Shown here: in pieces, positions 1-26,551 of the stretch
Layout of the letters: every line of letters starts with the position of its first letter
How positions within the stretch are numbered: position 1 is the first letter of the stretch
Virus record (IMG/VR): IMGVR_UViG_2526164666_000046
Reading direction: 5' to 3' (one strand)
Origin: a virus
Lineage: Duplodnaviria; Heunggongvirae; Uroviricota; Caudoviricetes
DNA length: 26,551 bases
Program-made: the position numbers and the translations under genes
The notes under the pieces: model-generated
Databases searched by the model: none
What the model was told of the DNA's origin: nothing
Seen by the model: the letters and a program-made list of their open reading frames with translations, nothing else

Positions 1-90
1 CCCACCGCTGACGTGGTGTATGACACACCCGTTGTGATTTTTCCATCTGGTACATACCCCGTCTCCCGTTATCCGGAAGCTGACAACAAT

Positions 91-119
91 AAAAAAGCCA
101 CCAGTTAACTACTGATGGC
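91..119 (-). terminator. Putative rho-independent terminator downstream of the small late-region genes
   Basis: Minus-strand hairpin GCCATCAG-(7 nt)-CTGGTGGC (one wobble pair) at plus 97-119, followed immediately by U6 (plus A-run 91-96); lies 13 nt past the stop of the 132..404 gene. Confidence 0.4.
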
Positions 120-131
120 CCTGACTCCCCG

Positions 132-404
132 TTACAGCATCATGACCGATTCGGGTTGAGGTTCAGTCGCATCGGCGACCGGTGATTCAGGCTGAACTTC
201 ACCGCTCTCTGCGGTGGTATCTCCCGCTTCAGTCGGTGGCTCTGCCTGTACACCAAGCAGCTCATCCAGAATGGCATCAACCTCTGCATCAAGACGCGCT
301 TCCAGGTTATGGCGAAGTTTTTGTTCAGTTGCGCTCCGGACTTCTTCAGAGCGCAGGACTTCCTTCACTGCTTCAGCAGTGACCAGGGATGTAATTTCTG
401 ACAT
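132..404 (-). CDS. Small acidic hypothetical protein (90 aa, MSEITSLVTAEAVKEVLRSEEV...), lambdoid late-region accessory protein
   Basis: ATG at 404-402 inside the 132..578 track ORF; the upstream 58 codons of the track ORF overlap the neighbouring gene and look non-coding. Acidic Pro/Glu-rich C-terminus. No family assigned. Confidence 0.5.
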   Translation of the reverse strand: MSEITSLVTAEAVKEVLRSEEVRSATEQKLRHNLEARLDAEVDAILDELLGVQAEPPTEAGDTTAESGEVQPESPVADATEPQPESVMML

Positions 405-444
405 GGGATTTTCTCGTCGAAAGATGTGATTAAGAAAGTTGCCG

Positions 445-624
445 CTAAATGAGCGGCTCTTCGGGTTTGCTTCCGGCTGACTGACTGGCGCTGATTTTCT
501 CAGCGGCCCTTTTTGCAATCTGTCTGCGCCAGACGTCACGCATGGCCCGGTATCCACCCGAGAGGAGATACAGCACACAGACCACCGTACAGAAGTACAG
601 CATTAACTGGTTCAGAAATGTCAT
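445..624 (-). CDS. Small single-pass membrane protein (59 aa, MTFLNQLMLYFCTVVCVLYLLSGG...)
   Basis: Below the 60-aa cutoff of the ORF track; ATG at 624-622 with GGAAAG 8 nt upstream, stop TAG at 447-445; one hydrophobic helix followed by a basic tail. Function unknown. Confidence 0.4.
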   Translation of the reverse strand: MTFLNQLMLYFCTVVCVLYLLSGGYRAMRDVWRRQIAKRAAEKISASQSAGSKPEEPLI

Positions 625-722
625 AATTTCTTTCCGTTATTGTTGACAATAAGAACTGTTTTCATTAAAAAACCAGAGTACGAAAGTATCGTTCCTTTAT
701 TTTTTCTCCATAGGTATCACCA

Positions 723-758
723 CCGCCAGCGTCCATTCCTGTCGCTGGCGGTTTTTTT
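723..758 (+). terminator. Strong plus-strand intrinsic terminator (9-bp GC stem + T7) in a minus-strand intergenic gap
   Basis: CCGCCAGCG (723-731) / loop 732-742 / CGCTGGCGG (743-751) followed by TTTTTTT (752-758). Not usable as a minus-strand terminator (no U-tract on that side). Confidence 0.5.
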
Positions 759-759
759 A

Positions 760-1446
760 TCATGCCGCAGTGTCTGTGCTGTTCACTTCCACCGCAATGC
801 TGTCTATCAGTACCGGGTAAGTCGCACCTCTGGTAATGTCTGTCACATGCAGTTTATCCGCCGCAAAGGCACTGACCGGTGACTGCGTCAGCGTGAACGG
901 TGTGCCAACCTGACCATCAATAACCGGCGTCACCTGAAGGCTGTTATTCCCGGCAAAGCGGAAAGCCAGCGTATGCCATTCGTTATCAAATGCGCCAAAG
1001 GTTCCCAGTTTCAGGTTGTTTGTCGCCACTTTCGCATTGTGGTACATCACATTCAGGTCTTTTGCATCTGTCTGGATGTAGAACGCTGCCAGCAGGTTAT
1101 TCCCCCCGTCTCCGGTCAGGGCAACGCCCTGTGGCAGTGAAGATACCGGCCAGTAAAACGCCATAACATACTGGTTCGCAGCCAGCGCTCCCGAAACCTT
1201 AAAGCGGCAGCGAATCTGCCCCCCTTTCTGTAACAGAGCCGCACCGTTGCCCGCGGCGTACTCCAGCACCCAGCTGCTTTTACCGGCTTCCTTGGTCAGC
1301 TTCACTGCCTTACCTCCGGTTCCCTCCGCATCGCTGACCACTTCTGCCCTGCCGCCACTGGCTGACCATCCCTGTACTTTCAGGCTTCCCTCTGACTCGC
1401 TGGCAAGGTAAGAGAGCAGTGCTCGCGACGCCTGTGGCTTCTGCAC
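760..1446 (-). CDS. C-terminal domain ORF (228 aa), probably the displaced 3' portion of the upstream esterase gene; possible carbohydrate-binding domain
   Basis: Open frame with no ATG (the track 'M' is GTG; first internal Met near residue 94); overlaps the esterase frame by 67 nt; Gly/Ala/Thr-rich beta-type composition. The two-piece layout fits a frameshifted long esterase gene. Confidence 0.45.
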   Translation of the reverse strand: MQKPQASRALLSYLASESEGSLKVQGWSASGGRAEVVSDAEGTGGKAVKLTKEAGKSSWVLEYAAGNGAALLQKGGQIRCRFKVSGALAANQYVMAFYWPVSSLPQGVALTGDGGNNLLAAFYIQTDAKDLNVMYHNAKVATNNLKLGTFGAFDNEWHTLAFRFAGNNSLQVTPVIDGQVGTPFTLTQSPVSAFAADKLHVTDITRGATYPVLIDSIAVEVNSTDTAA

Positions 1447-2699
1447 CGGAAGGCGATGACGGGCGCACCTCTGATACTGTCGATGATGCCCCCGCGTTTA
1501 GCGCCACTCTTCCCGCATGGCGCAAAATCGCCGTTGCCAGGACGGCCGGAAATAATCCCGCGGCGAGCCCATGAACTGAAATGGCTCGCCCTGTCCTGTG
1601 ACGTCCAGGTGGCTGAGCTGTCACGCCATTTCGAACCGTAATATCCGATACCCGGAATGTCCGGGTCTTCTTCCGGTTTGTTCGTCGGCACATTCACCCC
1701 GTTCTCATCCGTCATGAACGGTACGAAATGGATATTCTTTTCCGTTTTGTTTTTGTAGCTGCCGTACACCGTCTGGTACGAGGATTCGTTCTTCTGCTTC
1801 CAGAAATACGTCGTATCTCCACATATCCAGGGAACACCGCCAGCAGAGCCACCGACGCACTGACCTGCCATATCCGCCAGGTCTGCACGGAATTTATCAA
1901 CCAGCGCACCAAACTGTGCTGCGTGATTTACCGGCGTACCGCCAAAATCAAATTCCCCCTGCATCCACACCACGGCAAACAGCACATTTTTCGGGTTCTT
2001 CTTCAGTGCTGCTTTTGTTCGACCGATAAGGTCCTTATACAGCGGCTTGTCCACACCCCAGCGGGTTGAATTCTCCGAGGCACCACTCGCGTCACTGTAT
2101 GTGCCATCGGCTCCGGTGGTGAACGCTGAACCACCACGACAGCACGGAACCAGCAGAATGCCCGCATTCGCCGGTATAAACGGCAGCAATTTTTTGGCGA
2201 TATGCAGCCCTTGCCCCACGGTTCCGTACTGCCCCTTTGACAGGTCCGCTTTCGGATGGTTAAGGCGGCTCATGTCCTGCACATCATGCAGACAATGGTC
2301 CGCCGGAATGATGTCGTTATATTTGCATGCTGCACCGCCCGGTGTCACCGTACTGCGGCGCGCCAGCTGCTTAATACGCGGGTCCGGACGGTCATATGTC
2401 TCCGGCAGCGGAAGGCCTTCACCATATGCCATGCTGTTTGACTGCCCCGCCAGAACCACAACAAAGTAATACTCCGTGTCTCTGGTGGCGCTGATTACTG
2501 TGCCTTCTCCATCCGACGGCTTCACCAACACAGGTGTGGTGACATCACCTTCCGCCGCAATGGCCTGCATCAGAGTATAAGGCGTGATGGCCACCGGACT
2601 ACCAAACGGCTGCCAGCCCTCTTTCAGTTTGTGTGTCAGCTTTTCCGCAAGGTCTGACGGCGACGCCGCCCTGACAACATCATAATGTTTAATCGACAT
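1380..2699 (-). CDS. DUF1737 + SGNH-type esterase, NanS-p-like sialate O-acetylesterase (prophage late-region accessory gene)
   Basis: ATG at 2699-2697 (MSIKHYDVVRAASPSDLAEKLTHKLKEGWQPFGSPV, DUF1737-like N-terminus) with GGGAG 8 nt upstream; esterase block VVVLAGQSNSMAYG (GQSN catalytic-Ser motif). The last ~80 codons (R/C-rich) look out of frame. Family assignment from memory of prophage NanS-p proteins. Confidence 0.65.
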   Translation of the reverse strand: MSIKHYDVVRAASPSDLAEKLTHKLKEGWQPFGSPVAITPYTLMQAIAAEGDVTTPVLVKPSDGEGTVISATRDTEYYFVVVLAGQSNSMAYGEGLPLPETYDRPDPRIKQLARRSTVTPGGAACKYNDIIPADHCLHDVQDMSRLNHPKADLSKGQYGTVGQGLHIAKKLLPFIPANAGILLVPCCRGGSAFTTGADGTYSDASGASENSTRWGVDKPLYKDLIGRTKAALKKNPKNVLFAVVWMQGEFDFGGTPVNHAAQFGALVDKFRADLADMAGQCVGGSAGGVPWICGDTTYFWKQKNESSYQTVYGSYKNKTEKNIHFVPFMTDENGVNVPTNKPEEDPDIPGIGYYGSKWRDSSATWTSQDRASHFSSWARRGIISGRPGNGDFAPCGKSGAKRGGIIDSIRGAPVIAFRCRSHRRREHCSLTLPASQREA

Positions 2700-2925
2700 C
2701 GAATTTCTCCCGTGTACAGGAACAGAGTTAAAAAGCGGAACCGGAATCAAATTACAGGATGGCCATCTGCCAGTGGCTGGTCGTAAAAAAAAGGCCAACG
2801 CCATGCGCAGCCGGAAATAAAGGGATAACGATGATAGTTTGAGAAAAACAGAAACAACACTTTTGTGGCAAAGCATGGTGCCGGGTGCCTCCCGGTGAAT
2901 TCAGTATCAGCACCTGAATCCGCGA

Positions 2926-3577
2926 TTATCCCATATACCTGGTTGCTGATCGCCCCTCCGCACAGGGGGATTCACCATGCAGTAGTATTTTTAATAAACA
3001 GTAAACAAAAAAATCAAGCATTATGCAGGCTGTTTCTTTTATCACCGGCCACAGCAATACCACAATGCCGCAGACCAGCACCCCATCCGCCAGCACCGAC
3101 ATGATTCTGCTGGTGAAATCCACCATCACCACCAGAAACAGCAGGAGTGCAGCCACAGCCAGGCGCAGTTTTACCGCACAGGTGATTCTCCAGACGAAGA
3201 CCCAGAACACCGGCAATCTCTTCCAGCACCTTGCGCTCTTCCGGCTCAATTTCGCCGTCTGCCTCCGCAATGGCCACCGCCACATCCAGCACATCTTCCG
3301 CTTCACGCGTATCGTGTTTCACATCCTCGATCTCACGTAACGCCGCACGACGTACCATTTAAGTTCGTATCCAGCTGACCGATAATGGTTGCGCTAATCG
3401 CATTAATTTCTGACGTAAACGCGGACAGCGCAGGCTGATTACGCAGTACCTGTTCGATCTTCGCTTTCTAGGAAGCCTCACATTCACCATCTGCACAGGC
3501 CACCAGGTAGGCAGCATTAATAACCGCCTGTGCCAGATCGCGTTTCTCAAACTTTCCTTTTTCCGGTTAACATGACA
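2926..3577 (-). pseudogene. Decayed TerB-domain (tellurite-resistance TerB-like) gene followed by a hydrophobic segment
   Basis: TerB-like sequence is split over three frames: ...KGKFEKRDLAQAVINAAYLVACADGECEAS, in-frame TAG (plus 3468-3470), KAKIEQVLRNQPALSAFTSEINAISATIIGQLDTN, frameshift near 3340-3358, VRRAALREIEDVKHDTREAEDVLDVAVAIAEADGEIEPEERKVLEEIAGVLGLRLEN, then another shift into a transmembrane-like stretch (2926..3306 ORF). No intact start codon. Confidence 0.5.
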
Positions 3578-3671
3578 TACCAATAACTCTTGTCTAAAAA
3601 GCCAGCAAGATAAAAAGCCAGTATTCACGACCACCAGCGTGTTTACTGTACTGCACAAGGTTTACAGGTAC

Positions 3672-3689
3672 AAAAAAACCGCTCAGCGG
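3672..3689 (-). terminator. Putative minus-strand intrinsic terminator (candidate tR'-like site)
   Basis: Minus strand reads CCGC-TGA-GCGG followed by U7 (plus A-run 3672-3678). Short stem, so low confidence. Confidence 0.35.
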
Positions 3690-3814
3690 CGGGTTTAAGT
3701 TGTGTGGCGAAGTAACCACTCTTAACACGATATAATACTTTTTGCGTACGCGTTAGGATTTTTATAAACTATGCGTCCCCATTCTCGCTATCTTTAGTCG
3801 GTCCTGGAATACAC

Positions 3815-4261
3815 ATGAAAGTTAGAAGCATAGGATTTACAATAAATAACAATAACAAAAATATTAATACCGTTGACGTAATGAATGCTTTTATCAACGC
3901 ATCAAACAGAGAACACAGTCGCACAGACTATACTCGTAAAATTCTCATTTCGGATGTGAATGATTTCTATTATGGATTAGTTGTCACATTCAGAAACCAA
4001 AAAAAGAACTGTAAGTCGCAATTTGTTGATGGTAAATTCCAGCTTAAAATTGAAGATCTTCAAGGAAGTGACAAACTTGCTAATTTCAACTTTTTCTTAA
4101 TTAAAAAATCTAATCTTTCTGGTCTCTATATGTATCACCACGGTTCATGCAGTCTGAACACTCTCTTTTCTCATTTAGAAACAATAAGTAATGAATTTAT
4201 CAGAAATCAAAATAAAGAAGAAATAAAAAACTTGGTGATAAACCAAAACAAAAAGAAGTAA
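3815..4261 (+). CDS. Hypothetical protein (148 aa), first gene of the AT-rich Q-proximal cargo cassette
   Basis: Very AT-rich ORF with Asn/Lys-rich composition; TATAAT-like box about 80 nt upstream. Its frame and the next ORF's frame are both open across an A6 run (4225-4230), so this may be the N-terminal part of a ~270-aa protein. Confidence 0.45.
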   Translation: MKVRSIGFTINNNNKNINTVDVMNAFINASNREHSRTDYTRKILISDVNDFYYGLVVTFRNQKKNCKSQFVDGKFQLKIEDLQGSDKLANFNFFLIKKSNLSGLYMYHHGSCSLNTLFSHLETISNEFIRNQNKEEIKNLVINQNKKK

Positions 4262-4305
4262 CTGCAATAAATAAAAAATACAAAGAAAGACTGACTTTCA
4301 GCCTT

Positions 4306-4629
4306 ATGACAAATAAAAACAACATTCAGAGTGTTTTATGTCAATTCAAAGAGATTAAAAGCACAAGCTTTAAATTTAATTATATAGATTTTAAAGGTGG
4401 ACCAATGACTGCGCTTGAACAATTTGTTAACACCACCACAATAGATATGAATTTTAATTCTAGCGACAGAACAAAAGTGCAACAACTATCTCAGAATCTT
4501 TCAAATATTTATAATTCTATGAGTGGAGTTGCTAAAGCACAGGTTATTGCAGTAAACCATGCAGGAATAGAAAAAACCATTGATTTTATGAACTGCCCTG
4601 TTTTTTTGAAACATACGATTTCGATATAA
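4306..4629 (+). CDS. Hypothetical protein (107 aa), possibly the C-terminal part of the preceding gene
   Basis: Weak RBS; its frame is open upstream to 4216 and overlaps the end of the 3815..4261 frame. Same composition as its neighbours. Confidence 0.4.
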   Translation: MTNKNNIQSVLCQFKEIKSTSFKFNYIDFKGGPMTALEQFVNTTTIDMNFNSSDRTKVQQLSQNLSNIYNSMSGVAKAQVIAVNHAGIEKTIDFMNCPVFLKHTISI

Positions 4630-4725
4630 TTGCCGATAAAGTCAATGGATTGACAAACGATAATTATACAACAAACCCTGTTTTTGATATGATAAAAGAA
4701 GAAATGCTGAACGGGACGAATAAAA

Positions 4726-5274
4726 ATGCCTTTATATGAATGGCTAATAAATAAAAGATTGAGGTATCAGTACCTTACACTGCTTGCATTCTCGATCCTG
4801 GCATTGCTTGCACTTTACCTATTGTACAGAAACACACCTAAAGTAAGTGTTAACTTTTTTGAGTTTTATCATAAAAACTTACGAGGCTATCTCTTCTCCG
4901 GTTTTATTTCCGTGGGCTCATTTTTATTGAGCCTGCATACCTTTGTCATAATAAATTTACGCGATAAGGTTTTTGCAACTCAGGAATATAAGGAAATTTA
5001 TAGCATTGCCACTGGTATACCTATTGACAAAATCAATGATAGTGTACTTTATAAACCTTTAGACAATTTATCCTCATTTATTAATACATCAATATTATGT
5101 TCTATCACAACAGCAATTGCACAATTCACTATTGGACTTTCAACTAATTTATATGCATGCTTATTTTGCGTATGGCTTGCAATACTAACGGTATTTCTTT
5201 TATTACATTGCCTCATCATAATCAGACAAAATATTAAAATTTTATTAAAGCAACAGAGAAAAAAAGGGGGGTAA
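4726..5274 (+). CDS. Four-helix integral membrane protein (182 aa), last gene of the cargo cassette
   Basis: Four hydrophobic segments (YQYLTLLAFSILALLALYLLY; LFSGFISVGSFLLSLHTFVII; ILCSITTAIAQFTIGL; LYACLFCVWLAILTVFLLLHCLIII) and a basic C-tail; stop lies in the loop of the hairpin at 5266-5281. Confidence 0.55.
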   Translation: MPLYEWLINKRLRYQYLTLLAFSILALLALYLLYRNTPKVSVNFFEFYHKNLRGYLFSGFISVGSFLLSLHTFVIINLRDKVFATQEYKEIYSIATGIPIDKINDSVLYKPLDNLSSFINTSILCSITTAIAQFTIGLSTNLYACLFCVWLAILTVFLLLHCLIIIRQNIKILLKQQRKKGG

Positions 5275-5288
5275 TTCCCCCTAATATT
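5262..5288. terminator. Bidirectional hairpin terminator between the convergent membrane-protein gene and Q
   Basis: GGGGGG (5266-5271) / TAATT / CCCCC (5277-5281), flanked by an A-run on the plus side (5259-5265), which gives U7 on the minus strand directly after Q. Confidence 0.5.
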
Positions 5289-5628
5289 ACAACATTGAAA
5301 GCACACCATCCAGAAAACCAAGAGCTGTTTGCAACTCTTTTCTTATTGTCCCATCAGAACACTTCTGCTTCTTTGCAATAGTTCTTAGTGAGATGCCGAT
5401 AACAAAATGAGCAATAACCAACTCATACTCTTCGGGCTTATATTTCCGCAATCGCGCAACACAGCTGTCAATCATGATTCCTTCATCATCATCGCATTGT
5501 TGGCGTGTTTTCTTTCCATGAGGTAGTAAACCTTTAAACCCTGCAGCAACAGGCTGCCAGTCCACACCACTGTTATCTGCTGCAGCCCATGCACCCCAGC
5601 GGTCCAATACTTCATACATATCACGCAT
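5287..5628 (-). CDS. Late-gene antiterminator Q (Phage_antitermQ family, QuuD-like)
   Basis: MRDMYEVLDRWGAWAA...VDWQPVAAGFKGLLP...QQCDDDEGIMIDSCVARL...IAHFVIGISLRTIAKKQKCSDGTIRKELQTALGFLDGVLSML closely parallels the remembered E. coli QuuD sequence. Start taken at the ATG at 5628; the track ORF offers 5643 as an alternative. Confidence 0.8.
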   Translation of the reverse strand: MRDMYEVLDRWGAWAAADNSGVDWQPVAAGFKGLLPHGKKTRQQCDDDEGIMIDSCVARLRKYKPEEYELVIAHFVIGISLRTIAKKQKCSDGTIRKELQTALGFLDGVLSML

Positions 5629-5645
5629 CAACTTTCTCCACAAAA

Positions 5646-6641
5646 TCAGGCCAGCACGCCAATTGCCAGTGCACGATCGATAAAACGAAATATCAGCTCC
5701 AGCTGGGAGCCATACTTCTCTTCAAATGCCACGGTATCCGCATGCAGCTCGTCGTGATGCTTTCTGCACAAAGGCAACACAAAGAGGTCATGCGCTTTTG
5801 TAGCCATTCCACCCTGACCGTGACCTATCAGGTGGTGGGGATCATCAGCAGGTTTTCCACAACATGCGCACGGCTGCGTCTTAACCCATCGCGTGTACTT
5901 TTCATTAACCCAGCGGCGACGTTTTGGGCGTAACATAAAAGACTCCGGCGACTCCGGATCCACTTTCAGCGCCAGCACCTTTTTCGCTTTATCCTGGATG
6001 ATGCTGGTGGCAGGAACCGAAGGCACAAGGTCACTTTCCCGGGTGACAGACGGCACAACAGGCTTCGGTAATCTCAGTACCTTACGGGCTGCACTTTCCG
6101 GTAAGGCATCCGCCAGATCATTACGAATCAGCCACCAGCACAGTTCCGGCATTGTCACAACGTGACTGTCATCAAAACCGAGATCCCGACGCACGACAGA
6201 CAACACCCAGCGGGCACAGTTATCCGTTGCCATTGATTCCAGCCGTTCCGTGAACTGATCGCGCAGCTGGTTATCGCAGTGCCAGCACAGACGGATTGCG
6301 CCCGGCGCGTGTCGCATTGTGGTCATGTTCTCGCTGTGCCAGTCGGAATGAGGCCACTGGCAGCCTTTTTCACGAAGTAACCAGCTTTCAAGACATTCCA
6401 CGCCACCAGCACGACGGATCACTGCCTCATTGCGGAACACGGCCCGAACGGCAGGATCATCCGCCAGCGGTTGTGATGCCGCCGGAACGGCACCACTGGC
6501 GAAAGATGAATAACGTTCCGGCTCAGGCTCCAGCAGGACACGCCCCTGCATAAACAGGGGCATCAGCTCTGAACCTGGCCTGAACAATACGATCCCCATA
6601 CGCGGGGCAATTTCAGGGGTCAGTAGCGCTCTCACGGTCAC
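5646..6641 (-). CDS. DUF968-family phage protein (YdfU-like) with HNH-like Cys/His cluster
   Basis: C-terminal QPCACCGKPADDPHHLIGHGQGG...LPLCRKHHDELH motif pattern; position just upstream of Q as in Qin-type prophages. Start uncertain (GTG 6641/6635 or ATG 6599). Confidence 0.6.
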   Translation of the reverse strand: MTVRALLTPEIAPRMGIVLFRPGSELMPLFMQGRVLLEPEPERYSSFASGAVPAASQPLADDPAVRAVFRNEAVIRRAGGVECLESWLLREKGCQWPHSDWHSENMTTMRHAPGAIRLCWHCDNQLRDQFTERLESMATDNCARWVLSVVRRDLGFDDSHVVTMPELCWWLIRNDLADALPESAARKVLRLPKPVVPSVTRESDLVPSVPATSIIQDKAKKVLALKVDPESPESFMLRPKRRRWVNEKYTRWVKTQPCACCGKPADDPHHLIGHGQGGMATKAHDLFVLPLCRKHHDELHADTVAFEEKYGSQLELIFRFIDRALAIGVLA

Positions 6642-6642
6642 C

Positions 6643-7440
6643 TCAATGAACGGTATCGAGCAGCTTTAACAGCTCAGGGAACCGGGATTCGAAGAAATGC
6701 GGCTGCGTCTCGCGCGGATTTGCGGGACTGGTGATGTTCTTGCCGAACATGCAGCCTTTCGCCGTCAGCGACCAGAATTTTTTGATGTTGTTAATCGCAG
6801 TGCGGCTGTATCGTTCACGTTGTTCAACGATCCCCAGCTTCGCCATCTGGTGATATGCCTGATTAGCTGTCAGGCGGATACCATACTGCTTCAGCAGTGC
6901 ACTCAGTGACAGCGTGGGGCGGCTTGAGCCATCAGGCGCGTCAGCAGGAGCATCAATGGCATAGCGCGGTGCCAGATTCGGTAAGCCAACAGCCTCCTGG
7001 AGTTTCTGACAGGCTCCAAGCACTGATGAGTTAGACAGGTTTAATTCCCGGCGCATAAAGTCCAGCAGGATCACACCAGCCTGCATCTTGTCAGCAGCCT
7101 GTCCGGATAATTTTTCCGGTGCGCTGGTTACCATGTCGAAAGTACGGATCACCTTCAGATGGAATGACGGGCTGATCCACATTGCATAGGCATACACCAG
7201 TTCTTTGCAGACATACGTCCCCTGGCTATTTCCGCCACGAATAACGTTAACTGGCTCTATATTGACCGAGTTGCAAATCTGCAACTCGCTTATTAAACGT
7301 TCAGTTTGCTCATTGCGGAGCCAGAATGCAGGCTTATGCTTATCCAGAGAACCGGCAGCCCTGTGCAAATCGTTCAGGCTGTAACGACCATAAGCATCAC
7401 GACGAACTTCAATACCATCAATGACCATCAGATTATTCAT
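6643..7440 (-). CDS. KilA-N domain phage protein
   Basis: MNNLMVIDGIEVRRDAYGRYSLNDLHRAAGSLDKHKPAFWLRNEQTERLISEL fits the KilA-N N-terminal pattern as I remember it; ATG at 7440 with GAGGAG-type RBS. Confidence 0.55.
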   Translation of the reverse strand: MNNLMVIDGIEVRRDAYGRYSLNDLHRAAGSLDKHKPAFWLRNEQTERLISELQICNSVNIEPVNVIRGGNSQGTYVCKELVYAYAMWISPSFHLKVIRTFDMVTSAPEKLSGQAADKMQAGVILLDFMRRELNLSNSSVLGACQKLQEAVGLPNLAPRYAIDAPADAPDGSSRPTLSLSALLKQYGIRLTANQAYHQMAKLGIVEQRERYSRTAINNIKKFWSLTAKGCMFGKNITSPANPRETQPHFFESRFPELLKLLDTVH

Positions 7441-7459
7441 ACTTCGTTTCTCCTCTTGA

Positions 7460-7849
7460 TCAGGCGGCTGCACCCGCCGTTTTCTCGTACTTACTGATAG
7501 TGATCTCGACCTTCCCTTTCGGGATAACCGGTCCCCACTCCACCAGCATTCTTTTCACCTGTCTGTCGTCTTCCCACACACCCGCGTGGGTCAGGGCGTC
7601 AAACAGCGCCTTGTTATAGTTGTCCAGATCGCGGATCCGGTTATCCGGAGGAAACAACACGATCTCCACTGAAGCAGGTGCCGACGTTGGTTTCGGCAGA
7701 CGACGTAACTGCTCAACTATTGCTGCGCATGCCGCGCTCTGGAATTTGCGCCCCGCTGCGCTTATCAGACTCTTACCAGCAAACGCCCCTTTGTTGGGGT
7801 GTCGCCAGTACGTGTTCACGCTGGGCGGGAAAGGCAGGATCAGCTTCAT
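7460..7849 (-). CDS. rusA: Holliday-junction resolvase RusA
   Basis: MKLILPFPPSVNTYWRH...RDLDNYNKALFDALTHAGVWEDDRQV matches the RusA signature (PPS.N.Y; D.DN; FDAL). Start ATG overlaps the upstream stop (ATGA). Confidence 0.85.
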   Translation of the reverse strand: MKLILPFPPSVNTYWRHPNKGAFAGKSLISAAGRKFQSAACAAIVEQLRRLPKPTSAPASVEIVLFPPDNRIRDLDNYNKALFDALTHAGVWEDDRQVKRMLVEWGPVIPKGKVEITISKYEKTAGAAA

Positions 7850-8172
7850 ACTTTCAGGCCTCTCTCATGTAACCAGTGGGTTGCACGCAGCTTTGCGTTT
7901 TCCTCACCGGCAAGCAGTGAGCGGATAATCCCGACAGCCTCGCTGTCGTCGTCCTTCACCGCGGTATGAAGCGTTATCCCCCGGGCCACGCCACGCTTTA
8001 TCGTGATGACGCCTTTTTTCTCCAGTGCGCGAAGATGCTCCACCGCTGCATTCACTGAACGGTATCCCAGCATGGTTGCCACCTCCTGATTGGTTGGCGG
8101 GAAGCCTCGTTCTTTCTGGTAAGAAATCAGCATATCCAGCACCTGCTGCTGGCATTGAGTTAATGTCGTCAT
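7846..8172 (-). CDS. LexA-N-terminal-like winged-helix DNA-binding protein (108 aa)
   Basis: LTQCQQQVLDMLISYQKERGFPPTNQEVATMLGYRSVNAAVEHLRALEKKGVITI resembles the LexA DNA-binding domain; no S24 peptidase domain. Translationally coupled to its neighbours. Confidence 0.6.
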   Translation of the reverse strand: MTTLTQCQQQVLDMLISYQKERGFPPTNQEVATMLGYRSVNAAVEHLRALEKKGVITIKRGVARGITLHTAVKDDDSEAVGIIRSLLAGEENAKLRATHWLHERGLKV

Positions 8173-8822
8173 GCCGCCATCTCCCTGACCAGTTTTTCCG
8201 CCTGCTGGCGAACCTGCGCCAGAAAGGCCTCACCACATGCCTCAAGTTCATCGCGCCCGATGTAGCTGATTGCCGGTCCCTTCCAGGTCTTGTCGAAAAC
8301 AGCAATAGCACCAGCGAAGAAAGCTCCTGTCGGCACCTGCTTCTCGTCCTTCGGTATAAACCAGGCAGGCAGTTCAAAACCAATACGCCCGCGAATAAAA
8401 GCAATATGATCTGCATCTTCCGGCCACCACACTTCGCTGGTGGCAGCTTTGATCAGGAAAACATAGCGCCCGCCTTTATCACGCATGGCACTGGCATGTT
8501 TCATGATGTAACGCATGCCGGTAATGTATTGCCCCTCATGCTGACTGGCACGGCTGTATGGGGGATTACCAAAGGCAGCACCTTTAAGCTCCGCAAGACG
8601 TTCTGACCAGTCGTGCGCCAGCGCGTTGTCTTCCGCCGTGTAATACGCGGCACATTTGGCGTTATCACCGTCAGTAAACAGATCCAGAACAAACGGGCCA
8701 AACAGGGTGTTCATTCCCCAGAAAATGTTGTCCGGCGTGCGCCACTGATCGCCCACTTCCTTCAGTTCATGGGCTGGTTTGTTCCGCAGTTCCACCAGCT
8801 CCTGGCAATATTTATTACTCAT
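8169..8822 (-). CDS. Phage N6-adenine DNA methyltransferase (Dam-type, orphan)
   Basis: AAFGNPPYS (NPPY catalytic motif); start at Met12 of the track ORF (8822), overlapping the upstream stop by 1 nt (TAATG). Confidence 0.8.
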   Translation of the reverse strand: MSNKYCQELVELRNKPAHELKEVGDQWRTPDNIFWGMNTLFGPFVLDLFTDGDNAKCAAYYTAEDNALAHDWSERLAELKGAAFGNPPYSRASQHEGQYITGMRYIMKHASAMRDKGGRYVFLIKAATSEVWWPEDADHIAFIRGRIGFELPAWFIPKDEKQVPTGAFFAGAIAVFDKTWKGPAISYIGRDELEACGEAFLAQVRQQAEKLVREMAA

Positions 8823-9316
8823 TAAGCCCCCACGTAATTCCCTGACAGATACCACTCATCACCCGATGCAGCGCGCTTGCTGCTTTTCCGTAAGCACCGC
8901 TCACGACGCGCCAGAAAATTGTTTCGTTCTGGCTGGGAGTGGCTTTCACGGAATGCCGACATCCACACGGTTGCAGCACGACGGTATAAGCCCCTGGACT
9001 CCAGTTCTTCAGCCTGGCGGGTCAGGCACAAAATCACCCGGGGATCGTTAGTGCCGACATAGAAATTGCGCACAGGTCTGGTTTCTCGAACTGGTTGTGG
9101 TTCCGGCTCCTGCGCTCTCTCAGTCAGGCGCGGGAAATGTCTGCGTGTATCTCCTTCACAACGGTGAGCCACACGCCCACTCTGACGTAACTTGCTTGCA
9201 GACTGCAGAACGCGCTGCCGTGAGTAACCTGTAAAAGCATCTGCAATGTCTCCGGAAGTACACCCCGGATGGGCTTCAATGAATTTCTGAACTTCATTCA
9301 AAAGACTCATAATCAC
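8822..9316 (-). CDS. Hypothetical phage protein with winged-helix-like N-terminus and PerC/ANR-like C-terminal motif
   Basis: N-terminus MSLLNEVQKFIEAHPGCTSGDIADAFTGYSRQRVLQSASKLRQSGRV; C-terminal AATVWMSAFRESHSQPERNNFLARRERC resembles the ANR/PerC pattern from memory. Low certainty. Confidence 0.4.
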   Translation of the reverse strand: MIMSLLNEVQKFIEAHPGCTSGDIADAFTGYSRQRVLQSASKLRQSGRVAHRCEGDTRRHFPRLTERAQEPEPQPVRETRPVRNFYVGTNDPRVILCLTRQAEELESRGLYRRAATVWMSAFRESHSQPERNNFLARRERCLRKSSKRAASGDEWYLSGNYVGA

Positions 9317-10131
9317 CCCCTGAATCCTGCCGGGATCTGGCTGTAGTCCACGTTGTCGTAACTGGCTTTGAAGTACGGGTCCTCGCGTCTGGCTGCAGAT
9401 ACCGCAGGAACTTCCCAGGGTTCTTCGAAATGACGATCCGGGCCAAAGAACGTGACAGCCTGTTTCACAAATTGTGTGCCGCTGTTACCCATCGCAGATA
9501 CCCAGCCCGCGTAGCGTTTCACACCTTCCAGCATGGTTTCGGGGTTTACCCCCTCATTCAAACGGGCTTTCCAGGCTTTGAAGGCTGCAGATTTTGAATT
9601 GCCACCAGCACGTTTGGGATATACCAGCCATGCCTGCTCAAACTCCGAAGAGTATTCCGGTCGGTTTGAACGAACTCGCACGGACTCATCAACTGATGCA
9701 CCAACAGCTATTGGTTCTTTGACTGGTTCTTTGACTGGTTCAAAAGAGTGACTGGTTCTGGGTGAATCTCCTGCACTACCCCCTGGTGCAACTCCTGCAC
9801 TACCTGGTGAATTTGCTGCACCAGATAGTGAATTATTTGCACTACCCCCTAGTGAATCTCCTGCACCATCCAGATGAAGGAGATAGATATTACTTGAGTT
9901 ACCTTTTTCACCTTTCCGGGTGACTTTTTTTACCAGCCCGGACTCACAAAGGGCCGCAATATGATTCATCACAGAACGTTTGCTAATCTCGCACTGGTCA
10001 GCAATATGCTGGTAGCTGGGCCAGCACTCACCCTGATCGCTGGCATTATCAGCCAGCTTGATCAGAACCAGTTTTCGCAATGGATTACCCACTCGAATTT
10101 TCATCGCTTTAACCATCAGCTCCATACTCAT
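9313..10131 (-). CDS. Replication initiator (lambda O-like) with N-terminal HTH and internal iteron-encoding linker
   Basis: N-terminal IRVGNPLRKLVLIKLADNASDQGECWPSYQHIADQCEISKRSVMNHIAALCESGLV (HTH); Gly/Ser/Ala/Pro-rich linker with EPVKEPVKEP encoded by direct DNA repeats; lies between the immunity region and nin-type genes. Exact start uncertain (10131/10125/10116). Confidence 0.6.
   Translation of the reverse strand: MSMELMVKAMKIRVGNPLRKLVLIKLADNASDQGECWPSYQHIADQCEISKRSVMNHIAALCESGLVKKVTRKGEKGNSSNIYLLHLDGAGDSLGGSANNSLSGAANSPGSAGVAPGGSAGDSPRTSHSFEPVKEPVKEPIAVGASVDESVRVRSNRPEYSSEFEQAWLVYPKRAGGNSKSAAFKAWKARLNEGVNPETMLEGVKRYAGWVSAMGNSGTQFVKQAVTFFGPDRHFEEPWEVPAVSAARREDPYFKASYDNVDYSQIPAGFRG
9712..9870. 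repeat. Iteron cluster / putative prophage origin of replication inside the O-like gene
   Basis: TGGTTCTTTGAC x2 (9712-9735); four ~20-bp iteron-like copies GGTGAATCTCCTGCACTACC (9761), GGTGAATTTGCTGCACCAGA (9806), AGTGAATTATTTGCACTACC (9827), AGTGAATCTCCTGCACCATC (9851). Confidence 0.5.
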
Positions 10132-10364
10132 GCTGCACCTCCGAGATGCTTCATGTTTTTTCCGGAGCAAAAGGCTATAAGCGGCATACTGACGCGGTAA
10201 TTACGGCCCAGCGGTTCACAAATCACCTTCTGACATTCACGGTCCACCAGGCTAACACGTAGAACATGCCCTGCAGGCGTGGTGTACCACTGCCCAACTG
10301 TAGGAATTGATGTTTTTTTACGCTGAAATAAACGGTAAATGTTGAGGATCAACGGATTAAGCAT
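10128..10364 (-). CDS. Hypothetical small phage protein (78 aa)
   Basis: ORF translationally coupled between the 278-aa gene and the O-like gene; no recognisable motif. Confidence 0.3.
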   Translation of the reverse strand: MLNPLILNIYRLFQRKKTSIPTVGQWYTTPAGHVLRVSLVDRECQKVICEPLGRNYRVSMPLIAFCSGKNMKHLGGAA

Positions 10365-11193
10365 GACGATGCCCTCCGCTGATATTCAGGAGACGGTGAA
10401 TATGAAAATTAGCCTTATCCGCCAGACGAATACGTTCAGCCTGCAAGTTAAGAAGGGTTTCTACCAGAACCTGATGCGCCTGCGGATCCGAAAGAGTTAC
10501 CTTGCGCAGAGCACGTAGTGCAGTTGTTACATAACTGAGTTTATGTAAGTCTTCATCATTCAGACGAGTGAGGGCTGGGGCAGTAGCCATGATGGCAGCC
10601 TCCTTGATCGGTGAAATACTTCCACCACCGGAAACGCCAATTTCGCTGGTGGTGAACTGAACGGGGTTGGCGTAACCGGTGATCAAGGAAACCGGCGCAT
10701 CTTTCGATGCCCCCGCCCAGCCCACCATAACTTTGATGTGAGCAAATGCGGACGATAAAAAAGACGCTGGCGCGTCATATATCGCCTTGATCAATTCCAG
10801 GACGCCAATCCCGGCACCCGCTTTATAAGGTGCCTGAACAGTGTAACGTCCCGGAATGGCAGAATCAATGTGCTGGTGGTCCTTCACACTCAACAAAATC
10901 ACGCCTGAATTTCCACAAAGGACTAAAGCACTCATGCGGGTAGTCTTTGCGAAGATAGATAACGCGCTGTGTTTCTGGCTCCCAACGAATAACATGGACA
11001 TAAAGCCCTCTTCCGTCACGAAACCAGCGGTTAAGTTCCTGCACAACTCGCCCCCCACAGTCAGGTAAAGTTCTCTGTGGTTACTTACAGCCAGGTGATT
11101 TGGTAATCTGCATTCATGCCGTAACAACAGGTGTTCAGCGACACTGACCACCAGCTGTTGCGACAAACGGTTATTTGCCGTTAAACTGTTCAT
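10357..11193 (-). CDS. Hypothetical early-region protein (278 aa), unknown function
   Basis: Long ORF in operon position between the YdaT-like gene and replication genes; GVSGGGS motif but no Walker A box; not assignable by eye. Confidence 0.45.
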   Translation of the reverse strand: MNSLTANNRLSQQLVVSVAEHLLLRHECRLPNHLAVSNHRELYLTVGGELCRNLTAGFVTEEGFMSMLFVGSQKHSALSIFAKTTRMSALVLCGNSGVILLSVKDHQHIDSAIPGRYTVQAPYKAGAGIGVLELIKAIYDAPASFLSSAFAHIKVMVGWAGASKDAPVSLITGYANPVQFTTSEIGVSGGGSISPIKEAAIMATAPALTRLNDEDLHKLSYVTTALRALRKVTLSDPQAHQVLVETLLNLQAERIRLADKANFHIHRLLNISGGHRHA

Positions 11194-11753
11194 GCGTTAG
11201 TTTCTCCACAGACACAAAACGCCACGACGCCCGGAGCTGCACACTCGCGGGCGTCACTCTTTTCTGGAGCGCAAAAGATTTTGTAGACCAGTGCTGCATG
11301 CTCCTGGAGCTTCGAAATTGACAGATACAACTCATCATTAATTGCTGTCTGCTCGTGTGGCTCCACGACCCCATCTTCGATTGCCGAACGAATCTGCTTT
11401 GAGTAATTCCCGATCTGTTCGATGACTTCCAGCAGGCGCTGGTTTATATCGGCGTTCTCTACTTCCTCAATTTCAGGAAGCGATACGAACACCCCACCAG
11501 CAGACTGTGCGACAGCATCCGCAATGTAGTGAGTGCCAGCCGCGCGCTGTAAAACCATTGCCCATCCCAGCGGGAAAATCTGATCGCCATCGGCACGAAG
11601 GCGGTTAAATAATGCGTTCTCTGTTACATCCAGCCAGTCAGCTGCTTCAGCGTAACCACCCGGCAACGCTGCGATAGTTTTTCTGACAGCTTTCACGTAC
11701 CACTCAGGCTGTTTTTCTACTTTCCAGTGATACTTACCCACGGTTAGCCTCAT
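11190..11753 (-). CDS. Early regulatory protein, YdaT/CII-like by position (187 aa)
   Basis: Immediately downstream of the Cro-like gene as in Rac-type immunity regions; assignment is positional, not motif-based. Confidence 0.4.
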   Translation of the reverse strand: MRLTVGKYHWKVEKQPEWYVKAVRKTIAALPGGYAEAADWLDVTENALFNRLRADGDQIFPLGWAMVLQRAAGTHYIADAVAQSAGGVFVSLPEIEEVENADINQRLLEVIEQIGNYSKQIRSAIEDGVVEPHEQTAINDELYLSISKLQEHAALVYKIFCAPEKSDARECAAPGVVAFCVCGETNA

Positions 11754-11784
11754 CGTTCTGTGGTTAAAAATTGAAGGTGTTCTG

Positions 11785-11985
11785 TTAATCTTTCGGATAG
11801 ATATCCGGTCTTAAGTCAGATTTCGTAATTGCACCTGACGTGCATTGCTCAAGTTTTTTAGCCAGCACAAAACTGGCTTTTTTATAACCATTGAAAACCA
11901 GCCGTAAGTAGCCTGGTGTTGAGCCAACTTTTCCGGCCAACTCGCCCTGCTGTTCTTTGGTTAAAGAGTCCCAATACGCTTTCAT
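11785..11985 (-). CDS. Cro-like repressor (YdaS/DUF1019-type HTH)
   Basis: MKAYWDSLTKEQQGELAGKVGSTPGYLRLVFNGYKKASFVLAKKLEQCTSGAI; ATG at 11985 with GGAGGT 9 nt upstream; divergent from cI across an operator region. Confidence 0.6.
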   Translation of the reverse strand: MKAYWDSLTKEQQGELAGKVGSTPGYLRLVFNGYKKASFVLAKKLEQCTSGAITKSDLRPDIYPKD

Positions 11986-12075
11986 ACAATATGTACCTCC
12001 AATATACATATTACATGATTAATATGAACCTTCAAGATACTTGTACCTTATCGGTACAAAGGTTTTAATTTCTTT
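11986..12075. promoter_or_regulatory. OR-type divergent promoter/operator region between cro-like and cI
   Basis: Perfect inverted repeat TTGTACC-TTATC-GGTACAA (12041-12059) plus extra ATGTACC / GATAC half-sites; the same half-sites recur at the pL-like promoter. Confidence 0.55.
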
Positions 12076-12750
12076 ATGAAAACAGTCCATGACATCCGGC
12101 GGTCTAACGCCAGAAAACTGAGAGATGGTGTTGGCGGGAATTCTTCCTTTGCCACCATGATTGATCGCGAGCCAACCCAGACCAGCAGGTTTATGGGAGA
12201 TGGTGCTACTAAAAATATCGGTGACAGCATGGCACGGCACATCGAAAAATGTTTCGACCTGCCTGTCGGATGGCTTGATCAAGAACACCAGACCACGAAC
12301 ATCACAAAAAAACCTGATGTTTCAATCACTAACAAACAAATAACGTTAGTCCCTGTCATATCATGGGTACAGGCCGGAGCATGGAAAGAAGTTGGCTATT
12401 CTGAGGTTGATTTGAGCACAGCAGAAACTTATCCCTGCCCTGTACCCTGTGGCGAAATGACTTATATCTTGCGGGTGATTGGTGATTCAATGATTGATGA
12501 GTACCGCCCGGGAGACATGATTTTTGTTGATCCCGAAGTCCCTGCCTGCCACGGTGACGACGTTATTGCATTGATGCACGATACAGGCGAAACCACCTTC
12601 AAGCGATTGATAGAAGATGGAACACAGCGTTATCTCAAAGCATTAAACCCAAACTGGCCTGAGCCTTACATTAAGATTAACGGTAATTGCTCTATAATTG
12701 GTACAGTAATTTTCTCAGGAAAACCAAGAAGATACAAAATAAAGGCCTAA
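12076..12750 (+). CDS. CI-type prophage repressor (XRE HTH + S24 LexA-like autopeptidase)
   Basis: N-terminal HTH-like segment ending DLPVGWLD; C-terminal S24 domain with catalytic Ser (RVIGDSMIDEY) and Lys (TTFKRLI), implying RecA-stimulated self-cleavage. Confidence 0.85.
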   Translation: MKTVHDIRRSNARKLRDGVGGNSSFATMIDREPTQTSRFMGDGATKNIGDSMARHIEKCFDLPVGWLDQEHQTTNITKKPDVSITNKQITLVPVISWVQAGAWKEVGYSEVDLSTAETYPCPVPCGEMTYILRVIGDSMIDEYRPGDMIFVDPEVPACHGDDVIALMHDTGETTFKRLIEDGTQRYLKALNPNWPEPYIKINGNCSIIGTVIFSGKPRRYKIKA

Positions 12751-12762
12751 TCAATATTTATA

Positions 12763-12784
12763 ACCTGCTTCGGCAGGTTTTTTA
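12763..12784 (+). terminator. Intrinsic terminator after cI
   Basis: ACCTGC-TTCG-GCAGGT hairpin with a UUCG tetraloop followed by a T6 run, 13 nt after the cI stop. Confidence 0.6.
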
Positions 12785-12787
12785 TAC

Positions 12788-12820
12788 TTGACAATGTACC
12801 CTTGAGATACATAATGTATC
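12788..12820 (+). promoter_or_regulatory. pL-like early-left promoter with operator half-sites
   Basis: TTGACA (12788-12793), 16-nt spacer, CATAAT (12810-12815); overlapped by ATGTACC-CTTGA-GATACAT and GATACA-TAA-TGTATC inverted repeats. Confidence 0.45.
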
Positions 12821-13231
12821 TAAAAGAAACATGCCGCAGGCAAGATTAAACAAAATTTGGTTGTAACACGGCGTATGGCACATGCGTCGTTAGCGGTCTG
12901 GGGACGTTAAAGGGGACAATCCACTCCTTGCTCGGGCAAAAAAACCAGGTAGCCGGAATGTGCAAGTCAATGATGATGCTGATAAGACGCCTAACCAGCG
13001 CGGCGATCCGGTTTGACGCCTGGGAAGAGACCAGGGTGCAACGATGAGGGCATTTATGGAACCGCGACAAAGTGTGGTGCCGTAACTTGCTAAGTGCTCT
13101 CAGCGTTGTGGTAATCCGCGAAATGGCGCGGCGGTAAGTATGGCGGGGTTACTCTTTCCCCGTTGAGGACACCGGATTGTCAGGTTGACCATACGCCTGA
13201 GTGACAACCCCACCACAACAGCCACTGCTTT

Positions 13232-13278
13232 GGCGGTACCAGTTTGTACACTTGCTTCCGGCTGGTACCGCTCTTTTT
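13232..13278 (+). terminator. Hairpin + T-tract (terminator or structured RNA element) in the long pL leader
   Basis: GGTACCAG (13235-13242) / 19-nt loop / CTGGTACC (13262-13269) followed by GCTCTTTTT (13270-13278). Confidence 0.4.
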
Positions 13279-13416
13279 ACAAAACAGAGAAGAGCATCAC
13301 CGGACGACGGGCTCATAACCCAATCCAGCCGGGCGGCTGCCACCGCAGGTGTTCTTCTCTGTTTTGTGGAGAAACCAACCGACCTTGCAGGGTCGATATG
13401 ATGAGGAGCAGCAAAA

Positions 13417-13778
13417 TGGCTAGCGAACGCAGTACTGATGTGCAGGCATTTATCGGGGAGCTGGACGGCGGCGTATTTGAAACCAAAATCGGCGCAGTTC
13501 TCAGTGAAGTCGCTTCCGGTGTGATGAACACGAAAACCAAAGGTAAGGTCTCGCTCAACCTGGAAATCGAACCGTTTGATGAGAACCGTGTGAAAATCAA
13601 ACACAAACTCTCATATGTTCGCCCGACTAACCGCGGGAAAATTTCCGAAGAAGACACCACCGAAACGCCGATGTATGTCAATCGCGGTGGTCGACTGACT
13701 ATTCTGCAGGAAGACCAGGGACAATTACTGACTCTTGCCGGTGAACCTGACGGAAAACTCCGCGCAGCAGGTCATTAA
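13417..13778 (+). CDS. Hypothetical early-left protein (120 aa)
   Basis: ATG at 13417 preceded by GAGGAG 7 nt upstream (MASERSTDVQAFIGELDGG...); the track ORF's 5' extension to 13185 lacks an RBS and crosses the hairpin. Confidence 0.45.
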
Positions 13779-13843
13779 TATCGTTCTTAATTAACTGATT
13801 ATTTATCTCATCACTGAATATCTTTATATAGTGAGGACTTATT

Positions 13844-14668
13844 ATGTCTCAGAACTTAGACGCAACCGCAATTAATCAAATCCATGCCCTTATTTCTGCT
13901 CAGGGTGTTAATGAAATTATCAGTAATATTGGTGCCGATGCTGTGGCATTGCCTGAGAATTTCCGCATTCATGATCTGGAAAAATTTAATTTAAATCGCT
14001 TCCGTTTCCGTGGTGCGCTTTCCACTGCCAGCATCGATGACTTTACCCGTTATTCTAAAGATCTTGCAGATGAAGGCACCCGCTGCTTTATCGATGCCGA
14101 TAATATGCGAGCCGTCAGTGTGCTTAACCTGGGTACTATTGATGAACCAGGTCACGCAGATAACACCGCCACCCTCAAACTGAAAAAGACAGCACCGTTT
14201 TCTGCTCTGTTGTCTGTTAATGGCGAGCGTAACTCCCAGAAGTCACTGGCAGAATGGATTGAAGACTGGGCCGACTACCTTGTGGGCTTTGATGCTAATG
14301 GTGACACCATTCAGGCAACCAAAGCGGCTGCGGCAGTCCGTAAAATCACAATTGAAGCAAACCAGACCGCTGATTTTGAAGACAATGACTTCAGCGGCAA
14401 ACGCTCCCTGATGGAGTCTGTCGAAGCGAAGACCAAAGACATTATGCCAGTGGCATTTGAATTTAAATGCGTTCCGTTTGAAGGCCTGAAAGAACGTCCG
14501 TTTAAATTACGCCTCAGCATTATCACTGGCGATCGTCCTGTACTGGTTCTGCGCATTATTCAGCTGGAAGCGATGCAGGAAGAAATGGCTAACGAATTTC
14601 GTGATCTGCTTGTTGAGAAATTCAAAGACAGCAAAGTAGAAACCTTTATTGGTACTTTCACCGCCTGA
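13844..14668 (+). CDS. yfdQ: DUF2303-type prophage protein (YfdQ-like, 274 aa)
   Basis: Length (274 aa) and position directly upstream of a 178-aa HD-domain gene match my memory of the CPS-53 yfdQ-yfdR pair; symbol given on that basis, not on a computed alignment. Confidence 0.55.
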
Positions 14669-14680
14669 TTTCATTACTGC

Positions 14681-14702
14681 AAATGCCCCTGCGGGGGCAT
14701 TT
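14681..14702 (+). terminator. Hairpin after the YfdQ-like gene (weak terminator)
   Basis: AAATGCCCC-TGCG-GGGGCATTT perfect inverted repeat; weak T-tract after it. Confidence 0.35.
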
Positions 14703-14796
14703 ATGGAAACGTAATTAACTCAATAATCACCGGATGGTGAGAGCTTCCTTTTAGCAGAATTCAGCGCGGTGCAGCGCATATAAAGTGGAGAACGAA

Positions 14797-15333
14797 ATGT
14801 CATTTATTAAAACTTTTTCCGGGAAGCATTTTTATTATGACAAGATAAATAAAGACGACATCGTGATTAACGATATCGCAGTTTCCCTTTCAAATATCTG
14901 TCGCTTTGCAGGACATCTTTCACACTTCTACAGTGTCGCCCAGCATGCGGTGCTTTGCAGCCAGCTGGTGCCGCAGGAATTTGCTTTTGAAGCGTTAATG
15001 CATGATGCAACAGAAGCATATTGCCAGGACATCCCCGCGCCACTGAAACGACTTCTTCCTGACTATAAACGGATGGAAGAAAAAATAGACGCCGTAATCC
15101 GTGAGAAATACGGGTTACCTCCTGTTATGAGCACGCCAGTGAAATATGCCGATCTCATCATGCTGGCAACCGAACGCCGCGATCTCGGACTTGATGATGG
15201 CTCTTTCTGGCCTGTATTGGAAGGTATCCCGGCAACAGAGATGTTCAAAGTGATTCCACTGGCACCGGGCCATGCCTACGGGATGTTTATGGAACGCTTC
15301 AACGAGTTATCGGAATTACGCAAATGTGCATAA
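14797..15333 (+). CDS. yfdR: HD-domain phosphohydrolase (YfdR-like 5'-deoxynucleotidase, 178 aa)
   Basis: HD motif context ...SVAQHAVLCSQL... and downstream ...EALMHDATEAYCQDIP; start at MSFIKTF (14797). Confidence 0.65.
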   Translation: MSFIKTFSGKHFYYDKINKDDIVINDIAVSLSNICRFAGHLSHFYSVAQHAVLCSQLVPQEFAFEALMHDATEAYCQDIPAPLKRLLPDYKRMEEKIDAVIREKYGLPPVMSTPVKYADLIMLATERRDLGLDDGSFWPVLEGIPATEMFKVIPLAPGHAYGMFMERFNELSELRKCA

Positions 15334-16202
15334 CTCATGTAGTTAGTTTTTCTGGCGGGAGAACATCTGCATATCTTGTTCACCTGATGGAAGAACAAAG
15401 AAAGGCTGGCAATAACGTCTGCTACATCTTTATGGATACCGGTTGCGAACATCCGCTGACATACCGCTTTATTCGGGAGGTTTTGAAGTTCTGGGGCATA
15501 CCGCTAACTGTGTTGCAGGTCGATATAAATCCAGAGCTTGGGCAGCCAAATGGTTATACGGAATGGGAACCAAAGGATATTCAGACGCGAATGCCGGTGC
15601 TTAAACCGTTTATGGACATGGTTAAAAAGTACGGTACGCCATACATCGGCGGCGCATTCTGTACTGACAGGCTAAAACTCACCCCTTTCACGAAATATTG
15701 CGATGACCATTTTGGGCGAGGGAATTACATCACATGGCTCGGTATTCGTGCGGACGAACCCCGTAGGCTGAAACCGAAACCTGGCGTCCGGTATCTTGCC
15801 GAGCTGTCAGATTTTGATAAGTCGGATGTTATCCGGTGGTGGCAAAAACAACCTTTTGATTTGCAAATCCCGGAGCACCTCGGGAACTGTGTTTTTTGCA
15901 TCAAAAAGTCAACGCAAAAGCTGGGGCTTGCATGTAAAGACGAACCTGGTCTGATGCGGGTTTTTAATGAACTGGTTACAGGCAAACACGTCAGGGATGG
16001 TCATCGCAGAACAGGTAAAGACGTTATGTACCGTGGTCACCTGACGCTTGACGGGATTGCCAGAATGTATGCCGACAGCGACTACAGAAGTTTGTATCAG
16101 GCGATGGTGCTGGCCAAGCGGTTTGATACTGGTTCGTGTTCCGAATCATGTGAAATCTGGGGTGACCAATTGGAGTTGAAATTCGAAGAGGTCGTGGCAT
16201 GA
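15324..16202 (+). CDS. PAPS-reductase-like PP-loop protein (phage-type, 292 aa)
   Basis: N-terminal PP-loop VVSFSGGRTSAYLV (SGGxxS) and length typical of the phosphoadenosine-phosphosulfate reductase superfamily; overlaps the HD gene by 10 nt. Confidence 0.7.
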   Translation: MCITHVVSFSGGRTSAYLVHLMEEQRKAGNNVCYIFMDTGCEHPLTYRFIREVLKFWGIPLTVLQVDINPELGQPNGYTEWEPKDIQTRMPVLKPFMDMVKKYGTPYIGGAFCTDRLKLTPFTKYCDDHFGRGNYITWLGIRADEPRRLKPKPGVRYLAELSDFDKSDVIRWWQKQPFDLQIPEHLGNCVFCIKKSTQKLGLACKDEPGLMRVFNELVTGKHVRDGHRRTGKDVMYRGHLTLDGIARMYADSDYRSLYQAMVLAKRFDTGSCSESCEIWGDQLELKFEEVVA

Positions 16203-16402
16203 CAATCGTAAAAACCCATACCGGTACCGTGATCACCAAAGATGGCCCGCAGGTAAAAAAATTGCACCAAACAGAGCGGATGTGGGTCGTTGGCAAAAAC
16301 GAGTTTTACCACAAAGAAACTGGACGCCGCCATTTTGCAGAAAATACGCGCCGCCGACTGCTGTTAGACACCATCAAGCCTATCGAGGTGAAGCATGTTT
16401 AA
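16199..16402 (+). CDS. Hypothetical small protein (67 aa)
   Basis: ATGA-coupled to the upstream gene; no motif recognised. Confidence 0.4.
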   Translation: MTIVKTHTGTVITKDGPQVKKLHQTERMWVVGKNEFYHKETGRRHFAENTRRRLLLDTIKPIEVKHV

Positions 16403-16634
16403 ACAGAACGAAAAAGCTATCGCTCAAATTGCTGATTATATCCCGCGTGCGTGCCGGGGTATGCAGTTGCAGGAAGCCAAAGCGCGCCTGGAGAAAAAAA
16501 TTGCGCTCTATATCGATGACGGCTGTGATGCTGCCGTTCTTAACGCGGCGTTCGCGCCAGCTCTTAACAGCCATACGCGGGAGGCTTTTTTTTCGCGCAT
16601 CGCAGCGCAGATCCGTAAAGGAGGCAACCAGTGA
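16395..16634 (+). CDS. Hypothetical small protein (79 aa)
   Basis: Overlapping-coupled ORF in the early-left operon. Confidence 0.4.
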   Translation: MFKQNEKAIAQIADYIPRACRGMQLQEAKARLEKKIALYIDDGCDAAVLNAAFAPALNSHTREAFFSRIAAQIRKGGNQ

Positions 16635-16960
16635 GCAAGATTGACTATCAGGCACTGCGTGAGGCGGCAGAAGCAATAAAAGTCGTGGCAACGCCGCAAA
16701 AATTGCTTGCGTTTCGTATGAAAGTCACACCGCAGGTTGTGCTGGTGCTGCTGGATGAACTAGAAGCTAAAAACAAACGCATTACAGAACTGGAAGCGAG
16801 GGAAGTTCAATTACCGACTCGCTACGACCTTCGATATGGGCACCCAATAAATGCTGATAAGCGACATGTCATGATACCTAAAGAAAATGGCAGCTGGCTT
16901 TGCCTGATTGACTTAGAACACGCACTACGCGTCGCTGGCATTCGCATCAAAGGAGAGTGA
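16631..16960 (+). CDS. Hypothetical protein (109 aa)
   Basis: Coupled ORF; charged helical N-terminus. Confidence 0.4.
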   Translation: MSKIDYQALREAAEAIKVVATPQKLLAFRMKVTPQVVLVLLDELEAKNKRITELEAREVQLPTRYDLRYGHPINADKRHVMIPKENGSWLCLIDLEHALRVAGIRIKGE

Positions 16961-16961
16961 G

Positions 16962-17825
16962 ATGACCACTTTCACCGATAAGAAACTGATTAAAGAAATC
17001 AAAGAGCGCATAAGCAGCCTGGACGTGCGAGACAATATTGAGCGTCGGGCTTATGAAATTGCATTGACTGCATTGACAGCGGAGCCATTTGGCATCATCG
17101 ATACTTCGGGGATTGCGCTCATTAACCATGGTAGTGATGCGTATATTTGGCCCGTCAATTCGATGGAGCCGGGAGATGTACCACTATATATCGGCCTGCC
17201 ACGAATTGCACCGGCATCAATACCAGAGGCCATGACAGAGGAAAAAGCGTACTCAAATGTACAAACGAGCTGGCAGGATGCGAAATATTACGCTACTGGC
17301 TGGAATGCCTGCCGCGCCGCCATGCTTCAGGCCAGAAACTTTCGGGAAAATAAGAATTCGTCAACCAATAATTTTCGGGAAATCGCGGAAACGTCAACCA
17401 ACTATCCGGTAATTCCTAGTGAGGTGTTGTCCGCAATCCAGAAGGTTGCCAAGATTCGTGCCGATTTCGATGATTTTGACGGTGACAGGCGAGGTATCGG
17501 TGATTATCTGGATGAGGCTGAGCAAGAGCTTATCGTTACCATTAACAAATATGCCAGTCAGTTGGCAGCAGAACCTATAGCGCCTAATGACGTTCGAGAG
17601 CAGACAGCCATTCCGCAAGTTCCGGTAACTCCGGATGGTTGGATAAGCTGTAGTGAGCTAATGCCGAACGACGCACAGTGGTGCGTAGTGAACACAGAAT
17701 ACGGGTATTACGTGCAATGCTGGTCTGAAGGTCAAGGGTGGCTTGGTGATGATATCAGCATCCCTGAATGCGATGTAACCCACTGGATGCCTCTACCAGA
17801 ACCGCCGCAGGAGGTGAGTCAATGA
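16962..17825 (+). CDS. DUF551-type phage protein (287 aa)
   Basis: C-terminal W..CWSEGQGW...THWMPLPEPP motif characteristic of DUF551 as I remember it. Confidence 0.55.
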   Translation: MTTFTDKKLIKEIKERISSLDVRDNIERRAYEIALTALTAEPFGIIDTSGIALINHGSDAYIWPVNSMEPGDVPLYIGLPRIAPASIPEAMTEEKAYSNVQTSWQDAKYYATGWNACRAAMLQARNFRENKNSSTNNFREIAETSTNYPVIPSEVLSAIQKVAKIRADFDDFDGDRRGIGDYLDEAEQELIVTINKYASQLAAEPIAPNDVREQTAIPQVPVTPDGWISCSELMPNDAQWCVVNTEYGYYVQCWSEGQGWLGDDISIPECDVTHWMPLPEPPQEVSQ

Positions 17826-17905
17826 GTTGGCCTGAAGCATTTGCAATTGTAGGTGTTGCAATATCGATTGCGCTGATTATTTTTTCGATTTGCCGCTGGG
17901 GATAA
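17822..17905 (+). CDS. Possible small hydrophobic peptide (27 aa, MSWPEAFAIVGVAISIALIIFSICRWG)
   Basis: ATG overlaps the upstream stop (ATGA); single membrane helix; below the ORF-track cutoff. Speculative. Confidence 0.3.
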   Translation: MSWPEAFAIVGVAISIALIIFSICRWG

Positions 17906-17909
17906 TCTC

Positions 17910-18152
17910 ATGTTCGCACTTATTCAACGCGGGCAAATATACACGGACAGGGCCGGATACCCTGTGGTGATTACTCGCTGTACGGACCGCTCTGTGTTCT
18001 TTCGACGTATGGACGGACACTCCGGGCGGGTATGCATTGGTGAGTTCAACTGCCTGTTCGAACATATTGACCACCAGCAGTATTGCAAAATCCTGGCGGA
18101 CACTGAGCAGGAAAAGCACCTGAAAAAATTGCGCGCAATGCAACGGAGGTGA
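17910..18152 (+). CDS. Hypothetical protein (80 aa)
   Basis: ORF in operon position; no motif recognised. Confidence 0.35.
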   Translation: MFALIQRGQIYTDRAGYPVVITRCTDRSVFFRRMDGHSGRVCIGEFNCLFEHIDHQQYCKILADTEQEKHLKKLRAMQRR

Positions 18153-18155
18153 TAC

Positions 18156-18302
18156 ATGCATACGGTTTTTGAGTTATGGGTTCGCAAGACATTCGGCAAT
18201 CGCTATGACCTGACGCGAGATGTTGACGGTTTCTACTGTCGTGAAATTGTGAAACGAATGTTTGAAGTGTGGTGTCACTGTCGTGGGCTGAATGTTGTGT
18301 GA
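18156..18302 (+). CDS. Hypothetical small protein (48 aa, MHTVFELWVRKTFGNRYDLTRDVDGFYCREIV...)
   Basis: Strong SD GGAGGT 5 nt upstream of the ATG at 18156; below the ORF-track cutoff. Confidence 0.35.
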   Translation: MHTVFELWVRKTFGNRYDLTRDVDGFYCREIVKRMFEVWCHCRGLNVV

Positions 18303-18310
18303 GGTGAACT

Positions 18311-18520
18311 GTGGGGCTGGATTGCGTACCTATATCAACCTACTGCCGCAACGCGGGAGAAACGGTTGATGCCGTTAACAAACGGATACAAAGAGGAATA
18401 TGGAAAGAAGGGGTACATGTATTAAAAGTCGACGGGGTTAAAGAGCGTTGGGTCGACTTAATAGAGGTTTCAAAATGGGCAAGAAAGAACAAGGATTATT
18501 ATCTCTGCCAAGAGGAGTAA
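18311..18520 (+). CDS. Excisionase-like protein (Xis)
   Basis: Small winged-helix-like ORF (…VDAVNKRIQRGIWKEGVHVLKVDGVKERWVDLIEVSKW…) immediately upstream of and overlapping the integrase gene; GTG start with GAGGTG RBS. Confidence 0.5.
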   Translation: MGLDCVPISTYCRNAGETVDAVNKRIQRGIWKEGVHVLKVDGVKERWVDLIEVSKWARKNKDYYLCQEE

Positions 18521-19650
18521 CTATTCGTAAGCATAAAACTGCTTCAACACTAGTTATCACTTTCACATATAAAGGGGTTCTTTGCAGGGAGCCCCTATCT
18601 CGGCTTGAGGCAAATACACGTGGTATAAAATATGCTGAGCGCCTGCTAGGGGAGATACAAAATCAGATCGCCAGCGGAACGTTTGAATATGCGAAATATT
18701 TCCCCAATTCCAAAAAACTGGAGTTATTCGGTGTAGTAAAGAAAACCAAAAATATTAAGTCCTATCTTGATGAATACCTGAAAATTTGCATAAACCGTAA
18801 TCTGTCGCCGTCAACCATTGGCGGTTACGAAAAATGTCTATCAGCACTATCAGAACTACATAAACTACATGTAACAGAATTGACGCCTGCGATACTAAAA
18901 AATTGGATAGCCAGCCGAAAAACTAAGCTGAAAACAATCAGGAATAACCTGTCATTTCTGCGCAGCGCCATTGATGAAGCTGTTACGGATGGCCTGCTGA
19001 CCATTAACCCGGTAACCCTCGTCAGCGCCAGCCGGTACCACGTGATCGACAGTAGCCCGAGCGCCGACGATTACGAGGTTGACCCGTTCACGCCAGCGGA
19101 GACCCTTGCCATTTACCAGAGCTGCAGGTACAGGGAATGGGAAAACCTGTTCCGCTTTGCTTTCAATACAGGTCTGCGGAGCTCAGAACTGTGCGCGCTG
19201 CGCTGGGCTGATCTCGACACCATCGCGAACACAGCCCACGTTCAGGCGGCCAGTGTCGTAGGGGTACTTAAAGGCACCAAGACAAAAGCCGGTACCCGTA
19301 AGGTGGAGCTGAACAGTGAGGCGCTGGCAGCCCTGCAGGCGCAGAAGCAATACACCTTTATGAAAAGTGAGTTCATATTCAGCGATCCGAAAACGGGAGA
19401 ACCCTGGACGAACGCCGACGCTATCCGTAAAAAAGCATGGGTGCCGACCCTGAAAAAAGCTGGTGTGCGCTACCGTAACCCGTACCAGACGCGCCACACA
19501 TTCGCCACCAGACACATTAGCCAGGGTGTAAACCTTTTCTGGCTTGCCGGGCAGATGGGGCATAAGGGGCCGGAAATGCTGTTCCGCAATTACGGTAAAT
19601 ACCTGGCTGAATACGATGGTAAAACGTCTATAAATGTTGTGTCAAGCTGA
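18475..19650 (+). CDS. Lambda-type tyrosine integrase with N-terminal arm-binding domain
   Basis: Catalytic-domain pattern ...LRSSELCALRWADLD..., ...RHTFATRHISQGVNLFWLAGQMGHKGPEMLFRNYGKYL (R..H..R..Y region); terminal position in the early-left operon after xis. Confidence 0.85.
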   Translation: MGKKEQGLLSLPRGVTIRKHKTASTLVITFTYKGVLCREPLSRLEANTRGIKYAERLLGEIQNQIASGTFEYAKYFPNSKKLELFGVVKKTKNIKSYLDEYLKICINRNLSPSTIGGYEKCLSALSELHKLHVTELTPAILKNWIASRKTKLKTIRNNLSFLRSAIDEAVTDGLLTINPVTLVSASRYHVIDSSPSADDYEVDPFTPAETLAIYQSCRYREWENLFRFAFNTGLRSSELCALRWADLDTIANTAHVQAASVVGVLKGTKTKAGTRKVELNSEALAALQAQKQYTFMKSEFIFSDPKTGEPWTNADAIRKKAWVPTLKKAGVRYRNPYQTRHTFATRHISQGVNLFWLAGQMGHKGPEMLFRNYGKYLAEYDGKTSINVVSS

Positions 19651-20009
19651 GTACATAGGCTTAAGGCTGATGAAAATTAAGAATGAGTCTACCATTGCTT
19701 TTTGTGAAATGAGCTATCATCTATGTTATTGATAGTTTCCATAGTTCATTTAGGTAATTGTAAATTTAATTAAAATCAATAACTTACATCATAGCAAGAA
19801 ATGGAGTGCAAATATATTTCTTGACTTCACGTAAGTTACTTTATTGCAATAAATTTTCACTAGGACAGTGCAAGGACACTGATAGTACTTGATGAGTCCC
19901 AGTACAAACTGTTATCCTGTGCTCCACAAATTCTAAAACTTTTATGTTTTTTTACTTTTCAAGAGCTTAACGTAGGTATCGGCGAAGCACCACAACTGGA
20001 GTGAACACT

Positions 20010-20048
20010 ATGAAAAAGACACTGACCGTAGGTTTCGGTGAAGGTTAA
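20010..20048 (+). other. 12-codon leader-type ORF (MKKTLTVGFGEG) with strong RBS
   Basis: GGAG at 19998-20001, 8-nt spacer, ATG 20010; followed 45 nt later by a hairpin + U-tract. Confidence 0.3.
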
Positions 20049-20093
20049 CTACAACCTAAAATTTTAAAACAAACCTCCATTAGCACAATAAGG

Positions 20094-20117
20094 CCTCCCA
20101 TGCGGAGGTCTTTTGTT
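20094..20117 (+). terminator. Hairpin + U-rich tail between the leader ORF and the membrane-protein gene (attenuator-like)
   Basis: CCTCC-CATGC-GGAGG followed by TCTTTTGTT; 16 nt upstream of the ATG at 20133. Confidence 0.35.
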
Positions 20118-20132
20118 ATAGGAATCAATAAG

Positions 20133-21041
20133 ATGGCGAGAACATTAGTCAACGTCAGCGCTACAATTTTTGCTCTAATGATGATTGTCAGAGCACTTTT
20201 TACTTATATCTACCCTGGAAAACTACCATTTAGCATCGCCATCATTGATTGGCTGATCGTCATTGCTGGTTCTGGTGCAGCAATATCTTCTATCTTCTGC
20301 TTCATCAAAAAACGCTATCCAGACACTGCAGAATTTCTTCCTATGTTCAGCACTGTTTGTTATGTGATTATCCTTATTGGATATGCAATTTTAAGGTACA
20401 CACCGGCCTATCAAACATCGCTTTCGATCATGGTTACAGGAATGCTCGTTGGAATGGGATGGTGGATACAATGCATAACGTCCGCTGCTAACACGCGCAG
20501 GTCCCACACGCTGAACATGATCATTAACACCCGAACAAGCCCGGAGTACCAAAAACAGCTTCGGAACAGCACCAAATTCTATCGGGGCATGCGTTATGTA
20601 CCACAAGAACTATCAGAGTGGCGCTGCAACCCAGACAAAGAAGAATACAAGAATATGAAGGTCCCCGATGAGTACAGGGATGCCATCAATGGCCTTTTAT
20701 ATATTCTTAATTATTTCGAGTTTCTTGCGCAGGGTATCAAGTTCAAGGATTTGGATGACGAATTACTGAGGGAGTGCTTCTCCAGCTTCTTACGCGGGAT
20801 AGAACGTCGTGGCTTCCACATGATCTTAGAGTCTCAGAAACAGGACCCTGCAGCCTTTGAAGGAATAATCTACCTTTCAAAAAAATGGAACGGAACATCG
20901 TTTGTTGAAACCCACCGTTCCAACCCTAATACGGTTGAGCTCGGGGTTCCATATCCTTCAAACGATATGGTTGAAAAAATGGTTCAAGGTCAGCCGTTAA
21001 TAGATAGCGACGCAGGGCCGGAACTTCAAGTGGCCACTTAA
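20133..21041 (+). CDS. Membrane protein: four N-terminal TM helices + ~170-aa cytoplasmic C-terminal domain (303 aa), unknown function
   Basis: Start taken at MARTLVNVSATIF (20133), not the track's 20100; four hydrophobic segments, then a soluble domain with no recognisable motif; AT-rich island between two integrases. Confidence 0.5.
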   Translation: MARTLVNVSATIFALMMIVRALFTYIYPGKLPFSIAIIDWLIVIAGSGAAISSIFCFIKKRYPDTAEFLPMFSTVCYVIILIGYAILRYTPAYQTSLSIMVTGMLVGMGWWIQCITSAANTRRSHTLNMIINTRTSPEYQKQLRNSTKFYRGMRYVPQELSEWRCNPDKEEYKNMKVPDEYRDAINGLLYILNYFEFLAQGIKFKDLDDELLRECFSSFLRGIERRGFHMILESQKQDPAAFEGIIYLSKKWNGTSFVETHRSNPNTVELGVPYPSNDMVEKMVQGQPLIDSDAGPELQVAT

Positions 21042-21143
21042 TCTCGTTGTATGGACCAAGAGAGGACCAGAAAATGCACTCAAAATGCACTTGAGGCATT
21101 TTAAAACAGAGAATGCATTGTTATTCAATGGGTTAAGCATTGC

Positions 21144-21175
21144 TCGGGCACGGGTTCAACTCCCGCCAGCTCCAC
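21144..21175 (+). other. tmRNA (ssrA) 3'-end-like fragment, probable att core of ssrA-targeting integrative elements
   Basis: TCGGGCACGGGTTCAACTCCCGCCAGCTCCAC matches my memory of the E. coli ssrA 3' end (...TCGGACGCGGGTTCAACTCCCGCCAGCTCCACCA) with a few mismatches; followed by T5 and a hairpin + T6 at about 21210-21246; no upstream tmRNA body. Confidence 0.55.
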
Positions 21176-21339
21176 TTTTTAGTTGTTTGAAGTTCAATGA
21201 AGTCTACTAAGCCCACACAGCACAAGCTCTGCGGGCTTTTTTACGTCTATTGTCGTCCAGTGAGAATTGCTGAGAACTACGAGTTATGGCACCCTGAATG
21301 GGACCCACTAAGAAGGGTCCAAAAACCGAGGGTCCCAAA

Positions 21340-22560
21340 ATGGCAAAAATCGCTAAGAAGCTCACTGACACTGAAATCAAAAGCACCAAGCCAGCCGATA
21401 AAGAAATCAACTTGTTTGACGGTGATGGTCTGATTCTACGAATCGCTCCTTTGGCGAAAGGAGGCAAGAAAAATTGGTATTTCAGGTATGCAGTACCCGT
21501 GAGCAAGAAAAGAACCAAAATGAGCCTTGGGACATATCCTCACCTTACCCTTGCAAGAGCCAGAGCCTTACGTGATGAATATCTCTCCTTTCTGGCAAAT
21601 GGTGTTGATCCCCAAATCCATAACAACGATAAGGCGAAGGCATTAAAGAGTGCTACTGAGCACACTCTCCAAGCCGTAGCGCGGAAATGGTTAGATGAGA
21701 AGGTAAAGACATCAGGTATCTCACAAGACCATGCAGCAGACATCTGGCGCAGCTTAGAGAGAAATGTCTTTCCCGGTCTGGGTAATGTCCCTATCCGACC
21801 TAAGCTCTTAAAACAACACCTTGATCCTATTGAGCAACGAGGCGTATTGGAAACTCTACGCCGTATCATTTCACGTCTGAATGAAATCTTCCGGTGGGCA
21901 GCTACTGAAGAACTTATTGAGTTCAACCCGGCTGACAACCTTGGTCAAAGATTCAGTAAACCAAAAAAGCAAAATATGCCTGCCCTTCCCCCAAGCGAAT
22001 TGCCAAGGTTTATGGAATCTTTGACGAATGCGTCAATCCGGTTGGAAACACGTATGCTAATTGAATGGCAATTGTTGACATGGGTTCGTCCGGGTGAAGC
22101 CGTTCGCGCAAGGTGGTCTGATATTGATACAACCAACAGCATTTGGAACATTCCTGCTGATTTCATGAAAATGAAAAAGCTTCACAAAGTTCCTTTGAGT
22201 AAAGAAGCTTTGCGCATCCTTGAATTAATGAAATCAATAAGTGGGCATAGAGAATGGGTTTTCCCCAGCATAAAAGCGCCTCTTAATCATATGCATGAAC
22301 AAACAGCCAACGCAGCTATCATCCGAATGGGGTTCGGAGGCGAGCTTGTAGCTCACGGTATGCGTTCTATTGCACGAACAGCGGCAGAGGAGTCTGGTAA
22401 ATTCAGAGCTGAAGTTCTTGAGGCAGCGCTTGCCCACTCGAAAAAAGATGAAATTATCGCAGCATACAATCGTGCAGAATATCTGATAGAGCGACAGAGT
22501 TTGATGCAATGGTGGAGTGATTACGTTCAAGCTCAAAGATCAAATGCTCTGGTAGCCTAA
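21340..22560 (+). CDS. P4-type tyrosine integrase (IntA/CP4-57-like)
   Basis: MAKIAKKLTDTEIKSTKPADKEINLFDGDGL... closely parallels the remembered IntA N-terminus; C-terminal HGMRSIARTAA...ALAHSKKDEIIAAYNRAEYL catalytic region; RBS GAGGG 8 nt upstream of the ATG at 21340. Confidence 0.85.
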   Translation: MAKIAKKLTDTEIKSTKPADKEINLFDGDGLILRIAPLAKGGKKNWYFRYAVPVSKKRTKMSLGTYPHLTLARARALRDEYLSFLANGVDPQIHNNDKAKALKSATEHTLQAVARKWLDEKVKTSGISQDHAADIWRSLERNVFPGLGNVPIRPKLLKQHLDPIEQRGVLETLRRIISRLNEIFRWAATEELIEFNPADNLGQRFSKPKKQNMPALPPSELPRFMESLTNASIRLETRMLIEWQLLTWVRPGEAVRARWSDIDTTNSIWNIPADFMKMKKLHKVPLSKEALRILELMKSISGHREWVFPSIKAPLNHMHEQTANAAIIRMGFGGELVAHGMRSIARTAAEESGKFRAEVLEAALAHSKKDEIIAAYNRAEYLIERQSLMQWWSDYVQAQRSNALVA

Positions 22561-23233
22561 GTATCAGAATAGCTAATATAATCCTGAAGGTAAAGAAAAT
22601 GGAAACCCTATTCAAAGTTTTTGAAAAATTTAGTTCCAGACCACTTTTTTTATTTTTTTCGGACTCTCACTTTGTGAATTTTTTCAGAAACAATCTGTTC
22701 TGATGAATCCATCAGCAGATAACATCGCGAAATTATTCGCAGCCATGATATTAGTTGTTTTTTTACTTGGGGATTTGAATGGCTAATCTTCAAGTTCAAT
22801 GTAAACCTTGAACCTCATGATCAAGGCGATATTGGACCAACAATTGGAACGGCTACTTTAGCTGTATACTTAGTTTATGCCTTTCACTTTCTCAGTGAAA
22901 ATCCTGAAGCATTAAATTTAAAGTTATTAACTAACTCTGGCTTTATATACAGCACAACTCTATTATTATTCTCATTAGAATGCATGAAGCTTAGAAGACT
23001 TAAACAAAAATAAACAACATCATTGTGATGATAAATATAAAATAGGCATGGCGAAAAAAAATCACCACGCCTAAAATATAATAATTATGGTAGCATCATT
23101 GATACATAATCCACACCAATCCTTGAGCTATACTGAGACGCTATAGCCTGATATCTTTCTGCATAACCAGTTCTCAGTTGAGATTTAAGTTTGAGTCGGA
23201 CAGGAACATTTTGCACGTTGCCATCCATATTAC

Positions 23234-24832
23234 TTAAAAACACGGCAGAAATAATATTTTTTCTTCGCCATCAACTGTTGTTCCATGATTCAACACCACC
23301 ATATAATCAACAACAGGAAGCGTTTTATCCCCTTCGAAAATAGAGAGATATTTTCTTTGATTTTTATGCATTACATATATATATTTCGAATGTTCAGCAA
23401 ATGGCAATGCTTTACTCTGACTGGCGTTAAAAAGCTCCAGAACTTTAATGAGCCTGTGCGGACTTAATCTTACATGGTGAGGGTCGTTACCCTGAGTAGG
23501 AACCAAATCACATGCCGCAGATACACATAAATACCATTTGTTCGACTCTGTATCAAAGAAAATAGTGCCAGTAGAAATATGACCATCTTCAAAATTCTTT
23601 GAAGACAAATTCATATTTAAAGCATGATACATTTCGTGATAAGTATCATTATTTGATGGCAGATCCATTTTTGAAGAGCAATATTGGAGCAATGCAGCAA
23701 CTCCGCTGTTAGCGTATTCATTTGAATAGCTATCAAAAACACTTTTGATAAATTCATCCAGCGTATTATTATTTTTAAGTCTTTGATAAAGCTCTTCTGA
23801 TAAATTACCAAATACAAAGTCAATATTTCTACATCTAATATCAGGCGAGTCTGATTTTAATATCTCATTTAACCACGCAGCTTGACCGTAATGATCGTTA
23901 GCCAAATGATTTACAAAAGATAAAGCCTCAGCTTCGATTGCATTCTGAATTTCAGATTTTATTAACTGATAATAAGATGGTTTCCATTCAATGAGAGAAT
24001 CATTGAGAGTTTGCCAAATCCTATCTCCATCGTTTTCATGATCATCTTGAACCTTATGAAATAGGGAGACAAAGATATTACCACATTGAATCCATTTTAC
24101 TCCGCTTTCATCACCCCGAATGACATTGCCAGATGTGTTGCTAGAAATAATTGCATTTCTAGACACAGCATATTCTGCAATCATTTTTGCAATGAAGTTT
24201 TTATCCTTTTGATCCTCCAACACAGCATCATCATGTATTAATCTTTTAATTCTTCTACAAGGCTTACTGTCTTTAATATAGGCTATTATTTCATCTCTTG
24301 TGAGAGCTTTATTACCATTATCATTTAAGTTCGGTAATACAACGTCTTCCCAATAACTTTGGACATCTTCATTATCGTAGTCAATGATCAAGCTGTTGAT
24401 ATCCAGAGCACCTTTGAGAGTCGATGATATCTGCATCCAAACCGTTTCTAAATTCTCTCTAGTATATATTACAATCATATTTAAATGATCGGAGTCTTTC
24501 AAATCTTGTAATAGTTTAAGTGTTTTATCAGGTGCATTATTATCAAGATGATAATCTACAATAATAAGATCTGATTTTCTAATCCGATCCACATCGAAAT
24601 TAACAGAACCATTGTCAACATCACAAATCATATTTTTAGATTGAAAAAAGCTCTCAAGAGTAGCGGCTCGTTTAGATGAGTCAATTTTGTTGTAGTCTAA
24701 ATCAACTTCGTTATTCAACGCCCTGATTGATTCAGAATACGTCAGAAAATCGTCATCAATCATGACAACGGAACGAATTGCATTTTCGCAGAAAGTTTTC
24801 TGGACAAGAGAATTATAATTTGCCACTGTCAT
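23234..24832 (-). CDS. Receiver (REC)-domain protein fused to a ~400-aa uncharacterised C-terminal domain (532 aa); candidate effector of a two-component-type module
   Basis: N-terminal REC-like pattern: SVVMIDDD (acidic pocket), DLIIVDYHL (phospho-acceptor Asp position), NMIVIYT (conserved Thr position). ATG at 24832 with GGAG 7 nt upstream, 1 nt after the kinase stop. Very AT-rich. C-terminal domain unrecognised. Confidence 0.6.
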   Translation of the reverse strand: MTVANYNSLVQKTFCENAIRSVVMIDDDFLTYSESIRALNNEVDLDYNKIDSSKRAATLESFFQSKNMICDVDNGSVNFDVDRIRKSDLIIVDYHLDNNAPDKTLKLLQDLKDSDHLNMIVIYTRENLETVWMQISSTLKGALDINSLIIDYDNEDVQSYWEDVVLPNLNDNGNKALTRDEIIAYIKDSKPCRRIKRLIHDDAVLEDQKDKNFIAKMIAEYAVSRNAIISSNTSGNVIRGDESGVKWIQCGNIFVSLFHKVQDDHENDGDRIWQTLNDSLIEWKPSYYQLIKSEIQNAIEAEALSFVNHLANDHYGQAAWLNEILKSDSPDIRCRNIDFVFGNLSEELYQRLKNNNTLDEFIKSVFDSYSNEYANSGVAALLQYCSSKMDLPSNNDTYHEMYHALNMNLSSKNFEDGHISTGTIFFDTESNKWYLCVSAACDLVPTQGNDPHHVRLSPHRLIKVLELFNASQSKALPFAEHSKYIYVMHKNQRKYLSIFEGDKTLPVVDYMVVLNHGTTVDGEEKILFLPCF

Positions 24833-24833
24833 A

Positions 24834-26551
24834 TTAGAACTCCACTCCATTGAACTGGATCACAAAATTAGCGCCATCTTTTATTAAATAGTTATCGCCT
24901 TCATCAGGTTCTGAATACCATATTTTATGATGTGCAACAGCAAGGTTTTCTCGACATAGATACAGACCTACCCCATGTCCATTTGCTCTTTTGCTATAAA
25001 ATAGTTCAAATAGTCGCGGGATATCATCGGTATCAATTGCCGGACCAGAATTTGCTATGATAACCAAAGAATTCACAAAACCAATCTTTATGAGCCTATT
25101 ATTTGACAGACTGACCCAATACATTGCATTGTTGATAATATTAGTAAAAACAGGATAGATCCTTAATGGTATATCTGTTATTGCGATTTGCTTAAACTCT
25201 TCACTAAATTCAATAGTTATTCGTTGCCGTTCGAAACGCTCCCCAAAGAACTTCAGGACATAATCCATGATATTTTTTCCAGTTATTCTCTGCCTGGATT
25301 GATAACCTGATATTTTCAAAGGTGATAAGAAACGTATTTGTTGAGTAAGCGATCTGTGAGCATTTAACGCCAATGAAAAACCAGGGTGTTCTTTTACAGA
25401 AGTAGGAAGAGAGTTTAGTCCTCTGGTTACCATAGAATCCATTTCTTCAAGTTCATGAGATATTATCTCAACACTAATACCTAACTGTGCAAGCGCGTTT
25501 AAACTTTTAGCTTTTTCTTCAAAATATGAGCGTTCTTCTTCAGATAATGAGAATGCTGAATCTAAGTTTATACCTTCAAATAATCTATCGAGACCTTTTA
25601 TTATTGATTGATATTTGAAAGTTAGGGTATCAACTGACTCAACATATAAACTATCGAGCAAATTAAACACATTTTCAATTTGTGAATCATTATCTATTGA
25701 ATCAACAACTGATATAGTTTTAGCATAATAATCACTTCGATCAACCTTTATTTCATCGGCCCATTTTTTTAAAAGAGAATGTATCTTCTCCTCTATCGTG
25801 TTATTAAACTTAGTTAGTTTAGAATTAATAATACCTTGATTTTTTCAAGGTGATTTTTCGCTGACAATGAAGGCTCAAGTTTATTTAATTCAGAATCAAG
25901 TTTATTAATTGCTAACTTCATTTGTAGAATATACGCAGAGAACTCATTAAATTTATCTCTGTAGTCTCTATATTTCTCTTCATACATTCCAAGTTTTGGA
26001 GGTTTGATAGGCGTTTTAATTTCACTGCGCAACGCATCTAAGTTTGTAAGATCACTGTCTATAATTTTAAGATAGTTTAAATCTAACGAACCATCAGTTT
26101 TATCAAGCTTAGTTTTCAGCCTTTTAACAGCCTCCAAGGAAGCATCAAGAACTGGTGTCTGATTCTTCAAAGCTTCTGAAAAACTTTTTTGTGTTGATTT
26201 TCGAGCTTGTTGTTGAGCAGATTTTCTTAACTCTTTTTCACGCTTAACTTGTTCTAAAAGCTCTTTACGGTCATCAGAACGTGAACCAAAAAATCTATCA
26301 GCAAGTTCAGTTAACAAATTAGATATAATAGTTTTCAGTTCTCTTGCAGCCTGGTTTCTTATGAATCCCTCTCTCCCCGACTTATCTTTCAGCTCTTTAT
26401 TACTGGATTGAGTAATTCCAATATAACCAAAAATCCTTCTATTAGACCAATAATATCGCCCTGCATTCCATGAACGTCTTTCTTCTATCTGGAAGAAATC
26501 ATTATCTACTCGACCATAAGGTAATACTCTCAAGCTATCCCTAAAAATCAT
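24834..26551 (-). CDS. Sensor histidine kinase (HisKA H-box + HATPase_c), 5'-partial at the window edge, reading frame interrupted at an A6 run
   Basis: Downstream part (frame open 25844..24834, no start codon) carries H-box IISHELEEM, N-box FTNIINNAMYW, G1 IANSGPAIDTDD, G2 GHGVGLYL. Upstream part (26551..25814, continues beyond window) ends 30 nt after the frame switch. One extra A in the minus-strand A6 run (plus 25840-25845) would fuse both into one ORF of at least 580 aa. Confidence 0.6.

Follow-up and report, generated by a model that had tools for sequence, protein, structure and literature searches.

Setting of the intergenic unit

The stretch of DNA analysed here (the window, 26,551 nucleotides in all) carries the late region of a lambdoid, Stx-phage-like prophage in reversed orientation, with the late operon on the minus strand. 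Positions 1-17671 are ~97% identical to Stx2c-converting phages, and a search of the whole window returned no stx genes and no tRNA genes; its source is a Stx-phage-like prophage that is devoid of the toxin cassette. In annotated homologous loci the gene order is an esterase of the SASA family (nanS-p-like), DUF1378, DUF826, holin, and lysozyme. An earlier reading of this DNA, made without database searches and referred to below as the sequence-only reading, had pointed to a gap between two minus-strand late genes, and this gap is indeed present: 135 bp separate the stop codon of the esterase gene (760-762) from the start of the DUF1378 open reading frame (624). Within it, on the plus strand, lie the elements of a candidate small RNA (sRNA) gene that is convergent with the late operon (Table 1).

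Table 1. Coordinates of the features at the esterase-DUF1378 junction of the window
Feature	Position	Strand	Basis and remarks
SASA-family sialate O-acetylesterase gene (nanS-p-like)	760..2699	-	Annotation of homologous loci; stop codon abuts the sRNA terminator
DUF1378 family protein gene	445..624	-	Open reading frame and annotation of homologous loci; start 19 bp from the sRNA -35 box
-35 hexamer TTGACA	643..648	+	TTGAC invariant in 18/18 aligned family members, including Esr41, PasA, and PasC
-10-like hexamer TAAAAA	666..671	+	17 bp after the -35 box; aligns with TTATAT of Esr41 and TCAGAA of PasA/PasC at equal spacing
Predicted sRNA, ~81 nt, Esr41-like paralogue	678..759	+	Predicted start at G678; 3' end in the U-run (~758)
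Small predicted 5' hairpin, ACGA/UCGU	680..692	+	RNAfold; without covariation support, the weak part of the structure
Single-stranded U-rich stretch and anti-Shine-Dalgarno seed UUCUCCAU (704-711)	696..711	+	Unpaired in the predicted fold
Rho-independent terminator, likely Hfq-binding 3' end	723..758	+	9-bp stem, 11-nt loop, U7

Several neighbouring features help to place the unit. Relative to the intact homologue of strain PV15-279, the esterase gene bears two 1-nt insertions (near 1541 and near 1424) that split it into open reading frames 1380-2876 and 760-1446; the split reflects either decay to a pseudogene or an error in sequencing. A match to STnc100 (RF02076, 103 bits) is located on the late strand at 2837-3009 (minus strand), just upstream of the esterase. 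Zhu, Shabalina and Storz (bioRxiv 2026) have described a phage layout in which PasD/STnc100 is followed by the esterase, PasA or PasC, and the holin and lysozyme genes; with STnc100 upstream of the esterase, as in the Pas loci, the window therefore reproduces this order of PasD/STnc100, esterase, convergent sRNA, and lysis genes. Between DUF826 (132-404) and the holin start, the late strand carries a 12-pair hairpin followed by a T-run (94-122, minus strand). Similar AAAAAAGCC(G/A)CCAG hairpins stand upstream of holin in prophages PP2 and PP5 of E2348/69, in Sp9 and Sp12 of Sakai, and in phage 2B8, and the hairpin of the window may serve as a terminator protecting the lysis genes in the absence of Q. 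Elsewhere in the window, a C4 antisense RNA (10645-10732, minus strand, 82 bits) adjoins an isrK Hfq-binding RNA (10757-10833, minus strand, 64 bits) in a side-by-side arrangement that resembles the antirepressor immunity module of the P1/P7 type.

Three characterized sRNAs provide the points of reference. Esr41, a validated sRNA that binds Hfq, pairs with the ribosome binding sites of chuA, cirA, and bfr and represses all three (PMC5286369, PMC9002310, PMC8065619); it is identical to EcOnc14 of E. coli O157:H7 Sakai and is among the strong Hfq-CRAC peaks reported by Tree et al. (2014). PasA (NC_011601.1, minus strand, 743499-743415) and PasC (minus strand, 1290909-1290832), from prophages PP2 and PP5 of EPEC E2348/69, are Hfq-dependent, validated by Northern blot, and supported by RIL-seq, and they rank among the accessory sRNAs of highest abundance in EPEC (Pearl Mizrahi et al. 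2021, table S6 of PMC8550237). The EHEC homologues of PasA are EcOnc51/52 (Pearl Mizrahi et al. 2021).

Promoter signals and predicted start site

The TTGACA box had been noticed in the sequence-only reading and placed at 644-649, one base away from its true position. Taken alone, this hexamer is not significant against chance, the window containing nine copies on the plus strand and five on the minus strand where ~6.5 per strand are expected. The observation stands above chance because the promoter signals, and the unit as a whole, are conserved across the family, across genomes, and across phages. In an alignment of 18 diverged family members whose RNA bodies are largely unalignable, both TTGAC and A667, the second position of the -10 hexamer (the -11 A), are invariant.

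A consensus promoter scan of positions 1-3000, in which -35 and -10 hexamers were required at a spacing of 16-18 bp, returned no promoter, and by this sigma-70 criterion the locus has none. The scan misses the locus because TAAAAA lacks the final T, the -35 box being perfect and the spacer 17 bp. This null result is not decisive, because the promoter of the validated Esr41 gene was likewise missed by the same scan. The Esr41 gene resembles the window in its TTGACA box, its 17-bp spacer, and an A/T-rich -10 element, which reads TTATAT in Esr41 and TAAAAA in the window. That the -10 element is weak, as the sequence-only reading had observed, is correct; weakness at this position is a trait of the family. 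It is no argument against function, because PasA and PasC possess the even poorer hexamer TCAGAA and are nevertheless abundant in EPEC.

The published or curated 5' ends of the three reference RNAs obey a common rule, each lying 35 nt past the first T of TTGACA. For Esr41 the 5' end is at 1048 of its locus (L006) and TTGACA begins at 1013; for PasC (locus L003) the corresponding positions are 2410 and 2445-2440, and for PasA (locus L002) they are 2600 and 2635-2630. The TTGACA box and the +35 start are thus shared by Esr41, PasA, and PasC, and by analogy the RNA of the window is predicted to start at G678 and to be ~81 nt long. A plus-strand transcript of ~90 nt, extending from TTGACA to the hairpin, had been proposed beforehand; the existence of a plus-strand unit is upheld by its homology to the Esr41 gene and its match to PasA and PasC, and the length is now refined to ~81 nt (678-758).

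Predicted structure of the RNA and orientation of the terminator

The terminator is formed by the arms CCGCCAGCG (723-731) and CGCTGGCGG (743-751), which make a perfect 9-bp stem of eight G:C pairs and one A:T pair and are followed by T7 at 752-758. This is the GC hairpin with T7, oriented for the plus strand, of the sequence-only reading; RNAfold adds one pair, A722:U752. The 81-nt RNA (679-759) has a predicted folding energy of -22.8 kcal/mol (z = -5.0), and none of 200 shuffled sequences was as stable. Judged by this fold, the RNA has the parts of a class I Hfq sRNA, namely a 5' hairpin, a U-rich single strand (with UUUAUUUUUU predicted to be unpaired) that carries an anti-Shine-Dalgarno seed, and a terminator with a GC-rich stem of 9-10 bp and a U7 tail. 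Conservation of the hairpin extends to the related phage loci, since every variant ends in a GC-rich hairpin followed by U6-8, and in the predicted folds the UCUCCAU region is mostly unpaired. The corresponding TCTCCAT is kept in the window-type variants and in Esr41, and the 5' arm of the terminator, GCCAGCGTCC, is common to the window and PasC.

A covariance model of the unit (R1) matches the window once, at 678-759, with 95 bits. In a covariation test on the terminator, 87% of the cells pair, and there are six double-change cells, a number reached by four of 500 shuffles; covariation is weak because the stem core CCGCCA/UGGCGG is nearly invariant. By eye, compensatory changes are apparent in the inner stem, with C:G replaced by U:A in two variants (L014 and L008) and G:C by A:U in Esr41 and PasA. 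One IMG/VR locus (L036) carries CGATGGCGG as its 3' arm instead of CGCTGGCGG, which breaks one stem pair and may mark this copy as decaying. The model also gives 17-27 bits to unrelated terminators that share the stem core, mostly on its terminator part, and the hairpin alone is therefore not diagnostic. For the same reason, the 25-bit matches of the model to loci of one variant type, V4, do not constitute proof of homology.

The hairpin might instead belong to the minus-strand late operon, as a terminator, an attenuator, or an mRNA-stabilising or REP-like element, with TTGACA a chance match; a REP-like or attenuating role had been named in the sequence-only reading as the alternative that would overturn its proposal. 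The hairpin does abut the esterase stop codon and also forms in the late mRNA (-25.6 kcal/mol), and the same stem core with a T-run is a generic terminator in many bacteria. The two strands are not equivalent, however. On the minus strand A7 precedes the hairpin and UGGUGAUACC follows it, and because a U-run is lacking there, the element can be a terminator for the plus strand only. Furthermore, all variants have their T-run on the plus strand, the hairpin is present in a single copy within the window, TTGAC is invariant in the family at a fixed distance, and the whole unit, promoter included, is homologous to the Esr41 gene. Strand asymmetry and single copy contradict a minus-strand terminator or REP-like element, and we regard assignment of the hairpin to the late operon as very improbable.

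The gap could also encode a small protein, either in a minus-strand open reading frame of 32 aa (665-763), whose ATG overlaps the TGA of the esterase gene as ATGA, or in a plus-strand frame of 80 aa (640-882). Both frames exist. In the variants, the minus-strand frame shifts or meets stop codons after residue 4, and it was rejected as a candidate since it is not conserved among them. The plus-strand frame begins at a TTG within the -35 box, crosses the terminator, and is antisense to the esterase gene; as the only plus-strand frame, and one that runs through the hairpin, it agrees with the earlier remark that no credible plus-strand protein gene ends there. The probability that a small protein accounts for the locus is close to nil.

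Homology to Esr41

Scanning Rfam, a step that the sequence-only reading had recommended, gave no match at the locus at the gathering threshold. A permissive scan of positions 400-1000 (601 nt) identified Esr41 (RF02676) as the best family, at 683-760, with 28.1 bits (E = 0.0031). The gathering score of the Esr41 family is 102 bits, and the true Esr41 locus in SpLE1 of Sakai scores 108.6 bits (L006 1048-1121); against the same threshold of 102, the window with 28.1 bits and two of its variants with ~24 bits (L013 and L012) fall outside curated Esr41 membership. Because of this difference of 28 bits against 102, the RNA of the window is a distant relative of Esr41 rather than a curated member of the family.

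In the wider sense the two genes are homologous over their full length, -35 box and terminator included. When an nhmmer profile was made from window-type variants alone, with Esr41 left out, it retrieved the Esr41 locus at L006 1013-1118 over profile positions 1-113 (E = 2.8e-5; 57 kb searched). The similarity includes the promoter, which lies outside the Rfam model and reads TTGACAAcgctAACTaTTTTtAaTTAtAtA in the Esr41 locus and TTGACAAtaagAACTgTTTTcAtTAAaAaA in the window, and it runs on through UUUUCUCCAU-GG-UAU, the CCGCC(A/G)GC...GCUGGCG hairpin, and UUUUUUUAUCA. BLAST and tblastx comparisons of the Esr41 flanks with the window detected no similarity outside the sRNA gene.

The two RNAs share a 5' hairpin, a single-stranded region that is U-rich and contains UUCUCCAU, the CCGCC(A/G)GC...GCUGGCG hairpin, U7, and AUCA. 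They differ in that overall identity is ~60-65%, the window type reaching 24-28 bits on the Rfam model, in the pairing of the 5' hairpin (GAUGC/GCAUC in Esr41, ACGA/UCGU in the window), and in the continuation of the seed, which is AUGGGG in Esr41 and AUAGG in the window. They also differ in location: Esr41 resides in SpLE1 with no late operon opposite, whereas the unit of the window is embedded in a phage late operon beside the esterase gene.

Correspondence with PasA and PasC and comparison with other phage sRNAs

The unit matches PasA and PasC in position and architecture. It occupies the same slot, between the sialate esterase gene and the holin and lysozyme genes and in opposite orientation to them; PasA is situated between the esterase gene and the late gene that comes next and PasC immediately beyond the esterase stop codon, each in convergent orientation. 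The terminator of PasC (GCCAGCGUCC...CGCUGGC U7 AUUAUG) directly abuts the esterase stop codon, as does that of the window. In sequence the correspondence is confined to the -35 box and the terminator: nhmmer gives E ~3 for PasA and PasC, and neither their body nor their seed can be aligned with the RNA of the window. Unlike the seed of the window, the reported seed of PasA overlaps its own terminator stem, and the PasA and PasC gaps measure ~290-450 bp and lack DUF1378 and DUF826, compared with 135 bp in the window.

By BLAST, the criterion used by Zhu et al., the unit does not qualify as PasA or PasC. Because it falls outside both this definition and the Rfam threshold for Esr41, we file it as a diverged member of the Esr41/Pas kind. 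It is likely that positions 643-758 of the plus strand constitute an sRNA gene directed against the late operon, a diverged paralogue of Esr41 that occupies the PasA/PasC slot and that, by analogy, would act in trans with Hfq. An antisense or small RNA had been suspected here before; the small RNA is retained, while an antisense role would not be its primary one if it behaves like its trans-acting, Hfq-dependent relatives.

The class, the position, and the likely mechanism of such RNAs have already been described; we found no paper, those on Esr41 homologues included, in which the variant of the window is named or tested. PasA or PasC queries in BLAST would not retrieve this variant. Zhu et al. 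(2026) note Esr41 cmscan hits near PasD, which evidently represent the window-type element, and report Pas genes in only 43 phage genomes. Phage 2B8 (NC_049952), their example for PasC, carries a PasC-type unit rather than one of the window type.

Convergent sRNA genes located downstream of the Q-antiterminated promoter PR' have been described in lambdoid prophages, as exemplified by AsxR (EcOnc02) and AgvB (EcOnc01) (Tree et al. 2014). Like the predicted RNA of the window, these are short RNAs, antisense to the Q-antiterminated late transcript at moron sites, and they bind Hfq; the convergent PR' sRNAs also have related 3' regions and variable 5' regions, as the window family does. AsxR and AgvB differ from the unit of the window in their location directly 3' of stx or Q, in their length of 51-60 nt, and in their action as sponges for host sRNAs. 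The Rfam models of AgvB and AsxR have no match in the window at the gathering score.

In some phages the slot contains tandem convergent sRNA-like units (L002 2360-2480, minus strand; L007 4560-4690, plus strand; L009 331-403, plus strand). In PP2 of E2348/69, which carries PasA and a similar second unit, and in Sp12 of Sakai, the second unit abuts the esterase stop codon. The second unit of PP2 explains the 236-nt 'minor' read-through product of PasA that ends at 743264.

Distribution, variants, and published transcript surveys

Of 5,426 complete E. coli genomes, 929 carry the 141-nt unit, which occurs in them 2,012 times (median two per genome, up to seven) with 72-100% identity. A 401-nt query covering the unit matched 306 phage records, most of them Stx2a-, Stx1a-, Stx2c-, and other Stx-converting phages, compared with the 43 phage genomes in which Zhu et al. 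report Pas genes. The window type is the commonest occupant of the PasA/PasC slot in sequenced Stx phages. Among 80 IMG/VR loci fetched by way of the esterase C-terminus, a convergent unit directly follows the esterase stop codon in all but one, the exception being a truncated contig. Several body types occur on the common chassis, including the window type, V3 (TTGACT, seed GAUUCUCCAUGAAUC), V4, and a type with a long terminator (TTGACA, 17 bp, TAGAAA). A strict pattern of seed plus hairpin had no matches in 185,579 species-representative genomes, which is consistent with an accessory, strain-variable element; a looser pattern comprising only the hairpin returned unrelated generic terminators and was dropped as a measure of distribution.

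In addition to Esr41 in SpLE1, the Sakai genome (NC_002695.2) possesses two window-type copies, one in Sp5 (Stx2; L004 6087-6168, minus strand; genome position ~1272086-1272167, minus strand) and one in Sp15 (Stx1; L217 6086-6167, plus strand; ~2922085-2922166, plus strand). The Sp5 and Sp15 copies are not among the 63 sRNA candidates derived from Hfq-CRAC by Tree et al. (2014). Peaks passed that screen only if they were antisense to a coding sequence or lay >100 bp from the nearest one, and the absence may reflect this filter because the gap is only 135 bp. EcOnc10/11/12 proved to lie beyond Rz, and EcOnc51/52 are of the PasA type. In the part of the RNase E-CLASH supplements of Waters et al. 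(2017) available to us, no hybrids with ECs1209, ECs1210, or ECs1211 are listed, and the ECs1207 hybrids given there map to the 5' end of the esterase gene, away from the sRNA locus. Sy et al. (2020) make no mention of the locus in their text. In published data sets, reads from the seed and terminator regions common to the Sp5, Sp15, and SpLE1 loci could cross-map.

These surveys bear on whether the unit might be a silent or decaying copy of an Esr41-type gene, with a weakened -10 element and little or no expression, that is merely carried along with the esterase-lysis module. The loss of the final T in TAAAAA, as compared with TTATAT of Esr41, would fit such a copy, as would the lack of an EcOnc peak at Sp5 or Sp15 when Esr41 (EcOnc14) gives a strong one, and the broken terminator arm of L036 is what decay would produce. 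On the other hand, variants from hundreds of phages and genomes, at 72-100% identity, all preserve TTGAC, the -11 A, the seed, and the terminator, PasA and PasC are abundant Hfq-dependent RNAs in spite of their even poorer -10 hexamers, and the filter of Tree et al. probably excluded an RNA in a 135-bp gap. We therefore consider a silent copy unlikely, though it deserves more weight than a coding or late-operon function of the hairpin. The favoured reading is that of a functional sRNA gene, and by analogy with Esr41, PasA, and PasC the variant of the window would be expressed and would depend on Hfq.

Discussion

The organization of the unit suggests how it might operate. A sigma-70 promoter (TTGACA, 17 bp, TAAAAA) would initiate the RNA at approximately G678, and the GC-rich hairpin with U7 would stop transcription at approximately 758. 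The resulting RNA of ~81 nt would begin with a short hairpin, continue as a U-rich single strand that closes with UUCUCCAU, and finish in a poly-U terminator of the type bound by Hfq. By analogy to Esr41 and the Pas RNAs, it would act in trans with Hfq, and its seed, which contains CUCC, would block translation of host mRNAs such as chuA (AUGGAGAA) through pairing at the Shine-Dalgarno sequence and the translation start; mRNAs with ribosome binding sites resembling AUGGAGA would be the likely targets.

The case of chuA illustrates how far the analogy with Esr41 may reach. The chuA leader of Sakai contains CCUCAUGGAGAA, with all 12 nt of which UUCUCCAUGGGG of Esr41 pairs. The RNA of the window keeps the 8-nt core UUCUCCAU, the complement of AUGGAGAA from the ribosome binding site of chuA, and then mismatches; its seed continues with AUAGG instead of AUGGGG, and the predicted pairing with chuA consequently shrinks from 12 bp to 8 bp. 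For chuA, the one target computed, the predicted duplex has an energy of -16.8 kcal/mol, matched by ~5% of 300 shuffles, as compared with -25.3 kcal/mol for Esr41. The target set of the window RNA would overlap that of Esr41 and would probably not be identical to it.

A different possibility is that the unit serves chiefly in cis and not on host mRNAs. The convergent promoter and RNA could interfere with transcription of the late operon or pair with the late transcript, for instance to direct RNase III cleavage between the esterase and lysis genes or to dampen leak-through into the lysis cassette in lysogens. In favour of this, the RNA can pair without a mismatch with the late mRNA from the esterase stop codon to the DUF1378 leader, the slot immediately upstream of the lysis genes is kept even when the RNA body is swapped, and some phages carry tandem units. 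Against a principal role in cis, Esr41, PasA, and PasC have many trans targets in CLASH and RIL-seq, Esr41 sits in SpLE1 where no late operon opposes it, the conserved part of the RNA is a typical anti-Shine-Dalgarno seed, and the RNA does not reach the ribosome binding site of DUF1378. The two modes are mutually compatible in any case. Given the complementarity to the late transcript, mutual titration or RNase III processing might produce an effect in cis upon induction; that cis action is its main function appears distinctly unlikely. Regulation in trans remains the reading that we prefer.

A broader interpretation can be offered tentatively, and we hold it to be possible rather than probable. 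In lambdoid and Stx phages, the esterase-lysis junction may serve as a conserved site for sRNA cassettes that combine a fixed chassis with exchangeable bodies and seeds. The chassis would consist of TTGAC(A/T), 17 bp, an A-rich -10 element, a +35 start, and a terminator of the GCCAGC type placed directly against the esterase stop codon. Esr41, PasA, PasC, the window type, and at least three further variants (V3, V4, and the L082 type) would then belong to a single superfamily, the Esr41 gene of SpLE1 would represent a phage cassette that has escaped, and the window type would confer Esr41-like repression of host mRNAs for haem, siderophore, and colicin receptors.

Stx phages are the vehicles of Shiga toxin, and the Stx-phage sRNAs AsxR, AgvB, and StxS rewire iron and haem use, stress responses, and virulence of the host. 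Set against this background the gain is incremental: the unit is a real and fairly ordinary feature, the dominant uncharacterized variant in Stx phages, which was missed both by BLAST surveys for PasA and PasC and by the curated Rfam threshold for Esr41, and it joins Esr41 to the PasA/PasC slot. If the RNA is expressed and shares chuA, cirA, and bfr as targets, Esr41-type regulation would be carried by the Stx phages themselves and not only by SpLE1, and about one complete E. coli genome in six would possess it. The unit would also provide an evolutionary link between Esr41 and the Pas RNAs.

Follow-up and report, generated by a model that had tools for sequence, protein, structure and literature searches.

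A prophage nanS-p gene interrupted on either side of its interdomain linker in a draft contig of Escherichia coli DEC10B: probable assembly error in a known gene

Known NanS-p esterases and their disrupted copies

The accessory gene nanS-p of STEC prophages is already known and well studied, and each genome has many copies of it. The encoded enzymes strip sialic acids of their 9-O-acetyl groups, which allows lysogens to grow on Neu5,9Ac2 derived from mucin, and expression is induced together with that of the late genes (PMC8065619; PMC10462455). Esterase activity is known for the EDL933 and O104:H4 alleles (PMC8065619). Described members include L0105/z1466 of phage 933W, YjhS of BP-4795, and vb_24B_21/gp84 of phi24B. 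They are encoded as single continuous ORFs of about 636 to 657 aa, in which an N-terminal DUF1737 domain is followed by an SASA/SGNH catalytic domain with GQSN and RASH blocks and by a C-terminal DUF6645 domain, with the DUF1378, DUF826, and holin genes downstream of them in the late region. According to a 2026 preprint, gp84, the homologue in phi24B, decorates the capsid via its DUF1737 domain, which binds the capsid, and the native protein is cleaved in the interdomain linkers, with an SSP motif discussed as a processing site (bioRxiv 10.64898/2026.04.10.717836).

The chromosomal NanS of E. coli K-12 (YjhS; PDB 3PT5) is homologous to the catalytic domain alone and itself has neither a DUF1737 domain nor a C-terminal lectin domain. 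Disrupted nanS-p copies are also on record, namely, a paralogue with a G6-to-G5 frameshift shared among complete O121 genomes and the IS629/IS1203-interrupted CTR3 alleles, such IS-interrupted alleles being common in O157 Stx2a phages (PMC10462455). In these copies the C-terminal domain is lost or altered.

The locus encodes the three parts of a NanS-p esterase

The stretch of DNA analyzed here (the window; 26,551 nucleotides of a tailed-phage record in IMG/VR) contains at positions 760 to 2699 a standard prophage nanS-p gene, the three-part product of which is a predicted sialate 9-O-acetylesterase. An earlier note, made from the letters alone, had read the locus as a NanS-p-like esterase gene with a clean DUF1737-like start and a GQSN catalytic block. 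Domain searches bear this out, and the limits that it gave match those of the gene exactly. The upstream ORF (439 aa) has Pfam matches to DUF1737 and SASA, and the downstream ORF (760 to 1446; 228 aa) has one to DUF6645. When the intact relative is used as the reference, E. coli NanS (PDB 3PT5) aligns to aa 74 to 393 (E=8e-116) and the crystallized C-terminal lectin-like domain of NanS-p (PDB 6YP6) aligns to aa 423 to 640 (E=5.6e-139). The features of the gene, apart from the two breaks, are as follows.

2707 to 2712, minus strand: Shine-Dalgarno-like GGGAGA, spaced 7 nt from the ATG that follows at 2699, read directly off the sequence
760 to 2699, minus strand: whole nanS-p locus, 1940 bp here versus 1938 bp (645 aa) in intact relatives
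2699 to 2697, minus strand: start codon ATG
2550 to 2690, minus strand: N-terminal DUF1737 domain, aa 4 to 50 (PF08410; E=2.2e-15)
1542 to 2480, minus strand: NanS-homologous SGNH/SASA catalytic domain, aa 74 to 386, in frame with the start codon
1872 to 2462, minus strand: Pfam SASA match, aa 80 to 276 (PF03629; E=1.3e-11)
2436 to 2447, minus strand: SGNH block I, GQSN, aa 85 to 88 (blocks as in PMC10462455)
1581 to 1592, minus strand: SGNH block IV, RASH, aa 370 to 373, upstream of the first frameshift (blocks as in PMC10462455)
1425 to 1539, minus strand: interdomain linker of 38 residues, LATAILRHAGRVALNAGASSTVSEVRPSSPSGAEATGV, readable only in the second frame
760 to 1423, minus strand: C-terminal lectin-like jelly-roll domain, in the third frame
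778 to 1422, minus strand: part equivalent to crystal structure 6YP6
877 to 1233, minus strand: DUF6645 match within the ORF at 760 to 1446 (PF20350; E=4.6e-74)
762 to 760, minus strand: final stop codon

The domain order is that of the STEC NanS-p proteins, the annotated genes of which are 97 to 99.8% identical in DNA to the gene in the window, and the linker includes the SSP motif. Unlike those genes, the one described here is interrupted twice around the linker: DUF6645 stands in a different frame from the DUF1737 and catalytic domains, and the first stop is codon 440 of 645. The sequence as deposited is a nanS-p pseudogene.

The gene lies in the late region of a non-Stx lambdoid prophage

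The window lies in a lambdoid prophage found by megablast at 99.9% identity in STEC genomes of serogroups O103, O26, O111, and O121. On the minus strand, the early genes are followed by the gene for antiterminator Q, and nanS-p comes after a cassette, a TerB-family pseudogene, and a DUF3927 gene. The flanking features, in gene order, are as follows.

5287 to 5628, minus strand: antiterminator Q
3815 to 5274, opposite strand to the nanS-p operon: unannotated AT-rich cassette of two genes, between Q and nanS-p
445 to 624: DUF1378, after nanS-p
132 to 404: DUF826, after DUF1378

In relatives, the holin, lysozyme, and lysis genes come next, just past the left end of the window, so that nanS-p lies between Q and the lysis cassette in the lambdoid late region. 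This spot is the one that it occupies in STEC phages. Whereas Stx phages such as BP-4795 carry stx between Q and the same esterase gene, this prophage is without stx and has the cassette, the TerB pseudogene, and DUF3927 between Q and nanS-p. No tRNA genes were found in the window. The nanS-p segment is multicopy, matching 9 to 13 places per close genome, and the cassette segment (3700 to 5300) is present in one copy per genome.

Two compound changes flank the interdomain linker

Close relatives (99.8% identical in DNA) encode the protein as one uninterrupted CDS of 1938 bp and 645 aa, as in WP_032212763.1 and YjhS of BP-4795; in NZ_CP027577.1 the intact allele occupies 5001738 to 5003675. Base-level alignment revealed that the CDS in the window differs from those of the nearest genomes at exactly four sites, which fall into two breaks.

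1540 to 1546, minus-strand gene: break 1; on the plus strand, an extra G (GG at 1540 and 1541 versus a single G) and T>C at 1546
1424 to 1426, minus-strand gene: break 2; on the plus strand, an extra C at 1424 and T>C at 1426
1380 to 1541, minus strand: out-of-frame tail of the 439-aa ORF, 53 codons (PGNGDF...SQREA) plus the stop codon (1382 to 1380)

In the sense of the gene, break 1 converts TCC GAC CGT CTG to TCC GGC CGT CCT G, giving D385G and a frameshift at codon 387, and break 2 converts GTC ACA GCA to GTC GCG AGC A, giving T425A and shifting the frame again at codon 425. Locally, G becomes GG at the first and CTG becomes CTCG at the second. The true reading path runs in frame 0 through aa 1 to 386 (2699 to 1542), in frame 1 through the linker (1539 to 1425), and in frame 2 through the C-terminal domain (1423 to 763). 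Since the frame changes on either side of the linker, the two insertions flank it. The first removes the last ~7 residues of the NanS-homologous domain, and the second hits the opening residues of the crystallized lectin domain. Once positions 1540 and 1424 are deleted, the ORF again has 645 aa, and D385G and T425A are its only differences from WP_032212763.1. The four changes are packed within 123 bp of a gene that elsewhere in its 1.9 kb matches its relatives exactly. Each of the two compound changes also creates a 6-bp GC palindrome, CGGCCG and TCGCGA, respectively.

These alignments settle several points of the earlier note. It had placed the break at the domain junction, and the insertions at 1540/1541 and 1424 do separate the catalytic from the C-terminal domain. 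Its view that the end of the upstream ORF is out of frame holds, with a shorter tail of 53 codons and not ~80. The downstream 228-aa ORF, which it had described as overlapping and lacking an ATG, indeed has only a GTG start, at 1446, and shares 67 nt with the upstream ORF. No Shine-Dalgarno sequence was found before this GTG, and the gene call recorded for the contig comprises only a 134-aa remnant of the downstream part. The note had also proposed that another frame, reading VTGQGEPFQFMGSPRDYFRPSW (VTGQGEPF...), is the more natural one at 1500 to 1620. In intact relatives the peptide at this place is TSQDRASHFSSWARRGIIS, encoded in the ORF's own frame, so that VTGQGEPFQFMGSPRDYFRPSW is not the true frame at 1535 to 1620; the true shift is at 1540. 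The reverse possibility, that relatives likewise end near 1380 and have an independent gene downstream, is ruled out by their single 645-aa CDS.

The break alleles are private to one contig

The 439-aa product is identical to EHW66053.1 of E. coli DEC10B, a protein with a single contig on record. DEC10B is an O26:H11, stx1 human isolate from Australia, 1986 (PMC2211750). The window corresponds to draft contig AIGQ01000065.1 from its base 2 on, and a comparison of 12,699 bases gave 0 mismatches. Because base 1 of the window is base 2 of the contig, nanS-p sits 0.8 to 2.7 kb from the contig end.

A 41-nt probe around each break was searched against 5,426 complete E. coli genomes, yielding 2,242 homologous places for site 1 and 1,550 for site 2. 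None of these places has the nanS-p differences of the window, and the best match at both sites is 39/41; no copy therefore has even one of the four differences, which were thus not borrowed from a paralogue. Paralogue mixing and gene conversion are rejected on the same counts. Among the complete genomes listed, the best 30 all carry the intact form, of 2060 bp. In IMG/VR there is no exact match to either variant, and every viral contig among the matches listed (at least 120) has the reference allele in the site 1 context. Metagenome contigs and species-representative genomes gave no match to either inserted-base pattern. The nanS-p break alleles are private to AIGQ01000065.1.

The contig carries an excess of single-base indels

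Relative to the nearest complete genome, NZ_CP027577, the 26.5 kb shows 7 substitutions and 20 single-base indels, and the first 4.6 kb holds 20 of these 27 differences. Only three of the substitutions are isolated, which puts true divergence at ~1e-4. Genuine indels are much rarer than SNPs in bacteria, with ratios well below 1, and a divergence this low predicts roughly one real indel, if any, over the window. In A/T runs of at least 6, all 8 indels are one-base undercounts, and their rate climbs with run length (1/37 6-mers, 4/19 7-mers, and 3/6 8-mers). Undercounts that rise in this way are the signature of flow-based sequencing. At the level of genes, of 37 CDSs with an intact counterpart in the relative, 6 carry a frameshift here, nanS-p and five others, and 28 of the remaining 31 are 100% identical in protein.

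The distribution of the differences along the contig is equally uneven.

1 to 3360: terminal stretch of the draft contig, holding every indel outside runs of at least 6 and all compound differences

Apart from those in nanS-p, the nonhomopolymer compound differences are at 325/329, 514/515, 2735/2797, 3176, and 3353 to 3360, all within 3.4 kb of the contig end; the last of them packs five indels into 8 bp. At least one homopolymer variant of the window, T7 at ~4600, is present in two complete genomes as well and may be real, which means that some of the indels here may be genuine. The properties expected of a draft artefact are found here together: an excess of indels over substitutions, undercounts that depend on run length, and a private variant in repeated DNA close to the end of a contig.

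Consensus error, real decay, or recoding

On the basis of this profile, the two nanS-p indels appear to belong to the error population of the contig, and we consider it likely that both frameshifts are base-calling or consensus errors in the DEC10B draft assembly and not mutations of the organism. This reading draws on the 20:7 excess of indels, the run-length undercounts, the five other frameshifted CDSs, the clustering of miscalls at the contig end, and the private alleles. The pattern resembles that of 454 or Ion Torrent type miscalls, in which indels likewise exceed substitutions, A/T undercounts depend on length, and errors cluster near contig ends in repeats. What speaks against consensus error is the form of the events themselves: neither insertion is in a long homopolymer, as the earlier note had observed, and each has an adjacent transition. 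Unlike long-run undercounts, they are 1-to-2 and 0-to-1 overcalls next to apparent substitutions, and this is not a textbook flow-sequencing error. From the lack of homopolymers the note had concluded that the decay is real and not read error. That conclusion is not upheld, given the indel excess, the undercounts, and the other broken CDSs just cited, together with the confinement of nonhomopolymer compound miscalls to the 3.4 kb by the contig end and the occurrence of the four differences nowhere else. The alternative is that one DEC10B copy of nanS-p was recently hit twice by a compound mutation that joins a transition to a 1-bp insertion, and became a strain-private pseudogene with a 439-aa product made of DUF1737, the catalytic domain, and 53 junk residues, the C-terminal domain being untranslated. 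Decay of a single copy is biologically plausible, since complete O121 genomes have frameshifted paralogues and nanS-p is redundant within each genome. The breaks do stand in the deposited sequence, outside long homopolymers, selection on any one of 9 to 13 copies would be weak, and both frameshifted (O121, G6 to G5) and IS-disrupted copies (PMC10462455) are documented. However, the O121 and IS629/IS1203 lesions are common to several independent complete genomes, whereas those in the window are private to one draft contig. The alternative would require four private changes to be packed into 123 bp of a gene that otherwise matches its relatives, although the whole 26.5 kb has only ~3 isolated SNPs, on a contig with 18 further indels of technical signature, and an allele absent from every other genome, phage, and metagenome contig scanned (for IMG/VR, among the matches listed). 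We therefore regard real decay as unlikely.

A third reading, in which the split is functional, has two ORFs expressed separately or joined by a double ribosomal frameshift, mimicking the natural proteolytic separation of catalytic and lectin parts. It gains some appeal from the reported cleavage of native gp84/NanS-p in the interdomain linker (bioRxiv 10.64898/2026.04.10.717836) and from the position of every SGNH block upstream of the first break, which suggests that the upstream ORF could remain catalytic. Yet neither break has a slippery or homopolymeric site, two successive +1 shifts would be needed, none of the more than 2,000 homologous places conserves the arrangement, and the downstream ORF has just its GTG start without a Shine-Dalgarno sequence and was called only as the short remnant. 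The lack of a slippery site, of conservation, and of a ribosome-binding site before the GTG at 1446 makes such recoding highly improbable. Programmed frameshifting and transcriptional slippage are rejected on these grounds, there being two shifts, no slippery or long homopolymeric site, and no conservation. Diversity-generating or A-specific mutagenesis was considered as well, both substitutions being A>G in the sense of the gene; it is not favored, since no supporting context is present and insertions are not expected of it.

Under consensus error, the preferred reading, the locus may be read as follows. The nanS-p gene belongs to the late operon of a lambdoid prophage without stx, with antiterminator Q on one side and the lysis genes on the other, in a segment that is near the contig end and has 9 to 13 copies per genome. 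The consensus there would contain many run-length miscalls of the flow-based kind, and two extra bases would have entered it as consensus error, splitting an otherwise intact nanS-p of 645 aa.

Implications

The locus is best described as a gene already known, in which the assembly probably contains an error, and it carries a lesson of method: a gene that looks like a pseudogene in an old draft contig should be weighed by the indel-to-substitution profile of the contig and by its distance from the contig end, and a break outside homopolymers does not prove real decay.

Even if the lesion were real, the loss of one nanS-p copy would have little phenotypic effect, because each related genome has 9 to 13 places that match the gene. 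The upstream ORF would keep DUF1737 and all of the catalytic blocks and would lose the end of the catalytic domain, the linker, and the lectin domain, which would not be translated as a unit. Its product would resemble K-12 NanS with an added DUF1737 domain, the last ~7 catalytic residues being replaced by 53 out-of-frame residues, and the lectin domain would be missing, much as the C-terminal domain is lost or altered in the O121 and IS-interrupted copies. It is quite unlikely that the insertions are genuine and that DEC10B has a natural NanS-p variant of this kind, in which only the frame of the linker is lost and the product is a capsid-binding DUF1737-plus-catalytic protein with every SGNH block but devoid of both the lectin domain and the native processing site. 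If it did, the variant would offer a natural test of the need for the C-terminal carbohydrate-binding domain and for linker cleavage in esterase function and capsid decoration.

Disrupted genes around nanS-p

Each of the compound changes that split nanS-p, at 1540-1546 and 1424-1426, yields a perfect 6-bp GC palindrome (CGGCCG and TCGCGA, respectively), and both of the substitutions at these breaks are A>G in the sense of the gene. We consider the palindromes and the shared direction of substitution to be probably coincidental. Directly 3' of the nanS-p stop codon, at 739-758 on the plus strand, lies a hairpin resembling a terminator, with a run of T after it; its orientation serves the plus strand, opposite to that of nanS-p.

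A different nanS-p paralogue, annotated as "frameshifted," is found in an O121 strain:

L006 (NZ_CP028110.1, O121 RM8352) 1868-3813, nanS-p paralogue

Here the change is G6 to G5 within the C-terminal domain. The label "DUF6645 domain-containing protein" recurs at the matching place in several other O121-type complete genomes, which suggests that this pseudogene is held in common by these genomes.

Another disrupted gene in the window is of the TerB family:

about 3180-3540, minus strand, TerB-family gene

It is annotated as a pseudogene with an internal stop in complete relatives too, and the window copy carries five further indels inside 8 bp (3353-3360). The adjoining DUF3927 gene (3014-3179) is frameshifted in the window as well.

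Genes beyond the second integrase

21340-22560, second integrase

The region past this integrase (22599-26551) codes for a 138-aa hypothetical protein, a Response_reg_2 (PF19192) protein and a HEF_HK/HATPase_c protein, none of which was matched by PADLOC. Each of the three genes is frameshifted in the window via undercounts of T7 or T8 runs, and all are intact in the relatives.

A two-gene cassette between Q and nanS-p

3815-5274, plus strand, AT-rich two-gene cassette

This cassette is flanked by the antiterminator gene Q on one side and nanS-p on the other, on the strand opposite to the late operon, and occupies the same place as stx in Stx phages. In intact relatives its products are 308 and 182 aa long (5818-6744 and 6731-7279 of the intact relative L004). 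In the window, two shortened runs, A7 to A6 at 4224 and T8 to T7 at 4600, split the gene for the 308-aa product. The run at 4600 may be genuinely polymorphic, because the complete genomes NZ_CP074756 and NZ_CP074819 both have the T7 allele as well; in the former, the counterpart is annotated as a 271-aa protein. Pfam and PADLOC searches with the cassette genes recovered no match. The cassette is present in 527 of 5,426 E. coli genomes, as one copy per genome, and may represent an uncharacterized moron or defense cargo.

Follow-up and report, generated by a model that had tools for sequence, protein, structure and literature searches.

A TerB-family prophage pseudogene with two shared lesions and additional frameshifts that are probably draft-sequence artefacts

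Described relatives of the terB locus

Among the described systems closest to the locus analyzed here is the tciA-tciB(-tciC) group of phage P1, in which a TerB-like protein is followed directly by a small hydrophobic protein. The function of P1 tciA and tciB is assigned "by homology" only (GenBank AF234172.1), and we found no experimental work on the TerB-DUF3927 (tciA-tciB) pair in the searchable literature. The nearest solved structure is that of Klebsiella TerB (PDB 2jxu), which belongs to the terZABCDE operon. [quoted passage not shown] Finally, PGAP has annotated pseudogenes of a "tellurite resistance TerB family protein", for example C6997_RS27195 (NZ_CP027577.1) and I3U_RS22145 (NZ_CP028126.1), at the same locus in lambdoid prophages of STEC/EHEC strains.

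We compared these systems with a stretch of 26,551 nt, referred to below as the window. As in the P1-type module, the TerB-like gene is followed directly by one for a TciB-like protein of about 55 aa, and in relatives the two overlap. Over its full length TciA shares 41% identity with the lambdoid TerB protein (both about 141-143 aa), and TciB, which like its counterpart has 54-55 residues and is encoded directly after the TerB-like gene, is 58% identical over its core. P1 and the full-length lambdoid alleles also share the placement of these accessory genes beside tRNA genes. The difference is that the P1 genes are intact, whereas the TerB gene of the window is dead. The similarity to Klebsiella TerB is more distant in sequence: both belong to the PF05099 domain family (2jxu, E=4e-8), but the phage gene described here stands by itself, paired with DUF3927, and is not a member of a ter operon. 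These PGAP pseudogenes have the same neighbours (Q, the AT-rich cassette, DUF3927, esterase and lysis genes), the same amber codon and the same 5' truncation as the window, with no substitutions across the interval of interest; the window alone carries six private indel positions.

The tRNA genes merit a separate description. In the full-length alleles a cluster lies between Q and TerB, about 170-420 nt upstream of TerB, and reads Ile-Arg-Arg in L009 and L011 and Ile-Arg in L008. No tRNAs were seen at L010, which also has a full-length amber allele, or at the window-type allele. The P1 tciABC genes are likewise flanked by tRNA genes.

A TerB remnant inactivated by two shared lesions

The original prediction placed TerB-like sequence in the interval 2926-3577 and spread it over three reading frames. 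We identified the TerB/TciA-family remnant at 3177..3554 on the minus strand, where it corresponds to codons 18-143 of an intact 143-aa protein; tblastn, Pfam and the pseudogene annotation of orthologous loci all support this assignment. When an intact 143-aa orthologue (P0001, beginning MFGIFKKKTRRASAEIKKFEKRDLAQAVINAAYLVAYADGECEASEKAKIEQ...) was compared with the window by tblastn, it matched in two frames (1e-59). Residues 18-83 aligned to 3554-3357 with 94% identity, and residues 86-143 aligned to 3352-3179 with 100% identity. A three-frame translation of 3720-2880 gave the same picture. The N-terminal part of TerB lies in one frame, as KFEKRDLAQAVINAAYLVACADGECEAS, the stop, and then KAKIEQVLRNQ...DTN, and the C-terminal part lies in a second frame, as RRAALREIEDVKHD...GLRLENHL. 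The third frame encodes the hydrophobic peptide KLRLAVAALLLFLVVMVDFTSRIMSVLADGVLVCGIVVLLWPVIK, which is not TerB but DUF3927, the product of a separate downstream TciB-like gene. TerB therefore occupies two frames and not three, and the description of its product as membrane-associated arose from merging TerB with this separate small hydrophobic protein.

We considered whether the TerB similarity could be a chance match in non-coding DNA. The single fragments do score weakly, as a spurious match would: the N-terminal fragment alone falls under the Pfam cut-off (E=0.017), and the C-terminal piece alone reaches 30 bits. The joined translation, however, scores 42.1 bits against PF05099 over profile positions 2-109 of 118 (cut-off 24.4, E=1.2e-10), compared with 60 bits for P0001 itself. 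The 94% and 100% identities to P0001 also speak against chance, as do the hundreds of intact homologues of 142-144 aa that a protein search recovered from E. coli, Klebsiella, Salmonella, Serratia and phages, and the match of the intact orthologue to PHROG 632 ("tellurite resistance", moron class) at E=2e-69. We dismiss a chance match, and the TerB similarity named in the original prediction is real. The locus thus scores above the gathering threshold of the family, while lacking the start codon and uninterrupted reading frame of a functional gene. No second, intact TerB copy was found in the window by tblastn. An intact 192-aa TerB call (cluster P0010) is on a different contig, JAHCEY010000244.1, which is 88% identical to the window over 510 nt.

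Two lesions of the remnant are shared with finished genomes. One is the amber codon of the original prediction, a TAG at 3468..3470 (minus strand, read 3470-3468) in place of the GAG for Glu46. In an alignment of eight alleles, TAG was present in the window, L002, L003, L008, L010 (O157:H7) and L011, and GAG was present in the intact alleles L009 (WP_001303558.1) and L004. The amber codon is also present in the finished locus L001, and L001, L002, L003, L008, L010 and L011 are all annotated by PGAP as pseudogenes with an internal stop. These six finished amber alleles showed no further disabling lesion. A 63-mer around the TAG was 100% identical in at least 521 records from 5,426 complete E. 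coli genomes, with matching strains of serogroups O157, O26, O103, O111, O121 and O145 among them; the GAG 63-mer of the L009 type was 100% identical in at least 297 records from the same genomes.

The other shared lesion is at the 5' end, where a mosaic junction at 3555..3578 (minus strand) has replaced codons 1-17 and the start codon with non-homologous sequence. Homology to the full-length alleles begins at AAAGTTTGA, that is, at Lys18. Upstream of it the unrelated sequence reads ATG-TCA-TGT-TAA (3578-3567), so the sole upstream ATG (3578-3576) runs into a TAA (3569-3567) three codons on, which agrees with the earlier remark that no intact start is present. A 141-nt query over the junction was at least 80% covered in 477 of the 5,426 complete E. 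coli genomes. The truncation is common to L001, L002 and L003 only; L008, L010 and L011 retain the full 5' end. Since these three alleles are full-length and carry the amber codon, the amber change is independent of the truncation and most simply the earlier of the two. Only about 3 of 429 nt separate the intact L009 allele from the amber L011 allele, which indicates that the nonsense change is young or has been spread by recombination.

The sequence upstream of the junction belongs to another module, that of a Q antiterminator and two AT-rich genes. Segment 3561-3720, the 160 nt upstream of the junction, travels with the Q module, recurs without TerB in many genomes, and in L012 is attached to other cargo. 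Because this upstream module is joined to different cargo elsewhere, we regard the truncation as a typical lambdoid mosaic junction. At the tail of the Q module, upstream of the TerB remnant, a consensus scan alone identified a terminator-like hairpin, GCCGCTGAGCGG followed by T7, at 3678..3690 (minus strand). A promoter scan of 2700-5700 found 8 sites compared with 7.8 expected in shuffled sequence, and we claim no promoter in that region.

Both lesions recur in independent assemblies (at least 521 amber records and 477 genomes with the junction), and the combination of the amber at codon 46 with the replaced start and codons 1-17 is shared with L001, L002 and L003. These observations identify the locus as a pseudogene of the TerB family rather than a working member. 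Judged from sequence, the TerB gene is dead in this prophage lineage through two inherited lesions. The call of a genuine pseudogene in the original prediction is upheld by the amber codon and the 5' truncation; it gains nothing from the frameshifts, which are private to a draft contig. The pseudogene was also already known, in that PGAP/RefSeq marks the locus "pseudo, internal stop".

Private indels near the end of a draft contig

The frameshifts of the original prediction have a different distribution. At 3353..3361 (minus strand) a cluster of indels, in which AACTTTAAAATTGGTCGTCG becomes AACTTAAATGGTACGTCG, causes a net -2 frameshift in TerB; it consists of TTT->TT, AAAA->AAA and TT->T together with one inserted base. 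This frame change is present in the window sequence as deposited. At 3176..3177 (minus strand) a 1-nt deletion takes out the A of the GTGACG in which the stop of TerB and the start of DUF3927 overlap, so that TerB loses its stop and the start frame of DUF3927 is truncated. A third lesion, at 3036-3040, shortens an A5 run to A4 within DUF3927. The earlier statement that the frameshifts are not at homopolymers therefore applies to the deletion at 3176/3177, and does not apply to the 3353-3361 cluster, which is largely made up of runs, or to the A5 run.

Comparison with orthologues in related prophages separated these lesions from the amber codon and the truncation: the latter two are shared, and the frameshifts are private to the window. 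An 841-nt region compared with L001 and with L003 had no substitutions and the same six indel positions in both comparisons, and even its best match differs at all six. The 3353-3361 cluster was absent from 2,002 TerB copies in 750 complete genomes (best identity 94.6%), and none of the private lesions was shared by any of the 5,426 complete E. coli genomes. In the gene index, the ORF created by the frameshifts (3014-3358, 114 aa) is on exactly one contig, AIGQ01000065.1. The frameshifts were thus not reproduced in another sequence, and they probably reflect sequence quality.

Private indels are a feature of the whole window and not of TerB alone. Over its 26,551 nt the window is 99.90% identical to L003; substitutions number 7 and indel positions 20, and most of the 27 differences (20) lie within the first 4.6 kb. 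Beyond 4.6 kb we found only 2 substitutions and 5 one-base contractions of T7/T8 runs. Of the 25 homopolymers of at least 7 nt, 7 have lost one base relative to L003, and no run has gained any. At every private position in 1-4607, two independent relatives, L001 (an O26 strain) and L003 (strain 2013C-4225), have the same sequence and the window departs from both. The five single-base insertions, at 329, 1424, 1540, 2797 and 3353, fall outside the homopolymer pattern.

About nine genes are hit by private indels and are otherwise identical to their relatives, and some of them lie to the right of the prophage integrase genes. In addition to TerB, these are the genes for the holin (1 deletion), the esterase (2 insertions), DUF3927 (2 deletions), a 308-aa hypothetical protein (2 deletions), a 138-aa hypothetical protein (2 deletions), a response regulator (1 deletion) and an ATP-binding protein (1 deletion); in DUF826 a -1 and a +1 change compensate each other. 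Compared with the finished relative, the one-base T7/T8 contractions are at 12777 (intergenic), 22644, 22757, 23256 and 25839, and the last four frameshift the genes for the 138-aa hypothetical protein (twice), the response-regulator receiver and the ATP-binding protein. Local scrambles private to the window were also seen: a TG/GT swap at 514-515, a -1/+1 pair 4 nt apart at 325-329, and, at 1424-1426 and 1540-1546, an insertion followed by a substitution within 2-6 nt. These scrambles look like consensus errors rather than mutations.

The position of the window on its source contig is consistent with such errors. The window (1-26551) is identical to positions 2-26552 of AIGQ01000065.1 (GCA_000250015.2), a draft WGS contig of 393,537 nt that breaks off within the holin gene, in a prophage late region present in multiple copies. 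The interval of interest is 3-3.6 kb from this contig end, and parts of the late region occur in up to 16 copies per genome. A pattern that is dominated by indels, biased to homopolymers, concentrated at a contig end and found in many otherwise identical genes argues for sequencing error over mutational decay. The deletion at 3176/3177 and the five insertions require a second error mode, for example low coverage or mixed paralogous reads. TerB itself carries little weight here: real additional indels would be unsurprising in a pseudogene that is not under selection, and so the case for artefacts rests on intact neighbouring genes having been hit in the same way. We consider it very probable, on this circumstantial evidence, that the private indels are sequencing or consensus artefacts. 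On this view homopolymers would have been under-called and short stretches scrambled over the first few kilobases of a WGS contig that ends inside a multi-copy prophage repeat, and the true sequence would then have TTTAAAATTGGTCGT at 3353-3361, an A in GTGACGG at 3176/3177, and A5 at 3036-3040.

Our preferred explanation for the whole, to which we give a probability of about 85%, is that TerB was inactivated by the two shared lesions and that the private indels were added by sequencing or assembly. Its main competitor is the original prediction, in which all lesions are real, TerB and the esterase are decaying and the prophage is cryptic or degenerating. The lesions are literally in the deposited sequence, a TerB gene that was already non-functional could accumulate further neutral indels, and the 3176/3177 deletion and the 3353 insertion lie outside homopolymers. 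Decay of this kind is nevertheless hard to reconcile with the excess of indels over substitutions (6 to 0 in the interval, 20 to 7 in the window), with a systematic -1 contraction of long homopolymers that is never balanced by expansion, and with the simultaneous frameshifting of about nine genes in sequences otherwise identical to those of relatives. It must also accommodate lesions that are absent from every complete genome searched and fall at a draft contig end, and a relative whose prophage is nearly complete. We judge it improbable. The frameshifts, which had been taken as biological, are on this circumstantial evidence better read as assembly errors.

The "esterase junction" that had been cited for decay comes from two private single-base insertions, at 1424 and 1540, in a 645-aa gene that is intact in the nearest relatives, and the esterase, DUF3927 and AT-rich genes are all intact in the nearest finished relative. 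The prophage of that relative is at ssrA, carries espK, espN and nleL, and has a full tail, head, terminase and lysis complement with only the portal gene flagged as frameshifted (annotated at L014 30560-33144, NZ_CP027577.1). Moreover, TerB is an accessory (moron) gene, and a dead copy is uninformative about prophage viability. We conclude that a cryptic or decaying prophage does not follow from these data.

A different objection to our preferred explanation accepts the amber codon and holds that the amber allele of terB is still in use, by readthrough, by re-initiation that yields a C-terminal fragment, or as an RNA leader for DUF3927 and the sRNA. The TAG allele is indeed very common, as its 63-mer records indicate, and the six finished amber alleles lack other disabling lesions. 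DUF3927 is intact downstream in 6 of 6 finished amber loci, with a GGAG 8 nt before its GTG start, and the STnc100/PasD sRNA is directly downstream in the window. For the window-type allele, however, readthrough has no substrate, because the start codon and the first 17 codons are absent. No in-frame ATG is present past the TAG, and we saw no suppressor tRNA: amber suppression by phage tRNAs was considered and rejected, as the tRNAs upstream of the full-length alleles in L008, L009 and L011 are Ile and Arg. The intact and amber alleles are about 3 nt apart, and youth and spread by recombination explain the missing decay without selection. Continued use of the amber allele is thus less probable still than decay of the whole prophage; if it were true, amber terB would be more than a neutral relic spread by prophage recombination.

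The accessory module and its history

The genes that follow TerB are better preserved in the lineage. The DUF3927/TciB-like gene (3014..3179, minus strand; about 3126-3017 by tblastn) encodes a small hydrophobic protein of 55 aa; relatives have an intact version, WP_000216636.1. In PGAP-annotated relatives it overlaps the end of the TerB pseudogene, with a GTGA joining the TerB stop and the DUF3927 start; in the window this overlap is damaged by the private 1-nt deletion, and DUF3927 is broken solely by that deletion and the one in the A5 run at 3036-3040. The GGAG motif upstream of its GTG start was read from the sequence. The fragment in the window still scores 57.7 bits against PF13064 (cut-off 25, E=1e-15), well within the family, and the L003 copy scores 62.3 bits (E=4e-17) and matches PHROG 1470 ("TciB-like", moron class) at E=4e-30.

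Directly after the DUF3927 stop and upstream of the esterase is an sRNA gene (2837..3009, minus strand) that matches RF02076 over the full model (positions 1-206 of 206) and scores 103.4 bits, where the gathering threshold is 47. The gene reaches into the interval originally given to TerB, so that 2926-3009, at the 3' end of that interval, are sRNA and not TerB. The copy is identical to that of L003 over 2837-3009. Its full-length model match and its place directly upstream of the sialate esterase, the place of pasD, are the points of likeness to STnc100/PasD, and it probably belongs to this prophage sRNA family, among whose named variants are STnc100, PasD1 and PasD2. The sRNA gene is a neighbour of the TerB pseudogene and not part of it.

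On the minus strand the order of features is Q (5287-5643), an AT-rich cassette on the opposite strand, the hairpin, the TerB remnant, DUF3927, the sRNA, the esterase, DUF1378, DUF826 and the holin. The esterase (760..2699, minus strand) is a SASA/DUF1737/DUF6645 carbohydrate esterase of 645 aa in relatives and is split in the window by the private insertions at 1424 (C) and 1540 (G). The AT-rich cassette (3815..5274, plus strand; 28-35% GC) is convergent with Q and has two genes, which encode proteins of 308 aa and 182 aa in relatives; in the window, contracted A7 and T8 runs (4224 and 4600) interrupt the first. The module to which this cassette belongs supplies the junction that truncated TerB. 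Searches of the cassette genes gave no Pfam, PADLOC or NCBIfam match and, for the 182-aa protein, no PHROG match; the 308-aa protein matches PHROG 2802 (function unknown).

Several further observations were made in and around these features. Phages mEp460_4F5 and vB_EcoS-569R4 encode the 308-aa protein with 100% identity, and the 182-aa product resembles a multi-pass membrane protein. Located between Q and the late-region terminator, the cassette has the position and composition typical of an accessory insertion or a candidate defence insertion. In the early region, Rfam identified a C4 antisense RNA (10645-10732, minus strand, 82 bits) beside an isrK Hfq-binding RNA (10757-10833, minus strand, 64 bits), which is the c4/isrK immunity-RNA arrangement of the P1/P7 type within a lambdoid prophage. 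At about 18480-22570 of the window (L003 20481-21656 and 23346-24566) there are two integrase genes with a DUF4760 gene between them; after these come response-regulator and ATP-binding genes and an IS3 element. This arrangement points to a second integrative element next to the prophage.

In our preferred explanation, the interval holds the tail of a lambdoid-prophage accessory module in late-operon orientation, made up of TerB/TciA, the overlapping DUF3927/TciB and the STnc100/PasD sRNA, with the Q antiterminator module on one side and the sialate-esterase and lysis genes on the other. The ancestral pair may have been a lysogen-benefit or late-expressed accessory module, in which a soluble TerB-domain protein acted with a two-helix membrane peptide. 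By homology only, to P1 tciA/tciB and to the ter operon, the ancestral function may have been tellurite or colicin resistance or the inhibition of phage or of cell division.

We propose that the TerB gene was disabled in two steps. A G->T change turned the GAG of Glu46 into TAG, giving an allele that spreads through recombination between STEC prophages of several serogroups. A later module-shuffling junction displaced the start codon and first 17 codons and also imported the Q gene, the AT-rich two-gene cassette and the terminator segment. We infer this order, amber first and truncation second, from comparison of the alleles.

Taken together, the apparent decay of TerB, DUF3927, the esterase and several other genes in this window most likely represents draft-assembly indel errors, which makes the sequence unfit for dating pseudogenisation or for calling the prophage cryptic, and any other "pseudogene" call in the window merits equal suspicion. 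The biology that stands is modest and already recorded in RefSeq: a shared amber codon and a mosaic junction have inactivated an accessory gene, terB/tciA, in a lineage where only DUF3927 and the sRNA may still be functional.

Follow-up and report, generated by a model that had tools for sequence, protein, structure and literature searches.

The late cassette of phage 21, with its antiterminator Q21, is among the systems with which the present locus can best be compared (Yin et al. 2019, bioRxiv 10.1101/651190). The phage 21 annotation (OL657228), from which the QBE and pause-element sequences used here were taken, contains a -35 hexamer, the QBE, a -10 hexamer, the start, the pause element TAAGCTG and a terminator, and results in a transcript of ~50 nt. 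A second described arrangement is that of the K-12 prophage DLP12, which has the order quuD, antisense nmpC, a promoter (TTTACG-16-TATGCT), a leader with a terminator, and essD. The DLP12 lysis operon is under the control of a Q-type antiterminator (PMC7918800, citing Rueggeberg 2013). A DLP12 start was mapped by Cappable-seq on the plus strand at U00096.2 576452, which is NC_000913.3 577229 (PMC4782308, supplementary file 1); essD, nmpC and quuD are all absent from the eLife 3'-end data set. Defence hotspots have been described in P2/P4 prophages (Rousset et al. 2022, PMC9122126), and in phi80 the taiEcA system lies antisense within the Q-controlled late operon (PMC11364771). A literature search for a described hotspot of this kind in the interval from Q to the late promoter returned only the P2/P4 hotspots and phi80 tai.

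The window, which is the whole 26,551-nt stretch of phage DNA that was analysed, contains a related arrangement with the following features.

5287-5628, minus strand: Q antiterminator gene (PF06530), 113 aa from the RefSeq ATG
5259-5282, minus (Q) strand: predicted intrinsic terminator with a G5/C5 stem, AATTA loop and U7 tail, at the convergent junction of Q and the cassette
4726-5274, plus strand: cassette gene B, a 182-aa membrane protein with its stop codon in the terminator loop
3815-4739, plus strand: cassette gene A, a RexA/RdgC-fold protein, 308 aa in relatives
3742-3770, plus strand: candidate resident cargo promoter, TTGCGT (3742-3747), 17 nt, TAAACT (3765-3770), with the cassette ATG at 3815
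3770-3672, minus strand: late regulatory region, a conserved element linked to the Q clade
3739-3756, minus strand: invariant block CTAACGCGTACGCAAAAA with core palindrome GCGTACGC, in place of a -35 hexamer; candidate Q-binding element
3715-3737, minus strand: predicted late promoter core with overlapping -10-like hexamers TATTAT (3737-3732) and TATCGT (3732-3727)
3672-3690, minus strand: tR'-like intrinsic terminator, ~45 nt past the predicted late start

It is probable that the junction terminator insulates the converging Q and cassette, that the late region is intact beyond the cassette, and that the gap between Q and the late region is a slot for cargo genes. The window resembles phage 21 in having a PF06530 Q, a Q-specific block just upstream of the -10 hexamer, a TAAG-type motif near the start (TAAGCT in phage 21, TAAGAG in the window) and a terminator within ~50 nt. 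The two differ in the Q protein, which is ~27% identical and has 162 aa in phage 21 and 113 aa in the window. The phage 21 QBE consists of two direct 8-bp repeats, whereas the block in the window is an 8-bp palindrome with an A-tract. Phage 21 has a -35 hexamer, which the late promoter of the window lacks, and its pause motif is located at +2 to +8, while the TAAGAG of the window straddles the predicted start. The distance from Q also differs: the -35 is 7 nt away in phage 21 and 27 nt away in SfV, but the late region of the window is 1.5 kb away. Unlike in the canonical lambdoid layout, PR' is not directly downstream of Q.

The window Q matches Pfam PF06530 with an E value of 2.5e-45 and 153.7 bits (cut-off 26) over profile positions 1-113 of 118. 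The match to the solved Q21 chains 6jnx and 6p18 is weak and collinear (E 2.6e-4), with 27% identity by BLASTP. RefSeq names the gene product 'antiterminator Q family protein'. Judged by these matches, the window Q is a member of a short clade within the Q21 family. The Q proteins of the window, Stx2a_WGPS2 and SfII are 75-90% identical, and the sister Q clade, represented by the QuuD-like Q of PhiR40_1, is 43% identical to the window Q. The Q fold resembles sigma region 4.

The first-pass annotation placed a strong terminator right after Q, and this is borne out by the sequence, a terminator scan, folding and shuffling. The hairpin starts 5 nt past the Q stop codon (5289-5287, minus strand). 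On this strand it consists of GGGGG (5281-5277), the AATTA loop (5276-5272) and CCCCC (5271-5267), followed by a single C (5266) and T7 (5265-5259), so that there are 5-6 G-C pairs in the stem and the U7 lies one base past it. The hairpin ranks among the best minus-strand sites in the scan and has a folding energy of ~-12 kcal/mol on either strand (-12.7 on the plus, -11.8 on the minus). The 26.5-kb window contains the pattern G5-N3-8-C5-N0-2-T5 at a single locus, and the pattern was absent from all 100 dinucleotide-preserving shuffles of the window. Among diverged homologous cassettes a GC hairpin with a T-run is kept in 8 of 10 junction types, with unrelated stem sequences, and other cassettes, those of WGPS2, SfII and PhiR40_1, each have their own junction hairpin. 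A simple detector recognises terminators in about half of all junction types.

A chance hairpin and T-run without function in AT-rich foreign DNA is extremely improbable. The stem is 5-6 bp long and the folding z-scores for the 51-nt context are modest (-1.7 and -2.6), which would suit a chance origin; however, the shuffles did not reproduce the structure, it is located exactly between the converging stop codons, and hairpins are kept in the diverged relatives. The junction has a GC stem-loop with a U-tract at the 3' end of a unit, and the structure is kept despite sequence change. These features suggest that the hairpin is a factor-independent terminator which would act in vivo.

The hairpin could instead be chiefly the terminator of the cassette operon on the plus strand, in which case it moved with the cassette and the termination of Q is incidental. 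The cassette stop codon (plus, 5272-5274) falls within the loop, the plus strand is slightly more stable, and each cassette type has its own junction hairpin, which suggests that the hairpin belongs to the cargo and not to Q. The tails argue against this, since the uninterrupted U7 is on the Q strand and the plus-strand tail, UAAUAUUA, has just 4 U in 8; homologous cassettes likewise have the T-rich tail 3' of the hairpin on the Q strand. That the hairpin is chiefly the cassette terminator is therefore unlikely. Bidirectional terminators are common at convergent junctions, so the two readings are compatible, and since the cassette stop is inside the loop the hairpin serves both converging genes.

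Two units appear to converge at this hairpin, the early-right operon ending with Q on the minus strand and the two-gene, low-G+C cassette on the plus strand. The terminator would end the Q transcript and keep polymerase from the early promoter from running antisense through the cassette. A weaker effect would be that cassette transcripts are kept from entering Q in the antisense direction. Since Q is a DNA-binding protein acting in trans, the hairpin leaves the contact between Q and its target uncut.

The 1.5 kb beyond the hairpin is oppositely oriented, as had been proposed, and has ~30% G+C compared to roughly 50% in its flanks. Past this stretch, the late element contains, in order, the invariant block, an invariant TAnnnT, TGnTAAGAGTGGT, a short leader and the intrinsic terminator. 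The tR'-like hairpin that had been listed at 3672-3689 is real, with the minus-strand sequence CCGC-TGA-GCGG and a T7 after it; it is short (four G-C pairs plus a wobble), and its homologue carries a terminator annotation in phages SfV and Ayreon. The segment 3561-3735 is common to phages with other Q types at 93-96% identity. An Rfam scan of 3300-5700 with E up to 1 gave zero matches.

It had been suggested that the cassette insertion displaced or replaced the late regulatory region and endangered late expression. The first part stands insofar as the late region lies ~1.5 kb away from Q, just upstream of 3672-3690; its replacement is not supported. In its strong form, this explanation states that the insertion destroyed or displaced the late promoter and qut, so that the prophage makes Q while its late genes stay off. 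In agreement with it, there is nothing promoter-like in the 12-nt gap between the Q stop and the cassette, and a simple sigma-70 consensus scan found no minus-strand promoter in 3690-3815. The window also has broken genes: TerB has an internal stop even in RefSeq, the esterase is frameshifted, and gene A has single-base homopolymer deletions at 4225 and 4601. However, most frameshifts of the window look like assembly errors: they are single-base indels, and apart from them the relatives used for comparison show no SNPs. The conserved element linked to Q is intact at 3770-3672 and has an identical sequence in LR595868 and ON470598, both phage genome records; the region 3561-5700 (Q, cassette and leader) is 99.8% identical in the former and 99.5% identical in the latter. 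In these two records the module is followed by methylase, holin and endolysin genes, a full lysis module, and the deposits as phage genomes suggest that the phages are viable. In this clade Q and the element are as a rule set apart by antisense cargo, with only four empty slots, and a start has been mapped in DLP12, where the layout is the same. The loss of the late region is thus very unlikely, and the concern over late expression is not supported.

The module in the phage genomes and the layout and start site of DLP12 argue for a working layout; therefore, the junction terminator is probably an ordinary insulator where genes converge. DLP12 resembles the window in its short PF06530 Q, oppositely oriented cargo, promoter, shared GTTAAGAGTGG leader with terminator, and lysis genes. 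It differs in that its Q is of another clade, the canonical -35 TTTACG and a different spacer replace the invariant block, and the cargo is a porin (nmpC), not a defence-like pair. Such an arrangement is usual in phages of the window's group, with a start in the window Q clade that is predicted by homology. The terminator behind Q gives no reason to regard the late switch as damaged, and it is not a ground for classing the prophage as defective.

The DLP12 start is 7 nt after TATGCT, at the position homologous to the predicted start in the window; it has a low read score (1.7) and, coming from the sister clade, is the sole experimental start. The late start in the window prophage is predicted at ~3720 on the minus strand. 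The promoter core continues with TGTTAAGAGTGGT (3727-3715), which contains the predicted start A3720. There is no recognisable -35 hexamer in the window clade, and the hexamer at 3732-3727 is without an extended -10. Q would bind the invariant block (3756-3739), which is seated where a -35 would be. The promoter would use TATCGT (3732-3727) as the -10 and start at ~3720, with TGnTAAGAGTGGT across the start. Polymerase modified by Q would then pass the tR'-like terminator (3690-3672) into the nanS-p esterase and lysis genes.

The hexamer TATTAT (3737-3732) was first favoured as the -10 because of the phage 21 spacing. It was demoted since the sister clade has a canonical -35 located 16 nt from the hexamer at positions 25-30 and a start 7 nt after that hexamer, and since TAnnnT at positions 25-30 (3732-3727) is invariant, being present in all 140 unique relatives. 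TATTAT is kept as an alternative: with the -10 at 3737-3732 the start could be at ~3725 and TAAGAG could be a pause element, which matches the phage 21 geometry exactly. In this register the TGnTAAGAGT motif would sit at +2 to +7. The motif is nearly invariant and spans -7 to +3 of the start deduced from DLP12. With that start, a canonical sigma-dependent pause element is not evident 3' of it, and the -10-like TAAGAG straddles it. A further candidate, TGnTAAGAG as an extended -10 promoter that would start near position 45, was rejected, since Cappable-seq has no such DLP12 start.

The late element is found in ~140 related loci from many Enterobacterales, in which the short Q clade is followed by the conserved element on the same strand, 105-2,923 nt after Q. 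Among Q-anchored loci from more than 20 genera, the block is downstream of Q on the same strand in 46 of 49, at distances of 132-2,895 nt from the Q match that vary with the cargo, and the reverse-strand control for these loci gave no site with three or fewer mismatches. The association also holds when the search begins from the block. All 95 IMG/VR contigs that have the 18-mer block and a detectable Q in the upstream DNA carry the window Q clade upstream on the same strand, and a Q of the Q21, QuuD or Q82 type was found upstream of the block in none of them. One contig (L042) has the block with co-oriented upstream genes and no Q within 3.8 kb. The invariant positions in the conservation logo are 6-14, 25-26, 30-31 and 33-34, including T30, G31, T33 and A34. 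The window, Stx2a_WGPS2 and SfII have block, -10-like hexamer and leader in common, even though their cassettes are unrelated; BLASTP shows no homology among the three cassettes. The block sequence was not found by a full-text search of the searchable literature, which returned only an unrelated HPV paper.

A different block of its own stands upstream in the sister Q clade. It follows that Q type in all 48 cases examined; from the -10 hexamer on, the two clades have a common sequence. A block that is exchanged while the -10 and all that follows is kept is the pattern expected of a specificity determinant. As in the Q21 family, the element co-varies with the Q type and has a terminator within ~50 nt. 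The candidate Q element is sharply defined and invariant, which makes the specificity of Q directly testable.

Alternatively, the block at 3739-3756 could control the cargo slot, as its promoter or operator, or bind some other regulator, and co-occur with Q through linkage alone. Its reverse complement places a TTG 17 bp from a conserved reverse-strand TAnnnT, with first cargo ORFs beginning ~50 nt away (median distance from the block, 53 nt). The reverse-strand TAnnnT is present at the cargo-promoter register in 59-66% of the 140 unique sequences compared to 3% in the background. The core is also an 8-bp palindrome, unlike the direct repeat of the Q21 QBE. Against this, the 13 invariant positions exceed what a -35 hexamer needs, the block survives in the four loci with an empty slot, and its spacing to the -10, the start and TAAGAG is within a few bp of that of the phage 21 QBE. 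Furthermore, the sister Q clade replaces exactly the block segment and leaves the sequence from the -10 on unchanged. A block unrelated to Q is therefore decidedly unlikely. Since the TTG of the plausible divergent cargo promoter falls within the invariant block, part of the block conservation may serve the cargo.

Across the ~140 loci, the architectures of the slot between Q and the element number more than 40 and its proteins fall into 59 clusters; in the window the slot extends 1,530 nt from the Q stop to the block. It is empty in just four loci (L106 and L172-L174), all of which keep the block. In every locus that has both Q and the block the large ORFs are all antisense to Q, and the sole case of cargo that is not antisense has no Q nearby. 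The slot of the window Q clade is thus nearly always filled with antisense genes, which would be expressed in the lysogen. The slot proteins match the PADLOC models NsnB, PDC-M53, AriA, HEC-01A, AbiLi and Old/GajA-like, and Pfam families including RelA_SpoT, HipA_2, methylase and KwaB-like; the SfII cassette consists of PDC-M53 A and B (PADLOC). Many of the slot cassettes encode known or candidate defence proteins.

The slot is similar to the morons and hotspots of HK97/HK022 and P2/P4 in having variable cargo between conserved phage genes, a deviant G+C content and its own terminator. As in those systems, an own promoter is probable and many of the cargoes are defence systems. In the window the cassette is variable between conserved flanks, has an atypical composition and its own terminator, and the promoter is a candidate. 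In contrast to phi80 taiEcA, which interrupts the late operon, the slot is upstream of the late promoter and its cargo is strictly antisense to Q; therefore, late transcripts bypass the cargo. The short clade of the Q21 family thus keeps its target promoter distant, and the gap is a hotspot for antisense cargo that could be useful for mining anti-phage systems.

The cassette of the window has two genes. The product of gene A has the RexA/RdgC fold. Gene B lies downstream in the same operon, its ORF sharing 14 nt with the end of gene A. Its product is a small polytopic membrane protein with three hydrophobic stretches, the last of which is double-length (40 aa), so that ~4 TM segments are predicted. 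Neither gene matches PADLOC-DB 2.0, and gene B has no Pfam match. In a single one-to-one BLASTP comparison gene B matches lambda RexB weakly and collinearly (E 0.026), and gene A has no detectable sequence similarity to RexA (hhalign probability 0.3%), so sequence homology to RexA and RexB is not established for either gene. The pairing of a RexA-fold protein with a small membrane protein is likely to be a Rex-like phage-exclusion system. The location differs from that in lambda, where rexA-rexB adjoins cI; the pair in the window is between Q and PR'.

A more speculative, and on balance doubtful, proposal is that the Q site replaces the late -35 and doubles as the -35 of the cargo promoter (TTGCGT), so that Q would be a two-way switch and the slot a dock for defence genes gated by Q. 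Block-bound Q would recruit polymerase to, or load onto polymerase at, an otherwise weak promoter and turn the late genes on. Its binding would also occlude the cargo promoter, so that the defence expressed in the lysogen is turned off before it aborts the lytic growth of the phage itself. If true, the slot would be dedicated to the docking of defence genes under Q control throughout Enterobacterales, and new two-gene systems, for instance pairs of a RexA-fold protein and a membrane protein, would come from it.

Stx2a phages such as WGPS2 have the same Q and element upstream of stx2; therefore, the strength of the promoter without a -35 may bear on toxin output. In the early region of the window, an N-type antiterminator is not evident in the RefSeq annotation. 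The immunity region of the prophage is e14-like, with ymfK, ymfT and ymfL.

The layout of Q, a terminator, antisense cargo and a distant late element is, by comparison of sequences, the norm for the Q clade of the window, with a precedent in the cryptic E. coli K-12 prophage DLP12. The loss of the late switch suspected in the first-pass annotation, by displacement or replacement of the late regulatory region, is unsupported. The features concerned are as follows (window positions).

5287-5628, minus strand: Q gene, 113 aa, Pfam PF06530 (Q21 family)
5289-5287, minus strand: Q stop codon TAA, followed by a TATTA spacer before the stem
5281-5259, minus strand: terminator hairpin read from the sequence, GGGGG 5281-5277, AATTA loop, CCCCC 5271-5267, C, TTTTTTT 5265-5259
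3757-5286, antisense to Q: cargo slot, from compared loci L012-L180
3756-3739, minus strand: block, an 18-mer conserved across the Q clade
3732-3727, minus strand: TATCGT, the invariant TAnnnT hexamer
3727-3715, minus strand: TGTTAAGAGTGGT, near-invariant motif
3678-3672, minus strand: T-run of the terminator after the late leader, from the sequence
3742-3747 and 3765-3770, plus strand: candidate resident cargo promoter, TTGCGT, 17 nt, TAAACT, in the cargo-sense TAnnnT register

The terminator at the junction of Q and the cassette is real and ordinary. A hairpin with U7 had been noted directly after Q, and that observation holds. In a consensus scan it scores with the top terminator-like sites of the region. 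Its folding energy is about -12 kcal/mol on both strands, and a search of the window for the G5-loop-C5-T5 pattern gives this single locus, against none in 100 shuffles. The loop contains the stop codon of the converging plus-strand ORF 4726-5274, so the hairpin lies exactly between two convergent genes. The T-run is uninterrupted on the Q strand, and the plus-strand tail is weaker. Every cassette type brings a hairpin of its own to the Q junction; in diverged homologues of the window cassette, a GC hairpin with a T-run is kept in 8 of 10 junction types with unrelated stems, which argues for selection on function rather than on sequence. In the most economical reading, the hairpin would stop the early-right transcript after Q, which would keep antisense transcription and collisions away from the lysogen-expressed cassette, and it would also curb cassette read-through into Q. 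An antisense paQ transcript is annotated in phage 21, and unchecked read-through into Q would be similar. Q is a trans-acting protein that works on DNA, so the terminator is no functional barrier between Q and its target.

The by-products of this comparative inference are more interesting than the terminator: a Q-linked element, a defence-rich slot and a RexA-fold cassette. The minus strand was aligned from the cassette start to the conserved downstream genes. The window, the phages WGPS2 and SfII have in common CTAACGCGTACGCAAAAA-N-TATT(A/G)TATCGTGTTAAGAGTGGTTACTTCGCCACACA, followed by a terminator. In PhiR40_1, with a Q of 43% identity, the common part begins only at TATGCTGTTAAGAGTGG, with TTTACA 16 nt upstream of it. 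SfV, 720R4 and Ayreon, which carry a 250-aa Q82-type Q, have only the terminator and the sequence after it in common, and TTGCAT-17-TAAGAT and an AACGAT pause-like motif lie immediately 3' of their Q. The segment just above the common leader thus varies with Q type, which is how a Q recognition site should behave. A 175-bp segment (window 3561-3735, comprising the 3' leader, tR' and downstream sequence) is 93-96% identical in phages with very different Q, namely mEp460, Ayreon, SfV and Stx2c phages, so the recombination boundary that separates Q-specific from common DNA falls inside the late leader.

The block occurs in at least 120 IMG/VR contigs. The nearest same-strand upstream Q belongs to the clade of the window (62-100% identity) in all 95 contigs with a detectable upstream Q, and none of the 95 has a Q21-, QuuD- or Q82-type Q there. 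A second search was anchored on the Q protein and is independent of the DNA motif; it gave 49 loci in species-representative genomes of Enterobacter, Citrobacter, Klebsiella, Serratia, Yersinia, Pantoea, Erwinia, Providencia and others. The block lies downstream on the same strand in 46 of these, mostly with 0-2 mismatches and 132-2,895 nt past the Q match; in two of the other three, less than 1.5 kb of DNA follows. Among reverse-strand control sites in these loci, none comes within three mismatches of the block. The sister-clade block CGTAAAAAATCAAATATGCTG has a PhiR40_1/QuuD-type Q upstream in 48 of 48 informative contigs. Across 45 unique Q-anchored sequences, numbered from the 5' end of the block, the element does not vary at positions 2, 6-14 (GCGTACGCA), 25-26 (TA), 30-31 (TG) and 33-34 (TA); AGAGTGGT comes next, conserved at 80-98%. 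TAnnnT is present at positions 25-30 in 140 of 140 unique sequences, against a background of 3%. The Q-linked element is sharply conserved and lacks a -35 hexamer, and it appears to be undescribed.

Q21 itself is a remote relative of the window Q (PDB match E 2.6e-4; 27% identity), and its mechanism has been described (bioRxiv 10.1101/651190). In the annotated phage 21 genome, the -35 hexamer is 7 nt after Q, the spacer holds QBEu ATTGAGCA and QBEd AATGAGCA, and past these are the -10, the start and, at +2, the pause element TAAGCTG; a terminator is no more than about 50 nt away. In the window element the parts come in that order, and the size is similar. DLP12 has quuD, the opposed IS5-disrupted porin gene nmpC, TTTACG-16-TATGCT-GTTAAGAGTGG, a leader and terminator as in the window, and essD. 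According to PMC7918800, a Q-type antiterminator controls its lysis operon. In the Cappable-seq table of PMC4782308, 576452 is the only plus-strand start from U00096.2 576081 to 576907. With an offset of +777 to NC_000913.3, which as a check places a neighbouring strong start 7 nt past TATTAT, the DLP12 start is at 577229, an A seven nt past TATGCT at element position 37. By homology, the late start of the window is predicted at A3720 with a leader of about 45 nt. Unlike in a textbook promoter, the -35 hexamer is absent with the invariant block in its place, and a near-invariant TGnTAAGAGT straddles the predicted start instead of lying downstream. An alternative register, with TATTAT (3737-3732) as -10, a start near 3725 and TAAGAG as pause element, would match the phage 21 spacing exactly. 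The motif TGTTAAGAGTGGT, near-invariant over two Q clades, resembles an extended -10; it spans the mapped DLP12 start (-7 to +6), and a sigma-dependent pause element is expected downstream of a start. K-12 also has a strong Cappable-seq start (score 90) at NC_000913.3 576858, plus strand (about 4359 in the DLP12 locus, L182). It lies in the nmpC-essD spacer, which is unannotated, 7 nt after TATTAT and at a distance of 33 nt from the start codon of nmpC.

The noted 1.5 kb of opposite orientation holds as 3815-5274, where G+C is about 30% and that of the flanks about 50%, and so does the second hairpin, CCGC-TGA-GCGG with T7 at 3690-3672 on the minus strand. The window cassette is a two-gene, RexA-fold type. 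Over about 140 loci, the Q stop lies 105-2,923 nt from the block in many discrete classes, and the contents comprise 43 architectures and 59 protein clusters. The slot is empty (105-122 nt) in just four loci, of which three are in Serratia genomes and one in an IMG/VR contig; in all filled slots, the large ORFs run antisense to Q. The sole exception is IMG/VR contig 2690316288_000008, with three co-oriented ORFs (405, 579 and 298 aa) upstream of the block and no Q within 3.8 kb of it. Slot proteins match PADLOC models (NsnB, PDC-M53A/B, AriA, HEC-01A, AbiLi, mad3, Old/GajA-like ATPases) and Pfam families (NA37, RelA_SpoT, HipA_2, DNA methylases, KwaB-like). The slot between Q and its putative promoter is a hotspot of defence-rich antisense cargo. 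Many cargoes are a pair of a ~270-340-aa protein and a ~160-195-aa membrane protein. In 59-66% of sequences, the cargo-sense strand has a TAnnnT at 17 bp from the TTG that is invariant in the block, and the median distance between the block and the start of the first cargo ORF is 53 nt.

Upstream of Q on the same strand are DUF968, KilA-N, RusA, a LexA-like gene, a methyltransferase and an e14-like immunity region; no N-type antiterminator is annotated upstream of Q in the window. Downstream of the 3672-3690 hairpin are a TerB-family pseudogene, DUF3927, a nanS-p-type esterase and a holin. In 217 complete E. coli genomes, 3 kb of DNA around the terminator is at least 99% identical, with best matches in O26, O103 and O111 strains. 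Against a near-identical RefSeq genome, 16 indels, 15 single-base and one of two bases, lie at 38-4601 in the first 4.6 kb, for example at 1424, 1540, 2797, 3353, 4225 and 4601, and there are no substitutions from 1547 to 7562. Cassette gene A and the nanS-p-type esterase are split by indels, which are probably assembly or homopolymer errors and not real pseudogenes. The first gene past tR', of the TerB/TciA family (about 3172-3534; 3179-3541 in compared locus L001), is a RefSeq pseudogene whose internal stop, unlike the cassette frameshifts, is common to finished genomes.

The module from 3561 to 5700 (Q, terminator, cassette, intergenic region and 3672-3690 hairpin) is 99.8% identical in Escherichia virus mEp460_4F5 (LR595868) and 99.5% in vB_EcoS-569R4 (ON470598), where genes for a DNA methylase, holin, endolysin and Rz come next. 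Genes opposed to a short Q and right after it also occur in SfII (340 aa and 194 aa), Stx2a_WGPS2 (343 aa and 179 aa) and PhiR40_1 (148 aa). Q is 75-90% identical among the window, WGPS2 and SfII by BLASTP, which found no relatedness among the post-Q cassettes of the compared phages. WGPS2, an O157:H7 Stx2a-converting phage (L010, 1496-3666), has the Q clade, block and leader of the window with a different antisense cassette (343 + 179 aa). Its element is upstream of a methylase, tRNA genes and stx2, so a late promoter without a -35 hexamer may matter for toxin expression.

What the first reader, a model, noticed from the sequence alone, without database searches (positions are those of the whole stretch)
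12751..13416. About 600-bp ORF-free leader after pL with a long hairpin: N-independent antitermination element or ncRNA?
Between the cI terminator/pL-like promoter and the first plausible early-left ORF (13417) there is no credible coding sequence (only reading frames of 13 codons or fewer with starts), and no Arg-rich N-like protein is encoded anywhere nearby. The region is GC-balanced and contains a 9-bp-stem hairpin with a T-tract (13232-13278). Lambdoid phages lacking N sometimes use cis-acting RNA antiterminators (HK022 put-type) in this position, or the region may encode a regulatory RNA.
Basis: partly seen in the sequence, partly recalled or inferred. Interest (0 to 1): 0.5.

Follow-up and report, generated by a model that had tools for sequence, protein, structure and literature searches.

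The report
Two conserved structured RNAs in prophage leader
The "empty" 600-base stretch after the prophage's leftward early promoter is a mosaic of two conserved, folded, non-coding RNA elements separated by a transcription terminator; both are common in E. coli prophages, absent from the RNA family catalogue, and of untested function.

Summary
The leader is real and non-coding, but it is not an empty spacer. It holds:
- **Module A (12869-13111):** a ~245-nt multi-helix RNA.
- **Variable cassette (13113-13209).**
- **Intrinsic terminator (13232-13278).**
- **Module B (13279-13395):** a three-way-junction RNA that starts at the last U of the terminator, followed by a GGAGAAAC tail and a small hairpin just before the yfdP ribosome-binding site.

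Both modules show compensatory base-pair changes across Enterobacterales phages: B has 11 covarying pairs and 98% pairing; A has 10 covarying pairs. Neither shows a coding signature or any Rfam match. Near-identical copies occur in 23% (A) and 46% (B) of complete E. coli genomes, unannotated.

Neither module resembles the HK022 or HK639 put antiterminator RNAs. B always lies downstream of a terminator. Variant copies also lie between Q antiterminator genes and holin genes in late operons. Elsewhere A is fused directly to phage tRNA genes. B's conserved loop is identical over 14 nt to the anticodon stem-loop of initiator tRNA.

My best reading (about 0.35): pL transcripts either stop at the terminator, releasing an A-containing RNA, or read through. 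In read-through transcripts B acts in cis as a processing and expression module. Put-like antitermination and a tRNA-mimic decoy role remain open.

The parts
12762..12779 (+). Intrinsic terminator after the cI-like repressor gene
   Evidence: 7-bp GC-rich stem, 4-nt loop, T-run. Annotated as a terminator in phages Ayreon and SfV.
12788..12815 (+). pL-like sigma-70 promoter (TTGACA-16-CATAAT), immunity-specific
   Evidence: 11 of 12 consensus matches. Annotated as a promoter in Ayreon. Homology with phages of other immunity types only begins at 12849.
12869..13111 (+). Module A: ~245-nt conserved structured RNA. H1 hairpin 12869-12889 (GCA loop); conserved blocks 12948-12969 and 12994-13017; H4 hairpin 13019-13035 (loop GAAGAGA); 3' long stem 13039-13052 with 13093-13111, ending in GUUGUGG
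   Evidence: RNAalifold on 18 diverse copies gives 31 pairs, 10 with compensatory changes. No coding signature. The defining pattern occurs in at least 120 IMG/VR contigs. Present in 1259 of 5426 complete E. coli genomes, unannotated. In other phages it is fused directly to tRNA-Arg(UCU) genes.
13113..13209 (+). Variable cassette between A and the terminator, flanked by GUUGUGG (13105-13111) and CCACAAC (13213-13219)
   Evidence: Replaced by unrelated sequence in otherwise ~99% identical leaders such as L153, L100 and L040. In relatives this slot holds tRNAs, tRNA-like hairpins or other modules.
13232..13278 (+). Intrinsic terminator (stem 13232-13242 with 13262-13271, U-run 13272-13278), physically coupled to module B
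   Evidence: -21 kcal/mol hairpin plus UCUUUUU. 35 of 39 non-redundant B copies have a hairpin plus a run of at least 4 T ending exactly at P1, although the stem sequences differ. There is no T-run on the minus strand.
13279..13367 (+). Module B core: three-way junction. P1 13279-13296 with 13350-13367; P2 with conserved loop 13305-13326; P3 13333-13346
   Evidence: 37 non-redundant copies: 30 pairs, 98.3% of cells paired against 38-58% in slid controls, 11 pairs with compensatory changes, 0 of 500 shuffles reach the observed values. The covariance model R1 scores 114 bits (E = 3e-27) on the + strand and 37 bits on the - strand. G.U pairs fit the + strand only.
13308..13321 (+). P2 apical hairpin CGGGCUCAUAACCC, identical to the anticodon stem-loop of E. 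coli initiator tRNA-fMet
   Evidence: 14 contiguous identical nt against metZ. Loops seen in unbiased copies: CUCAUAA, CUCAUUA, CUCAUUC, GUCAUAA. UCAU is invariant.
13368..13379 (+). Conserved single-stranded tail GGAGAAAC(C/U)AAC after P1
   Evidence: Near-invariant in long-form copies. Could extend P1 by pairing with the U-run, but that evidence is weak.
13380..13395 (+). P4 hairpin (CGACC-UUGCAG-GGUCG) with NGCA loop, directly before the ribosome-binding site
   Evidence: 27 of 32 long-form copies have a hairpin here with GCAG at the loop. Stems covary and the downstream gene varies.
13403..13778 (+). Shine-Dalgarno GAGGAG (13403-13408) and yfdP (ATG 13416 to stop 13778), first gene of the early-left operon (yfdP, yfdQ/DUF2303, yfdR ... 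integrase 18448-19650)

Best explanation
The leader is a modular non-coding RNA region, not a spacer.

**Shown**
1. Transcription from the pL-like promoter first produces module A, a ~245-nt conserved, highly structured RNA. Elsewhere A is a stand-alone unit or a 5' leader fused to phage tRNA genes.
2. A swappable cassette follows, then a strong intrinsic terminator.
3. Module B begins at the last U of that terminator. It comprises a conserved three-way junction, the GGAGAAAC tail and the P4 hairpin, and it runs into the ribosome-binding site of whichever gene comes first.

**Inferred**
- The terminator attenuates pL transcription and releases a discrete A-containing RNA of about 450 nt. This would parallel how pR'-tR' leaders give sRNAs such as StxS and STnc100.
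- Polymerases that read through make B, so B exists only on read-through transcripts.
- B acts in cis as a post-terminator 5'-UTR module. It is a tRNA-like or long-helix structure that directs endonucleolytic processing (RNase P at the foot of P1, or RNase III within the 18-25-bp P1). That would detach the upstream RNA with its hairpin-plus-oligo-U end and leave a defined, structured, Rho-resistant 5' end that presents the first cistron for translation.
- B is therefore a portable operon-head cassette. It is used behind the first terminator of both the early-left operon of N-less lambdoid phages and Q-dependent late operons.

The structural and non-coding part of this statement is about 0.9 likely. 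The processing and expression mechanism is about 0.35.
For: **Structure and conservation**
- Covariation for B and for A.
- The + strand is favoured by G.U pairs and by model scores.
- No coding signal.

**Terminator coupling**
- A hairpin plus T-run ends exactly at P1 in 35 of 39 copies, despite different stem sequences.

**B behaves as a 5'-UTR element**
- No terminator follows B.
- P4 followed by a Shine-Dalgarno and a start codon is kept although the first gene differs: yfdP-like, MFNPFFK-type, MKLPKF-type, yfdR.

**Same layout in late operons**
- B-type copies lie between Q genes (PF03589, PF06530, PF06323) and holin or lysozyme genes, again behind a hairpin plus T-run.

**tRNA link**
- A abuts tRNA-Arg genes with only 2-3 nt between.
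- tRNAs and T-loop-like hairpins occupy the slot between A and the terminator in relatives.
- The B loop equals the tRNA-fMet anticodon stem-loop.
- Short forms end P1 with GCCA or GCCU.

**Other**
- P1 is predicted as 25 consecutive pairs in the window, which is RNase III substrate length by established knowledge.
- A and B are independent modules.
Against: - No transcript ends, cleavage sites or expression data were available. Every functional step is inferred.
- Short-form B copies have a P1 of only 6-8 bp, too short for RNase III. The near-invariant P2 loop and junction suggest a specific binding partner rather than a mere processing helix.
- B lacks D and T arms, and ARAGORN does not call it a tRNA, so RNase P recognition is speculative.
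- Long forms lack a CCA-like 3' tail.
- The model does not explain how polymerase passes the terminator in phages that lack both N and module A, such as SfV.
- The sampling of loci was biased, because they were seeded by exact motifs.
Confidence: 0.35

Rival explanations
1. Put-like, N-independent processive antitermination. Nascent module A, and possibly B, binds the elongating RNA polymerase and makes it resistant to the terminator at 13232-13278 and to downstream intrinsic or Rho-dependent terminators. This would allow expression of yfdP through int without an N protein.
For: - Phages of this group lack N (PMC3851460; PMC12315714). The latter paper explicitly speculates that put-like RNA operates in yfdP/yfdQ-type phages.
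- A lies about 50 nt after the predicted start of the pL transcript and upstream of a strong terminator that must be passed.
- A and B are conserved, structured and promoter-proximal, like put.
- The long untranslated leader would otherwise be exposed to Rho.
Against: - No homology to the HK022 or HK639 put RNAs, and a different architecture.
- B is always downstream of its terminator. It also occurs in late operons that already have Q.
- No copy lies behind pR in this window.
- 90 of 165 B copies have no A upstream, although the terminator is still there.
- In TL-2011b, A is a small stand-alone promoter-A-tRNA unit rather than the head of a long operon.
- No strong intrinsic terminators were found inside the yfdP-int operon.
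Confidence: 0.2
2. Trans-acting RNAs. A is a stable non-coding RNA released by termination or by RNase P. B's cap is a tRNA-fMet anticodon-arm mimic. They would act as decoys, sponges or sensors for host factors such as anticodon nucleases (for example VapC), the 30S P site with IF3, or MetRS. The leader would then be an RNA-based host-takeover or anti-defence island at the first-transcribed position of the phage.
For: - 14-nt identity to the tRNA-fMet anticodon stem-loop, with invariant UCAU.
- A has its own promoter-like sequence and a tRNA fused at its 3' end in TL-2011b-type phages.
- Both ends of A lie in helices, as in stable RNAs.
- The slot is hypervariable and modular, with tRNAs and tRNA-like hairpins, as expected for arms-race loci.
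- The early-left region of lambdoid phages is a known anti-defence hotspot (established knowledge).
Against: - B has no terminator of its own and is tied to the start of the first cistron.
- Loop positions 37 and 38 vary to U and C, unlike real tRNAs.
- No target or binding partner was identified.
- A 14-nt identity noticed after the fact could be convergence on a stable GGG/CCC hairpin.
Confidence: 0.15
3. Riboswitch-like or protein-operated translational control. The B three-way junction would be an aptamer or protein-binding site. Its state would set accessibility of the downstream ribosome-binding site through the tail and P4.
For: - A three-way junction with a near-invariant loop and junction lies immediately upstream of the Shine-Dalgarno.
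- In short forms, P1 is short enough to switch. In L064 its 3' strand (CCGCC) can pair with GGCGG next to the Shine-Dalgarno.
- NGCA-loop hairpins recur (P3, P4 and H1 of A), which suggests a common binding protein.
Against: - The long-form P1 (18-25 bp) is far too stable to switch.
- No conserved alternative pairing with the ribosome-binding site was found across copies.
- The first genes are functionally unrelated, so there is no obvious ligand logic.
- No Rfam riboswitch match, even at E up to 10.
Confidence: 0.1
4. The region encodes a small N-like or other protein that was missed, or its conservation reflects DNA-level sites such as recombination junctions or protein-binding sites rather than RNA.
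For: - Mechanical ORFs of 39-74 aa exist, and some phage records annotate them.
- Repeated CACAAC/GTTGTG motifs lie at module boundaries and could be recombination junctions.
Against: - No codon periodicity. Indels are not multiples of three. The longest ORF changes frame and strand between homologues.
- No Pfam hit for the 74-aa and 66-aa ORFs.
- Compensatory changes with strand-specific G.U pairs indicate selection on RNA.
Confidence: 0.03

Closest known systems
HK022 putL/putR and HK639 putL-like antiterminator RNAs
   Same: Cis-encoded structured RNA in the early operon leader of lambdoid phages that lack a functional N antiterminator. Module A, like putL, lies between pL and the first terminator.
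   Different: No sequence or structure homology. Put is ~70 nt (126 nt annotated in HK639) with two stem-loops placed directly after the promoter. Here there is a 245-nt multi-helix RNA and a three-way junction that lies behind a terminator. There is one copy, none behind pR, and B also occurs in Q-dependent late operons.
pR'-tR' leader sRNAs of lambdoid prophages (lambda 6S RNA, StxS, STnc100/PasD)
   Same: A promoter-proximal leader ends at an intrinsic terminator, and early termination can yield a discrete RNA. An STnc100 copy is present in this window's late region. STnc100-like sequence (CACCGGGAGGCACCCGGCACCA) lies just upstream of B's terminator in SfV-type leaders.
   Different: Those are short RNAs (about 70-200 nt) from late-operon leaders. 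Module A is larger, lies in the early-left leader, and has no Rfam match. The post-terminator element B has no described counterpart.
tRNA-like structures used as processing signals (RNase P substrates such as the P1/P7 C4 RNA precursor, intercistronic tRNA-like sites, mascRNA)
   Same: B has an acceptor-like closing helix and an arm that carries an exact tRNA-fMet anticodon stem-loop. Short forms end in GCCA or GCCU. It lies in the same leader slots where phage tRNA genes are found.
   Different: No D or T arm, and not called by ARAGORN or the Rfam tRNA model. P1 is 18-25 bp in long forms. Cleavage is untested.
RNase III sites in phage leaders (lambda N-leader site, T7 early intercistronic sites) and rRNA processing stems
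   Same: A long, near-perfect helix in an untranslated leader immediately before a cistron, enclosing a structured cap as in the 16S and 23S processing stems.
   Different: The conserved loop, junction and tail are not needed for RNase III. Short-form copies have helices too short to be substrates.
Lambda nut sites (boxA/boxB) with N
   Same: Position in the pL leader. Hairpin H4 of module A (CCUGG-GAAGAGA-CCAGG) has a purine-rich GAAGA-containing loop reminiscent of nutL boxB.
   Different: No N-like ORF. The loop is 7 nt rather than 5. There is no conserved boxA: the CGCUCUUUUUACAA at the terminator is specific to this window and not conserved.

Membership tests
put antiterminator RNA (HK022/HK639) | Sequence and secondary-structure homology to put (two stem-loops, ~70 nt) | tested here: not met
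   The R1 covariance model finds nothing in the HK022 loci (best 16.8 bits, E = 0.075, at an unrelated place) or at the HK639 putL-like RNA (best 10 bits, E = 0.85). nhmmer with A and B profiles gives E > 0.3. B is a three-way junction and A is a multi-helix RNA.
put antiterminator RNA (HK022/HK639) | Located just downstream of the early promoter and upstream of the terminators it suppresses | tested here: inconclusive
   Met for module A: it starts about 50 nt after the predicted pL start and lies upstream of the terminator at 13232-13278. Not met for module B, which is always directly downstream of a terminator.
put antiterminator RNA (HK022/HK639) | Copies in both early operons (putL and putR) | tested here: not met
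   Only one R1 hit in the 26.5-kb window with filters off. The next best is 11.5 bits, E = 0.6. HK639 itself has only putL annotated, so this feature is not strictly required.
put antiterminator RNA (HK022/HK639) | Suppresses termination in cis by binding the RNA polymerase beta' zinc-binding domain, without protein factors | not testable with these tools
   Needs in vivo or in vitro transcription assays and rpoC mutants.
Any Rfam 15 family | Covariance-model score at or above the gathering threshold | tested here: not met
   No hit in 12751-13416 at gathering threshold. At E up to 10 there are only chance-level hits of 21 bits or less. In 15 diverse related loci only tRNAs were found.
Lambda-type nut/N antitermination | N-like arginine-rich protein encoded after pL | tested here: not met
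   No conserved ORF in the leader. YfdP has no Pfam family and is not Arg-rich. The SfV group is reported to lack N.
Lambda-type nut/N antitermination | boxA followed by a boxB hairpin with a GNRA-like pentaloop | tested here: inconclusive
   H4 (13019-13035) has a conserved GAAGAGA loop with covarying stem. The loop is 7 nt and there is no conserved boxA nearby.
Intrinsic (Rho-independent) terminator | GC-rich hairpin followed directly by a U-run on the transcribed strand | tested here: met
   13232-13271 stem at -21 kcal/mol, followed by UCUUUUU. The feature is conserved in 35 of 39 copies with different stems. Termination efficiency was not tested.
tRNA / tRNA-like structure | Cloverleaf with D, anticodon and T arms and an acceptor stem | tested here: not met
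   ARAGORN finds no tRNA in the window and there is no Rfam tRNA hit. B has only an acceptor-like P1, an anticodon-like P2 and a small P3.
tRNA / tRNA-like structure | Anticodon stem-loop of 7 nt with U33 and a purine at position 37 | tested here: inconclusive
   The window loop CUCAUAA with a GGG/CCC stem is identical to metZ over 14 nt. Homologues have U at position 37 (CUCAUUA, CUCAUUC) or a 6-nt loop (GGGG-UCAUAA-CCCC).
RNase III processing site | About two turns (at least ~20 bp) of near-perfect double-stranded RNA | tested here: inconclusive
   P1 has 18 covariation-supported pairs, and 25 predicted with the U-run/GGAGA extension, in the window. Short-form homologues have only 6-8 bp. 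Cleavage was not tested.

The most novel reading that the evidence does not exclude
Module B is an initiator-tRNA anticodon-arm mimic made only on transcripts that have escaped the first terminator of a phage operon. Together with module A and the other swappable leader modules (tRNAs, tRNA-like hairpins, modules 'D' and 'E'), it would form an RNA-only host-takeover or anti-defence island at the first-transcribed position of N-less lambdoid phages. One possible role is as a decoy for tRNA-fMet-specific anticodon nucleases such as VapC. Another is as a ligand for the 30S P site with IF3 or for MetRS. Alternatively, A and B could be a new class of RNA polymerase-modifying antiterminator RNAs unrelated to put.
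Probability: 0.15. Interest if true: 0.85.

Novelty: new variant of a known kind. Interest (0 to 1): 0.6.

Why it matters
- **An open question becomes testable.** Lambdoid phages of the SfV/mEp460/cdtI/ST64B/LLS type have no N protein, and how they express their early-left operon (including xis and int) is unknown. A 2025 paper could only speculate about put-like RNA (PMC12315714). This analysis gives defined, covariation-supported RNA elements and a terminator with exact coordinates. They can be deleted, mutated and restored with compensatory changes.
- **The elements are very common but invisible.** Near-identical copies occur in 23% (A) and 46% (B) of complete E. coli genomes, with up to 5 copies per genome, plus many Enterobacterales genera. 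They are unannotated and absent from Rfam.
- **Three features are not described for any known leader RNA and suggest new biology at the transcription-processing-translation interface:** the fixed terminator-to-B junction; the occurrence of B behind tR'-like terminators in late operons; and the exact initiator-tRNA anticodon stem-loop.

If the elements turn out to be only processing signals, the practical result is better annotation and two new RNA families.

Tried and rejected
- **Rfam.** Searched at gathering threshold and at E up to 10 on the region, and at gathering threshold on 15 related loci. Only tRNAs, STnc100, C4 and isrK were found, all elsewhere.
- **Put homology.** A covariance model and HMMs against HK022 and HK639 gave nothing.
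- **Hidden protein.** ORFs of 39-74 aa were rejected on frame and strand inconsistency and lack of codon periodicity.
- **A protein gene upstream of B's terminator.** The conserved ...GCTGTGTGTAGTC looked like the end of a gene. It is not: upstream ORFs are unrelated junk.
- **Second copy of A or B behind pR or in the late region of this window.** None found.
- **Promoter inside the terminator or B.** No acceptable -35/-10 pair (and inspection).
- **boxA at the terminator.** CGCUCUUUUUACAA is specific to this window and is not conserved in homologues.
- **RfaH ops-like site in module A.** GGTAGCC does not fit the ops consensus, and the segment is base-paired in the RNA.
- **Pairing of the P2 loop with the yfdP ribosome-binding region.** The complementary blocks are in the wrong order for a helix (inspection).
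- **Strong intrinsic terminators inside the yfdP-int operon, which would demand antitermination.** Only a weak hairpin after yfdQ was found.
- **Literature.** Searches on yfdP, AgvB/AsxR, Pas sRNAs, SfV-group genomes and phage structured-RNA catalogues found no description of these elements. A bulk catalogue of 10,006 candidate viral RNAs (PMC10690425) may contain them unnamed.
Full report
**Setting.** The window is a lambdoid prophage of the SfV/cdtI/Ayreon/mEp460 type. The query region is 98.5-98.7% identical to phages cdtI and Ayreon.
- A cI-like repressor gene (12076-12750, Peptidase_S24) is transcribed rightward. It is followed by a terminator (12762-12779) and a near-consensus promoter, TTGACA-16-CATAAT (12788-12815).
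- cro-like, CII(CP76)-like and Ash-family genes run leftward.
- The first early-left gene is a homologue of E. coli K-12 yfdP. It is followed by yfdQ (DUF2303), yfdR, a PAPS-reductase-like gene and others, through to an integrase at 18448-19650.

**Check of the observation.**
- The hairpin with a T-tract is present at 13232-13278. It is stronger than described: a 10-13 bp stem at -21 kcal/mol, followed by UCUUUUU.
- The claim that only frames of 13 codons or fewer exist is mechanically wrong. There are ORFs of 39, 66 and 74 aa. None is credible.
- In diverged homologues the longest ORF changes frame and strand. Indels are of 1, 2, 4 and 5 nt. Substitutions show no third-position excess, for example 15/15/10 and 13/19/9.
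- No N-like protein is present. The related phages SfII, SfV and SfIV are reported to lack N, cII and cIII (PMC3851460).
- The + strand folds much better than shuffled controls, with z = -5.8 and -4.1.

**The leader is a mosaic.**
- Homology with phages of other immunity types starts at 12849, after the promoter and operator.
- A block from about 12868 to 13111 recurs in unrelated contexts, for example at 82% identity in phage TL-2011b.
- A block from 13230 to about 13395 is conserved at 70-88% DNA identity upstream of yfdP homologues in Mangrovibacter, Enterobacter, Leclercia, Kosakonia, Phytobacter, Atlantibacter and other genera. The YfdP protein itself is only 57-76% identical in those genomes.
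- Between the two blocks, 13113-13209 is a cassette. It is replaced by unrelated sequence in leaders that are otherwise about 99% identical.
- K-12 CPS-53 has lost everything except the last 20 bp.

- *Structure.* In 37 non-redundant sequences RNAalifold predicts a three-way junction:
  - P1, 18 pairs;
  - P2, which carries a near-invariant apical sequence ACGGGCUCAUAACCCAAUCC;
  - P3, which varies in sequence and length, including 45-nt structured insertions.
- *Covariation.*
  - 98.3% of cells are paired, against 38-58% when partners are slid by 1-3 columns.
  - 11 pairs show compensatory changes, in 66 cells.
  - None of 500 shuffles reaches these values.
- *Strand.* Frequent G.U pairs fit only the + strand. 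A covariance model (R1) scores 114 bits on + and 37 bits on -.
- *Downstream of P1.* P1 is followed by a conserved GGAGAAAC(U)AAC tail. A further hairpin (P4, 13380-13395) has covarying stems, and its loop contains GCAG in 27 of 32 copies. The ribosome-binding site of whichever gene comes first follows directly.
- *Variable first gene.* It can be yfdP-like, several unrelated genes, or yfdR where yfdP and yfdQ are deleted.
- *Terminator coupling.* In 35 of 39 non-redundant copies, a hairpin plus a run of at least 4 T ends exactly at the first base of P1. The hairpin sequences differ between lineages. The terminator is therefore an integral part of the module.

**Module A (12869-13111).** I collected copies with the pattern GTATGGCACATG-N45-75-GAATGTGCAAG, which matched at least 120 IMG/VR contigs before the cap.
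- The 5' domain has four helices. RNAalifold predicts 31 pairs, 10 of them with compensatory changes.
- They include H1 (CGGCG-UAUG-GCA-CAUG-CGUCG) and H4 (CCUGG-GAAGAGA-CCAGG).
- The 3' domain is a long stem, CAAC..GAGAGCA [variable insert] UGCUCUC..GUUGUGG.
- In TL-2011b and several IMG/VR phages, a tRNA-Arg(UCU) gene starts 2-3 nt after GUUGUG. A promoter-like TTGAAC-16-TATTTT lies just before H1. There A is a small stand-alone unit.
- In other phages the slot between A and the terminator holds tRNAs, a 126-nt tRNA with an insertion, T-loop-like hairpins, or further conserved modules that I call D and E.
- R1 also recognises the 3' domain of A in some phages at 24-35 bits (L177, L219, L190). 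In L176 and L177 that domain is followed by the B-type tail. The 3' domain of A and module B are therefore probably paralogous.
- A and B are independent. In my redundant, motif-seeded sample, 75 of 165 B copies have A upstream, and 39 of 114 A copies have no B downstream.

**Distribution and annotation.** At megablast level, A occurs in 1259 of 5426 complete E. coli genomes. B with its terminator and P4 occurs in 2492 of 5426, with up to 5 copies per genome. RefSeq gives no annotation, or only 'hypothetical protein'. Rfam 15 has no match at gathering threshold or at E up to 10.

**Comparison with put.** According to PMC9378689, HK022 put RNAs are about 70 nt with two stem-loops. putL lies directly after PL and putR about 270 nt after PR, and they act through the beta' zinc-binding domain.
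- R1 and nhmmer profiles of A and B find nothing in the HK022 region or at the annotated HK639 putL-like RNA.
- The window has a single copy of each module and nothing behind pR.
- B is always downstream of a terminator, so it cannot be what lets polymerase pass that terminator.
- Family membership is therefore rejected. Put-like function remains conceivable only for A, or for terminators further downstream.

**A decisive piece of context.** Short-P1 and variant B elements (L123, L064, L134, L136, L036, L087) lie between a Q antiterminator gene of three different Pfam families and holin or lysozyme genes. Each is again directly behind a hairpin plus T-run. One phage (L123) has a long B at the head of its early-left operon and a short B in its late leader.
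- B is thus a post-terminator element of operons whose expression depends on terminator read-through, including operons that already have Q.
- This lowers the probability that B is itself an antiterminator.
- It points instead to a role specific to read-through transcripts.

**tRNA likeness.**
- The apical hairpin of P2 (13308-13321, CGGGCUCAUAACCC) is identical over 14 nt to the anticodon stem-loop of E. coli initiator tRNA (metZ), including the three G-C pairs.
- Across copies that were not selected by this motif, UCAU is invariant. Positions 32, 37 and 38 vary (CUCAUUA, CUCAUUC, GGGG-UCAUAA-CCCC), so it is not a strict anticodon loop.
- In short forms P1 is followed by GCCA (L123, L134) or GCCU (L064, L036), which resembles a discriminator base plus CCA.
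- B has no D or T arm, and ARAGORN does not call it.

**Most likely mechanism.** The anatomy above is shown. What follows is inferred.
- The terminator attenuates pL transcription and yields a discrete A-containing RNA. This would parallel pR'-tR' leader RNAs such as StxS and STnc100. An STnc100 copy lies in this window's late region.
- Polymerases that read through synthesise B. B then acts in cis as a processing and expression module.
- Cleavage at the foot of P1 (RNase P, tRNA-like recognition) or within the long P1 (RNase III; 25 predicted consecutive pairs here) would detach the upstream RNA with its hairpin-plus-oligo-U end.
- It would leave a defined, fully structured and therefore Rho-poor 5' end that presents the first cistron.
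- This model accounts for the zero-distance terminator-P1 junction, the portability across first genes, the occurrence in both operon types, and the tRNA association.
- It does not account for the near-invariant P2 loop. It also does not explain how the terminator is passed in phages that lack both N and A.
- I put it at about 0.35. The rivals are put-like antitermination (about 0.2), trans-acting or decoy RNAs (about 0.15), riboswitch or protein-operated translational control (about 0.1), and coding or DNA-only explanations (about 0.03).

**Novelty and caveats.** No paper in the searchable library describes these elements. A 2025 study of phage LLS notes that yfdP/yfdQ-type lambdoids lack N and only speculates about put-like RNA. 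A bulk catalogue of candidate viral structured RNAs (PMC10690425) might include them unnamed. My samples were seeded with exact motifs and are redundant. Loop invariance is therefore partly by construction, and the co-occurrence counts are descriptive only. No expression data were available, so all functional statements are inference.

Noticed in passing
window 10645-10732 (-) and 10757-10833 (-): Rfam C4 antisense RNA (82 bits) and isrK (64 bits) hits lie inside the 278-aa Ash-family ORF 10357-11193 (-), which is annotated as 'immunity region' in SfV and Ayreon. This suggests a P1/Gifsy-type c4/isrK antisense-RNA and antirepressor (ImmI-like) module in the pR operon. That ORF call may be partly spurious.
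   Followed up: no
window 2837-3009 (-): STnc100 sRNA hit (103 bits), probably in the late-operon leader. Its 3' part (CACCGGGAGGCACCCGGCACCA) recurs just upstream of B's terminator in SfV-type early-left leaders (L004, L006, L009). Leader modules therefore seem to be shared between late and early-left operons.
   Followed up: partly
L123 12006-12060 (+), L064 1917-1971 (+), L134 14250-14304 (-), L136 7465-7517 (+), L036 104-187 (+), L087 7945-8059 (+): Short or variant B-type three-way junctions lie between Q antiterminator genes (three Pfam families) and holin or lysozyme genes, directly behind a tR'-like hairpin plus T-run. In short forms P1 is followed by GCCA or GCCU.
   Followed up: yes
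window 14684-14700 (+); L035, L048, L052, L056, L139: The hairpin after yfdQ (UGCCCCUGCGGGGGCA followed by UUUAU) resembles P4 of module B. In several IMG/VR contigs B is fused directly to this hairpin, with yfdP and yfdQ absent. That suggests recombination between similar intercistronic hairpins.
   Followed up: partly
L061, L027, L045, L105, L016, L032, L010, L099 (regions upstream of module B): Related leaders contain further conserved non-coding modules. 'D' is CACAAC-AUGGAAGCGCACUC...GGAGUGCGCUUCCAG-UUGUGA. 'E' is ...GGUCGACGCAAAGACCCG...CCAAUACCAAAACAGAGCGGCGGGAAGUAAGC...GGUGUCACAAC. A third module is GGCAGGACGCC..GUAGCCGCC..GGAUGAUUCG. None is in Rfam. CACAAC/GUUGUG motifs mark module boundaries.
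   Followed up: partly
L111 1800-1925 (+): A 126-nt Rfam tRNA hit (40 bits) with an insertion of about 50 nt lies in an early-left leader array. T-loop-like hairpins (GGUUCGAUUCC) are embedded in the variable inserts of A-type stems in L111, L045 and L039.
   Followed up: no
window 13105-13111 and 13213-13219: GUUGUGG at the end of module A and CCACAAC just before the terminator are perfectly complementary and bracket the variable cassette. They could form an alternative helix or serve as recombination junctions.
   Followed up: no
L022, L017/L018, L014 (genome contigs): Enterobacterial yfdP loci appear in assemblies labelled Chryseobacterium sp., Martelella alba and Fredinandcohnia humi. The last is a 240-bp contig at 100% identity. 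These are most likely contamination rather than real host range.
   Followed up: no
window 15324-16202 (+): [quoted passage not shown]
   Followed up: no
L029 2887-2990, L031 2899-2988 (Providencia): Upstream of Providencia yfdP homologues, the B position is occupied by a terminator plus a long simple hairpin (R1 21-26 bits). It has a divergent loop (CAGUUCAUA...CUAAUC) and no clear three-way junction. It may be a distant or degenerate relative.
   Followed up: partly

Follow-up and report, generated by a model that had tools for sequence, protein, structure and literature searches.

We found that a micro-ORF, an intrinsic terminator and the gene of a DUF4760 membrane protein, in this order, make up a three-part cassette that is a real unit carried by prophages across gamma-proteobacteria. 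In the window (the whole stretch of DNA that was analysed, 26,551 nt), the cassette stands at an E. coli O26:H11 locus, flanked by a prophage integrase on one side and by an att site in an ssrA fragment on the other. No description of such a micro-ORF/terminator/DUF4760 cassette was found in the searchable literature or databases. The explanation that we favour, with somewhat less than even confidence, is that the cassette is a two-product prophage moron, which would yield an abundant micro-peptide and a scarce membrane protein made by read-through, the two probably forming a phage-conflict pair. Seen in this way, an anonymous “hypothetical membrane protein” becomes a defined, testable two-part system.

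The prophage integrase is a tyrosine integrase encoded at 18475..19650 on the plus strand (Pfam Arm-DNA-bind_2 and Phage_integrase), and a second integrase was recognized at 21340-22560 by its Arm-DNA-bind_3, Phage_int_M and Phage_integrase domains, which agreed with the placement of the membrane protein between two integrases in the original prediction. The AT-rich segment noticed there after the first integrase was also confirmed, with a GC content of 32-35% over 19600-20049 versus 54-59% in the 3' half of int. Between both integrases, at 21130..21177 on the plus strand, lies a partial copy of ssrA (tmRNA), its 3' part, recognized as a weak tmRNA match (E=0.0044), and the window contains GGGTTCAACTCCCGCCAGCTCCAC, which we take to be the 3' end of E. 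coli ssrA; no complete tmRNA gene was found within the window. This fragment forms the att core, where the prophage meets the next island. Rfam searches gave no match in the leader, at the gathering threshold or at E<=1, and in this stretch matched the ssrA fragment and a downstream IsrM-like piece, nothing else. The integrase is context for the cassette, which travels with it. A cassette of 86% identity was found in five further E. coli contexts, ~435 nt 3' of an integrase of 390 aa in which both Pfam domains recur, and the DNA downstream of the cassette was not alike.

The main gene of the cassette occupies 20133..21041 on the plus strand and encodes a DUF4760 inner-membrane protein of 302 aa plus stop (Pfam PF15956). 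Its Shine-Dalgarno sequence, AGGA at 20120..20123 (plus strand), follows the T-run of the terminator by 2 nt and precedes the ATG by 9 nt; the 313-aa version of this ORF given by the ORF finder takes an ATG in the hairpin loop as its start. The Pfam match (E=7.5e-16; 59 bits against a gathering cut-off of 25) spans residues 106-252, equivalent to profile positions 8-141 of 141. The C-terminal two thirds of the window protein, including helix 4, thus match the family above the gathering score, with three extra N-terminal helices in the subfamily to which it belongs. The corresponding RefSeq entry, WP_001431537.1, is named “DUF4760 domain-containing protein”. AlphaFold2 placed helices at residues 2-26, 35-61, 69-89 and 91-135 (pLDDT 84.7), and Kyte-Doolittle hydropathy was strong for helices 1-3 and weaker for the fourth. 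The modelled protein is one of four N-terminal helices followed by a predicted all-helical cytoplasmic domain; the four helices foreseen earlier are present, but the length, given as 303 aa, had to be corrected. A KKR after helix 2 and an RR after helix 4 suggest, by the positive-inside rule, an N-in/C-in topology. The motifs MGWWIQ, RRxH, NYFEFLAQG and DLDxxLLxEC were invariant.

A DUF4760 profile search retrieved 1026 cluster representatives (50% identity) at E<=1e-3. The searchable literature held one passing mention of DUF4760 and none of the Pfam accession PF15956. No match to the protein was found in NCBIfam, PDB or BFVD, no PDB relatives of DUF4760 were detected by sequence profile search or by fold, and all PHROG matches were of “unknown function”. 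Against the known and candidate anti-phage models of PADLOC-DB v2, no significant match was obtained, the best being DrmMII (E=0.0025, 14.7 bits over 75 residues), and 60 diverse family members gave two isolated PADLOC matches at E ~0.003. Our use of “effector” for DUF4760 below is therefore a guess from context, since the protein matched no toxin, pore, defence protein or solved fold in the databases searched.

DUF4760 is a sizeable family, present as prophage cargo in E. coli O26 and related STEC, P. aeruginosa, Acinetobacter baumannii and others. Of 5426 complete E. coli genomes, 88 encode the protein, on the chromosome in every case and in one copy per genome or two in a few. Every DUF4760 locus whose surroundings were examined was prophage cargo. 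E. coli carries the cassette between int and att, P. aeruginosa and phage Riah carry it between a tRNA-Leu att and the genes for lysis, and Acinetobacter phages within tail-gene clusters, once adjoining an Ltp-type lipoprotein gene; a lysis-int position is also on record. No Pfam or NCBIfam transporter family was matched, and a transporter or housekeeping homologue in the core genome, which had been named as the finding that would refute the original prediction, was looked for and did not turn up. Morons, a concept that reportedly goes back to Juhala and Hendrix, are promoter-gene-terminator cargo units in prophages. The cassette is like them a patchy accessory unit of low GC content, inserted at module junctions, at prophage ends or between tail genes. 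For the promoter that a moron has of its own, active in the lysogen, the promoter-like element upstream of the cassette is a candidate. Morons are usually described as single genes, whereas the cassette has an internal terminator between its micro-ORF and its main gene. A single-gene defence or exclusion protein, as the original prediction had it, is plausible from the prophage-cargo context, but this reading needs amending because the cassette has two coding parts, and it found no match in the defence database.

The micro-ORF, MKKTLTVGFGEG* (an asterisk marks the stop), consists of 12 sense codons and TAA at 20010..20048 on the plus strand, with the Shine-Dalgarno sequence GGAG at 19998..20001 (plus strand), 8 nt 5' of the ATG; the 12-codon ORF with a strong ribosome-binding site that had been pointed out is thus present as described. 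Its product of 12 residues has the C-terminus V-G-F-G-E-G, and it shares the reading frame of the DUF4760 gene, 123 nt 5' of it. The micro-ORF is unannotated in RefSeq and in the records of phages phi467 and TRS1. In the close family, 71 of 73 loci had a micro-ORF with a G-x-G-x-G-stop ending 5' of the homologous gene, and the family ending [V/I/D/E]-G-x-G-x-[G/S/A]-stop followed by a terminator was found in 137 related loci, for which an SD-like motif was a selection filter. These reduced to 50 non-redundant sequences and 40 distinct peptides. They came from phages of E. coli, Pseudomonas, Shewanella, Halomonas and Acinetobacter, with protein identity down to ~22%; the micro-ORF occurred also in the Acinetobacter subfamily (22% protein identity) and in more distant DUF4760 branches. 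Nearly every DUF4760 member examined comes with an unannotated micro-gene of 8-18 codons with a fixed C-terminal motif and with an internal terminator.

Only the last six residues and the adjoining stop are conserved, the N-terminus varying in length and sequence; the peptides were 9-18 aa long in the filtered set of 137 loci and 7-8 aa in some others. Because the pairwise differences in the last six codons comprised 130 synonymous versus 10 nonsynonymous changes, with most variation at third codon positions, the codon comparison shows that selection acts on the micro-ORF at the peptide level. All four Gly codons were in use at -3 and -5, position -6 was hydrophobic or acidic and -4 aromatic; Glu at -2 was GAA in 30/30 cases and the last Gly was GGY in 44/44. 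The most distant branches end otherwise (SGCNE*, IGCEE*, GTGIA*), and some keep only one or two Gly. The type of peptide followed the type of protein: the four-helix DUF4760 form pairs with GFGEG or GYGEG peptides, and the Acinetobacter-type form with DGYGI[GS], DGYGLG, EGYGLG or [DE]GIGLG peptides. The codon pattern GGN-NNN-GGN-NNN-GGN-stop was expected 0.43 times per shuffled 26.5-kb window on both strands and occurred 17 times in 1.6 Mb outside leaders. Judged by these counts, the layout exceeds chance, because the pattern is rare elsewhere yet stands 5' of the gene in nearly all close-family loci. The potassium-channel filter has the signature T-V-G-Y/F-G-D/E, and the resemblance of T-V-G-F-G-E in the peptide to it was set aside as a curiosity in a soluble 12-mer without pore-loop context.

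Micro-ORFs of this kind also stood free. In five phage contigs, a micro-ORF with Shine-Dalgarno sequence and terminator was found with no DUF4760 gene within 3.5 kb, encoding MVGFGEG*, MIGYGEG*, MRKLIGYGEG* or MRDIGYGEG*. Three of the five were operon-terminal with a convergent gene opposite, a place in which they cannot be leaders. Among the exact-pattern matches that resembled real micro-ORFs (short ORF, Shine-Dalgarno sequence and terminator), 27 of 32 had DUF4760 next.

The terminator lies at 20090..20117 on the plus strand and was identified by a terminator scan as a 9-bp stem, AAGGCCTCC/GGAGGTCTT, with the loop catgc and a T-rich tail; the hairpin proper covers 20090-20112 and is followed by TTGTT to 20117. 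It folds at -13.0 kcal/mol with an ensemble pair probability of 0.96 in the window leader, in keeping with the hairpin and U-rich tail reported from the first inspection. In the window, 41 nt separate the micro-ORF stop from the start of the hairpin and 16 nt the T-run from the gene start; across leaders the stop-to-hairpin distance ranged from 7 to 45 nt. The letters of the stem differ between lineages while the pairing stays (CCTCC/GGAGG, GGCCC/GGGCC, CTCCTC/GAGGAG, GCATCC/GGGTGC), and this compensatory change shows that the terminator is conserved. Of 30 leaders examined, 28 had a detected terminator, which was part of the minimum-energy fold in each; in 21 of 23 full leaders its pair probability in the folding ensemble was ~0.95. 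The main start codon lay within a few tens of nt 3' of the terminator in all leaders, and there is no obvious room for a separate promoter between the two. A small hairpin, AGGTT/AACCT at 20043-20058 with the stop codon in its loop, recurs in several leaders.

A candidate sigma-70 promoter, TTGATG-18 nt-TATCCT at 19889..19918 on the plus strand, was recognized 5' of the micro-ORF by its conservation, its place and sequence being kept throughout the enteric group. It has 8/12 consensus positions and went uncalled in a scan with a threshold of 9/12. Equivalents of the form TTGACG/TTGTCA-17 nt-TAnnnT stand 95-140 nt 5' of the micro-ORF in Pseudomonas and other groups, and TTGAYN-17/18 nt-TAnnnT elements are conserved upstream in all groups. 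Transcription from the candidate promoter would start near 19925 and give a terminated transcript of ~190 nt.

For the two-product moron, we infer the promoter, the transcript ratio, the peptide-protein pairing and the anti-phage role as follows. The promoter in the AT-rich spacer would drive a strongly translated micro-ORF, and the strong terminator, with no competing RNA structure, would end most transcripts ~40 nt after it, so that the DUF4760 gene would be reached by read-through transcripts only. As a result, the micro-peptide would outnumber the membrane protein greatly and at a fixed ratio, by the same design that sets MccA:MccB (microcin C) and ToxI:ToxN (type III toxin-antitoxin). The two coding parts would not be a regulator and its target; the peptide and the DUF4760 cytoplasmic domain may work as a pair, in which a short-lived peptide restrains, or is sensed by, a membrane effector used by the lysogen against other phages. 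A spacing that varies from 7 to 45 nt is easier to reconcile with two separate genes than with a steric or structural switch. Should the peptide prove to be the protein's partner, few functional gene products known from phage-host conflict would be as small, and current annotation and defence-finder pipelines would miss it.

Both precedents share parts of this layout. In the mcc operon, a 7-codon ORF by the promoter is strongly translated, and an intrinsic terminator separates it from the next gene; the short transcript is stable and abundant and exceeds the rare read-through transcript by ~20:1, giving a high peptide:protein ratio (Zukher et al. 2014, PMC4231749). The window cassette likewise has a mini-ORF and then an intrinsic terminator before the next gene. 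However, mccB encodes a ThiF-like adenylating enzyme and the cassette a DUF4760 membrane protein instead, and the microcin C peptide ends in Asn, whereas the peptide family here ends in G-x-G-x-G. The cassette gave no ThiF-type match and no sign of modification, export or immunity genes, DUF4760 being the only downstream gene before att. Type III toxin-antitoxin loci consist of a promoter, an antidote element, a short palindromic terminator and an effector with gaps of 1-50 bp, the terminator setting the antidote:toxin ratio, and are borne on mobile elements and anti-phage (Blower et al. 2012, PMC3401426). The cassette resembles them in its terminator between the parts and in its gaps of 41 nt and 16 nt. 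The upstream element of type III loci acts at the RNA level, in contrast to the peptide-level selection indicated here, and no tandem RNA repeat array was found in 19600-20132; the downstream gene encodes a ToxN-type endoribonuclease there, whereas Pfam found only DUF4760 in the cassette.

An alternative that we consider less probable, but that still carries considerable weight, is that the micro-ORF is a cis-acting regulatory leader working through its nascent peptide. Release at G-x-G-E-G-stop would be slow and the ribosome would dwell on the stop; the dwell time would report release-factor activity, translation stress or a small ligand, and would alter the frequency of termination at the hairpin or the stability of the short RNA, making DUF4760 expression conditional. 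Arrest peptides acting close to the peptidyl-transferase centre typically show this pattern of a conserved end, here the last six residues and the stop, next to a variable N-terminus. Conserved C-terminal residues right before the stop and a release-slowing last residue are found likewise in TnaC and hCMV uORF2. TnaC acts through Rho and requires Trp as ligand; the cassette differs in having an intrinsic terminator, and stalling here is a proposal from sequence. The C-terminal Gly at -1 is the residue with the slowest peptide release (PMC10802582), and bacterial and eukaryotic release rates correlate according to the part of that article which cites Pierson 2016; such slow release fits a cis-acting ribosome pause as well as a free peptide. 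The exclusive use of GAA at -2 and GGY at -1 hints at an extra constraint on RNA or decoding that a pure free-peptide model would not need. Termination in the mcc operon is turned on by a ribosome that occupies the mini-ORF, and RNA secondary structure does not detectably change (PMC4231749), a precedent by which control by the ribosome would be compatible with a missing antiterminator. Against such a leader, however, the spacing from stop to hairpin is too variable to place a paused ribosome at a set distance from the hairpin, and conserved alternative structures are missing. In addition, those micro-ORFs that stand free at the end of an operon, facing a convergent gene, have nothing to regulate, and the most distant branches do not keep the ending. 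Were the micro-ORF a cis-acting sensor, it would be a leader of a new kind, in which arrest or a pause at termination is coupled to an intrinsic terminator.

The two-product explanation has a bolder form, which we regard as rather unlikely, in which the 7-18-residue G-x-G-x-G peptide is a short-lived antidote or ligand of DUF4760 and the two are an undescribed peptide-protein toxin-antitoxin or abortive-infection pair. Constant, high synthesis of peptide from the terminated transcript would keep the effector silent, and an infecting phage that shuts off host transcription or translation would cause the peptide to be lost and the effector to be released. The free-standing micro-ORFs could then be counter-defence mimics of the antidote, comparable to phage-encoded pseudo-ToxI.

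It is improbable, in our estimation, that the micro-ORF is a tiny phage gene in its own right, which has a separate target in the host and merely often stands 5' of DUF4760, although units of micro-ORF and terminator do exist without DUF4760. The terminator would then be an ordinary end or insulator, which would also stop read-through from int, as it would for any transcripts leaving that gene, and DUF4760, with an unrelated function, would be transcribed by leakage. But the association spans subfamilies of ~22% identity, differing membrane architectures, phage types and insertion positions, most realistic exact-pattern micro-ORFs have DUF4760 next, and the peptide type tracks the DUF4760 subfamily.

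The combination of leader ORF and terminator had been read as a classical attenuator, and this did not hold, because no conserved antiterminator was found and the spacing is variable, with the terminator itself strongly paired. The version to be considered is a trp/phe/his-type attenuator responsive to charged tRNA-Gly, where an antiterminator would be released once ribosomes had stalled on the three Gly codons. The cassette shares with trpL, pheL, hisL and thrL a short leader ORF with late, repeated codons for one residue and a terminator upstream of the gene. Three Gly codons fall within five at the end of the micro-ORF, and the AGGTT/AACCT hairpin could serve as the 1:2 pairing. In contrast to the mutually exclusive antiterminator of trpL-type attenuators, none was found in DUF4760 leaders by minimum-energy folds, by folding of the spacer and terminator 5' arm against shuffled sequences, or by ensemble pair probabilities with 95 nt of 5' UTR included. 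The spacer and arm reached 0 to -3 kcal/mol in most of the 28 leaders, no better than shuffles, and the window leader had z=-0.96. The enteric-group spacer is almost without G and is therefore unable to pair with the arm. Apparent 2:3 pairings in L016 and L017 were rejected as unconserved products of A/T tracts, and a “decoy” CCTCC at 20073-20077, a potential pairing partner of the 3' arm of the terminator, as restricted to the closest relatives and no general feature. Moreover, since all four Gly codons are in use at -3 and -5, it is not one particular isoacceptor that is sensed, one or two Gly are all that some branches have, and the conserved residues at -6 and -4 would be superfluous for codon sensing. 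Leader codons match the controlled pathway in trpL-type systems, whereas DUF4760 is not a glycine-pathway gene, and the DUF4760 leaders differ further in their variable spacing, in conservation of residues rather than codons and in having free-standing copies. The structure tests thus largely refuted the tRNA-Gly attenuator, which we consider very improbable. Fixed low read-through is at least as likely as the conditional expression that had been suggested.

Finally, a chance open frame in an AT-rich spacer, with only the terminator and the membrane-protein gene being real, would agree with the missing annotation and with the frequency of 12-codon ORFs by chance, but is refuted by the comparative data, namely the rarity of the pattern outside these leaders, the strong synonymous bias of the substitutions and a ribosome-binding site that is always present in the 137 loci selected for an SD-like motif.

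Upstream of the micro-ORF, three tandem 11-nt direct repeats, TAGGACAGTGC / AAGGACACTGA / TAGTACTTGAT, were read from the sequence at 19861..19893 on the plus strand and extend into the candidate -35. (A)GGAC motifs at equal spacing were found in the enteric relatives L004, L027, L037, L038 and L040, and the repeats are a possible binding site for a regulator. A degenerate copy of the 3' half of the micro-ORF, without a start codon, lies at 19966..19987 on the plus strand and is 82% identical to 20022-20043; the two form a two-copy dispersed direct repeat, 56 nt apart, and the degenerate copy is probably a relic of duplication. At one locus, L156, two intact micro-ORFs stand in tandem.

The cassette lies past the lambdoid integrase in an AT-rich segment (spacer GC, 32–35%), and its sequence largely bore out the layout of the original prediction. 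The short ORF with a ribosome-binding site was located at 20010–20048 (+), encoding MKKTLTVGFGEG-stop with a GGAG 8 nt 5′ of it, and the hairpin with a U-rich tail was found as AAGGCCTCC-catgc-GGAGGTCTT at 20090–20112, with a T-rich tail to 20117 and a folding energy of -13 kcal/mol. The membrane-protein gene is present at 20133–21041, with an AGGA 9 nt 5′ of its ATG (+), and encodes 302 residues rather than the 303 claimed. The four expected N-terminal helices appeared in an all-helical AlphaFold2 model (pLDDT, 84.7), in which helix 4 runs on into a cytoplasmic helical domain; by hydropathy, helices 1–3 were strong and helix 4 weaker. The micro-ORF (20010) and the main ORF (20133) start 123 nt apart in the same frame, with a TAA stop between them. 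The ORF finder's 313-aa version starts at ATG 20100, within the terminator loop, a start also used in database clusters of the protein (P0001, 313 aa). Beyond the gene's stop, at 21071–21091 (+), 1.9 copies of the 11-nt unit AAAATGCACTC sit in an imperfect long hairpin with a terminal T-run, which could be a weak cassette terminator; the terminator scan made no call on this hairpin.

Loci encoding relatives were collected from genomes, viral contigs, and metagenomes, and the region 5′ of each gene was inspected. A short ORF ending in G-x-G-x-G-stop was found upstream of the gene in 71 of the 73 loci, the two exceptions being one that has lost a single base from an A-run and one ending in GFGES (here and below, a stop codon follows the last residue given). 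The peptides included MKMIISVGFGEG in the E. coli variant, MKLETGVGAG in P. aeruginosa, MMNVGFGEG in Stutzerimonas, MDKTFAVGFGEG in Shewanella, and MRNFEIGYGEG and ...LLIGYGEG in Halomonas. In the DUF4760 subfamily of Acinetobacter phages and prophages, with only ~22% identity and a different membrane part, the micro-ORFs end in DGYGIG, DGYGIS, DGYGLG, or EGIGLG; more distant branches carry MVRNEGTGIA, ...HGSGCG, a tandem MNTAVGEG, and the deviant ...SGCNE and ...IGCEE, and at one locus in these branches no micro-ORF was seen. The module was counted in 137 loci, corresponding to 50 non-redundant sequences and 40 distinct peptides, all with an SD-like motif because the filter demanded one. From shuffling, 0.43 occurrences of the codon pattern are expected per window; outside leaders, 17 occurred in 1.6 Mb. 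Across the last six codons of 11 enteric versions, pairwise changes were 130 synonymous versus 10 nonsynonymous, and most variation in enteric micro-ORFs fell at third codon positions. Judged by its sequence, the micro-ORF is under selection at the peptide level. Two codon oddities were observed, GAA for Glu at -2, counted back from the stop codon (30 of 30), and GGY for the last Gly (44 of 44). Residues T-V-G-F-G-E (20025–20042; peptide motif T/S-V/I-G-F/Y-G-E) recall the potassium-channel selectivity-filter signature, T-V-G-Y/F-G-D/E; in a soluble 12-mer, this likeness is probably a coincidence.

In viral contigs, two exact-pattern scans yielded 162 matches, 32 of which were followed by a DUF4760 gene. 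Five further matches on phage contigs passed the filters (short ORF, SD, and terminator) yet lacked any DUF4760 gene within 3.5 kb, and encode MVGFGEG, MIGYGEG, MRKLIGYGEG, and, in two contigs, MRDIGYGEG. They are located at 1780–1803 (+) in contig L218 and 10727–10750 (+) in L272, and on the reverse strand of L274, L296, and L313, with stops 3108, 384, and 13295 nt from the reverse-strand start, respectively. Each of the five carries I or V at -6, a position outside the search pattern, and they are therefore genuine relatives. Several of these units lie at operon ends, beside lysis or spanin-like genes; the next gene is convergent in three of the five cases and a new promoter comes next in one, so that the micro-ORF ends the operon there and cannot be a leader. 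These operon-terminal copies speak for the micro-ORF as an independent gene.

Downstream of the micro-ORF, every lineage had a GC-rich stem of 5–14 bp with a T-run, and the RBS and start codon of the main gene lay no more than a few tens of nucleotides past this terminator. The stem sequence varies from lineage to lineage with its pairing conserved (CCTCC/GGAGG, GGCCC/GGGCC, CTCCTC/GAGGAG, GCTTCC/GGAAGC, and GCATCC/GGGTGC). A terminator was detectable in 28 of the 30 leaders examined, and formed part of the minimum-energy fold in all 28. Folding of the spacer and 5′ arm with the 3′ arm absent, as an antiterminator test, gave ~0 kcal/mol in most leaders and was no better than that of shuffled sequence; with 95 nt of 5′ UTR added, the terminator-pair probability was ~0.95 in 21 of 23 leaders. 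The structure of the window leader was not in excess of its shuffles (z = -0.96). The stop-codon-to-hairpin distance ranged from 7 to 45 nt, making a constant steric relation to the ribosome impossible. With this spacing, and with no competing antiterminator found in the three folding tests, the classical attenuator model was unsupported.

A two-product cassette fitted the data best, in which most transcripts would stop at the terminator and encode the micro-peptide alone, and a minority would read through and encode DUF4760. The proposed design of short ORF, terminator, and partner gene is like that of mccA-mccB, where an intrinsic terminator past a 7-codon ORF gives a stable, abundant short mRNA and short-to-long transcripts of ~20:1 (PMC4231749). 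A terminator between two products is likewise found in type III toxin-antitoxin abortive-infection loci, where the ratio of antidote to toxin is set by the one separating toxI from toxN (PMC3401426). From analogy with mccA-mccB and toxI-toxN, we tentatively propose that the peptide and the DUF4760 cytoplasmic domain could act together, and from the setting as a moron, an accessory prophage cargo unit, that the pair could serve the lysogen against other phages; genomic context is the sole basis on which a defence or exclusion role, as first predicted, is suggested. The main rival, a cis-acting leader working via slow peptide release, seems to us possible if rather doubtful: it accords with conservation limited to the C-terminal residues and adjoining stop, with a last-position Gly giving the slowest release (PMC10802582), and with the mcc mini-ORF, whose ribosome controls termination and where an RNA structural switch was undetectable (PMC4231749), but the variable stop-to-hairpin spacing and the free-standing copies at operon ends speak against it. 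That the micro-ORF is merely an unrelated neighbour gene is improbable, the family-wide pairing with DUF4760 being hard to reconcile with it, and a classical attenuator sensing Gly-tRNA, for which the defining test failed, is very improbable. A chance open frame is scarcely conceivable and was excluded as the origin of the micro-ORF.

Residues 106–252 of the membrane protein matched DUF4760 in Pfam (E = 7.5e-16); its PHROG matches were all function-unknown entries, and PADLOC and NCBIfam searches with it found nothing. Close homologues (~300 aa, 46–98% identity) occur in Enterobacterales and Pseudomonas, with invariant polar motifs (MGWWIQ, RRxH, SRTSxEYQ, NYFEFLAQG, and DLDxxLLxEC) immediately past helix 4 and within the helical domain. 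A profile search returned 1026 cluster representatives at E ≤ 1e-3, and the 150 matches listed span ~120–470 aa in length; no relatives were found among solved structures, viral models, or defence families.

The 1.5 kb spanning the cassette was 99.9% identical to the E. coli O26:H11 strain 11368 chromosome, to 78 further complete E. coli genomes, and to the record 'Escherichia phage phi467'. The RefSeq annotation places a lambdoid prophage here, whose integrase ends at 19650, followed by a 'DUF4760 domain-containing protein' and a second, CP4-57-like integrase. Since the first integrase lies upstream, an ssrA 3′ fragment lies at 21130–21177 (+) between the DUF4760 gene and the second integrase, and the window contains no complete tmRNA gene, the cassette is the final cargo carried by the first prophage, bounded by int and that prophage's att site. 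A variant with 86% protein identity was found in five other E. coli contexts, ~435 nt 3′ of a 390-aa integrase sharing the same Pfam domains; the DNA beyond it differed in each (other islands, or chromosomal csiD-gabD), and this constant upstream integrase and variable downstream DNA likewise place the cassette in the upstream prophage. The DUF4760 gene is carried by 88 of 5426 complete E. coli genomes, chromosomally in all, and within a prophage at every locus whose surroundings were examined. Among loci with context examined, the cassette was prophage cargo throughout. In E. coli it sits between int and att; in P. aeruginosa and phage Riah it occupies the opposite strand, flanked by the tRNA-Leu att site and the lysis genes; in Acinetobacter it is flanked by lysis genes and int. 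Phage TRS1 and one P2-like prophage carry it within the tail cluster, in the tail chaperone/tape measure gap, and the P2-like copy adjoins genes for an Ltp-type lipoprotein and an antirepressor.

Promoter-like elements (TTGAYN-17/18 nt-TAnnnT) were found 95–140 nt 5′ of the micro-ORF in all groups. The window promoter would lie at 19889–19918 (+), consisting of TTGATG (19889–19894), 18 nt, and TATCCT (19913–19918), a candidate that scores too low to pass the threshold of the scan tool. At 19861–19893 (+), 11-nt direct repeats with (A)GGAC, three in tandem, lead into the candidate -35; enteric relatives have the motif at the same spacing, and the array looks like a putative regulator-binding array. 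The micro-ORF 3′ half (20022–20043) has a degenerate copy 56 nt upstream at 19966–19987 (+), 82% identical and lacking a start codon, and locus L156 has two intact micro-ORFs in tandem (MNTAVGEG twice); micro-ORF duplication therefore recurs.

The island past the ssrA fragment (23234–25670 and 25814–26551, both (-)) encodes a Response_reg_2 (PF19192) protein and, adjoining it, a HEF_HK + HATPase_c protein, by their domains a two-component-like pair; Pfam groups the Response_reg_2 and HEF_HK families together. Their ORFs are 538 and 278 aa in the window versus 582 and 572 aa in RefSeq strain 11368, so that the window copy may be frameshifted or different. Rfam matches above gathering score in the prophage were STnc100 sRNA (2837–3009), C4 antisense RNA, a P1/P7-type immunity RNA (10645–10732), and the adjoining Hfq-binding IsrK (10757–10833), all (-). 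Directly past the ssrA fragment, 21168–21242 (+) partially matched the model for the Salmonella sRNA IsrM (51.5 bits, well short of the gathering score of 376; E = 7.6e-13), and this IsrM-like piece ends in a terminator-like hairpin at 21224–21238.

Follow-up and report, generated by a model that had tools for sequence, protein, structure and literature searches.

A displaced ssrA 3' end as the probable junction of serially integrated elements: a lambdoid prophage beside an older P4-type-integrase island

The stretch of viral DNA analysed here (26,551 nt; the window) carries a short piece of the ssrA 3' end between two integrase genes. We conclude, with a probability of roughly 0.93, that this piece is the displaced original 3' end of ssrA and that it joins two elements integrated serially into the same core. 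It is now the int-proximal attL of a lambdoid prophage, and before that it was the attL core of an island with a P4-type integrase. For this reason it is not "attR-like", one of two descriptions offered by the initial annotation; the other, a displaced core, stands. Likewise, of the tandem or nested insertions at ssrA proposed there, complete genomes and both single-occupancy genomes support the tandem form and not the nested one. The features are collected in Table 1.

Table 1. Features on either side of the displaced ssrA end, in window coordinates
Feature	Position	Strand	Basis or remark
Excisionase (xis)	18311..18520	+	88% aa identity to the annotated phiES15 excisionase; overlaps int start
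Lambdoid tyrosine integrase	18475..19650	+	Pfam Arm-DNA-bind_2 and Phage_integrase; transcribed toward the fragment
DUF4760 gene, between int and attachment site	20100..21041	+	Pfam DUF4760
Candidate arm-type (P-arm) sites of the lambdoid Int	21071..21117	+	Repeated AAAATGCAC
Displaced ssrA 3' end	21144..21175	+	Exact core 21151-21175; sequence match, Rfam
3-nt deletion (CAC/CCA) relative to the expected junction	21175..21176	+	Alignments
Left arm of the P4-type-integrase island (island-supplied sequence 3' of ssrA)	21176..21339	+	
Intrinsic-terminator hairpin and T-run	21209..21242	+	Kept in island variants
Four GGNNCCC motifs	21288..21336	+	Candidate P' arm-type sites of the P4-type Int, or 5'-UTR helices
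P4-type tyrosine integrase, 406 aa	21340..22560	+	Pfam Arm-DNA-bind_3, Phage_int_M, Phage_integrase
Island cargo	22608..26551	.	Annotation of 11368 and 94-3024

The core of the fragment is an exact 25-mer, CGGGTTCAACTCCCGCCAGCTCCAC, identical to the ssrA 3' end of the closest complete genome and present once in the window (shuffles expect 0.00 copies). Over the wider feature 30 of 32 positions match the ssrA 3' end, bearing out the near-match of about 32 nt first described; 21144-21150 has partial similarity and is phage-derived. Rfam in E-value mode aligns 21050-21177 to positions 221-374 of the tmRNA model, its 3' part, cut at the 5' side, with 23.2 bits, below the gathering score. An intact tmRNA gene was ruled out, because neither ARAGORN nor Rfam at the gathering threshold finds a tmRNA in the window; the tmRNA body is missing, as had been noted.

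The hairpin and T-run reported downstream of the fragment are also there (arms 21209-21221 and 21226-21238, T-run 21237-21242). This hairpin is the ssrA terminator contributed by the island, now displaced. In 94-3024, sequence identical to the whole island left arm lies directly 3' of intact ssrA, and homologues of the arm sit 3' of ssrA across Enterobacterales. The hairpin is homologous to the 3' end of the Rfam IsrM model. A call of the IsrM sRNA gene (RF02763) was rejected: the alignment reaches 51.5 bits where the gathering score is 376, and it covers model positions 1-19 and 273-329 only, so that the central 253 nt of the 329-nt model are absent. A minus-strand ORF of 103 aa (21207-21518), overlapping the start of the P4-type int, was assumed to be spurious.

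Upstream of the fragment lies the lambdoid xis-int module that the initial annotation had placed there, followed by the DUF4760 gene. The Xis has no Pfam match. The closest described counterpart of the module is in the Cronobacter phage phiES15 (NC_018454), whose Int is 91% identical in amino acid sequence to the one here. The annotated 26-nt attP of phiES15 is the same ssrA 3' end, GGGTTCAACTCCCGCCAGCTCCACCA, with a tandem arm motif, AATATGCAC-GC-AAAGTGCAC, ~70-90 nt upstream of the core. The two phages differ in host genus and in the genes between int and attP, and their DNA-level match is confined to the int region. The attP of a free phage is thus known through this relative rather than from the exact phage, for which we found no free-phage genome or attP. 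A search of the phage collection returned a single full-length match, phi467, which was rejected as a source of attP; it yields no evidence on this point because the record was cut from a prophage and takes in the island integrase. The int gene is also shared by PhiR12 phages, in whose examined end the ssrA core was not found.

The DUF4760 gene is phage cargo (a moron). It accompanies the phage in the phage-only genome HCP5S3_I4 and is absent from EH031, which has a different phage at the same site; PADLOC gave no match for its product. Between this gene and the core, AAAATGCAC occurs at 21071-21079 and 21082-21090, 11 bp apart, with a degenerate third copy, CAGAGAATGCA, at 21107-21117. Just four copies of AAAATGCAC are present in 74 kb, as two pairs that flank the reconstructed attP; the second pair is found 90-109 nt downstream of intact ssrA, at the other prophage end. 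Related pairs occupy the same position in the phiES15 attP and in O157:H- 493/89, and such pairs are absent from EH031, whose Int differs. A motif present in both attP arms and specific to the integrase lineage is what arm-type sites should look like, and we infer that these pairs are candidate arm-type sites of the lambdoid Int.

The far prophage end and the intact ssrA lie outside the window and were placed from relatives that are 99.5-99.85% identical over the shared parts. The nearest complete genomes, O26:H11 11368 and 2013C-4225, align collinearly with the window, the left third of whose prophage is mosaic relative to 11368. In both, intact ssrA is found 54-56 kb upstream of the fragment with the lambdoid prophage in between, and the distance from the end of intact ssrA to the fragment, each with the identical 25 nt, is 54.2 kb in 11368 and ~55.6 kb in 2013C-4225. 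The order is smpB, intact ssrA, prophage (dinI', espK, espN, nleL, tail, head, lysis, Q, cI, xis, int and DUF4760), fragment, P4-type int, cargo, IS3, ygaQ', glaH. The check proposed at the outset, locating the intact gene and a second core in full genomes, therefore places them well away from the fragment and not immediately beside it.

Genomes lacking one element or the other define the att boundaries, as had been suggested. Phage-free 94-3024 has intact ssrA followed directly by the identical IS3-truncated island. In island-free HCP5S3_I4 the same phage arm and core run into the native CCAATCATG...ypjA. Each unoccupied site equals the outer flanks joined at the core, and the junction sequences recombine precisely as expected for site-specific integration, save three missing nucleotides. 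Since both single-element states exist, insertion was in tandem, with the island first and the phage second. Independent tandem arrays are found in EH031, with a different phage, and in O157:H- 493/89, with a related phage and another island variant.

We propose the following sequence of events. The island with the P4-type integrase would have entered the ssrA 3' end and supplied a replacement downstream sequence and terminator, and a later IS3 truncation would have removed its right-hand att site. The attP of the lambdoid phage, with an Arm-DNA-bind_2, phiES15-like Int, would then have recombined with the ssrA end; this attP would carry the last ~28 nt of ssrA flanked by the AAAATGCAC arm sites. 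As a result, intact ssrA now ends in phage sequence and a phage terminator 54-56 kb upstream, and at 21151-21175 the old core, with the island behind it, abuts the int-proximal phage arm. A terminator-like hairpin derived from the phage is indeed present 128 nt past intact ssrA. The source strain of the window would be expected to carry ssrA ~55 kb upstream with the 3' flank CACTTTTGATAGG...AAAATGCACGTAAAATGCAC.

Alternatively, the phage could have entered a secondary attB inside the island, as a prophage within a prophage, and not ssrA itself. Such integration is documented in STEC (PMC8112680), and the core that was used is also the left end of the island. However, at its left end the prophage meets genuine ssrA body, its right junction consists of phage arm plus core, no island sequence lies to the left of the phage, and the same phage sits at ssrA in an island-free genome; we regard nesting as very improbable. 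An ordinary single-element attL, with the fragment as the end of an intact ssrA followed by the P4-type island, is the layout of about 1,150 other E. coli genomes, 94-3024 and the B strains among them, but is already refuted by the window sequence itself, in which 21144 is preceded by a phage arm and the DUF4760 gene instead of the ssrA body and no tmRNA is detected, and by the intact ssrA 54-56 kb off in collinear genomes.

The second integrase has the P4-type domain architecture ascribed to it, with Pfam E-values of 2.1e-22, 1.3e-18 and 1.7e-19, all above the curated cut-offs, and its ATG is 164 nt past the core, within 1 nt of the 165 nt first given. The two integrases are indeed different, sharing 26% identity over 155 aa and having different arm-binding domains, and they belong to different families. 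In the window the P4-type gene carries a 9-nt in-frame deletion at 21792 (3 aa), an allele found in 18 complete genomes. Its reading frame is open, and the predicted catalytic domain matches profile positions 3-169 of 172. Its position is the one expected of a P4-type integrase gene, directly downstream of the target tRNA or tmRNA gene and transcribed away from it. Among 78 upstream regions taken from Enterobacterales loci, most have the ssrA end ~175-205 nt upstream of the int ATG, as do 94-3024, H19 and the B strains, and the ssrA end is present in every region with a full upstream flank whose Int is at least 79% identical to that of the window.

The island cargo comprises a small hypothetical gene on the plus strand and, on the minus strand, genes for a response-regulator-receiver-domain protein and an ATP-binding protein that runs off the window; single-T deletions in the window disrupt cargo ORFs, and PADLOC returned no match for the cargo. 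Beyond it, complete genomes have IS3 and a truncated ygaQ, where the island stops in 11368, 94-3024 and H19. No second core was found downstream in 11368, and hence no complete element with an attR. The right-hand att has been deleted by IS3 in 11368, 94-3024 and H19 and by IS1 in the B strains. The island is an immobile remnant that lacks a right-hand att because IS3 later truncated it. The right end of the O157:H- 493/89 island, GACGCCAGCCCAATCATG, was considered as an att arm and rejected, since it is part of a composite island that has other recombinases, and it lacks the GGGTCC motif. K-12 CP4-57 was used for comparison of the far arm in place of the lost right end.

Short GGGTCC(C)AAAA repeats had been noted just before the P4-type int, at 21318-21339, as possible integrase or regulator binding sites. 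They are present, a few bases away (AGGGTCC(C)AAAA at 21314-21325 and 21329-21340), and they belong to a larger set of four copies starting at 21288: GGCACCC (21288-94), GGGACCC (21300-06), GGGTCC (21315-20) and GGGTCCC (21330-36). A binding-site role is plausible and has comparative support. The motifs are conserved within the Int subfamily and stay constant while the spacers vary. Other subfamilies of ssrA-linked P4-type Int have a different motif there and a diverged arm domain, in which the divergence between subfamilies is concentrated. Subfamily L058 retains a similar motif despite 68% arm-domain identity. K-12 CP4-57 has an equivalent motif of its own in both att arms, of which the far one is missing from the island in the window. 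From these comparisons we lean toward the set being a P' arm-type cluster of the P4-type Int that probably also serves autoregulation. The proposed model is intS of KplE1 at argW, where P' sites overlap the int promoter and leader and mediate negative autoregulation (PMC2951348). There too, attL lies at the 3' end of a tRNA-type gene with the integrase gene right beside it, although the integrase family and the motif are different.

The repeats might instead act mainly as RNA, with nested 5'-UTR helices hiding the GAGGG ribosome-binding site and limiting Int translation. P4 int is itself reportedly under post-transcriptional control. Helices ACCCU:AGGGU and GGACCC:GGGUCC can be drawn over GAGGG, and the predicted fold has a minimum free energy of -24.7 kcal/mol (z = -3.05; 1 of 200 shuffles folds as well). 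Other Int subfamilies have inverted repeats of different sequence (TCCCTC/GAGGGA and TTTTGCACC/GGTGCAAAA) that look compensatory. Against this, a hairpin requires two copies and not two direct plus inverted ones, and a subfamily with 50% identity has its repeats upstream of a separate AGGA ribosome-binding site. Moreover, the far (attR) arm of CP4-57 has the same motif where there is no int mRNA, and it is specifically in the arm-binding domain that Int divergence follows the motif. We consider a mainly RNA-based function unlikely; the RNA and protein-site roles are compatible and not mutually exclusive.

The junction between the core and the island is not perfectly conservative, because three nucleotides are missing, and an extra event is therefore needed. 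It reads CTCCAC followed by TTTTTAG, where CTCCACCACTTTTTAG is expected. The deletion is common to about 80 genomes with the same junction, and 11 phage-free genomes have it within their sole ssrA, including O26:H11 H19 and O111:H11 8D.

Two accounts of this deletion carry equal weight, each a little short of even odds. In one, it arose neutrally in the displaced copy after integration, where mutations are unselected; the 11 genomes would be cured lysogens and EH031 would have been re-lysogenised. There is a precedent in CP4-57, whose excision carries the deltaT357 of the displaced copy into ssrA (PMC10107115), and the island and flanks are identical in phage-free and phage-bearing genomes. 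However, roughly 0 of 80 lysogens in this lineage have the fragment without the deletion, and more events are required than under the other account. There, a phage-free ancestor acquired the deletion in its functional ssrA, so that of CCA the first C alone stayed templated, and ssrA-targeting phages then integrated at least twice, each time bringing back a full CCA end. This agrees with the deletion in the sole ssrA of 11 genomes and in all lysogens, and with the two unrelated phages, of the window type and the EH031 type, beside the same deleted fragment. It has the drawback that a mutation in a functional gene must become fixed. Local SNPs do not order phage gain and deletion: one site varies in the 6.5 kb made up of ssrA and its upstream flank, and the island stretch is identical among the complete genomes of the lineage (11368, EH031, H19 and O111:H11 8D). 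We infer that excision and integration of the prophage move the deletion into or out of functional ssrA. An excision scar of CTCCACTTTTTAG would mean that the deletion had been transferred into ssrA, and one of CTCCACCACTTTT that the crossover lay 3' of it.

Tandem islands and prophages at the tmRNA gene have reportedly been described before. Insertion of this kind is a known phenomenon, and nothing in the window differs from it in principle. The tmRNA locus is a hotspot where prophages, P4-like satellites and IMEs integrate by means of several integrase subfamilies, and it ranks as E. coli defence-island hotspot number 9 (Hochhauser et al. 2023, PMC10121019). As in other tandem arrays there, the ssrA 3' end is targeted by various integrase subfamilies, every element brings a substitute 3' end with it, and older elements are pushed distally with the displaced gene fragment. 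Small deletions in such displaced ends are common and have been tabulated (PMC10107115). In the literature we found no description of a phage with a phiES15-like Int beside an IS3-truncated P4-type island, or of the 3-nt deletion at the CCA end.

CP4-57 (IntA) is similar in several respects. It has the same position (ssrA ... ypjA/ygaQ/glaH), a P4-type int ~165-200 nt past ssrA, a homologous terminator hairpin 3' of ssrA and repeated motifs just before int, and its displaced copy carries a small deletion, which passes into ssrA upon excision (PMC10107115). In contrast, its Int is ~50% identical to that of the window, its cargo is different and its right end is not lost, and the deletion in the window takes the templated CA of CCA and not U357 of the acceptor stem.

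Serial integration at the tmRNA gene has left a textbook scar in the form of this fragment. It marks precisely where, in O26-type STEC, a prophage with effector genes (in complete relatives espK, espN and nleL) borders on the remnant of an older island, and this boundary is useful for prophage annotation and typing. In ssrA-linked P4-type integrases, lineage-specific repeat triplets at the start codons resemble arm-type autoregulatory sites. There are natural E. coli strains in which the sole tmRNA gene lacks a fully templated CCA, and in the genomes examined the full templated CCA goes with prophage occupancy. It is a tentative and rather doubtful proposal that in O26/CC29 an ssrA-targeting prophage acts as a tmRNA 3'-end switch, the phage-free state ending ...GCUCCAC followed by UUUUU and the lysogen having a normal CCA that the phage supplies. 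If true, integration would repair tmRNA maturation and excision would degrade it, giving lysogens an advantage or imposing a penalty on curing through ribosome rescue. This would be a milder, CCA-end version of the deltaU357 "rescue switch" of CP4-57.

A 25-mer at 21151-21175 exactly matches the terminal portion of ssrA, the tmRNA gene, in the closest complete genome; it is single-copy in the window, and shuffled sequences give an expectation of 0.00. With seven additional bases (TCGGGCA versus TCGGACG) the match becomes 30 of 32 positions across 21144-21175, in agreement with the ~32-nt near-match to the ssrA 3' end described in the initial annotation, and the local order reads ...TTGCTCGGGCA-CGGGTTCAACTCCCGCCAGCTCCAC-TTTTTAGTTG... 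The tmRNA body is missing, as had been noted: neither ARAGORN nor Rfam at its gathering threshold called a tmRNA gene in the window, and the alignment of 21050-21177 in a permissive Rfam scan was confined to the 3' portion of the tmRNA model (221-374, 23.2 bits). The hairpin with its T-run, the P4-type integrase placed ~165 nt downstream and the upstream xis-int module were likewise recovered.

Features at the ssrA fragment and the P4-type integrase
Feature	Window position	Remarks
Lambdoid module		upstream of fragment; excisionase-like ORF, integrase with Arm-DNA-bind_2, DUF4760 gene
Terminator-like hairpin	arms 21209-21221 and 21226-21238	downstream of core
T-run	21237-21242	downstream of core, after hairpin
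Four-motif set	21288-21294, 21300-21306, 21315-21320, 21330-21336	GGCACCC, GGGACCC, GGGTCC, GGGTCCC
Direct repeats GGGTCC(C)AAAA	21314-21325 and 21329-21340	part of the four-copy set
P4-type integrase	start 21340	164 nt past core; Arm-DNA-bind_3, Phage_int_M, Phage_integrase domains

Positions 10783-26551 match E. coli O26:H11 str. 11368 at 99.85% identity, and the left end of the window is 99.5% identical to strain 2013C-4225. Both genomes have the order smpB, intact ssrA, lambdoid prophage (dinI pseudogene, espK, espN, nleL, tail, head, lysis, Q, replication, cI, xis, int, DUF4760), fragment, P4-type integrase, a small hypothetical gene, receiver-domain and ATP-binding proteins on the opposite strand, IS3, 5'-truncated ygaQ and then glaH-lhgO-gabDTP. 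The end of intact ssrA lies 54.2 kb from the fragment in 11368 and about 55.6 kb in 2013C-4225; therefore the objection anticipated in the initial annotation, an intact ssrA directly flanking the fragment, does not apply. The initial observation is thus confirmed and its interpretation supported: the fragment is a displaced att core common to the prophage and to the island that carries the P4-type integrase.

The lysis and late-regulatory part of the window's prophage (1-5650) is mosaic relative to 11368, being unalignable or just 88% identical there, and matches 2013C-4225 instead; identity to 11368 is 97.9% over 5650-10295. This pattern indicates recombinational replacement inside one and the same ssrA prophage. 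Rfam-threshold matches in the prophage are STnc100 (2837-3009, minus strand), C4 antisense RNA (10645-10732, minus) and isrK (10757-10833, minus), the latter two adjoining each other in the early/regulatory region. The phage P arm carries a lone SNP at 21103 (A in the window, T in 11368 and HCP5S3_I4), and the interval spanning it has one mismatch to the window in all best-matching complete genomes. Compared with near-identical complete genomes, the window has single-base gaps at 12777, 22644, 22757, 23256 and 25839, every one a missing T, with five more inside 1-2024; the four at 22644-25839 disrupt island cargo ORFs. These gaps could be homopolymer assembly errors or genuine decay.

Over 155 residues the lambdoid and P4-type integrases are 26% identical, and their arm-binding domains differ. 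At the protein level the lambdoid Int is 91% and its Xis 88% identical to their counterparts in Cronobacter phage phiES15. That phage is UV-induced, its record is circular, and its annotated 26-nt attP reads GGGTTCAACTCCCGCCAGCTCCACCA. Judged from sequence, the lambdoid integrase targets ssrA. The motif AAAATGCAC has only four copies in the 74 kb examined, arranged as two pairs, each spaced by 11 bp. The first, at 21071-21090, is 61-80 nt upstream of the fragment core and the second at the far prophage end, 90-109 nt downstream of intact ssrA, and both flank the reconstructed attP once joined via the core. At the matching position phiES15 has AATATGCAC-GC-AAAGTGCAC, and the related phage of O157:H- 493/89 has AATATGCAC-GT-AAAATGCAC; in EH031, whose phage at the site has a different integrase, no such motif is present there. 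We infer that the pairs are candidate arm-type sites of the lambdoid Int.

Genomes with a single element, the comparison that the initial annotation had proposed, were found for both. In strain 94-3024, which lacks a phage between ssrA and the island, the island directly follows intact ssrA; its integrase is the same protein (WP_001341819.1), and the cargo, IS3 and truncated ygaQ are likewise shared. In strain HCP5S3_I4, where the phage int, DUF4760 gene, arm and core are those of the window, native chromosome (CCAATCATGATTGG..., then ypjA) comes after the core, with no island. The four aligned junctions agree with conservative site-specific recombination: left of the core is the ssrA body or phage P arm, and right of it the phage P' arm, island arm or native sequence. 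Because the phage adjoins the intact gene and the island is distal to it, the island inserted first and the phage second. Of the two arrangements initially proposed, tandem or nested, the array is therefore tandem. No second core copy of the island was found downstream, and the island ends at an IS element; it is thus an immobile remnant. These data support a recently arrived lambdoid prophage with a phiES15-like Int and an older, IS3-truncated island. A terminator-like hairpin from the phage, 128 nt after intact ssrA, replaces the island-supplied one, now displaced to 21209-21242.

A sub-threshold Rfam match to both ends of the Salmonella sRNA IsrM (model positions 1-19 and 273-329) covers 21168-21242, at 51.5 bits (gathering score, 376) and with the central 253 nt absent. 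In LT2, IsrM is located between STM2762 and STM2763 (PMC2330248). Because the part common to IsrM and the window is the ssrA terminator supplied by the island, IsrM may have originated at an equivalent ssrA-fragment/integrase junction.

The island cargo (~23096-26551, minus strand; 22197-25665 in the 11368 locus) comprises a 582-aa 'response regulator receiver domain' protein and a 572-aa ATP-binding protein. PADLOC gave no match for the pair, which sits within a known defence-island hotspot and could be an uncharacterised defence pair. The integrase itself has a 9-nt in-frame deletion at 21792 (ATCAATGAG, 3 aa) relative to 11368, a real allele present in 18 complete genomes, including O103 RM8385 and 2013C-4225.

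The last of the four motifs upstream of this integrase overlaps its GAGGG ribosome-binding site, and the window has no further GGG[AT]CCC. Unlike the spacers, the four motifs hardly vary among E. coli variants of 80-89% identity and among Enterobacterales loci with an Int of the same subfamily (roughly 85-99% identity). Related ssrA-linked Int subfamilies keep the architecture, an inverted copy and then direct copies each with an A-run, immediately before the ATG, with the word changed (TCCCTC/GAGGGAG/GAGGGAG; AGTACC/GGCTACT/GGATACT; TTGGTATACG twice/CGTATACCAA). Such triplets, particular to each subfamily, were seen in the 110 nt upstream of int at comparator loci L044-L049, L047/L048/L060, L054-L057 and L067-L093. 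Where the word is changed, Int identity is 66-72% in the arm-binding domain (residues 1-95) and 82-93% elsewhere; where it is unchanged, the arm domain is 87-99% identical. The L058 subfamily is an exception to this parallel. In CP4-57, the K-12 cryptic prophage at ssrA, the equivalent motif [AG]GG[AC]CCAA has five copies in 23.6 kb, four within the two att arms. For KplE1 intS, P' arm sites overlapping the int promoter beside a tRNA gene can mediate autorepression (PMC2951348). We favor the four-motif set as candidate arm-type or autoregulatory sites of the P4-type Int, with a probability of roughly 0.55. That the repeats act purely as RNA, with int leader structure hiding the ribosome-binding site, seems less likely: the leader is predicted to fold into two nested helices over that site (-24.7 kcal/mol, z = -3.05), but the presence of the CP4-57 motif in both att arms falls outside what an mRNA-structure model predicts. 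The repeats could also serve as arm sites and RNA at once.

Both 94-3024 and the tandem array of 493/89 show the expected junction, CTCCACCACTTTTTAG; that of the window, CTCCAC---TTTTTAG, is 3 nt short. Essentially all of the ~80 genomes with the window-type junction match at 99% or better; a 3-nt gap is therefore excluded, and the deletion is common to them. EH031, with a different phage, has the identical deleted fragment. A query in which the ssrA body runs into the deleted end and then the island matched 11 complete genomes over its full length with 100% identity, at one place per record, including O26:H11 H19 and O111:H11 8D. In these two, the ones inspected, no phage is present, the island proteins are O26 alleles and ssrA ends in ...GCCAGCTCCACTTTTTAG. 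The ARAGORN tmRNA is 361 nt in H19 versus 363 nt in 11368; RefSeq still annotates a 363-nt ssrA in deletion genomes. In H19 (L098 6249-6611), 8D (L099) and the nine others, the only tmRNA gene ends in GCTCCAC followed by TTTTTAG, with the last two templated CCA nucleotides missing. Natural strains whose sole tmRNA gene templates just the first C of CCA thus exist.

Two readings fit, and local SNPs do not discriminate between them. The deletion genomes may be cured lysogens in which ssrA acquired the displaced copy's deletion upon excision, for which there is precedent: CP4-57 excision yields ssrA deltaT357 and inactivates tmRNA (PMC10107115). Alternatively, the deletion may be ancestral, the normal end having been restored by phage integration. 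In contrast to CP4-57 deltaU357, the allele here keeps the acceptor stem and discriminator intact; given the general activities of RNase BN/Z and the CCA-adding enzyme, its tmRNA may be matured and functional. The composite ssrA island of 493/89 has at its right end (L095, reverse complement ~24900-24920) a much-shortened ssrA remnant, GACGCCAGCCCAATCATG (CGCCAGC----CCA), another deleted displaced copy.

The window-type junction is present in 81 of 5,426 complete E. coli genomes. Tandem occupancy at ssrA recurs: another phage adjoins the same island in EH031, and in 493/89 a related phage adjoins a related island with different cargo. The tmRNA locus has been described as a hotspot that P4-like satellites, IMEs and several groups of prophages occupy, explained by the evolution of several integrase subfamilies toward this site (PMC10121019, citing Williams 2002, 2003). 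The phenomenon is therefore already known, and the fragment is a structure of a known kind at a known hotspot. What might repay experiments is the CCA-end deletion, which goes with prophage occupancy, and, besides it, only the lineage-specific triplets of repeats located at the start codons of P4-type int genes.

Follow-up and report, generated by a model that had tools for sequence, protein, structure and literature searches.

Does a kinase–receiver gene pair carried beside an integrase represent an undescribed defence or signalling module that works as two genes? The question was raised by an earlier note on a 26,551-nt stretch of DNA recorded as viral (IMG/VR record IMGVR_UViG_2526164666_000046). 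We refer to this whole stretch as the window. Our analysis indicates that the pair, as it occurs in E. coli, is very likely an IS3-truncated, drifting and probably non-functional remnant of a three-gene operon, and that the frameshifts seen in the window are likely sequencing errors.

The gene pair and its island in the window

The two genes are minus-strand neighbours with 1 nt between them, and their GC content is 0.32–0.35, against about 0.5 in the rest of the window. Both values agree with the original description of two tightly linked, AT-rich genes. The receiver-effector gene lies at 23085–24832 and encodes 582 aa when intact (WP_000214985). The neighbouring sequence at 24834–26551 is the 3' remnant of a paraMORC-histidine-kinase gene. 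It corresponds to residues 417–988 of a 988-aa protein and is annotated as a 572-aa 'ATP-binding protein' (WP_000577251).

A P4-type tyrosine integrase gene was confirmed next to the pair at 21298–22560 on the plus strand by three Pfam domains (Arm-DNA-bind_3, 2.2e-22; Phage_int_M, 1.4e-18; Phage_integrase, 1.8e-19). At this end of the island is a 3' fragment of ssrA (tmRNA; 21130–21177, plus strand), an att-site remnant. The fragment gives a partial tmRNA match in Rfam and contains an exact ssrA 24-mer (GGGTTCAACTCCCGCCAGCTCCAC) at 21152–21175, for which 0 matches are expected by chance; an ARAGORN scan of the window for tRNA and tmRNA found no complete gene of either kind. A hypothetical 138-aa island gene at 22599–23013 (plus strand; WP_000448925 in O26 and O103 genomes) has no Pfam or PADLOC match, and its copy here is disrupted by deletions in two T runs, at 22644 and 22757. 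As the earlier note had it, the pair is borne by an integrase-carrying island; it is not a housekeeping two-component system.

The kinase remnant retains a DHp/H-box domain (HEF_HK, PF19191) at 25311–25487 on the minus strand, which exceeds its cut-off of 24.1 bits with a score of 27.1. Its phospho-accepting histidine, encoded at 25455–25457, is His782 in full-length numbering and His366 in the stub. A catalytic ATP-binding domain (HATPase_c, PF02518, E 7.8e-12) follows on the same strand at 24894–25169 and carries N, G1-like, F and G2 boxes. Among 38 full-length homologues, H782-E783 are invariant, as are N887/N890/N891, G919, F931/F934 and G941-x-G943-V-G945-L. NCBIfam returned only sub-threshold matches for the kinase core, to AtoS/PhoR-type kinases. 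The H, N, G1 and G2 boxes first read from the letters alone are thus present, but the kinase to which a "long N-terminal region" was assigned is the cut-down stub of a longer protein.

The receiver (REC) domain, at 24053–24778 on the minus strand, matches Response_reg_2 (PF19192) in Pfam and has a helical insertion (helices 128–226) placed between beta4 and beta5. The phospho-acceptor is Asp93 (codon 24554–24556); D26, D27, D93, T124 and K260 do not vary and occupy the expected places in the structure model. The remainder of the protein (23088–24052, minus strand) is a C-terminal output region of ~320 aa, a presumed effector, laid out as a helical bundle (aa ~268–410) followed by a beta-rich domain (aa ~411–582). 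It contains the invariant residues H403, N406, G422, C436, C441, D442, P445 and R460 and, further on, Q552, R554, Y557, R571, G573 and D575. The 582-aa receiver protein is 100% identical to a sequence cluster (P0001) with 1966 member sequences, and a 453-aa truncated form makes up a separate cluster with 1605 member sequences.

We searched for relatives of the output region in several ways. Pfam, NCBIfam and PADLOC identified no DNA-binding or other domain in it, and Pfam searches with 18 C-terminal regions at E ≤ 1 produced only scattered single-member noise. A PDB sequence search gave no match to profiles built from the complete receiver protein or from its C-terminal part, and the C-terminal structure model had no significant Foldseek match in the PDB. 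Among 150 matches listed from the domain architectures of 1.84 billion representatives, nearly all had the same receiver fusion, so domain shuffling offers no functional clue. No nuclease fold was found in either protein of the pair. The receiver fusion, the unmatched C-terminal domain and the lack of a DNA-binding output all stood up to these searches. The profile and structure searches that the earlier note had recommended recovered HEF_HK, HATPase_c and Response_reg_2, but no PADLOC system and no significant structural match in the PDB.

Both genes are interrupted in the window. A frameshift at 23256 cuts the receiver-effector after residue 525 and costs it the invariant Q552, R554, Y557, R571, G573 and D575, and a frameshift at 25839 splits the kinase remnant in two. 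What had been taken for a 538-aa second gene is this 582-aa protein cut after residue 525, with 6 extra upstream codons. Each frameshift is a single-T deletion in a T7 run. If these were real strain mutations, the locus would be a double pseudogene on top of an IS3 truncation; both deletions are present in the window sequence as given, and decay is expected of a remnant. We nevertheless consider this unlikely. Compared with the nearest genome, the window has lost a single base in nine A/T runs along its whole length. Four of these are the only differences from O26 within the 4-kb region, each being the loss of one T where the reference has a T7–T8 run; the other five, in A/T runs at 37, 3036, 4224, 4600 and 12777, include losses in prophage genes. 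Moreover, 0/25 best-matching E. coli genomes are 100% identical to the window. Since homopolymer deletions are spread over the whole window, the frameshifts are probably sequencing errors.

The intact operon and its proposed function

The pair had been thought to be undescribed. [quoted passage not shown] That study reported an RR/HK 'TCS-like' pair with 91.6% gene linkage, associated with C5 methylases and paraMORC ATPases, and an N-terminal HATPase_c_3 domain on 83% of HEF_HK kinases. By domain content, the window pair is assigned to this family: it shares both diagnostic domains, gene adjacency, a soluble kinase and an island location. Its intact relatives also share the predominant HATPase_c_3 + HEF_HK + HATPase_c architecture and the adjacent C5 methylase. 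The window copy differs in that the HATPase_c_3 half and the methylase are gone and frameshifts have been added.

Copies that are 99% identical occur in Serratia, Klebsiella and Salmonella as a three-gene operon. The gene order there is methyltransferase (402 aa), kinase (988 aa), receiver protein (582 aa), a 138-aa gene and an integrase, adjoining smpB. The integrase is the same gene as in the window, and the 138-aa gene holds the position equivalent to that in the window. The intact element also contains a relaxase and further recombinases, and the operon is borne by an ssrA-integrating mobilisable element. The full-length kinase is soluble, with HATPase_c_3, a transducer region and a coiled coil fused to the HEF_HK DHp domain and HATPase_c. 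In 988-aa relatives that share 99% identity with the E. coli stub, HATPase_c_3 spans residues 28–137; motif III of this N-terminal GHKL ATPase (G104-K-G-I-G109) is invariant.

By tblastn, the methyltransferase, the full-length kinase and the receiver protein were found side by side in 40/40 loci from diverse phyla, the set comprising loci in which both flanks of the receiver gene are present. When the ORFs of these loci were clustered, no other family occurred in more than 5 loci, with the exception of antisense shadow ORFs, and there was no nuclease fold among the conserved neighbours in intact loci. We found no complete locus with an intact kinase and receiver but without the methylase. The conserved unit is exactly three genes, a C5 methyltransferase, a paraMORC-kinase and a receiver-effector, and not the two-gene module of the original proposal. 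PADLOC, applied to both window proteins, the full-length kinase and the island neighbours, matched no known defence-system model; only the 402-aa methylase gave a match by itself, to MTase_II (E 7e-80) and also to DruM/DrmMII.

We infer that the parent is a methylation-gated, phosphorelay-controlled system of a restriction-like or abortive-infection kind. The methylase would mark host DNA, and the MORC-like ATPase module would sense DNA that is unmethylated or foreign. Sensing would drive autophosphorylation of His782, from which the phosphoryl group would move on to receiver Asp93. The phosphorylated receiver would then free the C-terminal domain, a putative toxic or restricting effector that possibly has a MazF/CcdB-like toxin fold. 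The sensing and effector steps are suggested by the obligatory linkage to the methylase with no other conserved nuclease, by the presence of MORC/GHKL ATPases in R-M contexts (PMC2292703) and by His-Asp phosphotransfer. A defence role of the intact parent system is a plausible proposal. We consider the full proposition unlikely, in which the parent operon is an experimentally uncharacterised immune class leading from a methylation self-mark through a MORC clamp and phosphotransfer to a toxin or restriction domain of new or MazF/CcdB-like fold, and in which the E. coli remnant may keep residual activity. Searches of the literature by accession, domain name and keyword found no experimental study of any family member.

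Several known systems resemble parts of this arrangement. Iyer, Abhiman & Aravind (2008; PMC2292703) described paraMORC1–5, with helicases or RE-fold, HNH or TIR nucleases as partners, and their paper describes no kinase/receiver fusion. Like the paraMORC/MORC ATPases of R-M operons, the parent kinase carries a GHKL ATPase at its N-terminus and is encoded beside a cytosine methylase on mobile islands. It differs in that its GHKL module is joined to an entire histidine-kinase core and has a receiver protein as partner; in the window the module is deleted. The parent also recalls Type II R-M systems in its Type-II-like C5 methyltransferase, and the loss pattern of the partner genes suggests a toxic counterpart. 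Unlike those systems, it has no recognisable endonuclease, and the putative 'R' function would be divided between a sensor kinase that depends on ATP and an effector activated by phosphorylation.

The comparison with the MazF/Kid/CcdB toxin fold yielded sequence identities of 4–11% for the output domain and an hhalign probability of 0.1% for its profile against a small MazF/Kid/CcdB alignment. There was no PemK or CcdB Pfam match at E ≤ 1, and no positions could be assigned to the catalytic residues of MazF. The output domain also differs from these toxins in having a helical bundle in front and a receiver fusion instead of an antitoxin partner.

Two further candidates were rejected. A keyword check of the methylation-associated defence system (MADS) preprint returned no receiver, HATPase or MORC component in the text covered by that check. 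The only 'histidine kinase' mentioned in the same text is a gene at a hotspot boundary. A paper on WASA Vibrio cholerae mentions paraMORC, but its subject is WonAB, GrwAB and Shedu, and it is unrelated.

The parent could instead be a regulatory two-component circuit whose output, a novel domain binding DNA or protein, governs expression of the methylase, epigenetic switching or the transfer of the element. No catalytic fold can be identified in the output domain, genes for a relaxase and recombinases are present on the intact element, and a regulatory link to R-M systems was proposed by the authors who defined the family (PMC8011034). Their framing is that of a regulator near R-M systems, whereas here we find a three-gene unit without a separate nuclease. 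The proteins do share the H-box His, the N/G boxes and the receiver Asp/Thr/Lys quintet with classical transcriptional two-component systems, but they have no DNA-binding output of the OmpR, NarL, LytTR or NtrC type. With the methylase and kinase as sole conserved partners in all 40 loci, and no R-M nuclease or other target gene conserved, there is nothing obvious to regulate. Many of the invariant output residues are polar (H403, N406, C436, C441, D442, R460, Q552, R554, Y557, R571 and D575), a pattern more like an active site than a DNA-reading surface. That no complete locus was found with an intact kinase and receiver but without the methylase fits a methylase acting as antidote. We regard the regulatory explanation as distinctly improbable.

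The IS3 truncation in E. coli

In E. coli, homology to the intact element begins at nt 1127 of the kinase gene, and an IS3 terminal repeat lies upstream of this point. The window itself ends at the internal Met417 of the 988-aa kinase; in related genomes the ORF continues in frame for ~123 nt (41 codons) more, up to the IS3 end. In every E. coli genome carrying the locus, IS3 interrupts the kinase gene at codon 376, and the junction is covered in 560/560 complete E. coli genomes with the pair. Megablast with the methyltransferase/kinase 5' segment of the element gave no match in any complete E. coli genome. The window correspondingly contains no C5 methylase, and the kinase half with HATPase_c_3 is absent. 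As judged by these alignments, the methylase, the remainder of the element and codons 1–375 of the kinase, which encode the GHKL ATPase sensor, were lost through a deletion associated with IS3. The same alignments place the replacement by IS3 in an ancestor shared by all 560 E. coli carriers. The earlier note had suggested recovering the kinase 5' end by extending the window and cloning a repaired operon. Neither such an extension nor the correction of frameshifts can repair this copy, because the methylase and the first 375 kinase codons have been replaced.

Substitutions specific to E. coli number 9 nonsynonymous to 6 synonymous, compared with 2 to 19 among the intact copies (Fisher p = 0.0024, in a test based on 36 substitutions only). 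This pattern indicates relaxed constraint since the truncation. Some carriers have been hit by further insertions of IS1 or IS600.

These observations bear directly on whether the E. coli pair could be a self-sufficient two-gene defence or signalling module, in which the 572-aa kinase senses infection through its long N-terminal region and phosphorylates the receiver-effector. In the two E. coli reference genomes that we examined, both ORFs are annotated as intact and neither is flagged as a pseudogene; the pair shows 99% or higher conservation across 560 complete genomes, and all catalytic residues are kept in the kinase core and the receiver. In addition, 572-aa annotations exist in other genera, and 34 of 222 HEF_HK proteins (about 15%) naturally lack HATPase_c_3 (PMC8011034). 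However, every carrier has the same IS3 junction, so a single recent common ancestor accounts for the conservation. The annotated 572-aa protein starts at an internal Met with 41 open codons upstream of it before the IS3 end, and the start of the stub falls midway through a highly conserved stretch (invariant G380–N482). The methylase present in 40/40 complete loci is missing, the E. coli branch has an excess of nonsynonymous changes, and some carriers have the extra IS damage. A self-sufficient pair is thus highly improbable. Given the loss of the methylase and of the sensor half of the kinase, it is very unlikely that the E. coli copy works as a new defence system. The truncated remnant might still have a residual role, for example as a constitutive, sensor-less kinase holding the effector in one state.

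The earlier note also saw a likeness to Detocs, which Rousset et al. are said to have described in 2023 and which reportedly consists of a DtcA kinase, a DtcB buffer receiver and a DtcC receiver-PNP effector. The concept is similar, since in both a two-component phosphorelay on a mobile or defence island leads to a receiver fused to a non-transcriptional, non-DNA-binding effector. A Detocs variant is almost certainly the wrong description, however: no PADLOC model matched at E ≤ 0.01 apart from a weak match of the receiver protein (E 0.006) to a transmembrane-protein model, neither the window nor the intact loci contain a stand-alone receiver gene, and none of the known Detocs effector domains, PNP included, is present, the missing DtcB-like gene and PNP motif having already been remarked on in the note. 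In the parent, the N-terminus of the kinase is a MORC-like GHKL module and a C5 methylase is an obligatory partner; Detocs is not known to have either.

The locus is best read as a decayed mobile-element leftover in one E. coli lineage group (STEC O26, O103 and others), and the E. coli pair is unsuitable for cloning as a two-gene system. For the parent family, the core has been narrowed to the methylase, the paraMORC-kinase and the receiver-effector, and intact templates that are 99% identical have been identified in Serratia, Klebsiella and Salmonella. The defence pathway is a proposal about this parent system and is separate from the findings on the window. Should the parent operon prove to be a defence system, a single pathway would unite R-M-style self-marking, MORC-type DNA sensing and a two-component phosphorelay. 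The link to MORC proteins is interesting, since those of eukaryotes read DNA methylation as well.

The kinase and receiver genes and their setting

The receiver gene (24832 down to 23085, minus strand) and the kinase gene upstream of it (26551 down to 24834, minus strand) are separated by 1 nt and have a GC content of 0.32–0.35, compared with about 0.5 over most of the window. Directly to their left are a 138-aa hypothetical gene, a P4-type integrase (21298–22560, plus strand; Arm-DNA-bind_3, Phage_int_M and Phage_integrase matches) and a 48-nt 3' fragment of ssrA (21130–21177, plus strand), which is the att site of the island. An ssrA attachment site is typical for this integrase family. The linked AT-rich genes beside an integrase described in the earlier note are real. 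A lambdoid prophage occupies the window further left, with prophage and island apparently arranged in tandem at ssrA.

Several other features were seen in this region. A partial match to IsrM (RF02763, a Salmonella island sRNA family; 51.5 bits, E 3.8e-12, far under the gathering score) overlaps the ssrA fragment at 21130–21242 (plus strand). Alone between the prophage integrase (18448–19650) and the island att site is a gene for a DUF4760 protein (20100–21041, plus strand; E 8e-16), whose only PADLOC match was a weak one to DrmMII (E 0.003). Within the prophage (GC about 0.52), two adjoining ORFs of 308 and 182 aa (3815–5274, plus strand; sizes in O103 RM8385) have a GC content of 0.31–0.34, are flanked by a TerB-like pseudogene and antiterminator Q, and had no Pfam or PADLOC matches. 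They look like an AT-rich prophage "moron" and are possibly accessory or defence cargo.

Family membership and comparison with known systems

The kinase gene product scored 27.1 bits with HEF_HK (PF19191; cut-off 24.1) and also matched HATPase_c (E 7.8e-12), and the sole domain found in the receiver gene product was Response_reg_2 (PF19192; E 3e-31). Reading the pair as a kinase and a receiver with a non-DNA-binding C-terminal region was therefore correct. It is not undescribed: Bellieny-Rabelo, Pretorius and Moleleki introduced the two Pfam families (Genome Biol Evol 2021; PMC8011034), and the locus is a degraded member of the already described Response_reg_2/HEF_HK family. According to that study, kinase and receiver genes are linked in 91.6% of 644 regions, the kinases are soluble with HATPase_c_3 + HEF_HK + HATPase_c as the main architecture (174/222), paraMORC ATPases are their ancestors, and C5 DNA methylases, Vsr and type II R-M genes are strongly enriched nearby; an E. 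coli protein is among its structural examples (PMC8011034). Our literature searches found no experimental study of any member. H782-E783, G919 and the N, F and G2 boxes do not vary across 38 full-length kinase homologues.

Sequence methods gave no family for the output region of the receiver protein. It is predicted to form a helical bundle (residues ~268–410) and a beta-rich domain (~411–582), with H403, N406, G422, C436, C441, D442, P445, R460, Q552, R554, Y557, R571, G573 and D575 invariant. A profile of this region, searched against 1.84 billion representatives, matched 645 proteins, and nearly all of the 150 listed among them share the ~600-aa receiver-fused architecture.

The earlier note had suggested either a Detocs variant or a separate family; the pair is not Detocs. 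Detocs has a buffer receiver gene and a PNP effector, whereas the Response_reg_2/HEF_HK system lacks both (neither a stand-alone receiver nor a PNP-type effector was found, as the note had observed) and has an obligatory methylase partner and a different kinase N-terminus. PADLOC models of any defence system also failed to match the pair, and Detocs is ruled out. So is a recognisable type II R-M system, as the endonuclease is absent and, in the window, so is the methylase. A classical transcriptional two-component system is ruled out by the absence of a DNA-binding output.

The intact element and the truncated E. coli copy

Used as a protein query, the 572-aa E. coli product of the kinase gene (annotated "ATP-binding protein") retrieved 988-aa proteins from Klebsiella, Serratia and Salmonella with 99% identity over the shared part and HATPase_c_3 at residues 28–137. 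They belong to an intact element consisting, in order, of several recombinases and a relaxase, a C5 methylase (402 aa; 20-nt overlap with the kinase start), the kinase (988 aa), the receiver gene (582 aa), the 138-aa gene and the integrase, the last two being the same as in the window. Beyond the integrase, the Serratia-type locus continues with smpB and the Salmonella locus with other chromosomal genes. The whole looks like an integrative mobilisable element with a three-gene operon as cargo. The intact element (1–8721 in a Serratia-type contig) also has two or three more tyrosine recombinases in tandem, a MOB relaxase, a 543–626-aa protein without a family and a number of small genes of no assigned function.

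We sampled 46 loci with relatives of the receiver protein (21–99% identity) from Gamma-, Alpha- and Betaproteobacteria, Planctomycetota, Myxococcota, Verrucomicrobiota and others. By tblastn, a C5 methylase, a full-length kinase and the receiver gene were adjacent in all 40 loci with both receiver flanks present, the methylase being upstream (same strand) in 25 loci and closely downstream in the other 15. When all flanking ORFs were clustered, no other real gene family occurred in more than five loci; two commoner clusters were antisense shadow ORFs inside the kinase gene. The conserved system therefore comprises three genes with no separate nuclease, not the two-gene module originally proposed.

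In E. coli, nucleotide homology to the intact element begins at kinase nt 1127 (codon 376), immediately downstream of an IS3 terminal repeat, and the annotated kinase start (the window's last base) is internal Met417. The pair was covered through the IS3 junction in 560 of 560 carrier genomes, and the methylase and kinase 5' segment had no match in 5,426 complete E. coli genomes, so one deletion in a common ancestor explains all of them. Reading the pair as an undescribed two-gene defence module open to repair is not supported. IS1 or IS600 insertions are additionally present in some carriers, and 1,605 database sequences are represented by a receiver protein truncated to 453 aa. Using six intact copies to polarise differences, we counted nonsynonymous:synonymous changes on the E. 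coli branch of 7:3 for the kinase stub and 2:3 for the receiver gene, against polymorphism among intact copies of 0:4 and 2:15, respectively. The pooled ratios (9:6 vs 2:19; Fisher p = 0.0024) indicate, with small numbers, that constraint was relaxed after truncation. The locus in the window is very probably a non-functional remnant.

Contig DAIPZW010000118.1 (5.6 kb, labelled as a Bacteroidales MAG) is 99–100% identical to the E. coli remnant and shares its truncation point (kinase residues from 376); it is probably a mis-binned E. coli contig. Kinase annotations of 572 aa with 82–84% identity also occur in several other genera (Pectobacterium, Salmonella, Klebsiella, Yersinia ruckeri, Morganella, Serratia). 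They may reflect separate truncation events, frameshifts combined with annotation from the same internal Met, or a short isoform that is genuine.

Over the 4-kb stretch with these genes, four single-T deletions, each in a T run, are the only differences between the window and E. coli O26:H11 11368. Two break the 138-aa gene, one (25839) splits the kinase gene, and one (23256) truncates the 582-aa receiver protein after residue 525, at the cost of invariant Q552, R554, Y557, R571, G573 and D575. Compared with O103 RM8385, its closest genome, the window as a whole has nine single-base A/T-run deletions (37, 3036, 4224, 4600, 12777, 22644, 22757, 23256 and 25839) that frameshift several genes, prophage genes included; that at 4224 breaks the 308-aa ORF. 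Such a spread is the typical pattern of homopolymer under-calling. Because these losses are window-wide and the 25 E. coli genomes that match the window best all fall short of 100% identity to it, they are probably homopolymer sequencing errors, and any "pseudogene" in the window should be treated with caution.

A possible mechanism for the parent operon

The family, operon structure, catalytic residues and truncation are documented here. For the parent we make a tentative proposal, to which we give somewhat less than even odds. The methylase would label self DNA, and the MORC-like GHKL module, by analogy with the MORC/paraMORC proteins that occur in R-M operons (PMC2292703), would react to unlabelled DNA. 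His782 would then autophosphorylate and pass the phosphate to Asp93, and the phosphorylated receiver would free the C-terminal effector. No complete locus (0 of 40) had the kinase and receiver without the methylase, which fits a role for the methylase as antidote. E. coli, the sole methylase-less case, lost the sensor ATPase simultaneously, which also fits. The locus in the window is itself of low interest. The parent three-gene operon is an attractive candidate defence system, for which intact templates have been identified in Serratia, Klebsiella and Salmonella.

What the first reader, a model, noticed from the sequence alone, without database searches (positions are those of the whole stretch)
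25814..25850. Histidine kinase split exactly at a homopolymer: 1-nt slip in an A6 run
The upstream kinase ORF stops at 25816-25814, while the frame encoding the H-box and ATPase domain is open from 25844 and has no start codon of its own. One additional A in the minus-strand A6 run (plus T-run 25840-25845) restores a single continuous ORF. This is either a sequencing homopolymer error, a genuinely inactivated gene, or slipped-strand on/off switching of a costly system.
Basis: seen in the sequence. Interest (0 to 1): 0.55.

Follow-up and report, generated by a model that had tools for sequence, protein, structure and literature searches.

The report
Homopolymer sequencing error splits kinase remnant
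The split histidine-kinase gene is real in this sequence, but it is most likely one of many single-base miscounts of long A/T runs in a draft E. coli assembly, and the gene is only a leftover fragment of a larger system, so the finding is ordinary.

Summary
On the minus strand one frame ends at TAA 25816-25814. The frame carrying the H-box and ATPase domain opens at 25844. One extra A in the A6 run (25845-25840) fuses them into a 572-aa protein identical to E. coli WP_000577251.

The split is most likely an assembly artefact. The window is 100% identical, over the 6.7 kb compared, to draft contig AIGQ01000065.1. Against the nearest complete genome the window has 20 indels and only 7 substitutions. 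Ten homopolymer runs are shortened and none lengthened. Shortening affects 7 of 25 runs of 7 or more bases but only 3 of 410 shorter runs. Seven genes are frameshifted, including the adjacent response-regulator gene. Sister assemblies from the same accession series show overlapping but different sets of the same contractions.

Of 561 complete E. coli genomes with this locus, 530 match the A7 sequence exactly, 2 have A6 and 2 have A8. Genuine A6 and A8 alleles do exist in clean assemblies, so a real mutation cannot be excluded without reads.

Phase variation is not supported. Length variants are rare, and the tract is A5 in more distant orthologues.

The E. coli gene is itself a 5'-truncated remnant (residues 376-988 of a 988-aa protein) that has lost its partner methylase.

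The parts
25840..25845 (-). A6 run (T6 on the plus strand). It is A7 in 530 of 561 complete E. coli genomes and in 99%-identical full-length orthologues.
25814..25816 (-). TAA stop reached by the upstream frame because of the missing A.
25845..25847 (-). TGA that closes the downstream frame on its 5' side; the frame is open from 25844.
25814..26551 (-). Upstream fragment of the kinase remnant (245 aa as listed; residues 417-653 of the 988-aa orthologue). The ORF runs off the window end.
24834..25844 (-). Downstream fragment (residues 653-988). It holds the HEF_HK H-box domain at 25311-25487 and HATPase_c at 24894-25169. The first in-frame start is GTG 25670.
23257..23262 (-). Second A7-to-A6 contraction. 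It frameshifts the adjacent Response_reg_2 gene, giving 532 aa instead of 582.
23085..24832 (-). Response_reg_2 (receiver-like) partner gene, split at 23257-23262 into 23234..24832 and the tail 23085..23243.
22645..22764 (+). Two T8-to-T7 contractions (22645-22651 and 22758-22764) that break the 138-aa hypothetical gene next to the island integrase.

Best explanation
The A6 run is a one-base under-count of a true A7 run, made when this draft genome was sequenced or assembled. The window comes from contig AIGQ01000065.1 of GCA_000250015.2, an E. coli O26-type strain of the DEC collection. That assembly systematically shortens long A/T runs. The real gene is most likely a single 572-aa ORF like the one in nearly all other E. 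coli. That ORF is itself the IS3-bordered 3' remnant of a 988-aa paraMORC-type kinase (HATPase_c_3 + HEF_HK + HATPase_c). In intact islands the kinase sits in a C5-methylase / kinase / Response_reg_2 operon next to ssrA. Shown: the sequence differences, their pattern, and the population frequencies. Inferred: that the differences are errors rather than mutations, because no reads were available.
For: (1) Source. The window's reverse complement, bases 1-6738, is identical to L008/L022 = AIGQ01000065.1.

(2) Error pattern. Against the nearest complete genome (2013C-4225) the window has 20 gap openings and 7 mismatches in 26.5 kb. Ten homopolymers are shorter and none longer. By reference run length the shortened fraction is 1/276 (4 nt), 1/97 (5), 1/37 (6), 4/19 (7) and 3/6 (8). 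Fisher's test for runs of 7 or more against runs of 4-6 gives p = 9e-8. The binomial test for 10 contractions and 0 expansions gives p = 0.002.

(3) Damage. Seven CDS are frameshifted: holin, SASA esterase, DUF3927, two hypotheticals, the response regulator and the kinase.

(4) Sister assemblies. AIGK, AIGS and AIGR, from different strains, each carry 4-6 one-base deletions, almost all in A/T runs of 7 or more, in the same island. The sets overlap but differ, and come with only 0-9 substitutions. Three of the four keep A7 at the focal site. A published comparison also noted unexplained frameshifts in DEC9A, DEC9E and DEC10D genes (PMC5592225).

(5) Population. Of 561 complete E. coli genomes with the locus, 530 match the A7 81-mer exactly, 2 have A6 and 2 have A8. 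All the closest relatives of the window have A7. The 99%-identical full-length orthologues also have A7.

(6) Rough odds, my inference. About 0.2 chance of an error per A7 run in this assembly, against roughly 0.005 population frequency of real A6, gives about 40:1 for artefact.
Against: No reads or quality values could be inspected, and the sequencing platform could not be verified because Hazen et al. 2012 is not held. A6 is a real allele elsewhere. In OkiPb01712, ABOQRQ01, AASPIR01, JAOQKT01, ABRVDQ01, ABLPDE01, ABKABQ01 and LFIB01, A6 is the only homopolymer-length difference (in most the only indel) over the 5-11 kb compared, and it sits on two haplotype backgrounds. The exact 245-aa product is recorded on 105 contigs. 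The remnant gene is evidently dispensable, so a genuine A6 in this strain would not be surprising.
Confidence: 0.85

Rival explanations
1. The A6 is a genuine A7-to-A6 replication-slippage mutation in this strain: ordinary pseudogene decay of an island remnant that is no longer under selection.
For: Clean assemblies carry A6 with no other homopolymer-length difference, on two haplotypes. A swine lineage carries a clearly inherited A8, seen in CAU16175 and PEC240, which share other variants. Other lesions occur: Q67* (CAG to TAG) in CP074961, CP074958 and further loci, and a deleted G next to the run. The gene lacks residues 1-375 and its methylase partner in every E. coli copy inspected.
Against: In this window the A6 is accompanied by nine other contraction-only homopolymer differences, with almost no substitutions, and by six other broken genes. 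The closest complete relatives all have A7. Real A6 is about 0.4% of complete genomes.
Confidence: 0.12
2. The tract is a contingency locus. Slipped-strand mispairing switches the kinase on (A7) and off (A6 or A8) at a useful rate.
For: Both A6 and A8 exist in public assemblies at similar counts: 105 and 95 contigs, and 2 + 2 complete genomes.
Against: Variants are rare, 4 of 561 complete genomes. The two complete A8 genomes belong to one lineage rather than being scattered. A7 is short for a hypermutable tract in mismatch-repair-proficient E. coli (established knowledge, not tested here). The tract is not conserved: the same (D/E)-K-N codons give only A5 in orthologues of 83%, 73% and 64% identity. 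The tract lies mid-gene in a 5'-truncated remnant, and other lineages inactivate the gene by nonsense mutation instead.
Confidence: 0.02
3. The split is decoded by programmed -1 ribosomal frameshifting or transcriptional slippage on the A run, so a full-length kinase is still made.
For: The downstream frame is -1 relative to the upstream one, and the shift site is an A run read by Lys-tRNA (sequence).
Against: Homologues are single ORFs with A7 or A5 at this position. In frame, the sequence CTT GAA AAA ATC is not an X XXY YYZ heptamer. No conserved split architecture exists. A6 is too short for efficient transcriptional slippage (established knowledge).
Confidence: 0.01

Closest known systems
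Homopolymer-length errors in draft assemblies (pyrosequencing, semiconductor and nanopore-type under-calls)
   Same: Errors are confined mainly to long A/T runs. Their rate rises steeply with run length. All are contractions. Many genes are frameshifted while substitutions are almost absent. The same style recurs in sister assemblies.
   Different: The platform of this assembly was not verified, and a few indels in window 325-3360 lie outside homopolymers.
HEF_HK / Response_reg_2 two-component-like module of paraMORC ATPases (Bellieny-Rabelo et al. 2021, PMC8011034)
   Same: HEF_HK (26.1 bits, cutoff 24.1) plus C-terminal HATPase_c, and an adjacent Response_reg_2 gene (109 bits). Intact orthologous islands have a C5 DNA methylase immediately upstream, as that paper reports.
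   Different: The E. coli copy lacks the N-terminal HATPase_c_3 domain and the methylase, because the locus is cut at an IS3 junction.
Phase-variable contingency genes (slipped-strand mispairing in simple repeats)
   Same: A mononucleotide run inside an ORF whose length changes by one base switch the reading frame. A6, A7 and A8 alleles all exist.
   Different: Variants are rare. The complete A8 genomes belong to one lineage. The tract is short and not conserved among orthologues.
Pseudogene decay in IS-truncated genomic-island remnants
   Same: Independent frameshifts, a nonsense mutation and IS3-flank micro-deletions occur in different lineages.
   Different: For this particular window the lesion is more likely an error than decay.

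Membership tests
Sequencing/assembly homopolymer artefact | Differences from close relatives concentrate in long homopolymers, with a length-dependent rate | tested here: met
   Shortened fraction is 1/276, 1/97, 1/37, 4/19 and 3/6 for runs of 4 to 8 nt. Fisher p = 9e-8.
Sequencing/assembly homopolymer artefact | Directional bias and an excess of indels over substitutions | tested here: met
   10 contractions and 0 expansions; 20 gap openings against 7 mismatches in 26.5 kb.
Sequencing/assembly homopolymer artefact | The same error style in other assemblies of the same project, not following strain relationships | tested here: met
   AIGK, AIGS and AIGR carry overlapping but different sets of contractions and keep A7 at the focal site.
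Sequencing/assembly homopolymer artefact | Reads or an independent re-sequence show the longer run | not testable with these tools
   No read data are available and the platform paper is not held.
HEF_HK / Response_reg_2 TCS-like module | HEF_HK phospho-acceptor domain with a core His followed by an acidic residue | tested here: met
   PF19191 E = 1.2e-5, 26.1 bits against a 24.1 cutoff. The motif S-H-E-L-E-E has its His codon at 25457-25455.
HEF_HK / Response_reg_2 TCS-like module | C-terminal HATPase_c | tested here: met
   PF02518, 44.8 bits.
HEF_HK / Response_reg_2 TCS-like module | N-terminal HATPase_c_3 (paraMORC) domain, present in 83% of the family | tested here: not met
   Absent from the E. 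coli locus, where homology starts at residue 376 of the 988-aa orthologue. Present in orthologues. The published family also includes members without it ('group 2').
HEF_HK / Response_reg_2 TCS-like module | Adjacent gene with a Response_reg_2 receiver domain | tested here: met
Phase-variable contingency locus | Frequent tract-length polymorphism among close relatives | tested here: not met
   530 exact A7, 2 A6 and 2 A8 among 561 complete genomes. The two A8 genomes are one lineage.
Phase-variable contingency locus | Repeat tract maintained across orthologues | tested here: not met
   GAA AAA AAT occurs only in the 99% group. GAT, GAG or GAC followed by AAA AAT/C gives A5 in orthologues of 83%, 73% and 64% identity.
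Phase-variable contingency locus | Measured switching rate well above background | not testable with these tools
   Needs fluctuation assays or deep reads.
Programmed ribosomal frameshift | Split-ORF architecture conserved in homologues, with a slippery heptamer | tested here: not met
   Homologues are single ORFs, and the sequence has no in-frame X XXY YYZ motif.

The most novel reading that the evidence does not exclude
The A7 run could be a genuine mutational hot spot that repeatedly toggles (A6/A7/A8) what remains of a paraMORC-type kinase. Its kinase core might still signal to the Response_reg_2 protein, giving E. coli lineages a heritable low-rate on/off switch for an uncharacterised, possibly defence-related, module.
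Probability: 0.03. Interest if true: 0.35.

Novelty: not a real feature. Interest (0 to 1): 0.08.

Why it matters
It matters mainly as quality control. This window, and the draft assembly it comes from, carries systematic one-base contractions in A/T runs of 7 or more. Any frameshift, split gene or apparent pseudogene called in it at such runs should be distrusted, and at least seven genes are affected in this window alone.

There is also a secondary annotation point. The widely annotated 572-aa E. coli 'ATP-binding protein' is a truncated remnant of a 988-aa kinase from a methylase / kinase / receiver operon. It should therefore not be taken as a natural short architecture of that family.

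Tried and rejected
- PADLOC gave no meaningful hit for the kinase, the receiver protein or the 138-aa neighbour. The only hit was a weak chance match (C3a59, E = 0.007), so no known defence system could be assigned.
- A PDB sequence search with the receiver protein found nothing.
- The paper describing the DEC draft genomes could not be read, so the platform is unverified. Calling AIGQ 'DEC10B' is only an inference from the accession order given in PMC5592225.
The A8 allele was examined through complete genomes instead.
- A SNP comparison of 33 loci was meant to decide whether A6 arose once or repeatedly. It had little resolution, 20 variable sites in 4 kb, and shows only that A6 sits on at least two haplotypes.
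- I first read the 459 + 609 contigs carrying the 278-aa C-terminal ORF as a count of A6 alleles. I rejected that, because some of those contigs have A7 with an upstream nonsense mutation.
- The locus is not present in the plasmid collection.
- I considered a mismatch-repair-deficient mutator strain as the cause of all the contractions. I rejected it as unlikely, because substitutions are almost absent and unrelated sister assemblies show the same pattern.

Full report
**1.

On the minus strand the ORF entering from the window end (26551) stops at TAA 25816-25814. A second frame is closed by TGA 25847-25845 and open from 25844 to the stop at 24836-24834. The two frames overlap by 31 nt, and the A6 run at 25845-25840 (T6 on the plus strand) lies in that overlap.

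Adding one A produces a 572-aa protein identical to WP_000577251.1 of E. coli O26:H11 11368. A 988-aa orthologue (P0036) aligns to the window as residues 417-653 in one frame and 653-988 in the other, across the sequence HLEK|NQG.

The downstream part carries HEF_HK (PF19191) and HATPase_c (PF02518). The claim that it has no start codon is nearly right. The first in-frame starts are GTG 25670 and TTG 25661, at codons 58 and 61, and no Shine-Dalgarno-like sequence precedes GTG 25670.

**2. Where the window comes from**

The window is E. coli chromosome. It holds a lambdoid prophage (about 1-19.6 kb), two integrases and a DUF4760 gene. These are followed by a small island remnant: a 138-aa hypothetical gene, a Response_reg_2 gene and the kinase-like gene. 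In relatives this remnant abuts IS3 and the glaH-gabD region. Where no prophage intervenes, the island integrase lies next to ssrA.

The reverse complement of the window, bases 1-6738, is identical to contig AIGQ01000065.1 of GCA_000250015.2. AIGK is DEC9A and AIGS is DEC10D according to PMC5592225, so AIGQ is probably DEC10B. That identification is an inference from accession order only.

**3. The A6 is one of many contraction-only homopolymer differences**

- Against the nearest complete genome (2013C-4225) the whole window shows 20 gap openings and 7 mismatches.
- Ten reference homopolymers are shorter in the window and none is longer.
- By reference run length the shortened fraction is 1/276 (4 nt), 1/97 (5), 1/37 (6), 4/19 (7) and 3/6 (8).
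- Fisher's test for runs of 7 or more against shorter runs gives p = 9e-8. The binomial test for direction gives p = 0.002.
- Seven annotated genes are frameshifted: holin, SASA esterase, DUF3927, a 308-aa hypothetical, the 138-aa hypothetical (hit twice), the receiver gene (A7 to A6 at 23257-23262) and the kinase.

Three other assemblies of the same accession series (AIGK, AIGS, AIGR) come from different strains. Each carries 4-6 one-base deletions, almost all in A/T runs of 7 or more, in this same island. The sets overlap but differ, they come with only 0-9 substitutions, and all three keep A7 at the focal site. Several Logan assemblies of single runs behave the same way. An independent paper reported unexplained frameshifts in cas genes of the DEC9A, DEC9E and DEC10D assemblies.

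A pattern like this does not follow strain relationships. It is what systematic under-calling of long runs produces.

**4. Population data**

Of 5,426 complete E. coli genomes, 561 hold the locus.

| Allele at the focal run | Complete genomes | Notes |
|---|---|---|
| A7 (exact 81-mer match) | 530 | includes all closest relatives of the window |
| A6 | 2 | ESBL 15 (noisy: six one-base deletions in 8 kb) and OkiPb01712 (clean) |
| A8 | 2 | two swine isolates of one lineage |
| other difference within the 81-mer | 27 | not examined further |

All the closest relatives of the window have A7.

The A6 product is on 105 contigs, the A8 product on 95, a deleted-G variant on 9, and the A5 product on none.

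Real variants therefore exist. Several assemblies have A6 as their only homopolymer-length difference over 5-11 kb, and they sit on two haplotypes. The A8 allele is inherited in one swine lineage. Another clade carries Q67* instead.

My rough estimate is as follows. The chance of an error per A7 run in this assembly is about 0.2. The population frequency of real A6 is about 0.005. That gives odds of roughly 40:1 for artefact. I lower this to 0.85 because no reads could be seen.

**5. Phase variation and recoding are not supported**

Length variants are rare, and the complete A8 genomes form one lineage. The tract is not conserved. The 99% group has GAA AAA AAT (A7). Orthologues at 83%, 73% and 64% identity have GAT/GAG/GAC AAA AAT/C, which gives A5. 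All homologues are single ORFs, and the sequence has no canonical slippery heptamer in frame.

**6. What the gene is**

[quoted passage not shown] 2021 (PMC8011034). That pair is related to paraMORC ATPases and linked to C5 methylases and R-M systems.

Full-length orthologues that are 99% identical occur in Serratia, Klebsiella and Salmonella. They are 988 aa and have an N-terminal HATPase_c_3 domain. Their islands read, from the smpB side: integrase, 138-aa gene, receiver protein (582 aa), kinase (988 aa), C5 methylase (its 3' end overlaps the kinase start), relaxase, second integrase. More distant loci keep a C5 methylase gene next to the kinase-receiver pair.

In every E. coli copy inspected, homology begins at residue 376. 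That point is the IS3 right end, or an IS3-excision-like scar where IS3 is absent. The methylase is gone. So even the 'intact' 572-aa E. coli ORF is a remnant, which explains why independent lesions are tolerated.

**7. Verdict**

The most likely cause is an assembly homopolymer error (0.85). A real slippage mutation in a decaying remnant is the main alternative (0.12). Switching or recoding is very unlikely. Interest is low.

Noticed in passing
window 23257-23262 (gene 23085-24832, minus strand): The adjacent Response_reg_2 gene is also frameshifted by an A7-to-A6 contraction, giving 532 aa instead of 582. The same lesion appears in the three sister DEC assemblies and in several single-run Logan assemblies, and once as the only difference in an otherwise identical 5.4-kb draft contig (AASQCP01).
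   Followed up: yes
window 22645-22651 and 22758-22764: Two T8-to-T7 contractions break the 138-aa hypothetical gene beside the island integrase.
   Followed up: partly
window 1-4607: This stretch holds most of the window's differences from the closest genome: 15 of the 20 indels, including non-homopolymer ones at 325-329, 1424, 1540 and 3353-3360. They frameshift the prophage holin, SASA esterase, DUF3927 and a 308-aa hypothetical gene. The cause may be low-quality consensus or collapse of paralogous lambdoid prophages.
   Followed up: partly
window 26551 and beyond; L001:5878-6000: The kinase gene is a 5'-truncated remnant in every E. coli copy inspected. Homology to the 988-aa orthologue starts at residue 376, at the IS3 right end. 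The annotated ATG at 26551 is the internal Met417. The N-terminal HATPase_c_3 domain and the upstream C5 methylase are lost.
   Followed up: yes
L036:7812-15472 (Logan SRR32566526), L041, L042, L043: Intact versions of the system keep a C5 cytosine methylase gene next to the 988-aa kinase and 582-aa receiver pair, on mobile elements (an ssrA-side island with a relaxase, a conjugative-element context, and a Tn7-like TnsD/TnsE context). In three of the four loci the methylase lies directly upstream and its 3' end overlaps the kinase start, as in an operon.
   Followed up: partly
L039/L040 (CAU16175, PEC240); L018/L019 (CP074961, CP074958); L016: Other natural lesions of the same remnant: an inherited A8 frameshift in a swine lineage (plus a further stop in PEC240), a Q67* nonsense mutation in another clade, and a deleted G next to the run.
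   Followed up: yes
L007, L012, L010, L035, L039 around locus position 5880 (junction with the alpha-amylase remnant): Lineages differ by small deletions flanking the IS3 site, and some lack IS3 altogether. These look like footprints of IS3 excision or adjacent deletion.
   Followed up: partly
literature, PMC8011034 'group 2' architecture: The published HEF_HK + HATPase_c architecture without HATPase_c_3 may partly consist of truncated remnants such as this E. coli 572-aa ORF.
   Followed up: no
receiver protein residues ~180-582 (window 23085-24300): The C-terminal ~400 residues are modelled with high confidence (model mean pLDDT 85.7) and include invariant Cys, Asp and Arg positions. They have no Pfam, PDB-sequence or fold match, so the output domain is unknown.
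   Followed up: partly
window ~21796: A 9-bp in-frame difference in the island integrase relative to O26 11368 (406 aa against 409 aa). The nearest complete genome, 2013C-4225, shares it, so it is a real polymorphism rather than an error.
   Followed up: yes
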